Below are positions 1 to 64,000 of a stretch of 64,000 bases of DNA, one piece after another. The stretch lies in the NCBI GenBank assembly GCA_043228905.1, contig JBHGNT010000004.1:19654001-19718000 (forward strand), given 5' to 3'. The notes under the pieces were generated by a model that ran no database searches, was not told the DNA's origin, and worked only from the letters and a program-made list of their open reading frames with translations. The position numbers were made by a program, and so were the translations under genes. Positions within the stretch are counted from its first letter, which is position 1. Every line of letters starts with the position of its first letter. The stretch comes from Azolla caroliniana. Its lineage: Eukaryota; Plantae; Polypodiophyta.

Positions 1-899
1 CAATAAGCTGTCATTGCGGCAACACAAGAAACTGAACAAAGAAAGTGTGCCATTTAGTGATTACCATTTACATAATTTCTAAAGCTTTAAAAATTTTGAC
101 TTTGGATGTTCCGTTAGAAATCAGAAACTAGAGCAATTTGACAAAAATCTGAAACCCAAATAATTAAGCTTCCATTTCTACCTAAAGATGGGTGATTTTA
201 AAACGCAGTTAAATATTGGCAAGACCTATAGCCAAAACCATAGTGCACATATTGATAGGACCAAAATACATAGGCAACAAAAATAGCATAACATTTAAAT
301 ACATGCCTAGAAGTCTCAACATCAACTTTTTCTCTTTGAAAACTGCCTATTATGGCTTGAAATGAGAAAAGAAAAGAATCAAAACCTGTAGTTTCAACAT
401 TGGACGACAATGCAGCTGGATTAGACCTGTGTGGTCTTTGCTTGGCCCTGGCCATGAATCCACTTGTTCTGCAAGCGAAATTGTCTTGGTACCATGAGCA
501 ATACAAGGTTTTCTAATTGAAACTGAGATTGGAGCAGCAAACGTGTCTTTACTTGGCCAGATGTAGAATTATATCTATGCATCCCTGTCTACATACAATA
601 CACTGAAATAATTCAATATTTAACAAACAGGAATTCATAAATCATATGATAATTCTACCTTCCCTTAAAGTCCTAAGGATGACATACGCTAATGCAAAAA
701 GTACACTCATAAAAAATAAAATCCAAATTGGTAAAACATTCATGTCAAACTATAATAATTATATCACATGCATATATAGGTACACATATGCATGTATATA
801 ATTATTTATGTTACAAAATTAATTATATGAATGTCGTATAATTCTTTATATGGCCTGAACATCAATTTCCACATATGCATCCCTATCCACATCACAATA

Positions 900-3800
900 C
901 ACTTTATTAAAATCGAAAAATGAGAAGGCACATTTGTTCAATAATATACATTGGTATGTCACAACAGGAGGGAGAAAATATAGAGATCGCTCATATGTAC
1001 ATGAGGAGAAAGTTCCTCTTTATAAAGGCCAAGATCTGGCCGTTGGGCTAACTAGCTGTTGGAAATAACTAGCCATTGGACTAGCCATTATAACTTTTAA
1101 TCCTTTGCGCGCACTTAAGGTGTTTGGTTGTGGGCTATGCCATAAATTGACTGATCATTCCGACCGGATAGTTGAGGTCCGCTCGAGTGATCGTTAAGTA
1201 GATGAGGCTTCCGATAATCTATCGAAACTATGTCGGGTTGCACGCCTTTCCCGAATGTCGGCGAAGCTTTACGTTTCTATCCAGAGGGGTCGAGATGGGC
1301 TTACAATCTGCCATCCCGAACTTGAAGAGTATATTCAGCGCATAATGATGCTGACTGATCAATATGCCTTCGGGTGAACGGATCACTTCGATCCCGAGGA
1401 AGTAATGAAGATCTTCAAGATCCTTCATTTCGAACGATGCCACAAGCTGAGACTTTACACAGTGAATTTCTTCCAAGTCAACACTGGCGATGACTAAATC
1501 ATCAACATAAAGTAAAAGACAAACTAGTCCATGTCGACCTTGTCGAACAAATAACGAAGAGTATGATTTGGACGTCGTAAACCCCATTCTACGCAACCGT
1601 TGCATAATCTTCGCGTTCCGAGCTCGCGGGGCTTGCTTAAGGCCGTATGACGCCTTCTTCAATCAGCAAACTGCCGAAGTGTTCTGTTCGGATAGAAATC
1701 CGGGGGGTTGTACAATGTACACCTGTTCCTCAAGATCACCTTGCAGGAACACATTGTTTACATCCATTTGATGTAGATGCCACCCCTTCGCCGCAACTAC
1801 GGCTAGTAGAACTCGTACGATAGTCATCTTCGCGACAGGCGTGAAGGTCTCGTCGTAATCGACATTGTGCTTCTGCGCGTAGCCTTTCGTAACCAAACGA
1901 GCCTTATATCAATTGACGGAACCATCGGTGTTGTATTTCACCTTATACACCCATCTACATCCGATCGGCTTTACACCTTTCGGTACGTCAACCAGGTCCC
2001 CAAGTCTCATTGTCCATTAAAGCGCGCATCTCTTCCTTCATCGCGGCACGCTAGTTTGCGTCTTCCGCCGCGTTTGCGTAACTCTCCGGCTCACGCACTT
2101 CCACCACTCATGTCATGTACACGTAATGGTGTGCCATGTATTCATTATACCCGTACCTCTTTACGGGGTTCTTCAGGCGGGTAGATCGGCATAATTCGTA
2201 ATTACTCGATTTCACGACCTTTTTGGTCGATTTCGACCCCTTCCGTGGAGGTTCCTTCTCGATTGGCCTGAAGTCAGATTCACTCCATTCTGACTCGGTA
2301 CTGTCGAAATCATACTCCAACATTTTCTTCTTCCCCTTTTCTTTACTCGTAAACCGTCTCCTCGGTTCTCTACGCAGGGAAAACACTGCCGAGTCTCCAC
2401 TACTCGCCGGTTCTTCATTTTGTTGGCCATTTCAACCCAACTCCTCATTCGGCCCACTTAGCCAAAATGAGATCGGACTCTCTATCAAAGTTCCGATTTC
2501 CTCATCATGCAGAGGCATCTCAACCTCGCTGACTTCCTTTTTCAGAATTTGGAAGGGAGTCATGAGGTATTGGAGGTGAAGGCAAGTACCATGAAGCGGA
2601 CTCGTCGAACACAACATCTCGGCTTACCGGGGGTTAGACCACTTATAACCCTTCTGTTCATTTAAATAGCCGACCAAGATACACTTCTCGGCTTTGGTAC
2701 ACTTCTCGACCAAGATACTCTTGTCCTTCGGCACATGCACATACGTAATGTTGTCGAAAATCCTCAAGTGTGCCAAGTTCGGTTTCTTGCCGTAATACAA
2801 CTCATGTGGCAACGCTCCTCCATTAGGAGAGCTCCAATTCTATAAGTAAACAGTCGTCCTTACGGCTTCAACCCAGTAAAACTTCGGCATATGCTTCTCT
2901 TCAAGCATTGCCTTGGCAACTTCTTCAATTGTTCGATTCTTCTGCTTCGCCACGCCGTTCTGCTGCGGTGTGTATCTACATGAGAATTCGCATCGAATTC
3001 CCTCATGTTGTAGATAACTCATGAACTGGTCGGAGAAGTACTCCTTCCCGCCATGGGACCGTAGACACTTGATCTTACACACAGTTTCCCTTTCCACAAG
3101 GTTTTTCACCTTTAGGAACCATGCGAAGACTTCGCTCTTTTTCATGATCAAGCATGCCTAGGTATACCGAGTGAAGTCATCGATGAAGGTTACGAAGTAA
3201 TGGCTTCCACCGAGACTCACGTTCTGTGCCGGTCCCCACACATCCGAATGGATCAAATCCAACAGATTTCGACTACGATTACGCTCATTGGGGAATGGCA
3301 GTCGGTGCTGCTTCCTGAGTTGGCAGGCTTCGCAGACTTGGCCATTACGGCCCCGAAATTTCGGCAATCCGAAAACAATATTCTTCTTTTGCATTTCTCG
3401 AAGCCATGGGAAGCTGATGTGGCCGAACTGCGTGTGCCACAGATCAATGTCCGACTCGACCTTCTGTCCTTTTGCGAATAGCGCGGTTCCGGCTTGATTG
3501 GTGTCGAGGATGAACATCCTCCCTTCACGACACCCTTGCGTGGAGGGCCTGATCCATTTACGGCGTGTTCAAAGCCTTCAGCGTAGTGCAATTTCTGACA
3601 CCTTCCTGCGTCTCTTCCACTCGAATCGGCTTTGTTCAAATCGGCTCTCTTCTTCTAGCACTTGCTCTCCTTGTGGCCTTTCTTGCCACAGTACTAGCAT
3701 TCCGTTGCGGCCTTCTGTTGCCGGCTTCTGGCACCGTTGTGACTCCCCCTGCTTCCGGAGGGTTCGTAATTGCTTTCGGCATTTCGATTATGCTACACGT

Positions 3801-4215
3801 TCTGCTCTTTCCGGCCGCCTCCATTGCACGCCGATCCGCCTTCTCCGCCATGACCATGACGCCTATCTCCCTCCATGTACAATATCTTGTTGTCACTGTG
3901 CGTACTCGTTGATGCACCCGCGTGATTTTCCTCCACGAGCAACATCGTCTGAAGCTCGAAGAACGAAAGTGTAATCTCCCTTGTGTAGCTTGCCGTCCGG
4001 AACGCTCCGAACTTTGACGCTAACCCACTAAGGCAAACCTGCACCATTTCGTCTTCCTTGACGTTCACGTTGACAGAGGCGAGAGAGTCTCAGATCTCCT
4101 TGACTTGGGCCGTGTAATCGGCCACAGACAGATCTTTTTGTCAGACATTGCTGAGCTCCTGCTTGAGCTGTAGCTTCCTAGCTGTTGTCCTAATGGTGAA
4201 AATCCTCTTAAGATT
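900..4215 (-). mobile_element. Decayed Ty1/copia retrotransposon (family A): gag, integrase, RT and an LTR-like end; protease region and RNase H largely deleted
   Basis: Minus-strand fragments: gag-like NVKEDEMVQVCLSGLASKF (3793-4068), GAG-pre-integrase/integrase LWHTQFGH..CEAC..HSDVWGP..FIDD (3158-3517), YTPQQNGVA (2840-3151), [30 protein letters not shown] and YGLKQAPR..LYVDD (1228-1896). RT runs to about 1100, then a TATA/AATAAA-containing LTR-like stretch follows. Many stops and frameshifts. Confidence 0.85.
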
Positions 4216-4351
4216 CACTTAATAGAAGATAATTAGAAGAAGATAAATGAGAGTATTATATTGATGATGGTGATATCACATATTGAACCCCCCCTTACAC
4301 AAGACTTACGAGGGTTTCTATAGGTCTATCCATGCTTCTAACATCCACAAA

Positions 4352-7300
4352 ACTCTGTAGCCTCGACTAGCACGTAACAACTCCCCCTGCATATGTCATT
4401 ACATACCCGGATGTAGACCGGTTGGTATCCACATCAGCCGACATGTCCGAATCGGTGAAACCGTCAAGTTGAGGTTTTCCGGAGCCGAATTGGAGGCACA
4501 TATTTGAAGTGCCCTTCAAATACCAGAGTATCCATTTGACCGCGTTCCAATGCTCCTTGCCGGGATTGCTCATAAACTGGCTCACCACTCCGACTGCGTA
4601 TCCTATATCCGGTCGGGTACATACCATTGCGTACATCAAGCTCCCGACAACAGAGGCATATGGAATCTTCATCATATCCGCCTTCTCTGCTTTCGTCTTC
4701 GGGCTTTGCTTACCGGATAACCTGCAGTTTGCTGGAAGTGTCGATCCGACCGGTTTCACATCTGACATGTTGAACCGGTGAAGAACCTTTGTCATGTACT
4801 TCTCCTGTGACAGCCATAATTGCTTCTTTGACCGGTCCCGAATGATGTGCATCCCCAGCATCTGTCTTGCCGGACCCAAGTCTTCCATTGAGAAGGTACG
4901 GTTGAGAGCCTTCTTCAGCATCTGTATTTTGACTTGGTCCCGTCCGACAATCAACATGTCATCCACGTACAAAAGGAGTATCAGGAAGTCGCCTCCTTCG
5001 AACTTCTTCACAAACACGCAATGATCGGCCTGCGTCTTGTGGTACCCTTGATCAGTCATGAAGGAATCAAACTTCCGGTACCATTGCCGGGGAGCCTGCT
5101 TCAGTCTGTACAGGCTCTTCTTCAACCGGCATACCAGGTGCTCCTTCCCTTTCTCCACGAATCCTTCTGGTTGCTACATGTAGATCTCCTCTTCGAGGTC
5201 ACCGTGAAGGAATGTCGTCTTCACGTCTAACTGCTCTACCTCGAGGTCCATGCTTGCCGCTATACTCAGCACCGTCCAGATGGAGGTCATCTTTACTACC
5301 GGGGCAAATATCTCGTCGAATTCCACGCCCTTCTTCTGCTGGAACCCCTTAACCACGATCTTGGCTTTGTATCTCGGGGGGTTGCCGACATCTCCCGGTT
5401 TCAACTTGTACACCCACTTGTTTCGGAGAGCCCGCTTTCCTTTCGGCAACTCCACCAATTTGTACGTATGGTTCTCATGCAGGGAATCCATCTCATCCTG
5501 CATGGCACTTAACCATTTGCGGCTATGAGTGTCATCCTTCGCTTCTTCGAAGCTTTCCGGCTCCCCCTGATCGGTCAGCAGCACATGCTTTGCATCCAGA
5601 AATCTCCGGGGGGCCCTTCTCTCTCTGAGAGGATATCTCCGTCTTTGGGCTTCGGTAGCCGGCTCCTCCATTTGCTCTTCATCCGAATCCGATTCGGGGT
5701 CTAGGCCGGTTCCGGTCTCAGCTTCCTCTACTTCTTCTTCTGCCGGTTCGGTATCCTCACCGTAACCGGCTGGTTCCTCGAGTGCTAACCGGTCTCTTGT
5801 CGATTGGGTCTGCTCATCGTAGAATCGATCCTTACCGGTCGACTTGGAGTTCATTATCTTCTTCTCCGACTCCCAGTCGGCGAGTGTGTTGTCTTCCATG
5901 AAGATAATATCTCGACTCCGGAATACCTTCTTGTCGACCAGGTCCCACACTCGGTAGCCGAACTCATCGTCACCGTAACCGAGGAATATGCATGGCCGGG
6001 TCTTTGGATCTAACTTTCCTCTCCGGTCCTTAGCTACATGCACGTACGCGAGACACCCGAACACCTTCACATGCCGGTAGGATACTTCCTTACCGGTCTA
6101 CACTCTCTGTGGCGTGTCTCCGTCCAAGGGTACTAAGGGTGATCTATTTATCACATATGTCGCCGTCGACAATGCCTTAGCCCAAAACTTCTTGGGTAGT
6201 TTTGCATGCGCTAGCATACTCCGGACCCTCTCCATTATGGTCTGGTTCATCCTCTCGACCAGTCCGTTTAGTTCCGGCGTCTTTGGCACGGTAAATTTGA
6301 GCCGGATTCCCTTCGAGCGGCAGTACTCCTCGAACTGCCCCCGGTATTATCCTCCGTTATCTGCTCGAACCGCCTTCAGCTTCCGGCCGGTTTCTCTTTC
6401 CACTCTCGCGTGGAGCTCTCTGAAGACGGATAGCACCTGATCCTTCGTCTTCAACGGTGTGGCCCACAGCTTCCGCCTGTGGTCATCTATGAACATCACG
6501 AAGTACTGCGCTCCGGCATGTGACTTCGTGTCTACTTGACACACATCTGTATGCACCAACTCCAATGGTGCATTACGTCTCATCGGTGGCCTTGGTTGGA
6601 AGGAGGTCCGGTTTTGCTTACCGGCCAGACAATCAGTGCACTTTTCCAAGTGCACGTTCTTCACTGGAATGAGGTTTTCGTCTGCAAGCCTCTTCATCCC
6701 CTTCTCGCTCATATGACACAGCCTCTTGTGCCACAGCTCACCGGTAGTGTCGGATGCCACGTTCACTTCTTCCGGACATAACCGGGCATTCATCAGGTAC
6801 AGTGTGTTGACCTTCCGGGCCAGAGCCACAATCAGGCTCCCTTTGTTGAACTTTATGACACCGTTCTGGATGCTACCCGTGTAGCCTTCATCATCTAGCC
6901 GACCGGCTGATATCAGGTTCAGACGAACCTCCGGAACGCGTCGGACATCCTTCAGCAGCAACTTGCATCCGGTTGGTGTTGTCAGCCACACGTCTCCTAT
7001 GCCGACAATTCGGCATGTACCTTCATTCCCCATCCGGACACAGCTGTGATCACCGGTTGAGTAGCATGAGAAGCATTTTCGGTCCGGGGTAAGGTGGAAC
7101 GACGCTCCGGAGTCTACCACCCAGGTCGTCTCGTCGCCGGCAAGGTTTATCTCACTCTCCTCGGTGATGAGCATCAACTCTTCTTCACTTGCCGTGATTG
7201 CCGTTGTTCCCTTCCGATTCGGCCCCCTACTGTCTTTACCGTTCCGGTCCGGGGTCCGCTTCGAATCGGTACCATCAGTTTCCTTGTCTTTTCGGAAATG

Positions 7301-8038
7301 CCGACAGTTCTTTTGGAAGTGTCCCGGCTTGCCGCAATAGAAGTAAGTAGGCCTCCCCCTTGACTTTGACCGTGTCCCCGACTTCTCCCGGTTCTGGGGA
7401 CTACGGTTTCTATGTCTTCCGCGTTTCGATTCAGTAAGGAGCGCTTTGGAGTCGGAGCTCGTATCTTTATTCTTCCTACGCGCCTCCTCATCTAGCAAGC
7501 TCGACTTTACTCTTGCTAGGGATAACCGTTTTCCTTCCGACTCGGCGTTGCCCAAAGTGACAACCAACGTCTCCCAGCTATCCGGGAGGGAACCGAGCAG
7601 GAGTAGCGCTAGTACCTCATCGGCGAGAGGTACTTACAATGAAGTTGCCTGGTGAATCAGCCCCTGGAAGGCATTCATGTGCTCCGCCATGTTGGAGCCA
7701 TCTTGGTACCGGAGGCTTACTAGCTTCCGGAATACCGAAACCTGATTGACAGCATTTTTGTTTTGAAACATTATGCCGATCTTCTCCCAGAGCTCATGAG
7801 CCTTGCTCTCTTCGTTGAAGTTGTTGTATAGGCTCATGTCGATGAAGCACCGTATGTACGCCGTTGTCTTCATGTGCATCACCTCCCATATTGTGGCGTC
7901 GATCTTGTCCGGTCTCTTGTCCCCGAACTGAACCGGTAACCAAAGATCTTTAACCACGAGCATGTCCCTCATCTTCGACTTCCACACTGAGTAGTTGGAG
8001 CTGGTGAGCTTGAACATGCCGCCAAACGATTCGTCCAT
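4352..8038 (-). pseudogene. copia gag-pol polyprotein, broken by several stops
   Basis: MDESFGGMFKL start at 8038; zinc knuckle YCGKPGHFQKNC (first Cys mutated); protease WVVDSGAS; integrase WHKRLCH/CTDC/HTDVC; RT YVDDML. Split over ORFs 7634-8110, 6347-7567, 6098-6289, 5174-6070 and 4367-5158. Confidence 0.92.
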
Positions 8039-8053
8039 TTTTTGTGTTGTTTC

Positions 8054-8065
8054 GCTCTGATACCA
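8054..8065 (-). promoter_or_regulatory. Primer binding site (tRNA-iMet)
   Basis: TGGTATCAGAGC on the minus strand, 2 nt inside the LTR end. Confidence 0.9.
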
Positions 8066-8067
8066 CT

Positions 8068-8880
8068 TGTTGGGAACTCCACGCTCCGTATGCACAACGC
8101 TCGGCCACAACCGAGCTTAGAATCATACACAGAAAACAGCAAGTGATACGCACGACACAAAGAGGAGAAGAGTACATAGGATGTTTACGTGGAAAACCCA
8201 AACTAAGGGAAAAACCATGGCAGCCCACAGGCTGCAAACTATCACTATGTTAGTTTGTACAATAGTGAGTTCACAGAGGCAACGACCTCGTGCTCACGAT
8301 CCTCGCCACAAGCGGCGGTTACAATCAAAGGCAACGACCTCTTCCTCTCTCTCTTACTCTCTGTACACAATTACGCACTCTAATCTCGCGTAGACAAGGA
8401 TAACAACAACAGACAACTAAAAGTTTGCCCTAAGTCATATTTATACTAATATGACTTTTCGGCTATTTACAAATATAGCCTCGATGGACTCTCAGAAACA
8501 TATTTACGAATATGTCTCTTCATCCGGTGAGCATTCCTCACCGGGTCTGCACCATCCGGCTCTCCGTAGCCGGGTACTCCTCATCCGGTTCTCACCGGGT
8601 CTGCACCATCCGGCTCTCCGTAGCCGGGTACTCCTCATTCGGTTCTCATCGGGTCTGCACCATCCGGCTCTCCGTAGCCGGGTACTCCTCATCCGGTTCT
8701 CACCAGGTCTGCACCATCCGGCTCTCCGTAGCCGGGTACTCCTCATCCGGTTCTCACCGGGTTTGCACCATCCGGCTCTCCGTAGCCGGGTACTCCTCAT
8801 CCGGTCTTCACTGGGTCTGCACCATCCGGTTTCGGCATTGTTCTTCTCCCTTCCCATCTGGAGGGACCTGTCTCCCAACA
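8068..8880 (-). repeat. 5' LTR of copia B (813 bp)
   Basis: Inverted termini TGTTGGGA...TCCCAACA, adjacent to the PBS. Confidence 0.92.
8537..8831. repeat. 54-bp tandem repeat (~5.5 copies) within the LTR U3
   Basis: Unit ctcaccgggtctgcaccatccggctctccgtagccgggtactcctcatccggtt; the 18-aa period in the ORF track confirms 54 bp. Confidence 0.93.
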
Positions 8881-10710
8881 CTAATGGTTAATGCACCTAC
8901 CTTATAACAAAGAGGTTTTGGATTCGAGTTCCACTAGGTGTGCAACACTAATGAGAGAAATGACTGATCCGATTCCTCGAAGTAACCTGTACACCAAGAC
9001 AAACAATAATGTGATCGCAAATCCATTTCGTAACAACCACAACGATGTTGAATAATATCGTAATGCCAAATTCAATCCAAAGTAAGTGGTGATTAGCAAC
9101 CTAATTAAGTGGAACGCTTCTAGCCAAATGGATAAGACACTTGACCCGTAATGAAGGGATTGGTGGGTTCAAGTCCCACCAGGTGTGCACGACATCAAGG
9201 AAAGTAAACCCTGATGTCATTCCTTGTAATACCCCGTACACAATAACGTGACGTCAAATCCATTGAGTAACAACCGGACTGACATTGAATAAATTCGTAT
9301 CGTCAAATTCATTCCAGAGTAGTGATTAATAGTGTAGCCAATTATTGTGTCCTAATGGATGTTGCACCTACCTTCTAACGAAGAGGTTTTGGATTCGAGT
9401 CCCACAAGGCAACCAACACACGCGGATGCCAAATAATAGAGTAATGCCAGATCCATTCCAAAGTAACTGGTGATTGAGAACATAACCAAATCGAGTGTTT
9501 GTGGCTTAATGGATAATGCACTTGCCTTCTAATCATGGGAATGTGGGTTCAAGTCCCACCTTGCATGCAGCACGAACAACAACATTTTGTGATCTCATTT
9601 CTCGTGATAACCTGTACACCAAGACGAACAATAATGTGACAACAAATCCATGGCTCAACAATAACGTAACGCAAATTTTACTTATACCAAAGTAGAGTAA
9701 CCAAATTTAACGTAACGCAAATTTTACTTTCACCAAAGTCCAAATTTAACGTAATGCAAATTTTACTTATACCAAAGTAGAGTAACCAAATTTATACCAA
9801 CGCTGAATAATAAGGCATTGCAATTGTAATCAAGGGATTGTGGGTTCGAGTCCCACAAAGCCTACAACACGAAGGACATCACGCCTTGATCTGATTCCTC
9901 GTAATAACCCTTACACCAAGACGAACAATAAGGTGACATCAAATCCATTGCGTAACAACCATACCATGAATAATAGTGTAACGCCAAATCCATACTAAAG
10001 TAAGTGGGGGGTAAGCGGTGATTAATATTAGTTAGTGTAACTAAATCGAGTGCTTGTGGCCTAATAGATAAGGTACTTGACTTCTAATCAAGGGATTGTG
10101 GGTTCGAATCCCATCAGGTGTGCACAACATGAAGGAGAACCCTGATCCCATTCATTGTAATGACCCGTACACAAAGATGAACAATAATTTGATCTCAAAT
10201 CCATTGCGTAAGAACCACACTCACGCTAAATAATAATGTAATGCCATATTCGTTCTAGAGCGGGGAGTAATACATTAATCAATACTTGTGTCCTAATGGA
10301 TAATGCACCTACCTTGTAACGAAGAGGTTTTGGATTCGAGTTCCACTAGGTGTGCAACACGGATGAGAGAAAACACTGGACCGATTCCACATAGCAACCT
10401 GTACACCAAGACGAAAAATAATGTGATTTCATATCCATTGCTTTCAAAACACATCATAACGTAACCATTCCAAAGGAAGAGGTGATTAACACATCAAGCG
10501 CTTGTGGCTTAATGGATAATGCACTTGACTTCTAATTATGGGAATTTGGGTTCGAGTACCATGCAACACGAAGTATAGCATGTCGTGATGTCATTCCTCG
10601 TGATGACCCGTACACCAAGACGAATGATAACATGACATCAAATCCATTGCGCAATAACCACACCAAAACTGAATAATAACGTTAACACCAAATTTATACT
10701 AGAGTAGCAA
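8881..10710 (+). repeat. Tandem array of 8 tRNA-Arg(UCU)-derived units with conserved ~150-bp spacers
   Basis: tRNA-like segments at 8881-8942 (5' end cut by the LTR), 9114-9187, 9341-9413, 9495-9567, ~9811-9863 (partial), 10050-10122, 10282-10354 and 10498-10563. They carry TGGCCTAATGG-like A boxes and GGTTCGAGTCC-like B boxes; most spacers share gtacaccaagacgaacaataa..tgacatcaaatccattg. Confidence 0.9.
10050..10122 (+). tRNA. tRNA-Arg(UCU)-like unit, best copy of array 1, probably a pseudogene
   Basis: 73 nt; anticodon arm CTTGA-CTTCTAA-TCAAG (TCT at 10083-10085); T arm GTGGG-TTCGAAT-CCCAT. D-loop GG is changed to AG and the acceptor stem is mostly G:U pairs. Closely resembles plant cytosolic tRNA-Arg(UCU) as I recall it. 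Confidence 0.7.
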
Positions 10711-11233
10711 CATGACCATATGATCGAGGACCTACTTGCCTCGTAGTTCCAACAATAATGGCGCGCGTTCATTTGCTAGTGGCTTTGAAGATGCACTAGT
10801 CTAATACATGGGCTAGAACTAAAAAGTCTAGGCTTTGAAGCAGGCGTCCAATACATGGTCTAGAAATCAGGAGGTGTTGGTTGATATGCGACCTCGAAGT
10901 GTTATTGTCTGCCACTTCTGACTCGCGTGTTCAATCAGAGTGTGCTTTTACTTATTTATAACCTTATACATTAAGTGAGGAGGTGTGAATGCATCTTAAA
11001 AACCCTCCTCCTTAAACCCCCTCAAAACTCTCTCTGGTTTTGTAGAAAATGAATGAATGAACGAATGAATGAATACATACGTTCCATTTGAACTGAAATT
11101 TCTCAAACGCTAAACTCTTGCCTCCCTTGTTTCCTGTGTATATAGGTACAAAAACTCACCAGAATTCCTATGGAATCCTTCTATCTGAGGAGCCCAAATA
11201 GTTCTCACCATCCCTAAAGTTTTAGTAGGAGGT

Positions 11234-13762
11234 ATGATTTTCTCCCGATATTCATCTCACAGGACCATGAACCGCGTGAAACCTAATGTTCAGAGATTTT
11301 CCTTTGTATATATGCTAGACATTGGATACATTAAGTCTTTACTGCATCTATCTCTGAGTACATTTTGCTCCCGTACCCAGACTATGCCCTCTTTGCATAA
11401 TAAATCATCATGTTTTGATTCATTCCCTAGTTCAACACACAAATTTGAAGCTTTGGACGATGATAGATTGCTCAAATGGGCCCAAAATTACATGGAAAAC
11501 CACGGGACTGTGCTCTCAGATGAAGTATATCTCACCATCTTGAAGGCTTGCGTTAAGAAGAAGTCCCTTATTACTGCAAAAAAGTTGCAATCACATATTA
11601 TATCTTTAAGAAGTAAATCGAGTGAGATTCTATGCCTTATAAACGAGCACTTAATTTTAGCTCTAGCCAAATGTGGTGCTATTGATGATGCCATTGATGT
11701 GTTTGATGGATTGTGTGTTCGCACTGTATTCTCATGGACTGCCATAATTTCGGGCTTCATGGAGAATGGTCGATATCTTGAATCACTTCATGCACATGAA
11801 TATATGCAAGTAGAAGGAGTAGAACCAGATCGGTTCACTTTCATCAGTCTTTTCCAGGCATGTGGGAACTTATCCAACCTTGAGAAAGGGAAGGAATTAC
11901 ACACTCTAGCCAAGAAGAAGGGGTTATCTTCTAATGTCTTTGTTGGAAATACACTTGTGAATATGTATGGAAAATGTGGTTCTATTCCTGATGCCGAATA
12001 TGCATTCTCTGGGCTGGTGTGTCGGAGCGTTGTTTCATGGACAGCCATGATCTCAGCTTATGTCGGGAATGATTGTTTATATAAGGCATTATTACTTTAT
12101 AGACAAATGCGAGAAGATGGAGTGACCCCAAATAATCAAACATTTGCATGTCTATTTCATGCATGTGGTATACTTGCTGATATGGAAGGGTCATTTACTA
12201 ATACAATGGTCTTGAAAATTGGCATAGCATTGCATGTCGATGCATTGAGAGCGGGCTATTGTTCAGATCTATATGTTGGTACAACTCTTATTGGTATGTA
12301 TTCTAAGTGTAGAGTAATAGAATTTGCTGAAAGTGTATTCACTACATTGTCCAAGCATAATGTTGCATCATGGACAGCCATGCTTTCAGCATTTGTGGAG
12401 CAAGATCAGGGTGATAAGGCTTTACTTCTGTATAGACAGATGTGCGAGGAAGGAGTTAGACCGAACGAGCACACCCTTGTTTCTCTCCTTCAAGCATGTT
12501 GTACTATCGTCGAGAAAGAAAAACAATTCCCAGAGGGGCAAATCATGAAAGAAAGAACCTTGTATATAGGCCAATCAATACATGCAGACATCCGGAACAA
12601 TAGATTTCCTTTAGATTCTTTCCTTGGAAATACCCTCTTACGAATGTATGGGAAGCATGAATCTATTAGAGAAGCAGAGACTGTGCTTGTTAGTGTATTG
12701 CACCGAACGGTCGTATCATGGACATCAATGATCCTATCGTATGTGGAACAAGGCCAAGCAAAGAAGGCTTTACTATCCTACAGGCAGATGCATGAGGAAG
12801 GCATACAACCAAATCAGTTGACATTTGTAACTGCCCTTCAAGCTTGTGGGATTCTCGCGGATTTGACTTTGGATAAGCAAAAGCATATGAGAAATGTGTG
12901 CCTGAGCATATGTCAATCACTACAAGATGATGTTCAAAGAATGGGTTTTTCTTCAGACCTTTTTATTGTCACTAGTCTTTTGATAGCATATGGTAAGTGT
13001 GGATCTCTGTCACAAGTGGAAGAAGTATTTTATGGATCTTCTCGATCCGATAATGTGATGTGGAATGCAATGCTCTCGACCTTAGTTGAACAAAGCCAGA
13101 GTGAAAAAGCCTTACAACTATATAAAAGCATGAAAAACGAGGAAATGCCACTGGATGATATCACAATCATTACCGTTTTACAAGCTTGTAGTGAAGCAAG
13201 TAGTGTAGAATCGTGTAGAGAACTTCATTTTAATATTGTTTCAAATGTTATACAAGCATGCCCTCCTGTGGCTAGCTCTCTTATTCATGCATATGGAAGA
13301 TGTGCAAGTAGAACTGATGCAGAAGCAGTTTACGATGAACTAACACTACCAGATATTGTGTCATCAAATGCATTGATGGCTATCTATGCATGGGAAGGGA
13401 ATGGTGATGCCAGCCTTACTATGCTACAAGATGTTCTTCTAATGGGATTGAAACCAGATGCTAGCACTTTTGCACCCCTTCTATCTGCATGCAATCATGA
13501 TGGAAGTGTTAAAGAAGGCATTGAATTTATGAAATGCATGAAGCAAGATTATGATATCAATCCGGATTTGAAGCATTATTTAAACATTGCAGATCTCGTT
13601 GGTCGCGCAGGGGATTTTAACCGATTTGAAGACATTCGTTGGAGATTGTCTGTGCCAGATAATGTCACAATCAGGCCATGTGTGTATGACCATGGAAATG
13701 TGGATCTTAAGACATGTGTATATGACCATGGAGACTTCATTAATCACAATTTGAAGATTTGA
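11234..13762 (+). CDS. PLS-class pentatricopeptide repeat protein with long-L motifs, truncated E region, no DYW
   Basis: 842-aa single ORF with repeated VSWTAMISAY..G....AL.LY.QM...GV.P..TF..L..ACG and NTLVNMYGKCGS motifs. It ends after PDLKHYLNIADLVGRAGDF. The true start codon may be a downstream Met. Confidence 0.9.
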   Translation: MIFSRYSSHRTMNRVKPNVQRFSFVYMLDIGYIKSLLHLSLSTFCSRTQTMPSLHNKSSCFDSFPSSTHKFEALDDDRLLKWAQNYMENHGTVLSDEVYLTILKACVKKKSLITAKKLQSHIISLRSKSSEILCLINEHLILALAKCGAIDDAIDVFDGLCVRTVFSWTAIISGFMENGRYLESLHAHEYMQVEGVEPDRFTFISLFQACGNLSNLEKGKELHTLAKKKGLSSNVFVGNTLVNMYGKCGSIPDAEYAFSGLVCRSVVSWTAMISAYVGNDCLYKALLLYRQMREDGVTPNNQTFACLFHACGILADMEGSFTNTMVLKIGIALHVDALRAGYCSDLYVGTTLIGMYSKCRVIEFAESVFTTLSKHNVASWTAMLSAFVEQDQGDKALLLYRQMCEEGVRPNEHTLVSLLQACCTIVEKEKQFPEGQIMKERTLYIGQSIHADIRNNRFPLDSFLGNTLLRMYGKHESIREAETVLVSVLHRTVVSWTSMILSYVEQGQAKKALLSYRQMHEEGIQPNQLTFVTALQACGILADLTLDKQKHMRNVCLSICQSLQDDVQRMGFSSDLFIVTSLLIAYGKCGSLSQVEEVFYGSSRSDNVMWNAMLSTLVEQSQSEKALQLYKSMKNEEMPLDDITIITVLQACSEASSVESCRELHFNIVSNVIQACPPVASSLIHAYGRCASRTDAEAVYDELTLPDIVSSNALMAIYAWEGNGDASLTMLQDVLLMGLKPDASTFAPLLSACNHDGSVKEGIEFMKCMKQDYDINPDLKHYLNIADLVGRAGDFNRFEDIRWRLSVPDNVTIRPCVYDHGNVDLKTCVYDHGDFINHNLKI

Positions 13763-15947
13763 GTGGTTAAAGCTTCTAAAGAGGACTAATTGTATGATGG
13801 TGTTTGAACGTTCAAGTTTTTGGATTATATCACAATCCCTGTCAATCTATAGTCAATGTTCTCGGATTCATCGCTTAATCAAGACATTGATGATGGAAAG
13901 GCCATCGCGTCGAGATTCTTCATCCTTCCAATGCTGATGGTCAACACGATTTGAAGATGTGGCTATCTGATTACATAGTGCTCAAGGTAATGAACAAATC
14001 GGAGTTTCAATAAATCAATCATCCATATATTGCAACAATGGAAGACTTGGCTATGTGATTACTTAGTATTGGAGGTATTGAACAAATCAGAATTCTACAA
14101 ATCAATCATCCATGTATTCATGTTTAATGGAAGTTCTTGATGTGGCTAGAGAAACTAAGTTTTCCCTCATTTTGACACAGGTGCTCAGACGTTTGGTTGG
14201 AGTGTGGCAAAATTACAACTTTACTCGGAAATGGTATTTAGATTTCCTTAAATGCTATTGTATTAATGCATCTAACAATTAAGATGTGCTTAACATAAGA
14301 AAAAGAAATCTGGATTTATTCCATACAGACTGACACGTAAAAGTAGTGGTGATTTTTTTATCAATTTCCATTCATTCCTTTCTGTGGTATGTATTTCCAA
14401 TGTGACATGTGTACATTGCTGATTTATAAAAATGCAGATCTACTGCAGGCCCATTGCAGAATTTATTGTTCCTAGCTACATTATTGGAAATATGTGATCA
14501 GATCTAATCATTTTGATCTTAGCTCGTGCATAAGATCAAGGAAGGAGGAAAAATGGTTTTACAGGGCATTATCTGATCCATTGAGATTCAATAACACTTG
14601 TTTCCGATAGTAACTCCTTTTTACTCTGTCTCCAAGATGCCTTAATTGTGTACTTCAGTCAATCATCTCTTCAATTGTTGTATTAAAATATGCTCAATTA
14701 TGTATAATTCCATTCTTACATGAATCGTGAGGTATGATCATGTTCACATTGATGTCTAGTTGCTTGTACCAGTATATATTGGTGAGCCACAGCATCTTCT
14801 CAAGGTTTGGAGATTTATAACTCCAGTGCCACTAGGAGCTGTAGTTTTTTTCTGTTCCTCTTCTTGTTCTCATCTTTTTAATTGCGCTTCTTCCGCTTTT
14901 GTTATGGTATATGTACGACATTCCGTTGATTTTTTTTGCCAATTCTGGTTTTCGATGTCAATCAATCCATGAAAACATTTAACTCAGTCATAAGAATTTG
15001 CTAACGAAGGATACTTAAATATTCATAACTTGATCATAGAGCAGTAAGCATGCCCATCTCAATATAGTTAGTTTCTCAAAATTTGCGGCATGATGACTCT
15101 ATGAGATGGGTCTAGTTTTGAGACTAGAAATGAAATCTTCTTTCATGTTTTTATGATGTATTTCTACCTCCACAGAGGTCATTCTGTAGCTCAACACATT
15201 GCTGGATGCTTACATTTGGAATAGAATGAAGGCTTTTTTACTTGATTGAGGTGAGGTGTGAATCTTCTAGCTAAAAAGCCTGAACTCATGTTGCTTTGCC
15301 AATCATGGCACCAATAACTTGAAATTCATTTTCTTATATATTGTTTGTGCATGGTAAAAAAAAAAGAATCAGGAAATCTTTGTCAACTATGTAATATACC
15401 CATTGGTGATGGGATATGTTTTTCTAAGGTTTTTGATCGAGGTCTCTAACAAGTAGTTGCCTTCAATATTGTGATTGGGTATCACATTTTGGCTTCTAAC
15501 CAATAAGATTTACATTTGACGTAATTGGTTTCCTTTGAAAGCTTTACAATTTTGTGTATAAGGTTCCCATTCTCTCTTATTGACTTCAAGACAATCATTC
15601 CCTTCTTATCCTCTCTTATGATCCATCTTTGTTACTTTGTTATTAGAAGACAATATCATCATTTATTTAAATTCTTCCTTGTTTTGTAACAACAATGCTT
15701 ATTAAATATAGATGGTTAGGCCCGTCATGAATTTCGCTTTGTTTTATAAGAAATTTGAAATAGGAAAGCACAACTTGAAATTGGTCTCTCTTTATTACTT
15801 TGCAAACAATAAAATGGTAAACATAGATGAAGAGGATGATAAAATACATACACATACACAACCGAGTCAAATTACTAGTAAGTTGCACACGCATGTGGTC
15901 ATCAAATGTCATGCTTGAACTTTTTGATGGAATGAAGCATTATTGTT

Positions 15948-15996
15948 AATAATAGCGTAATGGCAAATTCATCCCAAAGTAACCAGTGATTAACGA
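15948..15996 (+). repeat. Isolated fragment of the tRNA-array spacer (3' end)
   Basis: aataatagcgtaatggcaaattcatcccaaagtaaccagtgattaac matches spacer ends such as 9968-10025 and 9431-9475. Confidence 0.7.
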
Positions 15997-16594
15997 TGTA
16001 GTCGCGATATTCCGTGCCTTGGGAATCGGCTCGGGCGGAACCACTGGGGTTTTGGACTAAGGAACCTAAAGATGAGCGGCTACAAAGCTTTCCATGGCCA
16101 ATTCGGCCTGGTTATCGAAAGGCATATACTAAATGCAGGGCTTGGACATCGGATTCCAGAAGATGAGTACACGGGCTCTGAATCACAATGGATAAATGCA
16201 GAACAAGGGAGAGCAAACACCTTCCTATACACCGCAGACAAGATACAAATAATCACACAACTGAGGGAGAGACCAACACAAGGGCCATAGTGAGAGCACC
16301 CAAATACAACAATACCAGTTAATCGATTAAAGATATAGAAAGAATATAAGGAGATGGCTTTAGGCCGGTTAACAGAGCTTCGAGCTTGATATACGCGCAA
16401 ACAAGTGAGCCTCTAGTCAGTAGCACACGGGATTCCTACTCGAGCAGAGGCCTCACACCACCAATCTAGTTGAGCAGAACAAAAACCTAAAACACTCGAC
16501 AACCCAAACCGACAACACCTTCCCCTCTCAAAAAACCAATCCCCCCCCCCCCCTATCGCAAACACACTAAGCGCGGACTAGGACGGAGCACGGA
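15997..16594. mobile_element. Probable partial LTR of an unclassified element
   Basis: Abrupt start with TGTAG and a compositional shift; no coding homology recognised. The other end is not seen. Confidence 0.35.
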
Positions 16595-17130
16595 TGACAA
16601 GGCTACGAGGAACTTAAGAAGCTAGGAATGACATAAGAGAATGAAGACAAAGATGAAGAAGGAGACAAGATGGAATGAAACGAGAACACTAGATTGATGT
16701 GTCAATGACTGGTGTTGAATGCCTTGAAAGGGACCAAGGATGTTACAAGTATTTATACAATTTCCGAGATTGAATATCTCTATAATATACTCGTGAAATA
16801 TCTCGAGAATATACACGTTTAGAATATGCCACCAAAATAATTCTAGAATATACTAACAATTAGAATATTCTCGAATGTACTATACACTAGACTCTACAAT
16901 ATATACAAGTTTACACACACAATCAAATGTGGACAGTTCACAAGAGTTTCTATATGGTTAACACATCACAATGTACTGTGTGTGTTAAAAGTCAAAGGTT
17001 CGAGTCTAGACTGTGACATTATCCCCCCTCTTACGCCGCCTTCCCAAACTGGTCATTGGCTTAAGGGGATACTATTGATGAAAATCTTAAATCCTAAACA
17101 AGGAGTAACCCTTCTAGAAGACGAGGTATT
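16595..17130 (-). mobile_element. 3' end of a chromovirus-type Ty3/gypsy element: chromodomain scrap, PPT, 3' LTR (about 16595-17018)
   Basis: Minus strand reads QYLVF*KGY...DFHQ*YPLKP, then PPT AAGAGGGGGGATAA, then TGTCACA. The LTR is homologous, in inverted orientation, to the solo LTR at 45108-45489. Confidence 0.75.
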
Positions 17131-18165
17131 GAACACCAACGGGCATGACCATGTGCGGTCCTCGCCTAGGATTGGAACACGGGTGTGAGCGACCATGTGT
17201 GGTTCTCACGGGGAGCACAAACACCAACGGCCATGAGCGACCATATGCGGTCCTCGTCGAGAACTGGAACACGAATACCAACAGGTGTGAGTGACCATGT
17301 GTGGTCACCAACAAGCATGAGAGACTATGTCGGTCCTCGTCGAGAGTTGGAACATGACCACCAACGGGCATGAGCGACCATGTGTGGTCCTCACTAGGAA
17401 CTAGAACATGAACATCATCAGGCATCAACAACCATGTCGGTCCTCGTCGGGATTTGCAACACGAACAATAGTTGGAGTGAGCGACCATGTGCGGTCCTCA
17501 CCAAAGATTGGAACGTGTAAAAATACCAACGGGTGCGAGTGACCATATGCAGTCCTCACAAGAGATTGGAACAAGAATACCAACGGGTGCGAGTGATTGT
17601 GTGCGGTCCTCATAGCGAACACGAACACCAACGGGCATGAGAGAACATGTCAGTGCTCTCTGAGAGTTGGAACACGAACGCCAACGAGCGTGAGCGACCA
17701 TGCGGCCCTCACCGAGAACTCAAACACGAACGGACGTGAGTGACCATGTGCCCCTCACCGAGACTTGAACATGAACAGACGTGAGCGACCATGCGGCCGT
17801 CACCAAGAACTCGAACACGAACAGACGTGAGTGACTATGCAACCCTCAGCAAGAGTTGGAACAAGAACAGACGTGAGAGACCATGTGCGGTCCTCACCAG
17901 ATATTAGAACATGAATACCAACGGGCGCAAGTGACCATGTGTGTTCCTCATAGTGAACACGAACACCAACGGGCGTGAGCGACCACCCTCACCAAAAGTT
18001 GGAACAAGAATAGACGTGAGTGACAATGTGTGGCCCTCATCGGGAACTGGAACGTGAGCGACCATGTGCGGTCCTCATCGAAAACACGAACAGGCATGAG
18101 CCACCATGTAGCCAACACCCCGAACTCGAACACAAACGGACGTGAGCGACCATGTGGCCCTCACC
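17131..18165. repeat. Degenerate ~50-60-bp minisatellite (roughly 18-20 units)
   Basis: Recurrent aacacgaacaccaacgggcgtgagcgaccatgtgcggtcctcaccgagagttgg variants. Confidence 0.9.
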
Positions 18166-20019
18166 TAGAAGATTCTGGACAACAAAAACACCTTAGCAAT
18201 CACCGCGAGCGAGGAGGAGCTACTCTTCATCAACGAAAGTACGAAGCTAATCTTGTCGGCGAAGTATCAACAGGGCTGGTCGATTCCGGTGCATCGTTTC
18301 ACCTGATCCCCAACACAAAATGCTTCTCATCATATACGGTTGGTGATCACGGATATGTGAAGATGGTAAATGGCAGTGCATGCAAAATAACCGGAATCGA
18401 AGAGGTACGTTTGCTGACATCAATAGGTTGCAGAATGGTATTGAAGGATGTGCGCCATGCTCCAGACATCTGATTGAATCTGATATCTCGACCGAATGAC
18501 TCGGTGGCGAAGGTAAAGGTGGTACCTTCGGAAACGGCACCTGGAAATTCTGCAAGGGAAACCTTATTGTGGTTCGTGCCTGGAAGCAAAGTACACTAGA
18601 TGTGATGCACTCATGGTTGAACCGGAATGAGGTAAATGTGGCAGCTGCCACAGTCGGTAAGCTGTGGCATAAGAGGCTGTGCCACATGAGTTAGAATGGC
18701 ATGCAGATGCTAATTGAAAAGGAACTCCTGTCAGAGGTGAAGAAAGTGCATTTGGACAAATGCCCCGATTGCCTAGTCGGAAAACAGAATAGGACCACCT
18801 TTTGCCCCAGACACTTTGGAACATGTGAATACGGATGTATGCCAAGTTGATGCAAAGTCACATGCCGGTGCACAATATTTTGTGACCTTCATAAATGTCT
18901 ATAGCCGGAAATTGTGGGTTTCCACACTAAAGACAAAGGACAAGGTGTTGTCCATCTTCAAAGAATTCTAAGCAAGAACGAAAAGAGAATTCGAAGAAAA
19001 GTTGAAGGCTATCCGAACGGATAATGGAGGGGAGTATAGAGGGCAGTTCGAGAAATACTATCGGGTTCAAGGTATCCATCTGGAATACACAGTGCCAAAG
19101 ACTCCAGAACTAAATGGAATGGCCGAAAGGATGAACTGGATCGTGATGGAGAGGGTCTGATGTATGTTAAGTTGTTGAAAACCTATTGGGCTAAGTCTTT
19201 GAAGACGGTTATCTATGTGATAAACAAGTCTACCTTGGTTCCCTTAGAAGGTGATATCCCATAGAGGGTGTGGAGTGGGAAGGTCATGTCATACCGACAT
19301 CTGAGGGTGTTCGGTTGCCTAACATATGTACTCATTACTAAGGGCCGGAGAAGAAAGCTAGATCCTAAGAGCAGGTCATGTATCTTCCTGGAGTACGACG
19401 AAGATGAATTTGGTTACTAGCTATGGGACCTGATAGACAATAAGGTTATCAGGAGACGAGACATAGTCGTCATGGACGATAAGACTATCACCGACTGGGA
19501 GACGAAGAAGAAGGGATCATCCTCCAAGTCAACCGAAAGAGAGCAATTGGATGTAATAAGTACCCAACTGGATGGAAACCGAATTCTAGCCAAAGAACAA
19601 AGAGAACCAGCCGGATTCAGCCAAGGAACCGAATCGACCGAAAGAGAACCAGAAGTAAGATCAGAGCATGGATCCGAATCGGATTCAGATGAGGAGTCGA
19701 TTGAAGGGGAAGATGTAGAATCATCGGTAGATATCCTCTTAGAGAGAGAAGGGCCCCCTGTAGGTTTCCGGATGAAGAGCATGTACTCTTAACTAATGAG
19801 GGGGAGCCAGAAAGCATTGAGGAAGCAAAGAAGGATACCCACAAAGGAAAGTGGTTGAGTGCCATGTAAGATGAAATGGATTCCCTGCATGAAAACCATA
19901 CGTATGAGCTCATGGAGTTGCCGAAAGGAAAGAAGGTGCTCTTGAACCAGTGGGTGTACAAGTTCAAATTGGGAGATGGCAAGAATCCACCCAGATACAA
20001 AGCCCCAATTGTGGTGAAA

Positions 20020-23000
20020 AACACGTTTGCGTTCACAAGTGGAAGGATAAGGAATATTCCATTTGATTTTGGGGTTTTTTTTTTCCATTTCACAAAACAC
20101 CTTGATACTGGTATCACATGTTCTCTAAAACTTGATGAAAAAGTTGAAAATTTCACCATTTGGTAAAATTGAAAAATGCCAAATTTTGGTCAAATACGAA
20201 AAGTGTATTTTTAAAGAAAAATGACAACTAATAAGTTTTTAGATCTTAACGAAATCAAATGCAAAGGATTTCAAAACAATGAACGTTTTTATTTCATTCG
20301 ATAAAATGTTGTCTAAATTTGTTACACATAGTTGCACAACAAATATATTTGGGAGTTATTTGCATAAATGTCATCATTCTTTTCATGAGAATCACTACTA
20401 TAGATAATATACAATTGTGACTCTTCCTCCTCATTTTCAAATGTACCAATCAAATAATTGTCTTCACCAAATGGTGTCTCCAAATTGTGTGCAATAAATC
20501 TTCTTCACCTTCAATCTGAGATATCTTCTAGACTTGGTAATATCTCTTTTATTATGTATATCGTTGTTGTCCTTAAACATCCAACTTTTGTCAGTGTAAA
20601 GTCATACACAATGATATCCACCTAACTAATCTCAATGATAGATGTATTACAAAGGTTTAATGCATCATCACGTCCAAAACTTTACCAATGCAGAAATGGT
20701 ACCCTAGCTCATGGCCATCTACCTGTATAGTTATTAATATCCCCACCTTGAGTTCTTGTAAGTTTCCTTGTCACTTGAGTTATGCTCGTGTTGTCATCCT
20801 TTGTTCCACATAAATGTTTCTTTGTTGTAGATGAACCAAACTATGAAGATCAACATTAAGTGCTTGAAGTGGTCATTGAGAACCACGAGAATACTTTATA
20901 AACCATGCAAATGACATTTGCAAGGTTCAATTACTATCAACACCATTATTAATGGATTTTTGTTAATCAATGATGCACATGTTCACCATAACGTATCTTG
21001 TTATGCAACATACTTCTTTGCACTATCGATATGCATCTTTTTCTCTTCTAAAAACAAAGATTTTAGTACGATTCAAGTTCCTGTTTAAAAAACCTCTTTT
21101 ATTTGAAAAACAAGAAGATTTTTAAACATGAACTCGATATGTTGTATCGAGTTGATGTAAAAAACAGAGTTTTGATCATAATTCCATTCAATGTATTGAA
21201 TTCATATTTAAAGTTTTTTTTACTGGATTTAAAAAAAATTAATAATAATAATTTTAGCTTGAGTTCATATAAAAACCAGATTTTTCATCACAATTCGATA
21301 CAATGTATCGAGTTCATGTTTAAAGTATATTTTCTAAAAAAAATTCAATTTGTTTTGATTTTTTTCAATTTTTTTTAACATGAATTCGATACATTGTATC
21401 AACTTGTGATGAAAAATTTGGTTTTTTCATCATTTATTAAAGCTCAAAAAAAAATTCAAAAAACCAAAATAAATAGAAAAAAAGCAAAATTTTTTAAAAA
21501 CAAAAAAAAAGAAGCTTTAAACAAGTTAGCTTTTTAACATGAACTCGATACATTGTATAGAGTTCGTGTAGAAAAGTCGACTTTTTAACACGAACGCGAT
21601 ACAATGTATCGAGTTCGTATTGGAAAATAGAGTTTTCAACATAAACTCGATACAATGTATCGAGTTCATGTTAAATAGTCGACTTTTATCAAGTTCGTGT
21701 AGAAAAGTCGACTTTTTAACACGAACTCAATACACGAGTTCGTATTGGAAAATAGAGTTTTCAACATAAACTTGATACAATGTATCGAGTTCGGGCTGAA
21801 ACGTTTTCAACACGAACTTGATACATTGTATCAAGTTCGTGTCAAAAAGTCAACTTTTCTACACGAACTCGATACAATGTATCGAGTTCGTGTTAAAAAG
21901 TGGACTTTTATCGAGTTCGTGTAGAAAAGTTGACTTTTTAACACGAACTCGATACAATGTGTATCGAGTTCGTATTGGAAAATAGAGTTTTCAACATAAA
22001 CTCAATACAATGTATTGAGTTCATGTTGAAACGTTTTCAACACGAACTCGATACATTGTATCGAGTTTGTGTCAAAAAGTCAACTTTTCTACACGAACTC
22101 GATACATTGTATCGAGTTTGTGTCAAAAAGTCAACTTTTCTACACGAACTCGATACATTGTATCGAGTTCATGTAAAAAAGTGATGCAGGGGCAAACAAG
22201 AGCGCCCACGTGAACCAAAACGCTCATAGCCTTCTCATATGATATAGGATTTTAGAGTTCAAATAGTTGGTTCAAAGACAATGTATCGAGTTCGTGTTGA
22301 AAAGCTAACTTTTTGACATAAACTCGATACAATGTATCGAGTTCATGTTTAAAGCTTTATTTGGGGTTTTTTAAAACAATTGCTTTTTTTCTAATTATTT
22401 TGGTTTTTTGTTTTTTTTTTAGCTTTAATAAATGATGAAAAAAACAGATTTTTCATCACAAGTCGATACAATGTATCGAATTCATGTTTAAATTTATTTT
22501 TTTCCATAAATAAATTTTAAAGAAATCAAATTTTTTTGAAAAACAATTGAAAACAAATTAGAAAAATATACTTTAAACATGAACTCGATACATTGTATCG
22601 AATTGTGATGAAAAATCCGGTTTTTATATGAACTCAAGCTCAACTTATTATTATTATTAATTTCTTTTAAATCTGGTAAAAAAAACTTTGAACATGAATT
22701 CATTACATTGTCTGGAATTATGATCAAAATTCTGTTTTTTACATCAACTTGATACAACATATCGAGTTCATGTTTAAAAAACTTCTTGTTTTTCCAATAC
22801 ATGAGGTTTTTTAAACATGAACTCAAATTATGCTGAAATCTATGTTTTTACAAGAGAAAAAGATGCATATCGATATTGCAAAAATGTATGTTGCACAACA
22901 AGATACCTTATGGTGAACATGTGCTTCATTGATTAGCAAAAAACCATTAATAATTGTATTGATGGTAATTGAACTTCGCAAATGTCATTTACTTAACAAA

Positions 23001-23618
23001 TTTTGTAGGGGAATTCTCAAAAGGAAGAAGAGAATAACATTGTAGATACCCTGATAAGTGTGTGATATGTTCAAATTGATATATTAATGTTCACATCTAA
23101 AGTTTCACTGTTTTGACATTTTATTAATATCATCTACATTTTAGGAGTTGTGGAATTATCAAAATTGTTTATGAATATTGTCTACATTTCTTGAGTTGTG
23201 AATTTATGGATATTAATGAGCACTAAATTTATAGATGATGACATTAAGGATTGCAATGTTACCTCTTATACTTAAAACATTTTCAAGTGTAACAAAAGAT
23301 GTAATCTTAATCTCATCAGGATGGTGAAACCATTCATCTTAATTTGTGCCTTGAGCTAACCATTGTGATTTTCTTTAAGTTAACTACATTTCATATTTGC
23401 AAACCATCAACATTTAAACATTTACTAAAAACTATTCAATTTTAGAAATTATCATTTTGAAACTTGTTAAATCTCAAAAAATTAGCAAATTTTACATGCT
23501 ATTTAAAACATGTGATACTGGTGTATCAAGTTTTTGAAAATTGTCTAAAATCTCAAGATTATAAAAGGAATCTATAAATGGAATGTGCGATCCTTCCACT
23601 TGTGAACGCGAACGTGTT
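20020..23618. mobile_element. Non-autonomous TIR DNA transposon (~3.6 kb), 4-bp TSD GAAA, superfamily unassigned
   Basis: 29-bp TIR AACACGTTTGCGTTCACAAGTGGAAGGAT / ATCCTTCCACTTGTGAACGCGAACGTGTT (1 mismatch). GAAA flanks both sides (20016-20019, 23619-23622). Removing the element and one GAAA restores the copia RT frame (IVVK-VFQ*KKGVDF). Confidence 0.88.
20909..22990. repeat. Internal foldback: ~670-bp inverted arms around tandem palindromes
   Basis: 20909-~21580 is the reverse complement of ~22278-22990 (ORFs 21103 + and 22494 - give near-identical peptides). The centre holds many copies of CACGAACTCGATACA(A/T)TGTATCGAGTTCGTG. Confidence 0.9.
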
Positions 23619-25599
23619 GAAAGTCTTTCAGTAGAAGAAGGGTGTCGATTTCAACGAAATATTTGCCCCGATAGTGAAGATGACATCCATCCGGACGGTG
23701 CTAAGCATAGCAACTAGCATGGACTTAGAAGTCGAACAACTAGATGTCAAGACAACTTTCTTGCATGGAGATTTAGAGGAAGAAATCTAAATGCAACAAT
23801 TGGAAGGTTTCATGGAGAAAGGAAAAGAAAATTTGGTATGTCGGTTGAGGACAAGCTTGTACGGGTTGAAGCAAGCCACCCGTCAATGGTACCAGAAATT
23901 CGAGTCCTTTATGGTAGATCATGACTTCCACAAGATGCAAGGTGACCACTGTGTCTTCGTAAAGAGATATGACGGAGGAGACTACTTGATGCTCTTATTG
24001 TATGTTGATGATATGTTGATTGTAGGATAGGACCTGAAGAAAATCAAAAGCTTGAAGAAGGCCCTGAGCAAGTCATTCGCGATGAAGGATATGGGTCTAG
24101 CAAAGCAAATCTTGGGAATGCACATTGTCCGGGACAGGACAAAGAAGTTGTTGTGGTTGTCACAGGAAAAATACGTGACAAAGGTGCTCCAAAGATTCAA
24201 CATGGAAAATGCGAAGCTGATTGGCTCGACATTGCTAACAAAATGCAAGTTGTCGGGGAGACAATGTCTAAAGATAAAAACAGAGAAGGTTGAGATGAGC
24301 AAGGTCCCATACACCTCAGCAATTGGAAGCTTGATGTACGCGATGTTCTACACTTGGCCGGACATCGGATATGCTATCGGAGTCATCAACCAGTATATGA
24401 GCAATCTTGGAAGAGATCATTGGGTTGTGGTGAAGTGGATACTCCGATACCTGAGAGGCACCTCAAGCGCGTGCCTCCAATTCGGCTCAGGTAACCCCAT
24501 ACTAGAATGTTTCACTAACTTAGACATGTCGGCTGATGTGGATACCAACCACTCCATGTCCGGGTATGTTATGACATATGCAAGGGGACTTGACTCGTGG
24601 CAATCAAGGTTGTAGAAGACTGTGTCCTTGTCAACCACAAAAGCGGTGTACATGGATGCTGTTGAAGCCAGCAAGAAGATAATTTGGATAAAGGATTACA
24701 TTGTTGAGTTGGGGATTCAGCAATGATAATTTTGACTCCACTGCGACAATAAAAGTGTCATCCACCTTGCAAAGAATGTCACCTGTCACTCAAGAACTAA
24801 GCACAGATTCCAATGGAGATATCACTAGCTTAGAGAGAGGGTAGAAGAAACGGATTTCGACCTGGTGAAGATTCACATGGACGAAAATGGATCGCACATG
24901 CTAACCAAGGTGTTGCCAATGGACAAGCTGAAAGCATGCCTACAACGAGCAAGTCTGGTGGATCATCCCATTCTAGAGTGAAGGGGGAGTTTATGAGGAA
25001 ACAAGTCCTCCAGATAGGATGTGTCAATCAGTCGGATCTAGATGAGGAACTAGATTGGCCAAGAAAACATCCGACAAGCATCTGGATTCCCGATCTAGCC
25101 GTAGCCGATTAGAGGCTATATTTGTAAATAACTATTACAGCGTATAAGTATATATACAGTTAGGGCTAGCATGTTAGTTGTGTTGTTGTTGTAGAGTTAT
25201 TTATCGATCTACAGAGTTGTAATCTAAGTGTGGAGTAAAGAGTGAGTGTGTGTGTAACCATCAGTTAGACGAAGACGAGCTCAAGGTTGTTGCCTGTGAG
25301 TCTCCTTGTATTCTCACCTCCTATAGTGGAACAATTCAGAGTCTGTGGGCTCCCGTGGTTTTTCCCATTCCAAGGTTTTCACTGTGTCATGGCATCATCT
25401 CTGTGTTTAGTACTCTGTTTTCCATTCTTGTGCTTGCAAATTGGTTGTGTCTAAACCCCATTTCCTAAGAAATCTTAGCTCTATTTTCATTTCCTCACTC
25501 ACCCCTTTGGCCTTGCTCTCCTCCTATAATGAGTGAAGAATTATCACTCTAATAATGTCCTATTATTTCCCTTTCAAATAGTAATTATTTGTTCTTGAA

Positions 25600-26000
25600 A
25601 CAAATTTGGCTCGAGATTCTCAAAAGAAGGCCTACCTATGATAAACATCAATGTTTTGAACACACTGAGCTTTGTTGAATGATCTCACACACACACACAC
25701 AAACAATCTCATCATTATGAATGACAAAACCAATAAGATTGAGATCGTCTACCATTTTTAGCATTTTTCTAACACAATCCATAATTGATAACTCATTGTT
25801 CGAACATTTAAAGATATTTTCAAGAGTATCTAACATTTCATGTGTAGATATACAATGTTCAACATAAGGATACTTGTTGATGTCAAAATATTTTGAAGTA
25901 TTATAATAACATGAATGAGATTTTGTGTACAGAAATGCAATGATTGTTAACTCAAAAAGATCCAAATGAGAGTGTGGTAAGTTCAAAACTAATACATGGA
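25600..26000 (-). pseudogene. Highly decayed copia gag-like fragment
   Basis: HEMLDTLENIF...SIMDCVRKMLKMVDDLNLIGFVIHNDEIV resembles the copia gag (UBN2-type) pattern. Confidence 0.5.
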
Positions 26001-27851
26001 CATTGTACAAATCCAAAATTCTATTCGTAAATATTTTAATTATCTCTAGTTTCTCATAAAAGAATTGTTTAAAAAGAGCAGTACGACAACACAAAAATAC
26101 GTTTGTTTTTTTCTAGAGTTGGGGTTCGGGGCATCTATTTATATACTTGATGGTAGGTCAAACTTTGGCTTTGCAACTTGAAGTGGTGTGCTAGTTCTCA
26201 CACACCATAACCCATCCATCATGTGTCTCTTGATAGAGGGGAAACCTTTAGGTAAGGAAGAAGGACAAATGCATGTGGGAATAGTAATATAGCCCTCTAT
26301 TTTGAGGAAAATGTACATAACATGTGAAAAAAATACTTAGAACAAGAAATGGTGTTCCAAGTGGGACAATTACGTAAAGGCTAGTGATAAATGCATAGGG
26401 ATGTACATGGTGCTCTCACATATTTCCAAGGATACTCAAAATATAAGGAACAAGGCGAACAATATACCCACCTAGAAATAAACTGACAAATACTTGGTTC
26501 CTAACATCAACCCAAGTCCTACACAAAAGGTACACTCAACCACCAGCTGGCGCAATGACATCCACACTCAAGAGGGGCATTCAACTACCTTGGATAACTA
26601 AGTGCACAACCACACTTAGGCATAAGCCCACAATAGTCTCACAATAAAACCATTTACTTCAACAAAATTCTTACCAATCGAAAAGGAAAATAAGAAATTC
26701 TTTTATGTTTGTTTGTTTGTTAAATTTTGGTCTATTACAAGACACCACGACTCTTCAAGTATCTATTTTTGAACCTCATAGTTATAGAATACCTATGACA
26801 AATCACCACGATACACATGTTAGAAAAAAAAGCCAAGATATTCAAGATAAAGTATAGAATTAGTTTCACTTAAGTGATGTATTTATATATATAACCTTTT
26901 GTAAGTCCTTACATTCTGTTTGCATGACCATCTCTCTTTATGTGTGTACGTTTTGAACATTGTGAGCTCTCCATCCTTCATACTAGTGGAAAGTTACTGT
27001 AACAACCCCCATTGCTTTACCAAGGAAAGTGATAATTATTGCACAAGCTCCAAGTCCTTTTTTACCTATAAACTTAGAGAAATTTATCTGAAATGTCAAG
27101 GATATACTATAGCCAAAACATTTTTCTCTTGTGCCTATATATTTCTTGTGAATTCAATTACAAAAGTGAAAACAATGACATTCGGGAAAATAAAATCAAT
27201 CATGCAAAGGGCATTGAAAACAGGAAATTCTTGTAATTATTATCATGGTTAATTGAGGTAGGTGCAATGCTAATGGTATGTTGATAGCATTGTGGTATAA
27301 TAATAACTGTATTAAAACAAATTAAAAGAATCATGAGGATGCCTAATGCACAACAAAGTATGTTTAGGTCATCAAAGTCTTGTGAAAGAAGTTGACATGA
27401 CTGTCGAATCTCATTTTGAGCACATATAAAGAGTTGTGACTTGTTCTCACATTGAACCATATGAATGATGGGCGATTAACAAATCTTGTAAGGTGTTTTC
27501 AAGCTTGAGGGGGTATTTGATCTTTGAATTACCCACTCTGTTAACTTGAAAAATTGAAATAATTCATCAAGCACTTAAATTGATTCACATATTCATGGTA
27601 ACATGACAAGAGGAAGAGATGATATCACATACTCTCAAGAGTATTTATGCAAAAGGGAAGGTTATTTATGCATATCACTTTGTTTTTCCATCCATAATGC
27701 ATGCATCATATAATTGATTTTGATCCACTTGAGACTAGAACGTTTTATGTGTCTGATTTGATGCTTGTTTAAACTTTTAAGTTCATAATTTGTTTTTTGT
27801 TGCAGGCCATAGAATTAAACATTGGACAATTTTGAAACAAAGGAAGATACG

Positions 27852-28367
27852 ATGAAGGATTTGTGGATGATTGCTCTTAGTTTGCTAGTATTAGTTTTAA
27901 TCACATTCACAGGCCCATGGGGTACCATCGTGATAGTTCCTCTTATTGGTATAATAGTAACTAGGGCATTTACACCAAGTGAAAAGCAACCACCGGGGCC
28001 TAAAGGTTGGCCAATAGTCGGTAATCTCTTCCAATTAGGGCCTCAACCCTATAAGACCTTAATCAAGTTACATGAGCAATATGGGCCTCTAGTGAAGCTA
28101 AAACTAGGGTCAGTAAATGTGATCACAACATGCACACCAGAGATAATTAAAGAGATTTTATATACTCAAGATGAGATATTTGCTAACCGTCCACGGACAC
28201 TTGCCTTTAAGTACTTAGCATATGATGGGCAAGACATCGCATTAGCACCATATGGACCTCATTGGAAGAATATGCGACGAATTTGCATGGAATATCTCCT
28301 AACAACTCGTCGTTTGGATTCCTACCAAGGGTACCGTATAGAGGAAGCAACACGTATGATACAAGAG
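27852..28367 (+). CDS. CYP703: Cytochrome P450, CYP703 family, exon 1
   Basis: ATG at 27852; hydrophobic anchor, PPGPKGWPIVGNLFQLG, ALAPYGPHWKNMRRICMEYLLTTRRL. Donor GAG|GTTAGT, phase 0. Confidence 0.9.
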
Positions 28368-29444
28368 GTTAGTGTATTATTAGTCTTTAAAGACTTCACA
28401 ATGATTATTCGCCATGTCGGACATCATGACATTTCTAATATGCTAGTGAAGATTTCACATTTGTCTAGTAGATGTGTTTGAAAGAGTGAGGATGAAGGTT
28501 CATATGCTCCTCAATTTTAGTGCTCATACTTTTACATTGTAGCTGTTTAAACTAGACATAACAATTTATAACAAGTCAAATGGTTAACAATGATCCCCAA
28601 GCTCTTCCCTTATATCTTCCTCATCTTTTGAAAGTGAAGTTTGTGGCAAAAACATTCATTTTGGCAAAATTTGCATGCTAATTTAGTAAGCCTCAATAGA
28701 ATATAAAAATCCTAGGATACAAGTGTAGAAAAGTAAATGGCAAGATAGGTATGTATTCCAATTCCATATGTATGCATTGATGATGTGCGTATTATATGGC
28801 ATAATCTAGGAAAATCGAAACAACAATTTATTTATTTTTAAATTTCCGAGAAAAAACTGCTTCCTATGTTTCCTCTTATTCAATGTGAAGTTCTATATGT
28901 TTGTTACTGAAATAAAACACTAGTGCAAAACATAATGCGATGCATTGCCTCATGTTTGCGGTTATAATCATACATTAACATTTTAAAACAAATTAGAGAG
29001 CAACGAAAGTGAAAAATTAGCTAAAAATATTACAAGAACAATATCATGGAACTTCTATTAAGTGGCATCATTAAAATCCTTACCTTTGTCCTTCGTTTTA
29101 AATAAATAGGTAGTCTCTCTAAAAAGGAATGCCAAAGATAAAGGTAATATTTGTAGATGAGGATGAAAGTATGGAATCTTGAAATTGATTCAAGAGTTAA
29201 AGACTAAATGATACAAAAAGGATGCCAAAGACAAAGGTAAATATTTGTAGATGAGGATCAAAGTAAAGAATCTTGAATTTGATTGAAGAGTAAAGAGTCA
29301 AGACTAGATATGATACATACTTTTTTGGGTAATTCATATACAACAAGTCAAGCAACTAAGAAATTGGAATTGGAAAAATAGTTTATATGTCCAAAAGTTA
29401 CGGTAATTTGAAGAAATATTAATGCAAGGGTATAGAGTCCTCAT

Positions 29445-29852
29445 TAGCAATCGACAACAGTTTAGCTTGAACCTAACTGAACTGTGAAACTGTAGTATAA
29501 CAACTTAATGGTTAAAACGGTTTGATGGTTTAGGGTGGTAACTATATTATTTTCTTAAATATTATTTTGAGCAACCTTTTTATTTTTAAGCCTAATTTTG
29601 ACATTTTAGGAAAAATCTTTAAAATATTGAAAAAAATTAAAAATTAAAAATAAAAAACTGAAATTTTAAAATTTGACCTAACTTGAAAACGGAAACTGCG
29701 GTTTTAATGGTTTGGATTTTTTTGTAACGGTTCGGTTTGAACGGTTTTGGTTAAAATGGTTTCATGGTTCGGTTCAGTTCAATTTCAAGCTTCAATACAT
29801 TGAAATGGTTCGAGTTTGACACTAGCTCGAACCGAACCGTTGACGATTGTTA
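29445..29852. mobile_element. hAT-type MITE in P450 intron 1
   Basis: Imperfect TIRs TAGCAATCGACAACAGTT / AACCGTTGACGATTGTTA; 8-bp TSD GTCCTCAT / GTCCTAAT (7/8); internal GGTTC/AACCG repeats. Confidence 0.8.
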
Positions 29853-29900
29853 GTCCTAATAAATACTCAAGGCATCCATATGAAGATGAAATAATTGCAG

Positions 29901-30353
29901 GTGTGGCAAAATAGTAGGACAAGTGATGGTAGTGTCAAGGTGAAGGAGCAACTAGCAAACTTCTCCATGAATGTGATGACACGAATGTTGTTGGGGAAGC
30001 GTTTCTTTGGGCATAAGGGGGCAGGGGCAGCTGAGGCAGCTGAATTCTTGGAGATCACTGAGGGCATTTTCTTGCTCTTGGGTGTCCTTAATGTGAGTGA
30101 CTACTTGCCCTTCTTGCGTCCTTTTGATCTACAAGGTTACGAGCGCCGTATGCGTGACCTCGAAGTTCGCATGGATGCGTTCCACTCTCAAATCCTCGCG
30201 GAACATCGTGCCAAGAGAGAATTCCGACCGAAACAAGACGAAGGAAATAAAGACGAGGACACTAAGGAGGACTTTGTTGATGTACTCTTGTCACTTCCTG
30301 GCTTTGATGGTGAGAGTCATCTCCAAGATGTCGAGATGAAGGCCTTAATCCAA
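29901..30353 (+). CDS. CYP703: CYP703 exon 2
   Basis: Acceptor TTGCAG|GTG; FSMNVMTRMLLGKRFFG..DFVDVLLSLPG..MKALIQ; donor CAA|GTAAGC, phase 0. Confidence 0.92.
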
Positions 30354-30943
30354 GTAAGCTACAACAATCTATGTTATATCAATATCTAATGGCTTTTTAA
30401 TTCTTGGTCGCGGAATGCCTGTCTCTTGTTAACCCTCAACCCTCAATCCTAAGGATTAGCAAGATTGAAGTGAGAGAGATAAAGTTACTACATTACATGC
30501 TAAAGCACAGTGTGCATGGATTGCCTTTTTTATAGATCAAATAAGATGCTTTAGAATCCTTGCCATTTTGATTTCATGATTGATTCATTATCAATCCATG
30601 ACCTTATGTGATTAACATTTATAAGCATGATTGTATAAGCCTACGTTACTTGTTTAAGCCTAAAGAATTAGATTGATGAGTTTACTTTTAAACCATGCAT
30701 GCTTCTAAAATATTAGTTTACAAACCATTTTCTCGTACGCAAGTAATGAAAACAATATCATTGAGTCCATGCAACGTTAATAAAACCTTACATGCCACTC
30801 ATTTGAATAATAGTATTGATTCAAAACATTACCAAGTTTATTTAGTTTTGTAATAACCAAGGTTGCTTATGTGTGCTTCTTGTATTGTATTTTATATCAA
30901 CTATGTTGGATTTCTAACACATTGAAATTTCTTGCATATCTAG

Positions 30944-31573
30944 GATATGATAGCAGCTGCAATTGATACATCATCTGTTTTGAGCGAATGGGCAATGTCC
31001 GAGTTGGTAAAGAACCCTTCAATCCTCAAGAAAGCTCAAGATGAGATTGACAAACTAGTTGGCAAGGATAGGAGAGTGCATGAAGATGATCTTCCACATC
31101 TTAACTATTTGAAATGTATTGCAAAAGAGACATTTCGTTTACACCCTTCCGGTCCCTTCATCATTCCCCATGAGGCTCTAAAGGACACTACAATATCTGG
31201 CTATCATGTACCCAAGAACACACAAGTGCTTGTAAATGTTTATGCATTGGGTAGAAACCCTCATTTATGGAGTGAGAAACTACATGAATTCTGGCCGGAT
31301 AGATGGATGGAGGACAAAGTTGACTTTCGGGATGAGAATTTGAGAATTTTACCTTTTAGTTTGGGTAGAAGGAAATGCCCTGGAGCTCCACTTGGACAAT
31401 CAATGGTCTTATTAGCCTTGGCATCACTAATTCATAGCTTCGATTGGTCCTTGCCTCCGTCAATTGAACCCCATAACCTCGACATGGCAGAAGGGTTTGG
31501 TTTGACAATGCCTCGAGCACAACCCTTAGTTGCTATTGCAACCCCTCGATTACCATCCCATTTATATCGGTAA
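30944..31573 (+). CDS. CYP703: CYP703 exon 3 (spliced protein 532 aa; family known as sporopollenin fatty-acid in-chain hydroxylases)
   Basis: Acceptor CTAG|GAT; DMIAAAIDTS I-helix, KETFR (ExxR), PDRW, heme motif FSLGRRKCPGAPLG; stop TAA at 31571-31573. Confidence 0.92.
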   Translation, partial: DMIAAAIDTSSVLSEWAMSELVKNPSILKKAQDEIDKLVGKDRRVHEDDLPHLNYLKCIAKETFRLHPSGPFIIPHEALKDTTISGYHVPKNTQVLVNVYALGRNPHLWSEKLHEFWPDRWMEDKVDFRDENLRILPFSLGRRKCPGAPLGQSMVLLALASLIHSFDWSLPPSIEPHNLDMAEGFGLTMPRAQPLVAIATPRLPSHLYR

Positions 31574-32099
31574 CAAACATTGAAAACAAAATCAATTTAA
31601 GACGATGGTGATTGATGCCAATATACAAAAAATGGCAAAGAATGATGTCTACCTAAAATTATGTTGATATATGATACATTTATTCTTTCTACTTACTGCT
31701 AGTATTCATCCATACTTTTGGGATGCACCACAAAATAAAGTCTATCAGAAAATCTCCCCAAAATTTGTACTTGAAACATCTAAGCTTGTCTCCATTATGA
31801 AAAATGATAACCTCTATCAAATCGAAATTACCCAAGTGCTCTCAATGACAACATAACAAAGACAATATCTTCTTTTAAAGGAATATCTAGTGATCAACCT
31901 ATTATTAGTTAACATGCATTGAAAATATCAACTCATAGTTTTATCAAATTGTTCGAAATAGGGAACGCATCACATTTACTCATGCATTGCATCAATCTTG
32001 ATGATTAGGTGTTGAATGGTTGTAGGAAGAGCTATGTTTTATAATTTTGAAGAAAAGAACTAAAAATTTGACATCCCGAAACAAAATTAACAAACTTGC

Positions 32100-33200
32100 A
32101 AAAAGGGATAAGAATGGCTATGCTAAGTCAATGGTTATTAACTTATTGGGATTGAGATCAGATGAATTACCCCTGAATTACCATAGCGCCAATCATGACT
32201 TCTTCAAGCTATGATTTATTTGAATATTCCGTTATGCATAGAACGAGCATGTGGTTCAAGAAACTTGCAATATGAATCTCTAGGGATTGCATACCAACGT
32301 CTCTATTGAATAGAGCCAAATTCCATGGTAATGTTGAAATCCATTCTAATTTCTACTACAACCATTAAACATGGAAATATGGACTTCCAAAAATGGTTCA
32401 TTATGTCAAAGCATGTTTTCCTTAATGAAGAAAGGTCAAGAATTTTGGAAGGATAGAAAAATGACTATGAGCCCCAATAACCAAACAACAATAAACGATA
32501 TTGAAAACCATTCACAATCTAACTAATAACACATCAATGTCACACAACAATAATGAAGAATTAATTGAAATGACAGAAAGTGCAAATGATGATTCAACTA
32601 AACACTGGCTCACCATAAGCATGTTGTGGCAATTTCATGGATATGCCTAATTTATTTGAATATGTAAAAAGAGAAGATCGCTTAAGCTTTAAAATAAATA
32701 AAAACACAACTACTTCACTTCATTCTTCCAACATATAACTTTTGTTCTTAAATATGTCATCTAGAATCGATGGCATTCACCATTGACTCGCCCATATAAT
32801 CCACAAGCATCAACAAGTTTCGCCATTATATCTCCTTTGCAAGTGTCAAACGCCATTATTTTCCTAGCACTAGCTTAACTTTTCGTAGGTATTAGCCTAT
32901 GTGTTAGTAGCTAAGAGTGATTGATGCTCAATGTCAACCATCTCACCAAATTTAATGTCATTCAAAGTGGATAAACATTCGTAAGCCTCGTGATAACTAG
33001 ATGTGTCAATATTCACGCCAAAAAATACATTATTGGCAAGATTACACTCTAACATAAGCAAGAGCTTAGATGTAGACACTAGAGCTAATTCCAAAAAGTC
33101 CATTGGAACCAATGGCAAGATGTACATACATAGTATAGAGAAGCTAAAATGTGGTATAATTGACATAAAGATGGAATGGTATTTTCAAATCTATTTCCAA
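32100..33200. pseudogene. Very decayed copia-like fragments
   Basis: Minus-strand SSYHEAY...EHQSLLATNT resembles the start of copia RT; weak RT-like remnants on the plus strand at 32300-32650. Confidence 0.35.
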
Positions 33201-33889
33201 GTATTCTCATTGTCGGAAAGTATAGTGTGGTACCATGATTTTTCGGAATTCTAAGAGATTCCCAATTATTTGAAACCAACCTTGATAGACATCCTTCCAA
33301 AATGTCTTGAATCAAAACGAGCAAGAAGAGATTTTCCCTTCTTGATGGATGTGCTTGCATGCTGAAGTACATTATAGTACAAGTAGGTTTTCCTACAATG
33401 GCATTACAACATTGCTCACTGGCATCAATCCAAATGCTTCCATGTTTCATAAAATATATCTCATCTAAAGGAGGATTTGAGAAATGTTGTTTTGTCAAGA
33501 TCACCTCTATATCTAATGGAGAGTTGTTTGAGCACAAAATATAGTTTGTCCTTAGTGCCTCCTCAATTTGTAATGCAGGAGAATCGGATATTCCATTTCT
33601 ATCAGCTCATGGTTCTGGTTTCCCACTAATTTACTAGAGCATGGTGTGGATTGTAGGGGTTGTTACCATGACCTCTTTGTCTCCACCAAGCAGCCTTACA
33701 AAATGGGCTATATGGATCGGTTCCATTGCAAGGTGTGATCACTTTCTTTCTATCTCTCTGTCGTAAAATTGAGAGAATCTGAGTTTGATTTGCTACATAC
33801 AGGCTCAATCCTATCCTATTGATCATAGCTTAGCATCCCATTGATGTTGAAAATCTCTCCCTCACACATTTAAAGTACTTCATTTCAGT

Positions 33890-36880
33890 TCAATCCGATT
33901 CTAACCAAGATGTTTCCTTACAGCCTTGTGGCCGAAGCTTATCTACTTCTTCAGCAAGATGTGGTAGTCCTGAATCAATATAAATTTTTGACATTAAAAT
34001 GTATGGAGCAGCTTCTTTGGGCTGCAACCTAACCGCACTATCGAACGCTAGTTTAGCCAACTCAACATTACCATGTATTCGACATGCACCAAGTAAGCAT
34101 AACCAAGTGGCTAGATCAGTTTGTGAAGGCAATATGCTCACCACACATTGTAGTTTCTGAAAGTCTCCTGCACGTCCGAGTAGGTCTAAAATAGTTCCAT
34201 AATGCTTCAAGTCAGGGGTAACAAAATAATCCCTACTCATTGATTCAAAGAACTCTAGACCTTGATAAATGAGACCGGCATGGCTTGATGCAGAAATAAG
34301 TGAAACAAAAGTAACCTCGTCTGGATTTGATCCAGAAAGCTGCATTTCTTGAGCCATTTGAAGGCTAATGATGAGATTTCCTTCTCCGGCATAGCTAGCT
34401 ACACAAGCATTCCAAGTCACGAGATCGGGTTCGATTAATCCATCCAATATAGGTTTCACATCCATAGAGGAAGCACAGCTTCCATATGCATATACAACTG
34501 CACTTGCAAGATAGCATGACAAGCTATATGATGAAAAGGTAGCGGTGAAGTGGAGCTCTCTGGAGAGCTCCAAGTTTCCTGTTTTTGCACATGCTTGAAG
34601 CACACACACAAGTGTTATGTCATCTAAGACAAATATACCATCGTTTCTCATTTGACCATATACTTCTAATGCTTTCTCTCCTTGCCCTTGTTCAACATAC
34701 ACTGATAGTAACGAAGTCAATAAGACAATATCGGGCTCTAATAAATCCATGCATACCATCTCGGCGTCCTCAACATTCCCACATTTTCCAAGAAGGTTCA
34801 CAAGAGCAGTTGCAACATAGACATCTAAATGAAGATTCCTCTTTTGGGCATCTATAAGTAGTGCTTGACCAATCTCTAAACCCATCAACTTTACTGATCT
34901 TCCTTCCATTACAATTGTATCTTCTTTTTGTGCCAAAATACCACAAGCTTGAACGGCAATTAAAAACGTATGGGGGTTTGTCTGCATGCCTTCTGCTTGC
35001 ATTAATTTGAAGGATTGTAAGGCATTCTCAGCTTGACCAAGTTCCAAAAACGCCGATAACATTCTAACCCACAAAAGTGCATCGGGTATCTCCACAGAAG
35101 AAAATACGTTCTCTGCATCTACAATAGCCCCACATTTTCCATAAAGACTCACAAGAGCATTGAATACAAAGCTGTTTGGAAGAAATCCTTCACTTCTGGC
35201 ATCTGCATGTAATGCTCGACCCATATTAAAACATTTTATTTTGATTGATTGTGGACCTAAAGTAATAGGTTCCTCATCCTCAGCAAGGATGCTACAAGCT
35301 TGAAGAGCAGTTACGATGGTCTGGTGATCTGGTTTTACACCTTCTTCTCGCATCTGTCTATACAAAAGCAAGGCTTTTCTTCCTTGACCATGATCGATAT
35401 ATGCTGACATCATAGAAGTCCATGTAGTAAAATCACGATGAGCCAATGCACAAAAAACACCCTCGGCTTCTCCAATACTTCCACATTTCCCATATATATT
35501 CACAAGGATGCTGCCAAGGGCAACATCATAAGCATAGCCTTTCCCCCATGCATCATTGTGGAGTGCTTTCACTATATCAAAATATGTCATTTTAGTGTTA
35601 TATGGATCGAGGAAACTATCATTTTCTTTTGGAGATATAGAGCCACAAGCCTGGAGGGCAACAGCAAATGCTTTTGAGTCAGGATTAAACCCATCCATTA
35701 GCATCTTTCTATACAATTGTAAAGCTCTCTTTCCTTGACATTGATGAACATATGCAGACAGCATGGCAGTTAAGGACACTATATCATGATAAGACAAACC
35801 ACCTGAAACAAACTCAGCCTCATTGATCGTTCCACACTTCCCATACATAGTCAAAAGAGTTGTCCCAACAACTGGATGCGAAACAAGCCCATTTCTTCTA
35901 GCCTCCATGTGCAATCCATTAAGGATATCCAAGTATTTTATTCTACAGGATCTCCACATAACAGAATTTCCTTCATCCCTGTTTGCAAGCATACCGCATG
36001 CTTGAAGTGCCATCACAAGGCTTTGTTGACTAGGAACATGCTCTTCTCGCATCTGTCTATATAATAACAAAGTTTTCTCTCCTTCTCCATGATTAACATA
36101 AGTTGAAAGCATTGAATTCCACGAAATAGCATCTCTAGTAGGCAGTTCGCTGAACACCTCCTCTGCTTCTATGGTACTACCACATTTCCTATACATTGTG
36201 ATAAGGATATTTCCAATGAATACATCCGACGAGAAGCCTGCAATTTGCGCATCGGCATGCAATTTCCTTCCGTTTTCAAGATCAGAAATGTTTCCACAAG
36301 CACGGAAAAGGCTGCTGAATGTGAAAGTGTCCACTCTGATACCATCTTCAAGCATCTTCTCATACATATGGAGAGCATCTCTACACAATCCATGGTCAAC
36401 AAAGCAGCAAATCACGGCTGTCCATGAGACCAATGTCCGAGATTGCAATCGTAACAGTGAGAACAGAGCATCATTGGGAGAGCCACATTTTGCAAGAGCA
36501 ACAACAAGATGTTGTCCAAGCCCTTGATTCAATGGTATGACTGAATGAATGATGATAATATGAGCATACACACACATGGCATAGCTAAGATTCCTCTGTT
36601 TTGCACATGTTTTAAGAAGGCTTATATATGCATCATGAGATGGAGGGCATGATAACTGAGACAAGCAATTCAAAGCTTTGTCTAGTAATCCTTGTCTACA
36701 AAGGAGGTCTACTTCACCATCAACCCACCTCCCACAAAATGAAGCAGTAGCCGTAGCAGGACATGGTATACTCTGTTTCTGTGCTGCTGTTGATATGTGA
36801 AGAAAAGGAGAAGGATGAAGATGTGTGGGAGACAATGGTACCGGTTGGTTGTTCCTTCTCCATAGAGAAACTAGCAGCAT
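33890..36880 (-). CDS. PLS-class PPR protein with long-L motifs and E1/E2 extension, no DYW
   Basis: 996-aa single ORF; transit-peptide-like N-terminus; repeated P-L-S triplets; E region DLLGRAGDF..WLCLLGACRIHGNVELA..YILMSKIY; ends at a PG-box-like GCKETSWLE. Confidence 0.93.
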   Translation of the reverse strand: MLLVSLWRRNNQPVPLSPTHLHPSPFLHISTAAQKQSIPCPATATASFCGRWVDGEVDLLCRQGLLDKALNCLSQLSCPPSHDAYISLLKTCAKQRNLSYAMCVYAHIIIIHSVIPLNQGLGQHLVVALAKCGSPNDALFSLLRLQSRTLVSWTAVICCFVDHGLCRDALHMYEKMLEDGIRVDTFTFSSLFRACGNISDLENGRKLHADAQIAGFSSDVFIGNILITMYRKCGSTIEAEEVFSELPTRDAISWNSMLSTYVNHGEGEKTLLLYRQMREEHVPSQQSLVMALQACGMLANRDEGNSVMWRSCRIKYLDILNGLHMEARRNGLVSHPVVGTTLLTMYGKCGTINEAEFVSGGLSYHDIVSLTAMLSAYVHQCQGKRALQLYRKMLMDGFNPDSKAFAVALQACGSISPKENDSFLDPYNTKMTYFDIVKALHNDAWGKGYAYDVALGSILVNIYGKCGSIGEAEGVFCALAHRDFTTWTSMMSAYIDHGQGRKALLLYRQMREEGVKPDHQTIVTALQACSILAEDEEPITLGPQSIKIKCFNMGRALHADARSEGFLPNSFVFNALVSLYGKCGAIVDAENVFSSVEIPDALLWVRMLSAFLELGQAENALQSFKLMQAEGMQTNPHTFLIAVQACGILAQKEDTIVMEGRSVKLMGLEIGQALLIDAQKRNLHLDVYVATALVNLLGKCGNVEDAEMVCMDLLEPDIVLLTSLLSVYVEQGQGEKALEVYGQMRNDGIFVLDDITLVCVLQACAKTGNLELSRELHFTATFSSYSLSCYLASAVVYAYGSCASSMDVKPILDGLIEPDLVTWNACVASYAGEGNLIISLQMAQEMQLSGSNPDEVTFVSLISASSHAGLIYQGLEFFESMSRDYFVTPDLKHYGTILDLLGRAGDFQKLQCVVSILPSQTDLATWLCLLGACRIHGNVELAKLAFDSAVRLQPKEAAPYILMSKIYIDSGLPHLAEEVDKLRPQGCKETSWLESD

Positions 36881-36948
36881 AATGCCATGTTTTCTACACC
36901 CTTACAAGGAATCCATGTAATATAATGAGAAAAGATCTCATTGTCATC

Positions 36949-36983
36949 AAGAGAGAGAGAGAGAGAGAGAGAGAGTGTGTGTG
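36949..36983. repeat. (AG)n(TG)n microsatellite just upstream of the PPR gene
   Basis: agagag... followed by tgtgtgtg. Confidence 0.85.
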
Positions 36984-37296
36984 TAAGATTTTGGTCTCAT
37001 GAGAAAGTGTGTGGCGATGATTGGTGGGTTGCCTTTGGTGATGGCACCGATGAACCTCGAATAGGACAGCTTTTCTTGTATAGAGATCCATCCAGATGCA
37101 CCCACCACAAGTTCCTTACATGCCTGGCTGCTAAAGCCATTAATGATTGTTACATTGCAACTTTCGGCATCGCTAGAAGATTTTGTCACCCGGTTAGTGG
37201 GTTATCATTTACAGACTCAAAGCTTCGCCATCCCCATTATATATATTGAGAAATCAAGCTCAACTAGGTTTAATCATTTAGTCAACCATGTAACTT

Positions 37297-37536
37297 AGTA
37301 GTGGAGAAGAGGTCCGAGGTCCCTCTCAATGGGAAGAGAGCCTATCAGGTCAGGTGCCAACTTTTTGTCAACTAGTCTGACTTTGAGCTAGACTAGTACG
37401 AGAGCCAACTAAGCTAAGAGCCAATTCGACCAGCTAAGCTACGAACTAATTCGGCCGGCTAAGTTAAGAGCCAACTCAGCCGATCTGACCAGAGGCAAGC
37501 CGGACTGAAGCTTATGCAAGGCTATAATTGTAAATA

Positions 37537-37577
<41 letters not shown>

Positions 37578-38599
37578 CTAGGGCAACAGAGATGTGAGAG
37601 ATGACTATTAAAGTTGAATAATCAGAGTGTGACTGTGATAAGTTGTTGTTACTCCTTGTTTTACATCCATCCACTATGATGAAGATCAACTCAAGGTTGT
37701 TGCCTTTGAGTTCTTGTAACTCTCAGATAGTGATTCTGTTCAGAGTTTGTGGGATCCCATGGTTTTCCCATTTAGGGTTTCCACGTCAAAACTTTGTGTC
37801 TCTGTCTTTGCTATTTCTATTTCTATTTCTTGTTGATTTTTCTTTTCNNNNNNNNNNNNNNNNNNNNNNNNNNNNNNNNNNNNNNNNNNNNNNNNNNNNN
37901 NNNNNNNNNNNNNNNNNNNNNNNNNNNNNNNNNNNNNNNNNNNNNNNCATGCTAATGAAGGCTTTGACTATGGACAAATTTAAAGCGTGTCGGTTGAAGG
38001 TTGGTTTGGTCAACTTTCCCATACAGGAGTGAATAGAGAGTTTGTTGTGGAGAAGAGGTCCCTCTTGATGGGAGGAGAGCCAATCGGGTTAGGAGCGAAC
38101 TGCATGCCGACTAGTTGGTTTTGAGTTGGACTAGTATGAGAGCCAGCTAAGCTAGGAGCTGATTCGGGTGGCTTGGCTAGGAACCGATTCGGCCGGCTAA
38201 GTTAGGAGCCAACTCGACCAATCTTACCAGAGGCAAGCCGACTTGAAGCTTATGCAAGGCTATAATTGTAAATACCTATATATATATATATATATAGCTA
38301 GGGCAACATATAGCTAGGGCAACCCTAAAGTTCAATAATCAGAGTGTGAGTGTGAGAAGTTGTTGTTACTCTCTGTTGTACATCCATCCATTGTGACGAA
38401 GATCAATTCAAGGTTGTTGCCTTTGAGTTTTTGTAACTCTCAAATAGTGATTCTATTTGGAGTCTATGGGGTCCCATGGTTTTTCCCATTTATGGTTTCC
38501 ACGTTAAAACTCTGTGTCTCTGTCTTTGCTATTTCTATTTCTATTTCTTGTTGCTTTTTCTTTTCTGCTTGCAAGCCAGTTGTGGCCAACCCATATTCA
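37297..38599 (+). mobile_element. Copia (family-B-related) element whose interior is lost in an assembly gap: LTR, gap, RNase H end, PPT, LTR
   Basis: 37297-37847 and 38042-38599 are homologous (gtggagaagaggtcc..., (TA)n, ggttttccc). MLMKALTMDKFKACRLKVGL at 37948-38030 is the copia RNase H tail, followed by a purine tract. Confidence 0.8.
37848..37947. other. Assembly gap (100 N)
   Basis: Run of N; the true size is unknown. Confidence 0.99.
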
Positions 38600-39669
38600 T
38601 GTCAGTATATATACCTCATTATGGGTATTTTTGTAACTTGATGCTTATTAATATAGTGAAAGAACTTTTAGCTACATTATGTGTTAATCATCCCCTATTT
38701 TGTCTTATTGTTCATAAGTGTATTTCTTCTCTATCTCTCATTCAACTTCCTTTCTCTCTCACACACACATATCACGTAGTCTTCCATTGCTCAATCACAT
38801 ACATGATTAGCTACTTACATAATTAGATACTAATTAACCCTTAGTTACTTACATAATTATTAACATGGTATCAGAGCGTGTGGTTTAGCATATCCACTAA
38901 GCCCATCTGATTCCTAGTGATTGTGTGTTCAAGACGCCGACAACAACCCCCAGGCCGGCTATTTGCTATTGGAGTACCACTACATAGCAAGTGTACATGA
39001 TTGAAGAAAGAAAAGCCGAAAAGGAAGACACTACATCAACATTAACACACAAATGGGTAGCTCGCTCCCTAGTGAAAATCTAGACCATGGCAATTTTTCA
39101 ACTTGGGAGTACACAAGATCAACCAATACCGTATTGGCCAAGGTAAATGGAGTTACATTAAAGGGGGACTTGAAGAGAAACCCACCATCACAAACGCTAA
39201 CTATCCGGCATGGGAGCATGGAGTTATCCAAGTAATCTACTACTTGGCAATATGTGTTCATGATTACATGCTTAACCACATCCGAGATGCCAAGACTCCT
39301 AAAGAAGCTTGGGAAAATCTCAGGAAGATATTTGCTACCAACACATCTATTCAGAAGCTTCAACTTTGACAGGAATTGAACAATATCCGCCAAAAGGACA
39401 CGTCTGCGTCGGATTACACATGTAAGATCAAGACCATCTGTGACTCACTTAGCTCCATCAACATAAATGTCAAAGAGGATGAGCTTGTGCAAGTGTGCTT
39501 GGGTGGCCTTGCACAATAGTTCGATCCAATCAGGATGGCAATACTGGCAAGGGAAAATCCTCCTTGTTCTTTGACCTCCAATCTATGTTATTGGTCAAAG
39601 AAACTCATGTTAAATCTAAAAACAAGACATCTTAAGAACAAATGTTCTTCTCAAGTGTGGATAATGGCA
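38600..39669 (+). mobile_element. 5' part of a Ty1/copia (family A): LTR 38600-38865, PBS 38866-38877, decayed gag
   Basis: TGTCA...TTAACA, then TGGTATCAGAGC. gag MGSSLPSENLD..KEAWENLRKIFATNT..NVKEDELVQVCLGGL is homologous to 3793-4215. It breaks off into tRNA-array spacer at about 39670. Confidence 0.85.
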
Positions 39670-40219
39670 TGTACACCAAGACGAACCAATAACGTGACAT
39701 CAAATCCCTTTTGTAACGAACACACCAACAGTGAATAATAGCATAACACCAAATTCCTTGCAAAGTAATTGATGGTTAACAAGATAACTACATCAAGCGC
39801 TTGTGGCCTAATGGATAAGGCACTTGACTTCTAATCAAGGGATTGTGAGTTTGAGTCCCAACAGGCGTGCAACATGAAGGAAGGAGAGGAAACCTTGATC
39901 CCATTCTTGGCTCATTCACCAAGATGAAACAATACATGACATCAAATCCCTTGTGTAACAACCACACCAACATTGAATAATAGCATAACACCAAATTGCA
40001 TGCAAAGTAAGCAGTGACTAACAATTTGACCACATGGGGCATTTTTGGCCTAATGGATAAGAAACTTGACTCTCAATTGTGGGTTCGACTCCCACCATGT
40101 GTGCAAACGAAGTAGAGGGAACCCTTATCCAATTCCTTTTAAACACACGTACACCAAGACTAAACAATAACATGACATCAAATCCATTATGTAACAACCC
40201 ACACCAACATTGAATAAGA
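39670..40219 (+). repeat. Second tRNA-Arg(UCU)-derived array (2 tRNA-like units, 3 spacers)
   Basis: Same spacer consensus as 8881-10710; tRNA-like units at 39797-39869 and ~40038-40103 (internal deletion). Confidence 0.9.
39797..39869 (+). tRNA. tRNA-Arg(UCU)-like gene, T arm damaged (likely pseudogene)
   Basis: GCGCTTGTGGCCTAATGGATAAGGCACTTGACTTCTAATCAAGGGATTGTGAGTTTGAGTCCCAACAGGCGTG. Acceptor, D and anticodon arms pair; the B box is mutated (TTT for TTC); no downstream oligo-T. Confidence 0.75.
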
Positions 40220-43200
40220 TGTTGGGAAACATGTCCCTCCGGATGGGAAGAGAAGTACCATGTTGGTGAGTGTCTCTGTCGAGGCCGAAACCGAAATCAA
40301 AATCAAAATCAAAATCAAAATCGTTTCGGAAGACTATAATTGTAAATAGTCTAAAATGCCCCTTTGTGGGCTATACTTGTAAATAGCCAACTAGGGCAAC
40401 TAGGGCAAACTTTAGTAAGTGTAGTTGATCATTATTGTAAAGTGAGAACGAGGTAGTTGCCTCTATAACCGTGAGTGAGAGAGTGAGAGTGTAACTCTGT
40501 AGCCGTTTGTTAGATGAAGGAGAACTCGAGGTCTTTGCCTCCGAGTTCCGTATTTGTACTTCCTCTCTACCATAGTGATCTGTTTTCTTGGGGTTTGTGG
40601 ACCCCCGTGGTTTTTTCCCATTTTGGGTTTTCCACATAAAAATATTGGTGTCTCTGTGTCTTCACATTTTTCTATTTGCCTGCTAATTCTTGGTTTTTGT
40701 ACATGAATACAAACGTGAAACTGGTTGTGGCCAGTCATTTCCTAACAAAGTGGTATAAGAGCAATGGAAGACTCGTTCGGCGGCATGTTTAAGCTAACCG
40801 GCTCCAACTACTCAATGTGGAAGTCGAAGATGAGAGACATGCTCGTGTGCAAAGACCTCTGGTTGTTGGTGCAGTTCGGAGATAAAAGACCAAACAAGAT
40901 CAATGTAGCAACTTGGGAAGTGTTGCATCTGAAGGTAGTCGCATATATAAGGTATTTTATAGACATGAGTCTATACAACAAGGTCAACGAAGAAACAGAA
41001 GTAGGCGTCCTATGGAAGAATATCAGCGTCATGTTCGAAAACAAGAACGTTGTGAAGCGAGTCTCAGTATTTCGAAAAATCGTGAGGCTCCGGTATCATG
41101 ATGGCTCCAGTATGGCGGAGCACATCAATGCCTTCCAAGGACTGATGAACCAAACCACCTCTCTAGAAGTACCTCTGGCTAATGAGGTATTAGCACTGTT
41201 GTTGCTGGGATCCCTTCCGGACAGTTGGGAAACGTTGGTTGTCACGTTGGGCAACGCAAGACCGGAAAGGAAACGCCTATACCTAGAGTAGGTGAAGTCA
41301 AGCTTGCTAAACGAAGAAGCTCGCTGGAAGGACCGAGTGTCCAATACCGACCAGAAGGCCTTAGTCCCGAAAGGTGACACGATTCGGGGAAGAGACCGAA
41401 ATTGAAGTCCCCAGAACCAAGATAAGTCAAGGACCAGGTCGAAGTCGAGGGGGAGGCCCACGTGCTTCTATTGTGGGAAGTCGGGGCACTTCCAGTAAAA
41501 CTGCAGACACTTTCAAAAGGAGAAAGGGGGAGTTGATGGTGTAGAGCCGAAGAATATCCAGGACAGAAAGAACACCTCAACAATCGCCACAAGTGAGGAG
41601 TTGTTGCTCATCAATGAGCAAAACGAAGTGAATCTCGTCGGCGAAGAATCGACATGGGTGGTCGATTCAGGTGTGTCATTCCACCTAACCCCTGACCAAA
41701 AGTGCTTCTCATCCTACAGAGCCGGAGATCTCAGATCCATAAAGATGGGAAATGAAGGAGCATGCCGAATCGTTGGCATTGGAGATGTGTGTTTGGAAAC
41801 ATCAACCGGGTGCAAACTCGTGTTGAGAGATGTACGACACGTTCCGGAGGTTCAATTGAACCTAATATCAACCGGTCGGTTAGATGATGAAGGCTACATG
41901 GGTAGCATCCGAAACGGTGTCATGAAGTTCTGCAAGGGAAGTCTGATCGTGGCTCCAGCCCGGAAAACCAACACACTGTACATAATGAATGCTGGAATAT
42001 GCCGAGGGGAAGCAAACGTGGCAGCCGACACGGTCGGTGAACTATGGCACAGGAGGTTGTGCCATATGAGCCAGAAGGGGATGTAAAAGCTTTTCGAGGA
42101 CAACCTCATTTTGGAGGTGAAGAACGTGCAACTTGAGAAGTGCACTGATTGCTTGGCCGGCAAGCAGAATCGAACATCTTTCCGAATGAGGCCCTCGATG
42201 AGGAAGAAAATGTTGTTGGAGCTCGTGCATACGGACGTATGCTATATGGACACGAAGTCGCATGGTGGTTCACAGTATTTCGTGACCTTCATTGATGACT
42301 ATAGCAAGAAGTTGTGGGCTTCCGTGTTAAAGATGAAGGATCAAGTGTTATCCATCTTCAAAGAGTTCCAAGTGAGGGCCGAGAGAGAAACCGGCCGAAA
42401 ACTGAAGGTAGTTCAAGTGGACAATGGCGGAGAGTATCGTGGACCGTTCGAGGAATATTGCCAAAATCAAGGAATCCAGCTCGGGTATACTGTGCCGAAG
42501 ACGCTAGACCTTAATGGGCTGGCCGAGAGAATGAACCAGACCGTAATGGAAAGGGTCTGAAGTATGCGCGTACATGCTAAGTTACCGAAGACGTTCTAGG
42601 TTGAGGCGCTGATGACAACAATGTACGTGATAAACCGATCACCCTCAGTACCCTTGGATGGTGATATTCCACAAAGGGTGTGGAGTGGCAAAGACGTATC
42701 ATACCGACATTTGAGGGTGTTTGGCTGTCTTGCTTATGTGCATGTGGCAAAGGACCAGAGGGGGAAGTTGAACCCGAAATCTCGGATATGTATATTTCTC
42801 GGCTACAACAATGATGAATTTGGCAATCGGCTATGGGACTTAGCCGAGAAGAAAGTGATTAGGAGCCGCGACATTGTCTTCATGGAGGAAAAGACAATAG
42901 TCGACTAGGAGATTGGGAATAAGTCTCCAACTACCGAATCGAACCAAGTCGATGCTCGGCCAAATCGAGTAGAAGCCGATTCGATCGAAATTGAATCTGA
43001 GCTAGTCGGTTGAGTTAATATACTTGGCAAAATCGAGAACTGACTGAAGAGCGAGGGGAAACGGCCAAAAAAGGAATCGAATTCGAATTGGAGATGGATT
43101 CCTTGCATGAGAACCACACATATGGGCTGATCGAACTACGGAGAGGAAAGAAGGCACTTCGGAATAAATAGGTATACAAGTTGAAACCAGGAGATGGCGG

Positions 43201-43977
43201 GTATCCACCCAGGTATAAAGCACAAATCGTCGTGAAAGGTTTTCAACAGAAGAAGGGTGTTGATTTCGACGAAATATTTTCCCTAGTCGTAAAGATGACA
43301 TCAATCTGAACCGTGTTCAGCATCGCGGCCAGCATGGACCTCGAAGTCGAACAACTGGACGTCAAGACTGCCTTCCTCCATGGAGATTTAGAGGAAGAGA
43401 TATATTACATGCACTATCCAGAAGGATTTGTGGAAAAAGGTAAAAAAAATCTAGTATGCCGATTGAGGAACAGCTTGTACGGGTTGAAGCAAGCTCCTTG
43501 GCAATGGTACCGAAAATTCGAATCCTTCATGATCGACAATGGGTACCACAAAATGCAGGCCGATCACTATGTATTTGTGAAGAAATTAGATGGAGGAGAT
43601 TTCCACATCCTCCTGTTGTATGTGGACGACATGTTGATTGTCGGACGGGACCATACGAAGATTCGAGTGTTGAAGAAAGCCTTGAGCAGATCGTTCTCGA
43701 TGAAGGATATGGGTATGGCAAAGCAAATCTTGGGGATGCACATTGTTCGGGATGGAATAAAGAAATTGTTGTGGCTATCACAAGAAAAATACGTGACAAA
43801 GGTGTTCAAAAGATTCGGCATGGAAAGGGCGAAATTGGTCGGCTTGACACTGCCGACGAACTGCAAGTTAAGCAAAGAACAATGTCCGAAATAAAAAACC
43901 GAGAAGGCCGAGATGTCAAAAATTCCTTATGCCTTGGCAATTGGAAGTATATGTATGCGATGGTATGTACTAGGGCG

Positions 43978-44886
43978 GACATAGGATATGTAGTCAGCAT
44001 GGTTAGCCGATACATGAGCAACCCTAGAAGAGAGCATTGGGCTACCGTGAAGTGGAAACTTCGGTACCTAAAAGGCACCTCGAACGTGTGTCTTCATTTC
44101 GGTTCAAGTTACCCCACACTAGAAGGTTATACTGACTCAGACATGTTGGTTGATGTGGATACCGGTCGATCCACACCCGAGTACGTAATGACTTATGCAG
44201 GGGGAGTTGTTTCTTGGTAGTCGAGGCTGTAGAAGGCCGTGGCGTTGTCTACCACGGAAGCTGAATATATGGCCGCAACGGACATAGGATATGCAGTCAA
44301 CATGGTTAGCCGATACATGAGCAACCCTAGAAGAGAGCATTGGGCTACCGTGAAGTGGAAACTTCGGTACCTAAAAGGCACCTCGAATGTGTGTCTTCAT
44401 TTCGGTTCAAGTTACCCCACACTAGAAGGTTATACTGACTCAGACATGTTGGTTGATGTGGATACCAGCCGATCCACACCCGAGTACGTAATGACTTATG
44501 CAGGGGGAGTTGTTTCGTGGCTGTCGAGGCTGTAGAAGGCCGTGGCGTTGTCGACCACGGAAGCTGAATATATGGCCGCAACGGACATAGGATATGCAGT
44601 CAGCATGGTTAGCCGATACATGAGCAACCCTAGAAGAGAGCATTGGGCTACCGTGAAGTGGAAACTTCGGTACCTAAAAGGCACCTCAAATGTGTGTCTT
44701 CATTTAGGTTCAAGTTACCCCACACTAGAAGGTTATACTGACTCAGACATGTTGGTTGATGTGGATACCAGTCGATCCACACCCGAGTACGTAATGACTT
44801 ATGCAGGGGGAGTTGTTTCGTGGCAATCGAGGCTGTAGAAGGCCGTGGCGTTGTCGACCACGGAAGCTGAATATATGGCCGCAGCG
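43978..44886 (+). repeat. 303-bp tandem triplication spanning the RT/RNase H junction
   Basis: GACATAGGATATG at 43978, 44281 and 44584; ORFs 44239 and 44542 are near-identical. Confidence 0.93.
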
Positions 44887-45107
44887 GAAGCCGGCAAGGA
44901 AATCATATGGATGCAGGAGTTTATCGGTGAGCGGGGAATTCAGTAGGAGGAATTCCAACTACATTGCGATAACCAGAGTGCCATCCACCTTGCGAAAAAT
45001 GTCGCCTACCACTCGAGGAGCAAACACATCTAGAGAATATATCATTGGCTTCGAGAGCGAGTAGAAGAAAAGGAGTTTGCTCTAGTGAAGATCCACATGG
45101 CCGAAAA

Positions 45108-45489
45108 TGTCACACAGACATGTCCACAACTATGTCAAGATTCGAACTCTTGACCTCTTGTATTAGATAATCAAGTATTATATTATAACCAACACATCCA
45201 AGTACATGATCATGTTATGTATATCTTCGTAGATTATCTATTCATGTTCTAGGAGTTTTTAGAATGTTCTAGAACTTGAAGGTTCTAGAGGGTTCTAGAA
45301 TATTCTAATGCATGTACTTCGACTTACAATATAAATACTTGTAACCTCCTCGGTCCCTTTCAAGGGATTCTACACCAGTCATTGACGTATGAATATAGTG
45401 TTCTCGTTTCACCTCATCTTGTCACATTGATCTTCATTTCTATCTTCATACTCTTGTGTCTTTCCTAGCTTCTTGGTGTGTTTGTGACA
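45108..45489 (+). mobile_element. Solo LTR (382 bp) of the gypsy family seen at 16595-17018, inserted in copia RNase H
   Basis: TGTCAC...GTGACA termini; 5-bp TSD GAAAA (45103-45107, 45490-45494). Confidence 0.92.
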
Positions 45490-46259
45490 GAAAATGGATC
45501 GGATATGCTAACAAAGGTGTTGTCCGCCAAAAAGCTAAACGCATGCCGATAAAGAGTGGGTTTGGTGAACTACCCCATGCCGGAGTGAAGGGGGAGTTTG
45601 TTGGGAAACATGTCCCTCCGTATGGGAAGAGACATATCGTGTTGGTGAGTGTCTCCGTTGAGGCCGAAACCAAAATAGAGACCGAAAATCAAAATCAAAA
45701 TTGTTTCGGAAGACTATAATTGTAAATAGTCTAAAATGCCCCTTTGTGGGCTATACTTGTAAATAGCCAGAAAGTTTCTTTTTGTTTATAAGCAACTAGG
45801 GAAAACTTTAGTAAATGTAGTTGATCATTATTGTAAAGTGAGAACGAGGTGGTTGCCTCTGTAACCATGAGTGAGAAAGTGAGAGTGTAACTCTGTAAAC
45901 GTCTATCAGACGAAGGAGAACTCGAGGTCTTTGCCTCCGAGTTCCGTATTTGTACTTCCTCTCTACCATAGTGATCTGTTTTCTCGGGGTTTGTGGACCC
46001 CCATGGTTTTTTCCCATTTCGGTTTTTCCACTTAAAAATATCGGTGTCTCTATGTCTTCACGTTTTTCGGTCTGCTTGCTAATTCTTGGTTTTTGTACAC
46101 GAATACGAACGTGAAACCGGTTGTGGCCAGTCGTTTCCTAATAGTTCTCAAAGTACTCACACAAAGTTTAGGGATCAAGCAATTATTTACCTCACCATAC
46201 CATCCCCAAACTAACGGGCTCATAGAAAGGATGAACAAAACTATAAAACAAGTGATCAC

Positions 46260-49200
46260 TATTAGAGACATAGACTAATGTAAGCATGAGATAAGGATAG
46301 AAAATAGATAAATAGATAGAAAGGAGAGAGAGAAAGAAGGGTGTCGATCCACCCGACCACCCCCGAGCGAAGGGATCGAGATGGACTTGAGCCTCGATTA
46401 GCGTCCCATACCACCACCGTGGCGTCGAGTCGTACCTAGTGCTGGCGCGCTCGCTACAAGAGTTGACCCATCACAAGACAGAGTCTCGACGTAGTCAACC
46501 AGCTCCTGAAATGAGGGTAGCTAGGCCTCTATTTATAGCGATACCCAAGGCCCCCAGCCATTTTCACACTTGGCCTAATGGGTTGTCTCAATCCCGAGGA
46601 TTAAAAGTAATCCTCCCCTTCTTTACACTCTCGTTTTAAACCTCACACTTATCCACGTGTATAGAATACTACGGTAAATTCTCATCACAGGATATTATAT
46701 GGTCATGCCTGTAACATACTCCCCCTCTTTAAAACATTGCACTCTTGCAATGGAAAGTTAGGGAAGTTACTTCTAAGAATATTTTCGCATTCCCATGTGG
46801 CATCTTTTATTGATTTATCCATCCATTTTATTTTAAATTCTCAGATTTCTTTAGTACGTAATTTTTTGGTTTTAACATTGAGAATTCTTTCTGGTACATG
46901 TGGTTTAGAAGATAAATCTTCAAAAGTAACCAGAGTTTCAGTTGTAACTGTATTGTCGCCAGAATCTAGAAGTTCTTTTAGACGACTCACATGAAAGACT
47001 AGATGAATTCCAACACCATCAGGAAGAGCGAGACGATAGGCTGATGACCCAATGCATTTGAGGACTGTAAAAGGTCCACAAAACCATGGGGCTAACTTAG
47101 CACACTTACCCGTAGACAATGTCTTAGAATTGTGAGGTACACATAAAAATACCTTCTGTCCAGGGTTGAATACACGAGGTTGCCTATGATGATCGGCATA
47201 AAAACGCGCTCTATCTTGAGCTGTTTTTATATTATCTCGTGCAATATGCAACATATCTTGCATATCCTAAATAAATTTTTGCGTACTTCGCAACTCATCA
47301 TGATGTATATTAACATCAATCGGGGCTCGTGGCTGAAAACCATACATCAACATAAAAGGACTATATCTCGTCGACGTATGCTTGGAGTTGTTATCAGCAA
47401 ACTCCAAAATTGGGAGATAATGTTCCCATTTTGTTGGTTTTGCACCAACATATGCTCGAAGCATGTCCTCAATAATTTGATTTACTCGTTCTGTTTGTCC
47501 ATCGGATTGAGGATGATCCGTGGAACTCATGCTCAACGTAGTTTCTAACTTCTTAAAGACTTGCGTCCAGAAGTCACTAGTAAAGTTTGGATCTCTATCA
47601 CTCACGATATCCATCGGTAGCCCATAAAAACGAAATAACTCGTCAACGAATTGGTAAGCCAATTCAAGAGTTATTACCGTGGTTTTAGTAGCAATAAATC
47701 TGGCCATTTTAGTTAGTCGATCAACCACAACCCAGATGGCATAATGGCCTTTTTGGGTGGGAGGAAGGCTTTAACAATAAAATCCATGGATATACTTTCC
47801 CACTTATTATTGGGAATGTCCAAGGGATGTAAAAGTCTTGTGGCTTTAAGTCACTCAGCTTTGTTAACCTAACATTGGTGACATTTAGTCACATAGCTAT
47901 GTATGTCAAGACGCATCTTAGGCCAATAAAATTGAGTGGAGATGAGAAAGAGTGTACGATGTATTCCAGGGTGCCTTGCTGAGGGTGCATCATGGCATTA
48001 AAAAAGAATCCTCTTTTTGACCTCGGGTAAATCTGGAACACAAACCTTCCCATTACGATAGAGCAGACTGTTAGCAATGTGGAAGTATTCCTTCGAGGAT
48101 GTGGTGGTGTCTGTTCCAGACTCAACTCTTGCCCAGTATTTTGCGAAATAACTATCATCAGGATACTTCCCTCGAAGGTGATCATAAAGATCTGATGATT
48201 TTTCAATGAAGCTAAGCATGTTAACTTCACGGATACGACGTAGTGCATCAGCGACAATGTTCATGGAACCTTTATGATATCATATGGAAAAATCAAAGTC
48301 CTGGATGAGATCAGCCCATCGTGCCTTACGACCTTTCAGGTCTTGTTGGTCACAAAAATATTTCAAGGACTCGTGGTCCATAGTTACCACAAAGCGATTT
48401 CCATAAAGATAATGGTGTCATGTTTTGAGTGCATGTATAACTGCAAATAATTCCTTTTCTTGAACGGTATACCGACATTGAGCAAAATCAAGTTTCTTAC
48501 TCTCGAATGCTATTGGTTTACCATCTTGATATAAGACAGCACCTATAGCATAATCGCTTGCATCGGTTTCAACCTCAAAAGGTTTTGAAGGATCGGGTAA
48601 AAGAAGTGAAGGAGCCTTGCATACCAGGTCCTTGAGTTCCTTAAAGGCGAGGTCTAGTGTAGCATTCCAGATGATAGGTTTTGTAGACTTGCGCGTTTGA
48701 CCTTTTAAAAGATAAGTAAACGGCGTCGTCAATTGGGAGTAATTACGAAGGGATTTTAACAAAAACCCGACAAAACCAAGGAATGATCGAACTTCTCGAA
48801 TATTCCGAAGAGTCGGCCAAAGCTTGATTTTCTCAATGCGAGAAGGATCAATTTTAACTCCTCGTTTGGTTATTGAGATGTCCAAGATAAGTAATTGATT
48901 TCTTGAAGAAATCACATTTTGAGATCTTCGCATAAAACTGTTTGTCACGCAATGTTTGTAAAACAAAGCGGACATGTTTATCATGTTCTTGTAATGTACG
49001 GCTATAAACTAAAATATCATCCAAGAAAATAACGACAAATTTTCCAAGTTGTTCTCGGAAAATGTCATTTATTTCTTGTTGAAATGTAGCCGGAGCATTG
49101 GTCAAACCAAAAGGCATAACCAGAAACTCATAATGGCCATAGCGCGTACGAAATGTCGTTTCTGGAACATCGTCCTCACTTATACGAATTTGATGGTAGC

Positions 49201-52200
49201 CAGTACGGAGATCAAGTTTCGTAAAATACCGAGCTCCCTGGAGACGTTCAATTAGATCATCAGCCTGGGGCAATGGATACGAATTCTTGATCGTCACTTT
49301 ATTCAAGCGTCGGTAATTAATACACATATGCCATGTGCCCTCTTTCTTTTTAGCCAAGAGAACGGGTGCACCCCATGGAGATTTACTATAACGTATATAA
49401 CCCATTCATAAATAGTCCTTGAGTTGCTTAGATACCTCATCCTCTTCAGATAGACTTAAGCGATAAGCAGGTATACTTATTGGTGCAACACCAGGTACAA
49501 TATCTATACAATGGTCTATATTACGTTTAGGAGGTAAGCCATATGGTAGTTCACTCGGAAAAACATCACGAAAATCATTTAAGATTTCATCAAGTTGTTG
49601 TTCAAAATATGTTAATTGAACCGAGACATTATTGATATTGTAAACGTGAATATCCAGATCAAGTACACAATAAAATAGAGTAGAACAAGACAACTCGGAT
49701 ATTGATGGAGAGGAAACAATCGAGAGGGATTGTTTTTTCACATTGAATAAAATGAGTACAATCGTTCAGTACAAATGTTATTGAATGATGAACCCAATCA
49801 ATAAATAAAGAAGAGTTTGTATTATAAAACCAGGGATAACCCAGTATTACATCAATGGTACAAAGATCCATTACATGGAAGTCTACTTCCTCTATATAAG
49901 TATCAATAGAAATTCCTAATGAATGAATCGCCCCATTGATGTATTGTACTCTTCCATCAGCCAAGTGCACCGTATAGGTGTGATCACTTACGGTGGGTTG
50001 GATTCCCCATATCTGAACCAAACGATCATTGACAAAGTTGTGTGAGCTTCCCGAATCAAATAGAAATTGTACGGGAGATCCATTGATATACCTATTTGCA
50101 CGTAGTAAATCATTGGGACCCAATACATAGTGAGGGAAAGAACATTGACAATTACTTAAATGATGTGTATAGACCTGAAGGACATTAGGAATCTGACCTT
50201 TCTGGTCTGCAGCTTTAGCTTTGTTGTTGTGCTATTTCCGTTGGAGCTTTCGACATTGTTCTTTTGTATGACCCTTCTTTTTACAGAATACGCAAAAAGG
50301 ATGTTGTCACTTACAATCGCGATCCATGAATTCATTGGGTGTCTTGCATTTCCCAGCGAATTGCGACTGCTTAGTCTCGGGCGCTTCATTGGGTTTGTTA
50401 TTGTCCTTCTTCGATGTGCGTTGATAGCGAAGAACTATTTCAACGGCCTCTTCGAAGGATTTTGAATCCTTATCATGCACTATCCAATGATAGTCTGAAT
50501 TGGGGATGCCATTGACAAAACAAGCTATTAACCAATTGTCCCCTTCTAGACCCGATTTTTGGATTTGGGTTCTAGCATGGTGGACATAGTCTTCTAGTGA
50601 GGAAAACTTCCTACTTGAGAGGTTCATTAAAGCTTGTGCTGCCTCGATTCGAGAGGGAGGTTGCAGAAATTAGCCCTTGAAAACTGTGACAAAATCTGTC
50701 CAGGTATCGGGCAATTTCCCCGAAGTACGAAGCCCACGCCACCAGGCGGCGGCCTTACCCCCTAGTTCTCGGCCGACATATGCAATCTTCGTACTATCTA
50801 GCGTGGGATAGAGCTCAAAATGAGACTCCCATCGGCCCAGCCACATGCAGATTGCTTCTTCGGTTCTTTCCTTTCTTTCTCCCGTAAATGGGTTAACGAC
50901 AAACGATGGTTCACCCTGTCACTCATCAGGTCTATTAGTCTCATTTTGTAGACTAATGACACGTGCCTCAAGAGCACTTTGAGATTGCCAAAGTTCGGTC
51001 ATATGTTGAGCGATGAAACTAAGGTATTGGGTTATTTGCGAAAAATACATCTCAGTGGACATTTGTCTAGGAGGATTCCCTTGAGTTCCTTCCGCTTGAG
51101 CGGATGAAATCGGGTCGTTATTTTGAGCCATTAAATGATCATTATTTCTAGAAAAGAAATAGGATAAGGTTAGAAAGATAGTCATAACATCATGTCGTGA
51201 TGTAAACATATCATGGGTGAACATTAATCGATATCATTATCTCACGTCAATACCCCTCTAGACGTATGAGATGAGGTTCAAGATCAGGTTACTATGGTAA
51301 CACAAAGGTGTTTTAAAAACCATGGGGGTGACAAATAAATGTCTTTCCCTTATCTCTATATCGATTTTTTTTCATGGTGGCTCCCCGAGGCTCAACCATG
51401 TATGTTCGCGTCATGAATAGTTTATACACGAAAAAAAATGTTAACAATAAACTATGTTTCTGTGCCCACATATGTGGTTTCGGCTCTTTAAGTCCTATTA
51501 CAAGGACCCCGAAGCACACTTAGAACTCACGTCTAAATATGTGTTATATATAATAGTCATATGTATCAACAATGTTGTATGGTCTGGGTCATATTTGAAC
51601 TCGAGACCTCTAGAACAAATGCATTAAACACTTGAGCCAACCAAGTAAGTTGCTCTTCTTGAATCTTTAATGTTTCATGCATATAAGAGATATGCGAGGC
51701 ATTTGCCCATATATGTTTTTTTAAAAGAAACATATATGTCAAGAGTCCTTATTTCGCCCTCATTTACTACAACTATGTTGGTACGTTACCTAACCTCAAG
51801 TCTCGTAATTACGATGGCATACGCCAAAGTGCAACCTAATGGTCAAGCCAAATGAGCCCTCTTTTCATAGTAGGCCCACGTGGCCCATCACATGGTCACG
51901 TCATTACGAATGCCTCTCGTAAGAATGATCTCATGGTGGCATCGTATCCATGTAATGAGGGAGGGATGTTGGATACGTGTGTCATAGGAGCGACCTCACA
52001 TGAAGTGGGTCAAGCCCTACGTACTCAACATCATTATGACTATAAGCGTTTCTTTACGTAACGAAATATCGAAGTCACCAACAAGGATTTCAACAATAAA
52101 AAATTGTTGAAAACAGGGATGGTGACAATGCTATTCTCACAAAAATGTGAGGACGGCCACCAAGATCCTTTCCCCGAAAAGGAAAACATTTGATTTAAAA

Positions 52201-53278
52201 TCACGTAATAACTTATATACACATGTATATTATCACATATATACGATCAACTACATATACACGTGACCACATATGCCTATATTAAACAAATCATTATATT
52301 TAATAGCCAAAAATGACGTAATCGAGGCATATACCTCTACGCACACGAGACATCCAAAAATAAGGGTTAATCGTAATACGCAATTGAGGTATTGACCTCT
52401 TACGCATACGAGACCAAACGCATATCATTTACAATGAATCGAGGTATTGACCTCATACGCAAACGTAACATATGTTTGTGAATGTAATACACAATTGAGG
52501 TATTAACCTCGTGCACATACGACACTCATCACATATTCAACATATGTCAAATGAGGTATTGACCTCGTGCACATATGTAAACGTTTTATATAACCAATTA
52601 ATTACCACTACAACATCATTGAATCTATAAAAAAAATTACATATTAACCATACACATGATTAAATTGGGAGAAGAAAGAATAGAAAAAACAAGGAAGATT
52701 ACCGAAGTTCTTTTGTTGATCGTTGTCTGGATCAAGGCCAACCGCACATCGATCGATCGCCATCAATCAAGAACACAAAACACAACAAAAGAAACATTAG
52801 AAAATGAGCTCGGATACCAACTATTAGAGACATAGACTAATGTAAGCATGAGATAAGGATAGAAAATAGATAAATAGATAGAGAGGAGAGAGAGAAAGAA
52901 GGGTGTCGATCCACCCAACCACCCCCGAGCGAAGGGATCGAGACGGACTCGAGCCTCGATCAGCGTCCCATACCACCGTCGTGGCATCGAGTCATACCTG
53001 GTGCTGGCGCGCTCGCTACAAGAGTTGACCCACCAAAAGACAGAGTCTCGATGTAGTCAACCAACTCCTGAAATGAGGGTAGTTAGGCCTCTATTTATAG
53101 CGATACCCAAGGCCCCCAGCCATGTTCACACTTGGCCTAATGGGTTGTCTCAATCCCGAGGATTAAAAGTAATCCTTTCCTTCTTTACACTCTCGTTTTA
53201 ACCCTCACACTTATCCACATGTATAGATTACTATGGTAAATTCTCATCACGGGATATTATATGGTCATGCCCATAACA
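46260..53278 (-). mobile_element. Full-length chromodomain-bearing Ty3/gypsy element (chromovirus), decayed ORFs
   Basis: 457-bp LTRs 46260-46716 and 52822-53278; TSD ATCAC; PBS TGGTATCCGAGC (52808-52819); PPT at 46718-46730. Domains: protease [34 protein letters not shown], RNase H ETDASDYAIG, integrase HPQSDGQTER, GPF, chromodomain PERIL..FKIKW..ATWE. Confidence 0.96.
52320..52575. repeat. ~56-bp degenerate tandem repeat with palindromic core GAGGTATTGACCTC in the chromovirus 5' leader
   Basis: Cores at about 52324, 52387, 52441, 52497 and 52553. Confidence 0.8.
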
Positions 53279-54559
53279 ATCACCGCTTATGTTGATCCGC
53301 TGCACCAATCATGGAATCAAGTACTCCCATTTGCGGTACATGCTTACAACACTTCAGTTCAAGTATCAATTAGGGTGAGTCCATTTCGAGCATTGTATGG
53401 TAGGGATCCAAGACTTCCCCTAGACCCACAGGTTGTGAAGATACACACCAATCATTGATGCAACGTCATGGTGGTTATACTTGCAATCCAACATTCCTCT
53501 CCTCCGACGGGCACTCCAATACAACCTTAATAAGGCACAACAACGTCAAAAGAAACATTTCCACGCCACACATCATCTAAGTGAATTCGAAATTTGGGAC
53601 CCAATTAGGGTTTATTACCCTATCCACCGTAAAGGACTTTGTGAATCTTTTATGCATTGATGGCTTAGTCCCTATCAGGTAACACACCACATCAAAACTA
53701 ACACCTATCGCCTACGACGAATGGATACATCATCACAAATAATTGCACACATTTCATGGATTAAAAAGATACTTGAATCAAGCACGCAGGTCCTTCCATC
53801 AATTGCAAGCAACGAAGCAACACAGTCCATGGTTTCCCCCAGTTCGGTGAACCACGCAGTCGCAACACAATAGGAGAAGACACATAGTTGCAATAGGAGA
53901 AAACGCACCTCCCCCAGTTCGGTGAACCACACAGTCTGCAACGCAATAGTAGATGTTCAAACACTCTGATTTACATTTTGGGAAAAGGGGAAAGTCAAAA
54001 AGCTCCTTTTTTATCTCTAAGAGTCTCGCCTATTTGGGCTATCTGGTGGGAAAAGCCTAAAACATTGGCTTTCATTTTCTCAAAGGGGGAGGTGTCATGT
54101 ATCGAGACCGAACCATGCTGGTTCGGTCCCAAGTCGAACCAATACACATCAAGAAAGTGTCATAAACGTAACTGAATGACATGAATGTATAAATAAGGTT
54201 AATGGTTAATGGAAAAAGGAGATAAATTTGGGTTCCAACGTGTACATTACAATACTATTCAGTGTTTATCATAACATGAAGAAGGCAAATAGATTGATCT
54301 AACATTAAACATAACATGAGATAATCTTTTGTTATATAAGTTTCAACTCTATAAAAACATTATGATGTTGCAATGTCTTTTGTTGCATTTTCTTAAAAGT
54401 GGTTTGGTTTGGATTGGTTTCAAGGCCAAAAAACCAAACCGAACCGAGCCCATCGCTAGCAAGCACCAAGGCAATGGTATAGAAAATTCAACGATTTTAT
54501 ACAATCGATTGGATTTTCTCAGAGTGATGGGAACCATTTCCTCTATTCAAAGAATGCCC

Positions 54560-55990
54560 TAGATGGGTCGCCCATCTTCCTCATCCTCTACGTGGATGAT
54601 ATGTTGCTCTCCGACCGAAATGCTGAAGAGCTTGCCAAACTTGTTCAGCAACTACGGTTGAAGTTTGCTATGAAGGACTTGGGTCCTACAAGACATATTC
54701 ATGAAATGAAGATCAGTTGGCATCGCGATCAAAGATTGTTGTTCCTGTCTCACGCAGACTACATCCGAAGAATCCTAGAGCGATTCAACATGTAGTTGGC
54801 TTGATCTTTTTTGACCCCGCTACTTGCTAACCTTCGGTTTTGTCATAGAAACTGCCCGACATCCAGTCCAGAGGAGGATCACATGAAGTCAGTATCGTAC
54901 GCACCGACTTTTGGCTCCTTCATGTATGATATGGTTGCGACATGACCAGACATATCGCATATGGTAGGAGTCATAAACATATTCATGCACAATCCCGGAC
55001 GACCACACTAGAACGTAGTGAAGCATATCTTCAGACTTCGACATCCACTTCGGATCGAACGAAACTTTGGGCTTAGTGTTACTCATGGGCTGGACTAGCC
55101 GCTAACACAGGGTGTCCTTCCGGATCATTTCACCAAAGGGGTGATTATGGGGTAAGGATCCGACTCCAATTTGATCGTAATCGGCACCTTCCGGATCGAT
55201 TCCAAATAGACAATCACATATGGTTGATTACACGCGTAAGATAAAGACAATAAGCACAACACGGAATTGACAGATACACAATAGTAACAAAACTCTCTTA
55301 TATTAATTCCGCTCTCAGATACATCGTTCTTTAGATCCTTCTATAGGTATCCGGTTCTATTTACAAAACGGTGCCAAACCGGCAACCAGCTACGAACCGG
55401 TTCGGGTCCGGATCGGTACATCCTTTCCGGATCCGCTCGTTCCTATTATCATTAAATACTAAGTTTTAATAATTACGAAACCGGCCCTCCCCCTAACTAC
55501 TTTTCATACTCTAGCCATCGGCCAACACTTAGTCAACTATACTGACTCGAACTTTGCCGGTTGTCTGGACAGCCGAAAGTCAACATTTGAATATCTTTTC
55601 GAATTCGGGCATGGAGCTACTCATGGAGGTAGAAACTTCTAGAGCATATGGCTACCTCGACAACTAAAGCTGAATATGTAGTTGCGTCCAACACGGCTAA
55701 AGAAACACTATGGCTCGGTCAACTGGCCTACATGTTTTGGCTAGCCGACCCGAATTCGGCATCGATCATCTTTAGCGATAACCAGGGAGTTGTTGCATTG
55801 GCGAAGAATTTGGTTCATCATAATGCCTTGAAGCATATCGAAGTTCAATATCGTTTCGTTTGGGATTGCGTGACCAAGGGAAATCTTGGCTTGGAGAAGG
55901 CTTCTACAACCGACAATGTTGCGGACAGGATGATGAAGTGTCTTTCACCGACCAGTTTTGGTCGATTCGGCAACTAATGGGTGTGGAGAT
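54560..55990 (+). mobile_element. Decayed copia RT/RNase H fragment
   Basis: FLILYVDDMLL..FAMKDLG; STTKAEYV..DNQGVVALAKNLVHH..KHIEVQY. Confidence 0.85.
55077..55527. mobile_element. Solo LTR (451 bp) inserted in the copia fragment
   Basis: TGTT...AACA termini; 5-bp TSD CTTAG (55072-55076, 55528-55532). Confidence 0.88.
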
Positions 55991-56143
55991 GATTTTGGCT
56001 TGGCCAATTTGGGAGCAGACAAGAGTACAACAGACTTCAACCCAACTACAATAAAAGTTGTAGTATATAATCATTTTGTTGTATCTGTATCTTGTCTCTT
56101 TTATTCTTACAAATTCTTTTGTAATACACCCATTACAGATGAG

Positions 56144-56324
56144 TGTCAAATACGGTAACATAATGGATGTATTCACATTAACCCATTGGACAAACTAGAT
56201 TAGGTTATTTTTGTAAATAGCATAAAGGGCATTTGACCTAGTTCGGTTAGTATATAACCGACTTTGTAACTAGTTTGTCCAATGGGGTAATGTGAATACG
56301 TCCATTATGTTACCGTATTCGACA
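56144..56324. repeat. 181-bp hairpin / MITE-like inverted repeat
   Basis: ~55-bp arms TGTCAAATACGGTAACATAATGGATGTATTCACATTAACCCATTGGACAAACTAG and its reverse complement, with about 3 mismatches. Confidence 0.85.
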
Positions 56325-57740
56325 AGATGTAAATTACATCATAACAAATGTCTATCACCAAGTGACTAAATCCATAAGGACGGTTGACTTAACAAAAAAC
56401 CATAAGAAATTTGGTTGGCCGATCTTGTAACCATGAAGGGGAGGTAGAACTTAACGTCCTACCGAACTTATGGTTGACTATCATCCCCTAAAGTCATTAG
56501 TTGGAAACATCCATAATTCGTAATGTTATGTCAAATGAAACCAATTTAGGGCTATCCCATATTCACCAACAATTATGGATAATGATGTTAACTCTCATTA
56601 TTGTATCTAGTATTACTAGAATGTTCATGTTATTCATTATTTCCAGGGGAGTTAATCTAGTGTAATTACCTTGAAACTTGGCTCTTAAGGCATCTACTAG
56701 GTATGTTGATCTTCAAACATTTCGTTATGGACCCCATTACTTTAATTTGCGGTGTTGTCGGCATAGGTTCTTTCCATTCTTGTTCAATCTTAGAGATTAA
56801 TAGTCATTGTAAAAATCGTATGGCCCCGTAAATGCCAATCAACCAAGGTTGCTATTCAATTTTTTACAAGTAAGTATTGCTTGAATCAATGTTATGCTTT
56901 GTAGTTACAGTCAATTAAACTAATTATTGAGTGACTCTAATAATTGTAGTACCTTAACAAAGTCTAAAAATCTCCTAGATCGACCCTCAATTACATCTGC
57001 CATCTCTTTACCCCTAAATGAAACAAAGTCATGTTTAAATTGGGAGTGAAGTCTCTCCTTTTCATGAAATCATAATCATCAAGAAAACACAAGTGATTCC
57101 TTTTTCAATGAATTACAATGTTATGTCTCTTTCCCTTGGCTCGGTAGTTTCCACCACAACATCAAAGCTATGAAATTGAGAGAACCAAGGTTTGATCCTT
57201 GCCATGGGCTAGGCCATGTCTTATAGATCAAAATTATTCTCCCATGGACATTAAAATTATTTCTCTCTCGAACTTGCATACTTCTTTCTCTTTTTTCTCC
57301 TCTCACTTAGAAACTCACTCGCTCCTTTATCTTGTTTCTCATTCCTCTTCTTCTTCTCTCACTCTAATATTTTTATTGCTATACTCTATTGAGGTAAGTA
57401 CTTTTGGTCACTCTTTCCATTCATTAACCTCATAGGATATATTTTTGGAAATAGAGTAAATGTATGGCATCATGCATTGTAATTCTTATGTATGTCATAT
57501 GAATAAGACTAGTCACAATATGTAGATGCATCATTGAGAAGTTATATTCAAACATGTCAACATTATGTGCAAAAGACATTAGTTCGACTAAATGTAAAGT
57601 TCCCATACTTGTGTCTCTTTAATGCAACAAAATTATTAGGTCCATGTCATTATGACCCTGATGATGTTATAACTTATAAGGGATTCAAATGCAAAAAGAT
57701 GGTTGGAAATTTTGAGTTCTCATTTACAGCCAAATATTGT

Positions 57741-58022
57741 TGTCAATGTGTTCTCTCGAGATAAACTATGCAAAGGCTTCTCAAGTAAAACTCTATTATT
57801 TTATTGATATGTGGTGTTTGAATTGGGAAGGTTACACCATGCACAAAGCTTGGCATATATATATATTCCAAAAAATTCTACTTCCATTAGTTAAGAAAAA
57901 GTACATAGGATAATATACAACTCATATGTTACAAGCCACTTTGCAATGGCTACAAGAAAACATCATGTATAAATGAAGCAACAAAGCCTCATCACATAAT
58001 TACTCGACAAACTCCCCTCAAC
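57741..58022 (-). mobile_element. Possible short LTR with preceding PPT
   Basis: Minus strand TTGAGGGGAGTT then TGTCGA (58009) ... TTGACA (57741), with TATA and AATAAA inside. Confidence 0.4.
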
Positions 58023-58099
58023 ATGAGCCTCACACAACCCACATTCAGCAAAGACACCCTCCAATCTCTTCACAATTCAGCACCTACCTCTATGTTTGG

Positions 58100-59838
58100 T
58101 ACCCTAGGAGGAAACAACCACCTGAGTGGCTCATAAGTCCACTTTGCATTGCCATCCACCATTTGTAGCATCAAAGAACCTCTCCATTTAAGAAGGAAGT
58201 GGTATCTAGCTTCTTCACTCGCATTAGAGGGCCCCTAAAGGCTGTCAACCTTTCCTTGTAACGTAGAAATCATATTAAACCAAATCATCATTAAATTCTT
58301 AGCCAATGGGGTTTGCTTCCCGATAAACGACACCTTGCACCTAGATACCCACACTTCCCAAACAGTAAGACCAACCACTAAAAACCAAATATCTACGTAC
58401 CATTCCTATATGTAGAATGAACCTCCTTGAGCTGCAGGTTGAACTGTTCCATTCACCAGCTTTAAAGAAGGACTATTTCCATTCCACCCATGAAACCATG
58501 CAACCGATGCAGTAGCTAACCAAACAACTGTTGCACTTGATACTTGAACTTCAACCCTGCATCAAGCCAGAATTCTTAAGCTCCTCGTCCAAACTTCTTG
58601 GGCTCGCAGGCAGCTCCATAAACAATGTGCTATGTCCTCCACACTTGCTCCACAGGCCTTGCAATTACTCATGCCATCCCTTTTCCCCAGCCACTCTCCG
58701 ATTGGAACAACCTAATGGGTGATTAACCAAAAAAACACCTTGACCCTCTCGGGGAGGGATGAGTTCCATATCCTAATCCTGGTTTTATCCACGAAGACCA
58801 AGTCGACAACTACATGGGTCCATTTGTTGACACACTTCTCACAATGCAAGCATAAATGTCTCCCCAAGCAAGTTGAGTGGTCAACAAAACCACATGATTT
58901 ACCTTGTTCATCCCCCCACATATATTCTGCAGGATCCCATTCTAAACACTCGAAGTGGCTTCCCTTCGACTACATACAAGATCCAATCTTTCTCAACCTC
59001 ATCGACTGATGGATTCACCTTCCATTTCTTACCGTCTCGTACCACAATTCTAATCGGGAACCAACGAGCACCTACAACTATTGATCCCAACTGGATGATC
59101 TTCCCATTCTTTCCTATACCCTTGGCATTGATAACTTTTCCGACATCATCACATTGTTTGAACCATTCACCCTCTTCCCCATTACTAATAGGAACAGAGT
59201 AAACAACTTTATCGACTAGGTCAAGCATCTTCCTACCATTTCTGAACTTTCCCACGTCTTCATATAGTTTATCCCGATTACTAGGGGACAACTGCATCCA
59301 ATTTGCCATTGACTGAATCCCAACACCATGTAATATAGCCCATAGCATACCCTTGCTTTCGCCAAACATCTTCCCCTCGGTCGACTTTAAAGTCTCGTTC
59401 CACAATAGGGGTTAGTGCATCCATTCAGCATTAGTACATGGACCTATACGACTAAGATGCCCACGGAGCATACCCCACGCCTTCATCACTGACATACATG
59501 TGCGATCAGCCAACCGATTAGATTTCCTAAGCTTTAAGTCCATACAAAATAGCCATGATTTATGTGGCTTCCAATGCCCACCTAGTCGTGGACTCCAAAG
59601 GATGCGCCTATTTAAAATCAACGTTTTCCATAACTCATTTCCGGGCAGCAAGCTCCTTACCAATACCTTACACAACAATGATTGACTTTGTACTCCAGGG
59701 TCGATCAATCCTAAACCCCCCTTACTTTTGGGAAGAATCAACGTAGACCATGATACTTTAGGTGTTGTGTTGTCTTTCCTATTCCCAGCCCATAGAAAGC
59801 CCCTGATACACGCTTTAACAATATGAATAGCATGCCTG
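58100..59838 (-). mobile_element. 5'-truncated L1-type LINE, ORF2 C-terminal part, decayed
   Basis: IRGFLWAG..PKVSWSTLILPKSKGGLGLID; IWNSSLPERVKVFFWLITH; HCLWSC (zf-RVT-like); ends WLFPP*. Confidence 0.85.
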
Positions 59839-60599
59839 TCACATTAGTTGGCAGGACCATGTGCTCTTGTAGCTTGCCATATATTTTACAAATTGAAGGG
59901 TTGTCATGGTAGATTCCTTAATTTGATGAGTCTGTGGCAACCTATTTTGGTTATAATATTGTTGATTATGAATAAAGTTTTCAAAGCAGAATGTCAAGAA
60001 GGATATCAAAAGAAATACATAGAACATCTAGATTTCCTTATGTGAGTATAATTGAATGGCCTTGAAATTCATGATACTCGATGGGATTATGTGTTTGAAT
60101 TTAGAAAGATGAAAATTTTCGAAAGGCTAATTAGATATTAACGAGGATGGAGAAATTTTATTTTTTGCCATTTCATTGATAGTAAGAATAATTTTGAAAA
60201 AGTTATTACTCATTGGGTTTACAAAATAAAACATGATGTAGAATGGTTTTTCTAGTAAGTATAAATCTTGATTAGTTGTAAAAGTTTCACACAAATCTAT
60301 GGCCTTGGTTTTGATGATACTTTTATACAATTGCAAACATACCTAGTATTAGAATAGTTGGTGTGAGAGTAAGGTTAATTGATGTCAATTTTGCTTTTCC
60401 AAATGGTGATGTCACACACTACGTATTATGATGAGTGGATATCTACAAGGGGTATGCAGGCCTACAAGTAACAATATGCACAAGTTGAGAGTAACTCTCA
60501 TAGTGGCATCATGCATGTGCAATTGATAGAATTGCACTTACTGAAGACTACCATTCATATCAAGAGGATATTAGTATAATTAATGCATGATCTTTAGGA

Positions 60600-62400
60600 T
60601 AATGTACTATCCCGTTGTCGGAATTTGTGCAACCCCCTCATACATCAAGACTTAAATTCAAACAAAAGCATTTTACTTAACCTTTGTTTCCCCAACATTA
60701 TTAGTATACAACTTTCATTTGATGAGAGACAAATGTGACATTATCTTTTATGTATCTCTAACTCTAGCTACTAAGGGTTCACATCACATCAATGAACAAC
60801 TAGCACACAACCCACATACACTCATATAGGACAAATGTGGGTAGGTCTAACACCCCAACAATGCTCAGAGTTATTGATCAACACTAAAAATACCAATGAA
60901 CATCAACAACTCTTCATAACCATGGAACAACAAAAGATCATGCAACTACCACCCTCTCAGCAAGCAACCAATGGATATATTCATAAATCTTCTAGTATGC
61001 CGTATTTGAACCCAAGTTGTCCAAAGATAATGATATTCAATACACTAGCCACTATAACTCTATGCATAAGCTCAACATTTACTCAAACATAGAAAGTGGT
61101 AAGCTAGTACGTAATTGCATGTGTGTTCTCAAAAGGTTATATACAATTGATGCATCAAGAAAACTAGATATACAACATGCATGTTCATAGTGGTTGCACA
61201 TAAATTGTATAGGAAAAGTAGTAAATTTTATCATTCATGCAAAATATACATGTGCAGGGGATGGGTAGGGCCGAACAACTCTTCAAAGTATGTTATCTGA
61301 GGGTTTACAAGTAGTGCCACTAGGATGTCACAAATAATACGATACGAATAGACTAACAGAGGCCTTAAAATAATGAAAGTTGACATTGTGCCCATTAAAA
61401 CACATCATCAACATTATTCTTGATACATTTAAATATACTCCTATAAACCATCACACTAAGTAATTATCCTTGTTGGGGCAAATATTCATTTATCGAAAAA
61501 GTGATACTTCAATGTTCTTTAATTGGCTCCAACGATGACAAAAATACAATGCATATTCTCCCTCTAGAAGATCGTATGGTTTGGGACCTGGGTAACATGT
61601 TTTCGCACTTTAGTGCATGTTCTACGCTACATGACTATGTGGTTGCTTCATGTTTTTATATCAATGCTTTATGGCGAACATTAGACTTGAAAGTAATTTT
61701 TACTTGAATCCCCCGTTTACCTTACGCCTCCTCCTCTTGTTCTATGGGTTTTTCCAACACATGCGCTCTCACATATTTCACCCACCAACTCTTGCAAATA
61801 ATAACCATTCACTTTATGCTTCTCATGTCCATGTCATCATGTGGAGAAACAATCTCCCTGCTTTATTATTTTAGTGCAGGGTTATTTACTAGATTAGTTA
61901 CACATCATCTCGAGTTTTCGTATTTTGTTCTTTGAATTGAGTACGCATAAGTATACCAAACACAAGTCCATGTGCAACGATTTATAAGACCCATATATCT
62001 TGGCTATAGTTCCGAGAGAGATCCTAAGGCACATGCATCCTCCACATGCAAAATACATATCATCTTCAAAATATGAGCGTAATGATATATTTAAGTCTAG
62101 CATCATGGCTATAACCACCCCAACCTTGCACCACATGGTGTCTAGTAATTATGTTATAATCCAAGTCAATGAATGAAATGCACAAAAAGGGCTTGGTATG
62201 CATCTCAATGTTTTAGTACACTTCAAAGCACGTGTGTTGGTATAAATTGGATCAAAATAATGTTGTAGGGATCTTCTAATTGGCTCCTTTAATGACATTG
62301 TAGTCTTATAGGTTCAAAATTCAATGTGTTGCGCATTCTTTCTCTCCTTTCCTAGGTGAGTAGTCTAGGATTAGATTTGGTAATGAATATTCTTTTAGAG
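60600..62400 (-). pseudogene. Possible very old copia remnants
   Basis: Weak integrase-like GCMCL..SLHMDLC (61894-62136) and a reverse-strand purine tract near 60635. Confidence 0.3.
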
Positions 62401-64000
62401 TACAAATTGGTAGTCATAAAAAATTAGATTGATTACTTCAAATTGGTAATTGAGAAAACATAGATTGAATACTTTATTGCACCACCAACTCTCATGTAGC
62501 TCTATTAGATTTATGTTGATTGCCAATCATTTGATGCATAAACTAGTAATCCTTCATTAATAATTGGATATATGGTTAGACATTAAGTTGTCTCGTGTAA
62601 CTCACAACTATAACATGATTAGTAAAAACTCGGGGTCTTTGGATATATTCATGTGGTTACTTTACAATTTCTTTATAAAAGGCAATGTTTTCATCTATTG
62701 GCTTGTGGAAAGCAATTTATAAAAGTAATTATCAAGAGAAGAGTATAAGGTCATTGTTATCGTAATGAAGTGAACTTGTTGATCCTTTTTTTTTAAGGCA
62801 CCGTTCATTTTCAACTCTTGATGATTGCAATTGACCTTGTTAAAGCCATTTTCTTAACAAAAGTTGCATTAGCTAATGTTAGTTTAATGTTCTTAACGTA
62901 AACATACAAATCTCTTTTACAATGAACTACCTAATGATTAAAATATATGAATTCATATTTTTACGGTGGACGATTTCAATGTGAGAATATAAATGTTTTC
63001 TTAGAACAGATGATTTCAAAATGTAAATATAGATGCTTTTTATAGCAATCGTAACGTTAGGCCAAATTCTGAAAAAAATGAGGGAATGCTTTTTACATCA
63101 AACGTAACATTAGACTCATGACCTTAAGGTTATAAAGTGTAAGGCTCAGTACTATGTTTATGATATATATCAAGCATACGAAGATAAGTTTTCACATTGT
63201 CCTTGAGGAGGTAATGTCTTTATTTATCAATGTGTTCAAAGATATACCGTATACAATGCACATTAATATCAAAATGTTTATCCATTCACTAATTAATAAT
63301 GGAGATACGCGAGGCTAATCACTTCACCTATCTATCATGTACCCATTTTGTCATACTTAGAGGTGGAAAATAAATATACATTTCCAATGGTAGAAATATA
63401 CACATGTAAAGAATGTAATAAACCAATCCATTAATTTCTCTACATGGCACATACATGCACAAGAATGTTGGAAGTTGTCTTATTAATGACACGGCCAAAT
63501 CTGTTGTGGTAGCTAACCTTGGGTTGAATTCAAGTAGCATATGGGCAACATATGAAATGGTGATTGTATAATCCCCAAAAATATAAATATGATAAAAGAC
63601 CATAGTTCTAGAGAAACAATTGGGGCAGTGTAGGTTGTAGCCACTATAATTTGACCATAAAGGAGTAGAAACTCAATAGCATAGCCACATAAACAAGAAC
63701 TAGTGTCAATGGTTAGGTTAGTTTACAAACAATTTCCCCTTGATGCTATATTTCCTTTTGAAGATTAACTCTGTTGTGTTAAGAGTTTATATGAATGATA
63801 TGACTTCCTTAATATTTTATCGATAAAGCTTTGCATGAATGATCTTTCATGGGCAAAATATTTAACTTCCTACATTGCTCAACTTCTAGATGAGGAGACT
63901 TATTTTGTAATGAAAGTTAACATGAAGGAGTTTGTCAACTATGCATTTCGGTTATGAAGACACGACTTGAGCTCCCAACGTACAACTTACAATGTGCAAT

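What the first reader, a model, noticed from the sequence alone, without database searches (positions are those of the whole stretch)
8881..10710. Tandem tRNA-Arg(UCU)+spacer array: a tRNA-headed satellite or polycistronic Pol III locus
Seen: eight head-to-tail units, mostly ~215-260 bp apart, each a 73-nt tRNA-Arg(UCU)-like sequence plus a spacer that is about as recognisable as the tRNA part. There are no per-unit TSDs or poly(A) tails, so these are not dispersed SINE insertions. No oligo-T directly follows any tRNA, so these are not ordinary tRNA genes; the plus-strand spacers are A/C-rich and mostly lack T runs. The same unit recurs 30 kb away and as a scrap at 15948. Inference: a genome-wide family amplified from a tRNA gene, possibly transcribed by Pol III read-through into multimers that RNase P/Z could cut into tRNA-like and spacer RNAs. 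No copy here is a perfect tRNA.
Basis: partly seen in the sequence, partly recalled or inferred. Interest (0 to 1): 0.85.

Follow-up and report, generated by a model that had tools for sequence, protein, structure and literature searches.

The report
Decaying tandem tRNA-Arg repeat of ferns
This is a real, mostly broken tandem repeat in a fern genome whose unit is an arginine tRNA gene plus a spacer that lacks the usual transcription stop signal; related units occur elsewhere in this genome and in one other species, likely spread by DNA duplication, and whether any copy is transcribed is untested.

Summary
In detail: eight head-to-tail units at 8881-10715, three more at 39665-40219 and a spacer scrap at 15945, in fern DNA. 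The unit is a 73-nt tRNA-Arg(UCU) head plus a ~155-bp spacer with a ~49-bp internal duplication, no Rfam match and no conserved fold. Units are 58-83% alike. One head keeps all 21 pairs, three of ten keep both promoter boxes, and a stem-broken lineage was itself duplicated, so amplification went on after tRNA function was lost. Public DNA runs confirm the locus, show further head-spacer-head arrays in this genome, a head present roughly 10^2-10^3 times, and the same head+spacer tandem in another species. No SINE tail, target-site duplication or PBS/PPT was found. Best reading: a decayed member of a dispersed tandem tRNA-gene/tRNA-headed repeat family amplified as DNA; polycistronic transcription is possible for intact members but untested. 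Closest known: plant tDNA homoclusters and amphibian tRNA-headed tandem repeats. Lead: this tRNA also appears to be a primer of LTR elements in these ferns.

The parts
8881..9113 (+). Unit U1: 5'-truncated type-A head (8881-8942, anticodon TAT, internal T4, no intact box) + spacer
9114..9340 (+). Unit U2: head 9114-9187 (17/21 pairs, anticodon CGT, A and B boxes fit consensus) + spacer
9341..9494 (+). Unit U3: type-A head 9341-9413 (9/21 pairs, internal T4) + spacer lacking its first ~95 bp
9495..9791 (+). Unit U4: head 9495-9567 (16/21 pairs, TCT, both boxes, Rfam 42.7 bits), T4 at 9585, spacer with a 46-bp tandem expansion at 9662-9794
9792..10049 (+). Unit U5: head lacking its first 18 nt (recognisable 9810-9864, anticodon TGT) + spacer
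10050..10281 (+). Unit U6: best head 10050-10122 (21/21 pairs, TCT, Rfam 58.5 bits, one D-loop G lost, B box intact) + spacer
10282..10497 (+). Unit U7: type-A head 10282-10354 (15/21 pairs, anticodon TGT, internal T4, no intact box) + spacer
10498..10715 (+). Unit U8: 3'-deleted head 10498-10563 (TCT, A box intact) + spacer ending ~25 bp short; single-copy DNA follows
15945..16005 (+). Isolated scrap of the spacer's last third, no head
   Evidence: (E 3.5e-8)
39665..39796 (+). Unit B0: spacer only, fused to a truncated Copia gag
39797..40038 (+). Unit B1: head 39797-39869 (19/21 pairs, TCT, Rfam 52.3 bits, B box broken) + spacer
40039..40219 (+). Unit B2: head 40039-40103 (8-nt deletion in anticodon arm, both boxes) + spacer cut by an LTR
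4359..8880 (-). Flank, not part of the repeat: Copia element whose 5' LTR starts at 8880 and cuts the head of U1
38866..39664 (+). Flank: PBS and broken gag of another Copia element, ending at the array-2 junction
40220..46143 (+). Flank: Copia element (related lineage to the one at 8880) that cuts the spacer of B2; LTRs 88.6% alike, flanks do not match

Best explanation
This is an old, largely decayed piece of a dispersed family of tandem repeats in a fern, whose unit is a tRNA-Arg(UCU) gene with ~155 bp of flanking DNA and no oligo-T stop, likely multiplied as DNA by unequal recombination and block copying rather than through RNA. Shown: the unit structure, the decay, the recurrence at other loci and in a second species, the truncation by Copia insertions. 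Inferred steps: (1) a genuine fern tRNA-Arg(UCU) gene with a CAA-type upstream flank was duplicated in tandem together with a spacer that had itself arisen by a ~49-bp duplication; (2) units and blocks of units were copied on, also after some heads had lost their stems and promoter boxes (type-A lineage), so selection for tRNA function was not needed for the later steps; (3) arrays were copied or broken up to several loci and then evolved locally; (4) at this locus LTR insertions and deletions cut the arrays, and most heads are now pseudogenes, probably silenced like clustered tDNAs of Arabidopsis. At most U6, and weakly U4, U2, B1, could still give a tRNA-like RNA.
For: Head is a real tRNA version: it differs from an intact plant-type tRNA-Arg(UCU) fetched here (L003) by a two-sided change that keeps the 27:43 pair, plus positions 26 and 44. 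No head is followed by CCA; all are followed by CAA/CAC/CAG-type flank, and upstream ends resemble CAA motifs, so the unit is gene-derived, not a copy of mature tRNA. Tree of 11 units: U1+U3+U7 split from the rest at 100%, U4+U8 at 97%, array-2 spacers group at 83%; U1 and U7 share 12 changes in 62 head sites, including four or five broken pairs and an internal T4, and are 95% alike in the head. Outside the boxes the head changes as fast as the spacer (0.140 vs 0.153 minimum changes per sequence per site, p 0.31). Transitions at CG sites 9 of 36 against 16 of 331 at A/T sites (copies not independent). Spacer self-similarity at offset 49-50 in 6 of 9 spacers; score reached by at most 6 of 200 shuffles in 6 of 9. 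Run X1 holds at least nine separate contigs that go from a head to another head or upstream flank, each at about single-copy depth, and spacer-like pieces at 1-13 times single-copy depth. Run X11 (organism D) holds a 2.1-kb contig with three heads (spaced 204 and 819 bp) and a 99-nt spacer piece with 10 differences, and 14 contigs with the spacer's end in front of a head. Both array ends tested fall to near single-copy depth (10724 onward; gag junction at 39655-39723), so neither array is repeated together with its flank.
Against: A and B boxes changed about half as often as the rest (0.075 vs 0.140, p 0.048; vs spacer p 0.005; 0 of 136 spacer windows as low), which hints at past selection on promoter or tRNA function, or at conversion by intact genes; three of ten heads still fit both boxes. 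Nine of ten heads have no T4 within 25 nt and 3 of 11 units (U2, U5, U6) plus U7-U8 spacers have none at all in the spacer, so lack of a terminator looks ancestral and leaves read-through open. CpG is not depleted in array 1 relative to the window (o/e 0.84 vs 0.73; array 2 0.37), and transversions at C/G are as common as transitions outside CG, so methylation-driven decay is only partly visible. The way arrays moved between loci is not shown; no whole genome was available.
Confidence: 0.62

Rival explanations
1. Intact members of the family are working polycistronic Pol III loci: transcription starts in one head, runs through terminator-free spacers, and RNase P/Z release tRNA-Arg(UCU); this locus is a worn copy. 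Compatible with the best explanation for the origin, different for present function.
For: No T4 in most spacers; boxes better kept than the rest; U6 folds fully; plant tRNAs lacking poly-T are reported to form Pol III dicistrons processed with snoRNAs (PMC8166872 passages); organism D holds many copies with the same upstream flank.
Against: Three of eight heads of array 1 would stop Pol III internally and lack both boxes; by a hand count, independent pair-breaking events are about as dense in acceptor+T stems (16 over 12 pairs) as in D+anticodon stems (16 over 9 pairs); spacer has no fold or family; clustered tDNAs are silent in Arabidopsis (PMC7544208 abstract).
Confidence: 0.2
2. The unit is a tRNA-Arg-derived SINE (head + body) that formed tandem arrays, like SINE-derived satellites of reptiles.
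For: Length ~230 bp, tRNA head with boxes kept better than the rest, body of unknown origin; head is abundant genome-wide.
Against: No A-, T- or simple-repeat tail and no duplication between units; spacer end resembles a tRNA gene's upstream flank; head best copies are complete cloverleaves; wherever contigs were long enough the spacer sat between heads; spacer depth is only 1-13 times single copy at 80% likeness.
Confidence: 0.08
3. The arrays are cargo or tandem derivatives of a mobile element (tRNA-bearing TRIM such as Helenus, or an LTR/Helitron/CACTA interior) that spreads them.
For: Both arrays touch Copia sequences; array 2 is fused to a gag; dead type-A heads recur at other loci (6-9 contigs, about 10 times single-copy depth), so whole arrays were moved somehow.
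Against: No PBS (best 9 of 12 against the window's own PBS) and no constant purine tract in the spacers; gag-array junction and array-1 3' flank are near single copy; the Copia LTRs cut through a head and a spacer, i.e. arrived later; the spacer profile hits none of the window's elements.
Confidence: 0.1

Closest known systems
Plant tandem tDNA homoclusters (Arabidopsis Pro and Ser-Tyr-Tyr, maize Ile/Ala, barley Gln, Ceratodon Ile/Cys; PMC13437025 section 10, passages and Table S3 search; PMC12652284 passages; PMC7544208 abstract)
   Same: Same-isotype tRNA genes head to tail at ~200-250 bp with homologous flanks, made by tandem duplication.
   Different: Isotype Arg(UCU): none of the 34 'TCT' places in Table S3 of PMC13437025 belongs to a plant, though whether a fern entered that cluster table was not established; no poly(T) tract; units only 58-83% alike, mostly pseudogenes; many small arrays rather than one cluster.
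tRNA-headed tandem Pol III repeats of amphibians: PolIII/TAN (newt, ~360 nt), OAX/satellite I (Xenopus), Rana/polIII (~250 nt), Hy/polIII (~200 nt) (as described in PMC10702118 section 3)
   Same: 200-360-nt tandem unit with a tRNA-related part and an unrelated remainder, no matching SINE known.
   Different: Fern, independent origin; head still nearly a complete tRNA-Arg; far lower abundance of the spacer; transcription not tested here (shown in vitro for PolIII/TAN according to that paper).
tRNA gene hyper-amplification in the fern Azolla filiculoides (7,848 genes, >10,000 tRNA-like sequences; PMC13437025 Table S1 row; 10.1101/2021.12.21.473619 passages; PMC13578239 passages)
   Same: Fern genome with very many tRNA and tRNA-like copies; head here stands at 10^2-10^3 times single-copy depth in three organisms laid.
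   Different: Those papers put it down to genome duplication and repeat content and, in the passages seen, describe no tandem Arg arrays; the species of this window was not determined.
Tandem tRNA-Arg(UCU) cluster in metagenome contigs L003/L004 (found here)
   Same: Five near-intact plant-type tRNA-Arg(UCU) copies 171-400 bp apart with shared flanks.
   Different: Each copy is followed by a T-rich terminator; spacer unrelated (best E 8.5); an ordinary cluster.
Helenus / TRIMp3 (PMC10886601 abstract and passages)
   Same: tRNA-like sequence inside a short repeat; tandem arrays noted for one family; one lycophyte family known.
   Different: Needs LTRs, PBS, PPT and 5-bp target duplications; none found.

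Membership tests
Plant tandem tDNA homocluster | At least 5 genes of one isotype within 5 kb | tested here: inconclusive
   8 heads in 1.8 kb, but only 2 of 8 pass ARAGORN and the Rfam gathering score
Plant tandem tDNA homocluster | Homologous upstream and downstream flanks between copies | tested here: met
   Spacer profile hits all units at E 1e-8 or better; mean identity 67%
Plant tandem tDNA homocluster | Intact A and B boxes and cloverleaf | tested here: inconclusive
   Both boxes in 3 of 10 heads; 21/21 pairs in 1 of 10; no head has both
Plant tandem tDNA homocluster | Poly(T) terminator (T4 or more within 25 nt) | tested here: not met
   1 of 10 heads; feature is weaker in non-angiosperm land plants (PMC13437025)
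Plant tandem tDNA homocluster | Silencing by DNA methylation | not testable with these tools
   Only indirect: CG transitions 9 of 36, CpG o/e 0.84 and 0.37
tRNA-headed tandem Pol III repeat (PolIII/TAN, OAX, Rana/polIII, Hy/polIII type) | 200-360-nt head-to-tail unit with a tRNA-related part and an unrelated remainder | tested here: met
tRNA-headed tandem Pol III repeat (PolIII/TAN, OAX, Rana/polIII, Hy/polIII type) | Amplified beyond one locus, also without tRNA function | tested here: met
   Other head-to-head contigs in X1, tandem contig in X11, duplicated dead type-A heads
tRNA-headed tandem Pol III repeat (PolIII/TAN, OAX, Rana/polIII, Hy/polIII type) | Pol III transcription | not testable with these tools
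   No raw RNA reads offered
tRNA-headed tandem Pol III repeat (PolIII/TAN, OAX, Rana/polIII, Hy/polIII type) | Sequence homology to the named families | not tested
   No sequences of those families were at hand; homology not expected
SINE or SINE-derived satellite | tRNA-derived head with A and B boxes | tested here: met
SINE or SINE-derived satellite | Simple-repeat or poly(A) tail; target-site duplication | tested here: not met
   None at any unit end or at the array-1 3' end in the alignments
SINE or SINE-derived satellite | Abundant dispersed monomers of the same element | tested here: inconclusive
   Spacer depth 1-13 times single copy at 80% likeness; more diverged copies would be missed; no genome held
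SINE or SINE-derived satellite | Body matches a catalogued SINE (Repbase/Dfam/SINEBase) | not testable with these tools
   No such library offered
Helenus / TRIMp3 | PBS and PPT between tRNA-bearing LTRs | tested here: not met
   Best PBS-like match 9 of 12 (iMet-type PBS of the window), no self-PBS, longest purine run 4-17 nt and not constant; other primer tRNAs were not screened
Helenus / TRIMp3 | 5-bp target-site duplication around the element or array | tested here: inconclusive
   Array ends are cut by later insertions or deletions
Plant tRNA-snoRNA dicistron | tRNA gene without poly(T) | tested here: met
   9 of 10 heads
Plant tRNA-snoRNA dicistron | snoRNA 1-16 nt behind the tRNA | tested here: not met
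   No + strand snoRNA match at E 10 on either array; 0 consensus pairs in 7 spacers; a box-C heptamer in only 1 of 9 spacers

The most novel reading that the evidence does not exclude
Ferns of this group have amplified a terminator-less tRNA-Arg(UCU) gene into dispersed tandem arrays whose intact members are read as polycistronic Pol III precursors, and the amplification is tied to LTR retrotransposons that use this very tRNA as primer (reportedly for both strands): a primer-supply array, either host compensation or driven by the elements. It would explain part of the unexplained tRNA-gene excess of fern genomes.
Probability: 0.12. Interest if true: 0.8.

Novelty: new variant of a known kind. 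Interest (0 to 1): 0.42.

Why it matters
The very large numbers of tRNA genes and tRNA-like sequences reported for a fern are currently put down loosely to genome duplication and repeats. This locus shows a concrete route: a tRNA gene plus flank turning into a satellite-like unit that keeps being copied after the tRNA is dead, in more than one species. It warns that tRNA gene counts in ferns include such arrays, gives a plant counterpart of the amphibian tRNA-headed tandem repeats, and points to a testable link between one amplified tRNA and the retrotransposons it appears to prime. As a functional locus this copy is probably unimportant.

Tried and rejected
Whole-genome copy count: no genome held. 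RNA: no RNA holder listed; contigs of two runs guessed to be RNA were laid, X12 gave no cover over array 1 but also none over the start of the neighbouring PPR gene, X14 laid nothing on array 2: uninformative. Organism C (X10) holds the head (one 57-nt contig at depth 1035 against ~17 for single contigs) but gave no cover of the spacer at 80% likeness: no proof of absence. Spacer motif in viral and prokaryotic collections: 0 and 0 hits. Tandem-anticodon pattern in metagenomes: 6 loci, 2 (the same cluster twice) plant-type Arg tandems with unrelated spacer, 4 unrelated. Spacer as box C/D snoRNA: rejected. Rfam 'Plastid-ycf2' matches are the reverse strand of the tRNA heads, below the gathering score. 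Targeting of the array by Copia: two related elements cut the two arrays, but the window holds at least four stretches of this lineage, so no claim. Faster change of the type-A head than of its spacer: 12 of 62 vs 13 of 140, p 0.06, not significant. Primer link inside the window: all PBS sites inspected are iMet-type, none matches the Arg head. Species of the window: exact look-up of three PPR readings found nothing, the protein atlas gave no answer. A paper id recalled for co-transcribed Chlamydomonas tRNA genes was not held, so that precedent is recalled only and not used. Earlier-findings search by sequence and by words found no note on this repeat.

Full report
Setting. The window is fern DNA: two intronless PPR genes, a cytochrome P450 and nested Copia and Gypsy elements; every listed relative of the PPR at 33893-36901 that carries a species name is from Adiantum or Ceratopteris, best 52-54% identity, so it is a fern but none of those species. 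No whole genome was held.

The observation. Eight units lie head to tail at 8881-10715, three more at 39665-40219 and a spacer scrap at 15945-16005, all on the + strand. Spacings are 244, 227, 154, 297, 258, 232 and 216 bp. ARAGORN and Rfam of the 10 heads (9495, 10050, 39797) as tRNA-Arg(UCU). Units are 58-83% alike; heads average 73%, spacers 67%. Contigs of runs from three studies cover most of array 1 with 0-5 differences per piece, so it is not an assembly artefact (one run may be the source).

State of the heads. Against intact plant-type tRNA-Arg(UCU) copies fetched from a metagenome contig (L003), the fern heads share four differences, two of which swap the 27:43 pair and keep it paired, so the founder was a real tRNA. 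Pairs kept: U1 7/12, U2 17/21, U3 9/21, U4 16/21, U5 8/10, U6 21/21, U7 15/21, U8 10/15, B1 19/21, B2 12/16; six of ten still read TCT. Both promoter boxes fit consensus in U2, U4 and B2 only; U6 has lost a D-loop G (box patterns are recalled consensus). No head is followed by CCA. One of ten has T4 within 25 nt downstream; U1, U3, U7 and B2 have a T-run inside the head.

History. A tree of 11 units splits U1, U3 and U7 (type A) from the rest at 100%, joins U4 and U8 at 97%, and groups the array-2 spacers at 83%. Type-A heads share about ten changes that break the D, anticodon and T stems, damage both boxes and create an internal T4; U1 and U7 are 59/62 identical in the head, and type-A-like heads occur on 6-9 other contigs of run X1. 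A dead head was therefore duplicated, as part of a U3-U4 / U7-U8 type block. Outside the boxes the head changes as fast as the spacer (0.140 vs 0.153; p 0.31); the 21 box sites change about half as often (0.075; p 0.048 against other head sites, 0.005 against spacer). That is the one sign of past selection or conversion; it rests on few, related copies, and by hand count only 7 of 13 box changes fall on tolerated positions against about 40% expected. Decay shows a CG bias (9 of 36 vs 16 of 331 at A/T), but CpG is depleted only in array 2.

The spacer. It is A/C-rich (A 35-44%), has no Rfam family on the + strand at a meaningful score, no consensus pair in an alignment of 7, and carries an internal duplication at offset ~49 (best or second-best offset in 6 of 9 spacers; at most 6 of 200 shuffles reach the score in 6 of 9). 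It matches none of the window's transposons, holds no PBS or constant purine tract, and shows no tail or target duplication. Its end resembles a tRNA gene's upstream flank.

The family elsewhere. In run X1 single-copy DNA has depth 27-44. The head of B1 has summed depth 10,435 (5' part), 33,770 (middle) and 19,329 (3' part), the spacers 31-525. Summed contig depth is not a copy number (overlapping short contigs inflate it), so I read this as some hundreds of heads and tens or fewer of spacers within 80% likeness. At least nine joints in X1 run from a head to another head or upstream flank, on separate contigs of single-copy depth, and others run from a head into a spacer-like stretch (15 of 21 joints shown). 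Organism D (X11) holds a 2,106-nt contig with heads 204 and 819 bp apart and a 99-nt spacer piece with 10 differences, and 14 contigs with the spacer end before a head; organism C (X10) holds the head about 60-fold in one 57-nt contig.

Flanks. A Copia LTR cuts the head of U1 and a related Copia LTR cuts the spacer of B2; the second element's LTRs are 88.6% alike and its flanks do not match, so the rest of the array was lost by rearrangement. Array 2 is fused to a truncated gag, with a few bases shared at the junction; family contigs of that gag stop at 39665-39666 and depth falls from 6,900 to ~65-127, so this is a local deletion, not cargo. Behind array 1 depth is single-copy from 10724.

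A lead. Loose ends behind the head in X1 (13 contigs) and X11 (8 contigs) read tRNA 3' end, CCA, four bases, then TG (consensus agreement 0.65-0.67), the look of a primer-binding site next to an LTR end. Unreviewed notes from this scan describe, in the same genome, Gypsy elements with tRNA-Arg sites at both priming positions. Part of the 3' head depth thus comes from retroelements, and this tRNA is likely a primer of abundant elements. No element in this window has an Arg-type site, so a causal link to the arrays is only a hypothesis.

Mechanism. Most likely (0.62) a tRNA gene with its flanks became a tandem unit, was multiplied by unequal recombination and block copying, spread to several loci, and here decayed under LTR insertion. 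Polycistronic function of intact members (0.2), a carrier element (0.1) and a SINE origin (0.08) remain as rivals. Transcription could not be tested.

What is known. Tandem tDNA homoclusters are well described in plants (PMC13437025 section 10, passages and supplement searches; PMC12652284 passages; PMC7544208 abstract); no plant Arg-TCT cluster stands among the 34 'TCT' places of the first paper's cluster table. That paper also reports the lowest share of T4 terminators in non-angiosperm land plants (n 8,091, of which one fern lists 7,848; the dominance is my inference). tRNA-headed tandem repeats of 200-360 nt are known from amphibians (PMC10702118 abstract and section 3). Helenus (PMC10886601 passages) and tRNA-snoRNA dicistrons (PMC8166872 passages) fail their defining tests. 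Azolla's excess of tRNA and tRNA-like sequences is on record without this explanation in the passages seen. PMC9526063 (passages) did not bear on it. Ten full-text searches (listings only, apart from the papers named) showed no description of tandem tRNA-Arg arrays in ferns; subscription journals, repeat libraries and the supplement of PMC12652284 were not seen.

Verdict. Real, ordinary in kind, new in detail: a fern tRNA-headed tandem repeat without terminator, caught in decay. Interest 0.42.

Noticed in passing
runs X1 and X11, loose ends at window 39870: Contigs carrying this tRNA's 3' end plus CCA next to a TG start, like primer-binding sites of LTR elements primed by tRNA-Arg(UCU), in two organisms.
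   Followed up: partly
L003 648-1749 and L004 648-1749: Independent cluster of five near-intact plant-type tRNA-Arg(UCU) genes, each with a T-rich terminator, in AT-rich metagenome contigs.
   Followed up: partly
window 40220-46143: Copia element with LTRs 88.6% alike and unmatched flanks (likely recombinant); holds a 303-bp triple repeat at 43976-44888 (97% alike) inside its RT region.
   Followed up: partly
window 46258-53278: Gypsy element on the - strand, LTRs 94.6% alike, matching 5-bp flanks, iMet-type PBS and an ordinary purine tract; each LTR holds a 12-mer identical to the tRNA A-box region (46570, 53132), probably chance.
   Followed up: partly
window 20909-22990: Large foldback region built from palindromic ~51-bp units, AT-rich; not identified.
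   Followed up: no
window 8537-8829: 54-bp tandem repeat (5.4 copies, 95%) inside the Copia LTR; very high depth in DNA runs, with many length variants.
   Followed up: no
window 37316-38565: 82% direct repeat on both sides of a 100-N assembly gap at 37848-37947.
   Followed up: no
L006 131-1653: Dense cluster of 15 tRNA genes of mixed isotype with short spacers, two of them Arg(UCU); unrelated to the fern repeat.
   Followed up: no
window 17130-18170: Degenerate 46-91-bp tandem repeat region in front of a Copia pol stretch; not identified.
   Followed up: no
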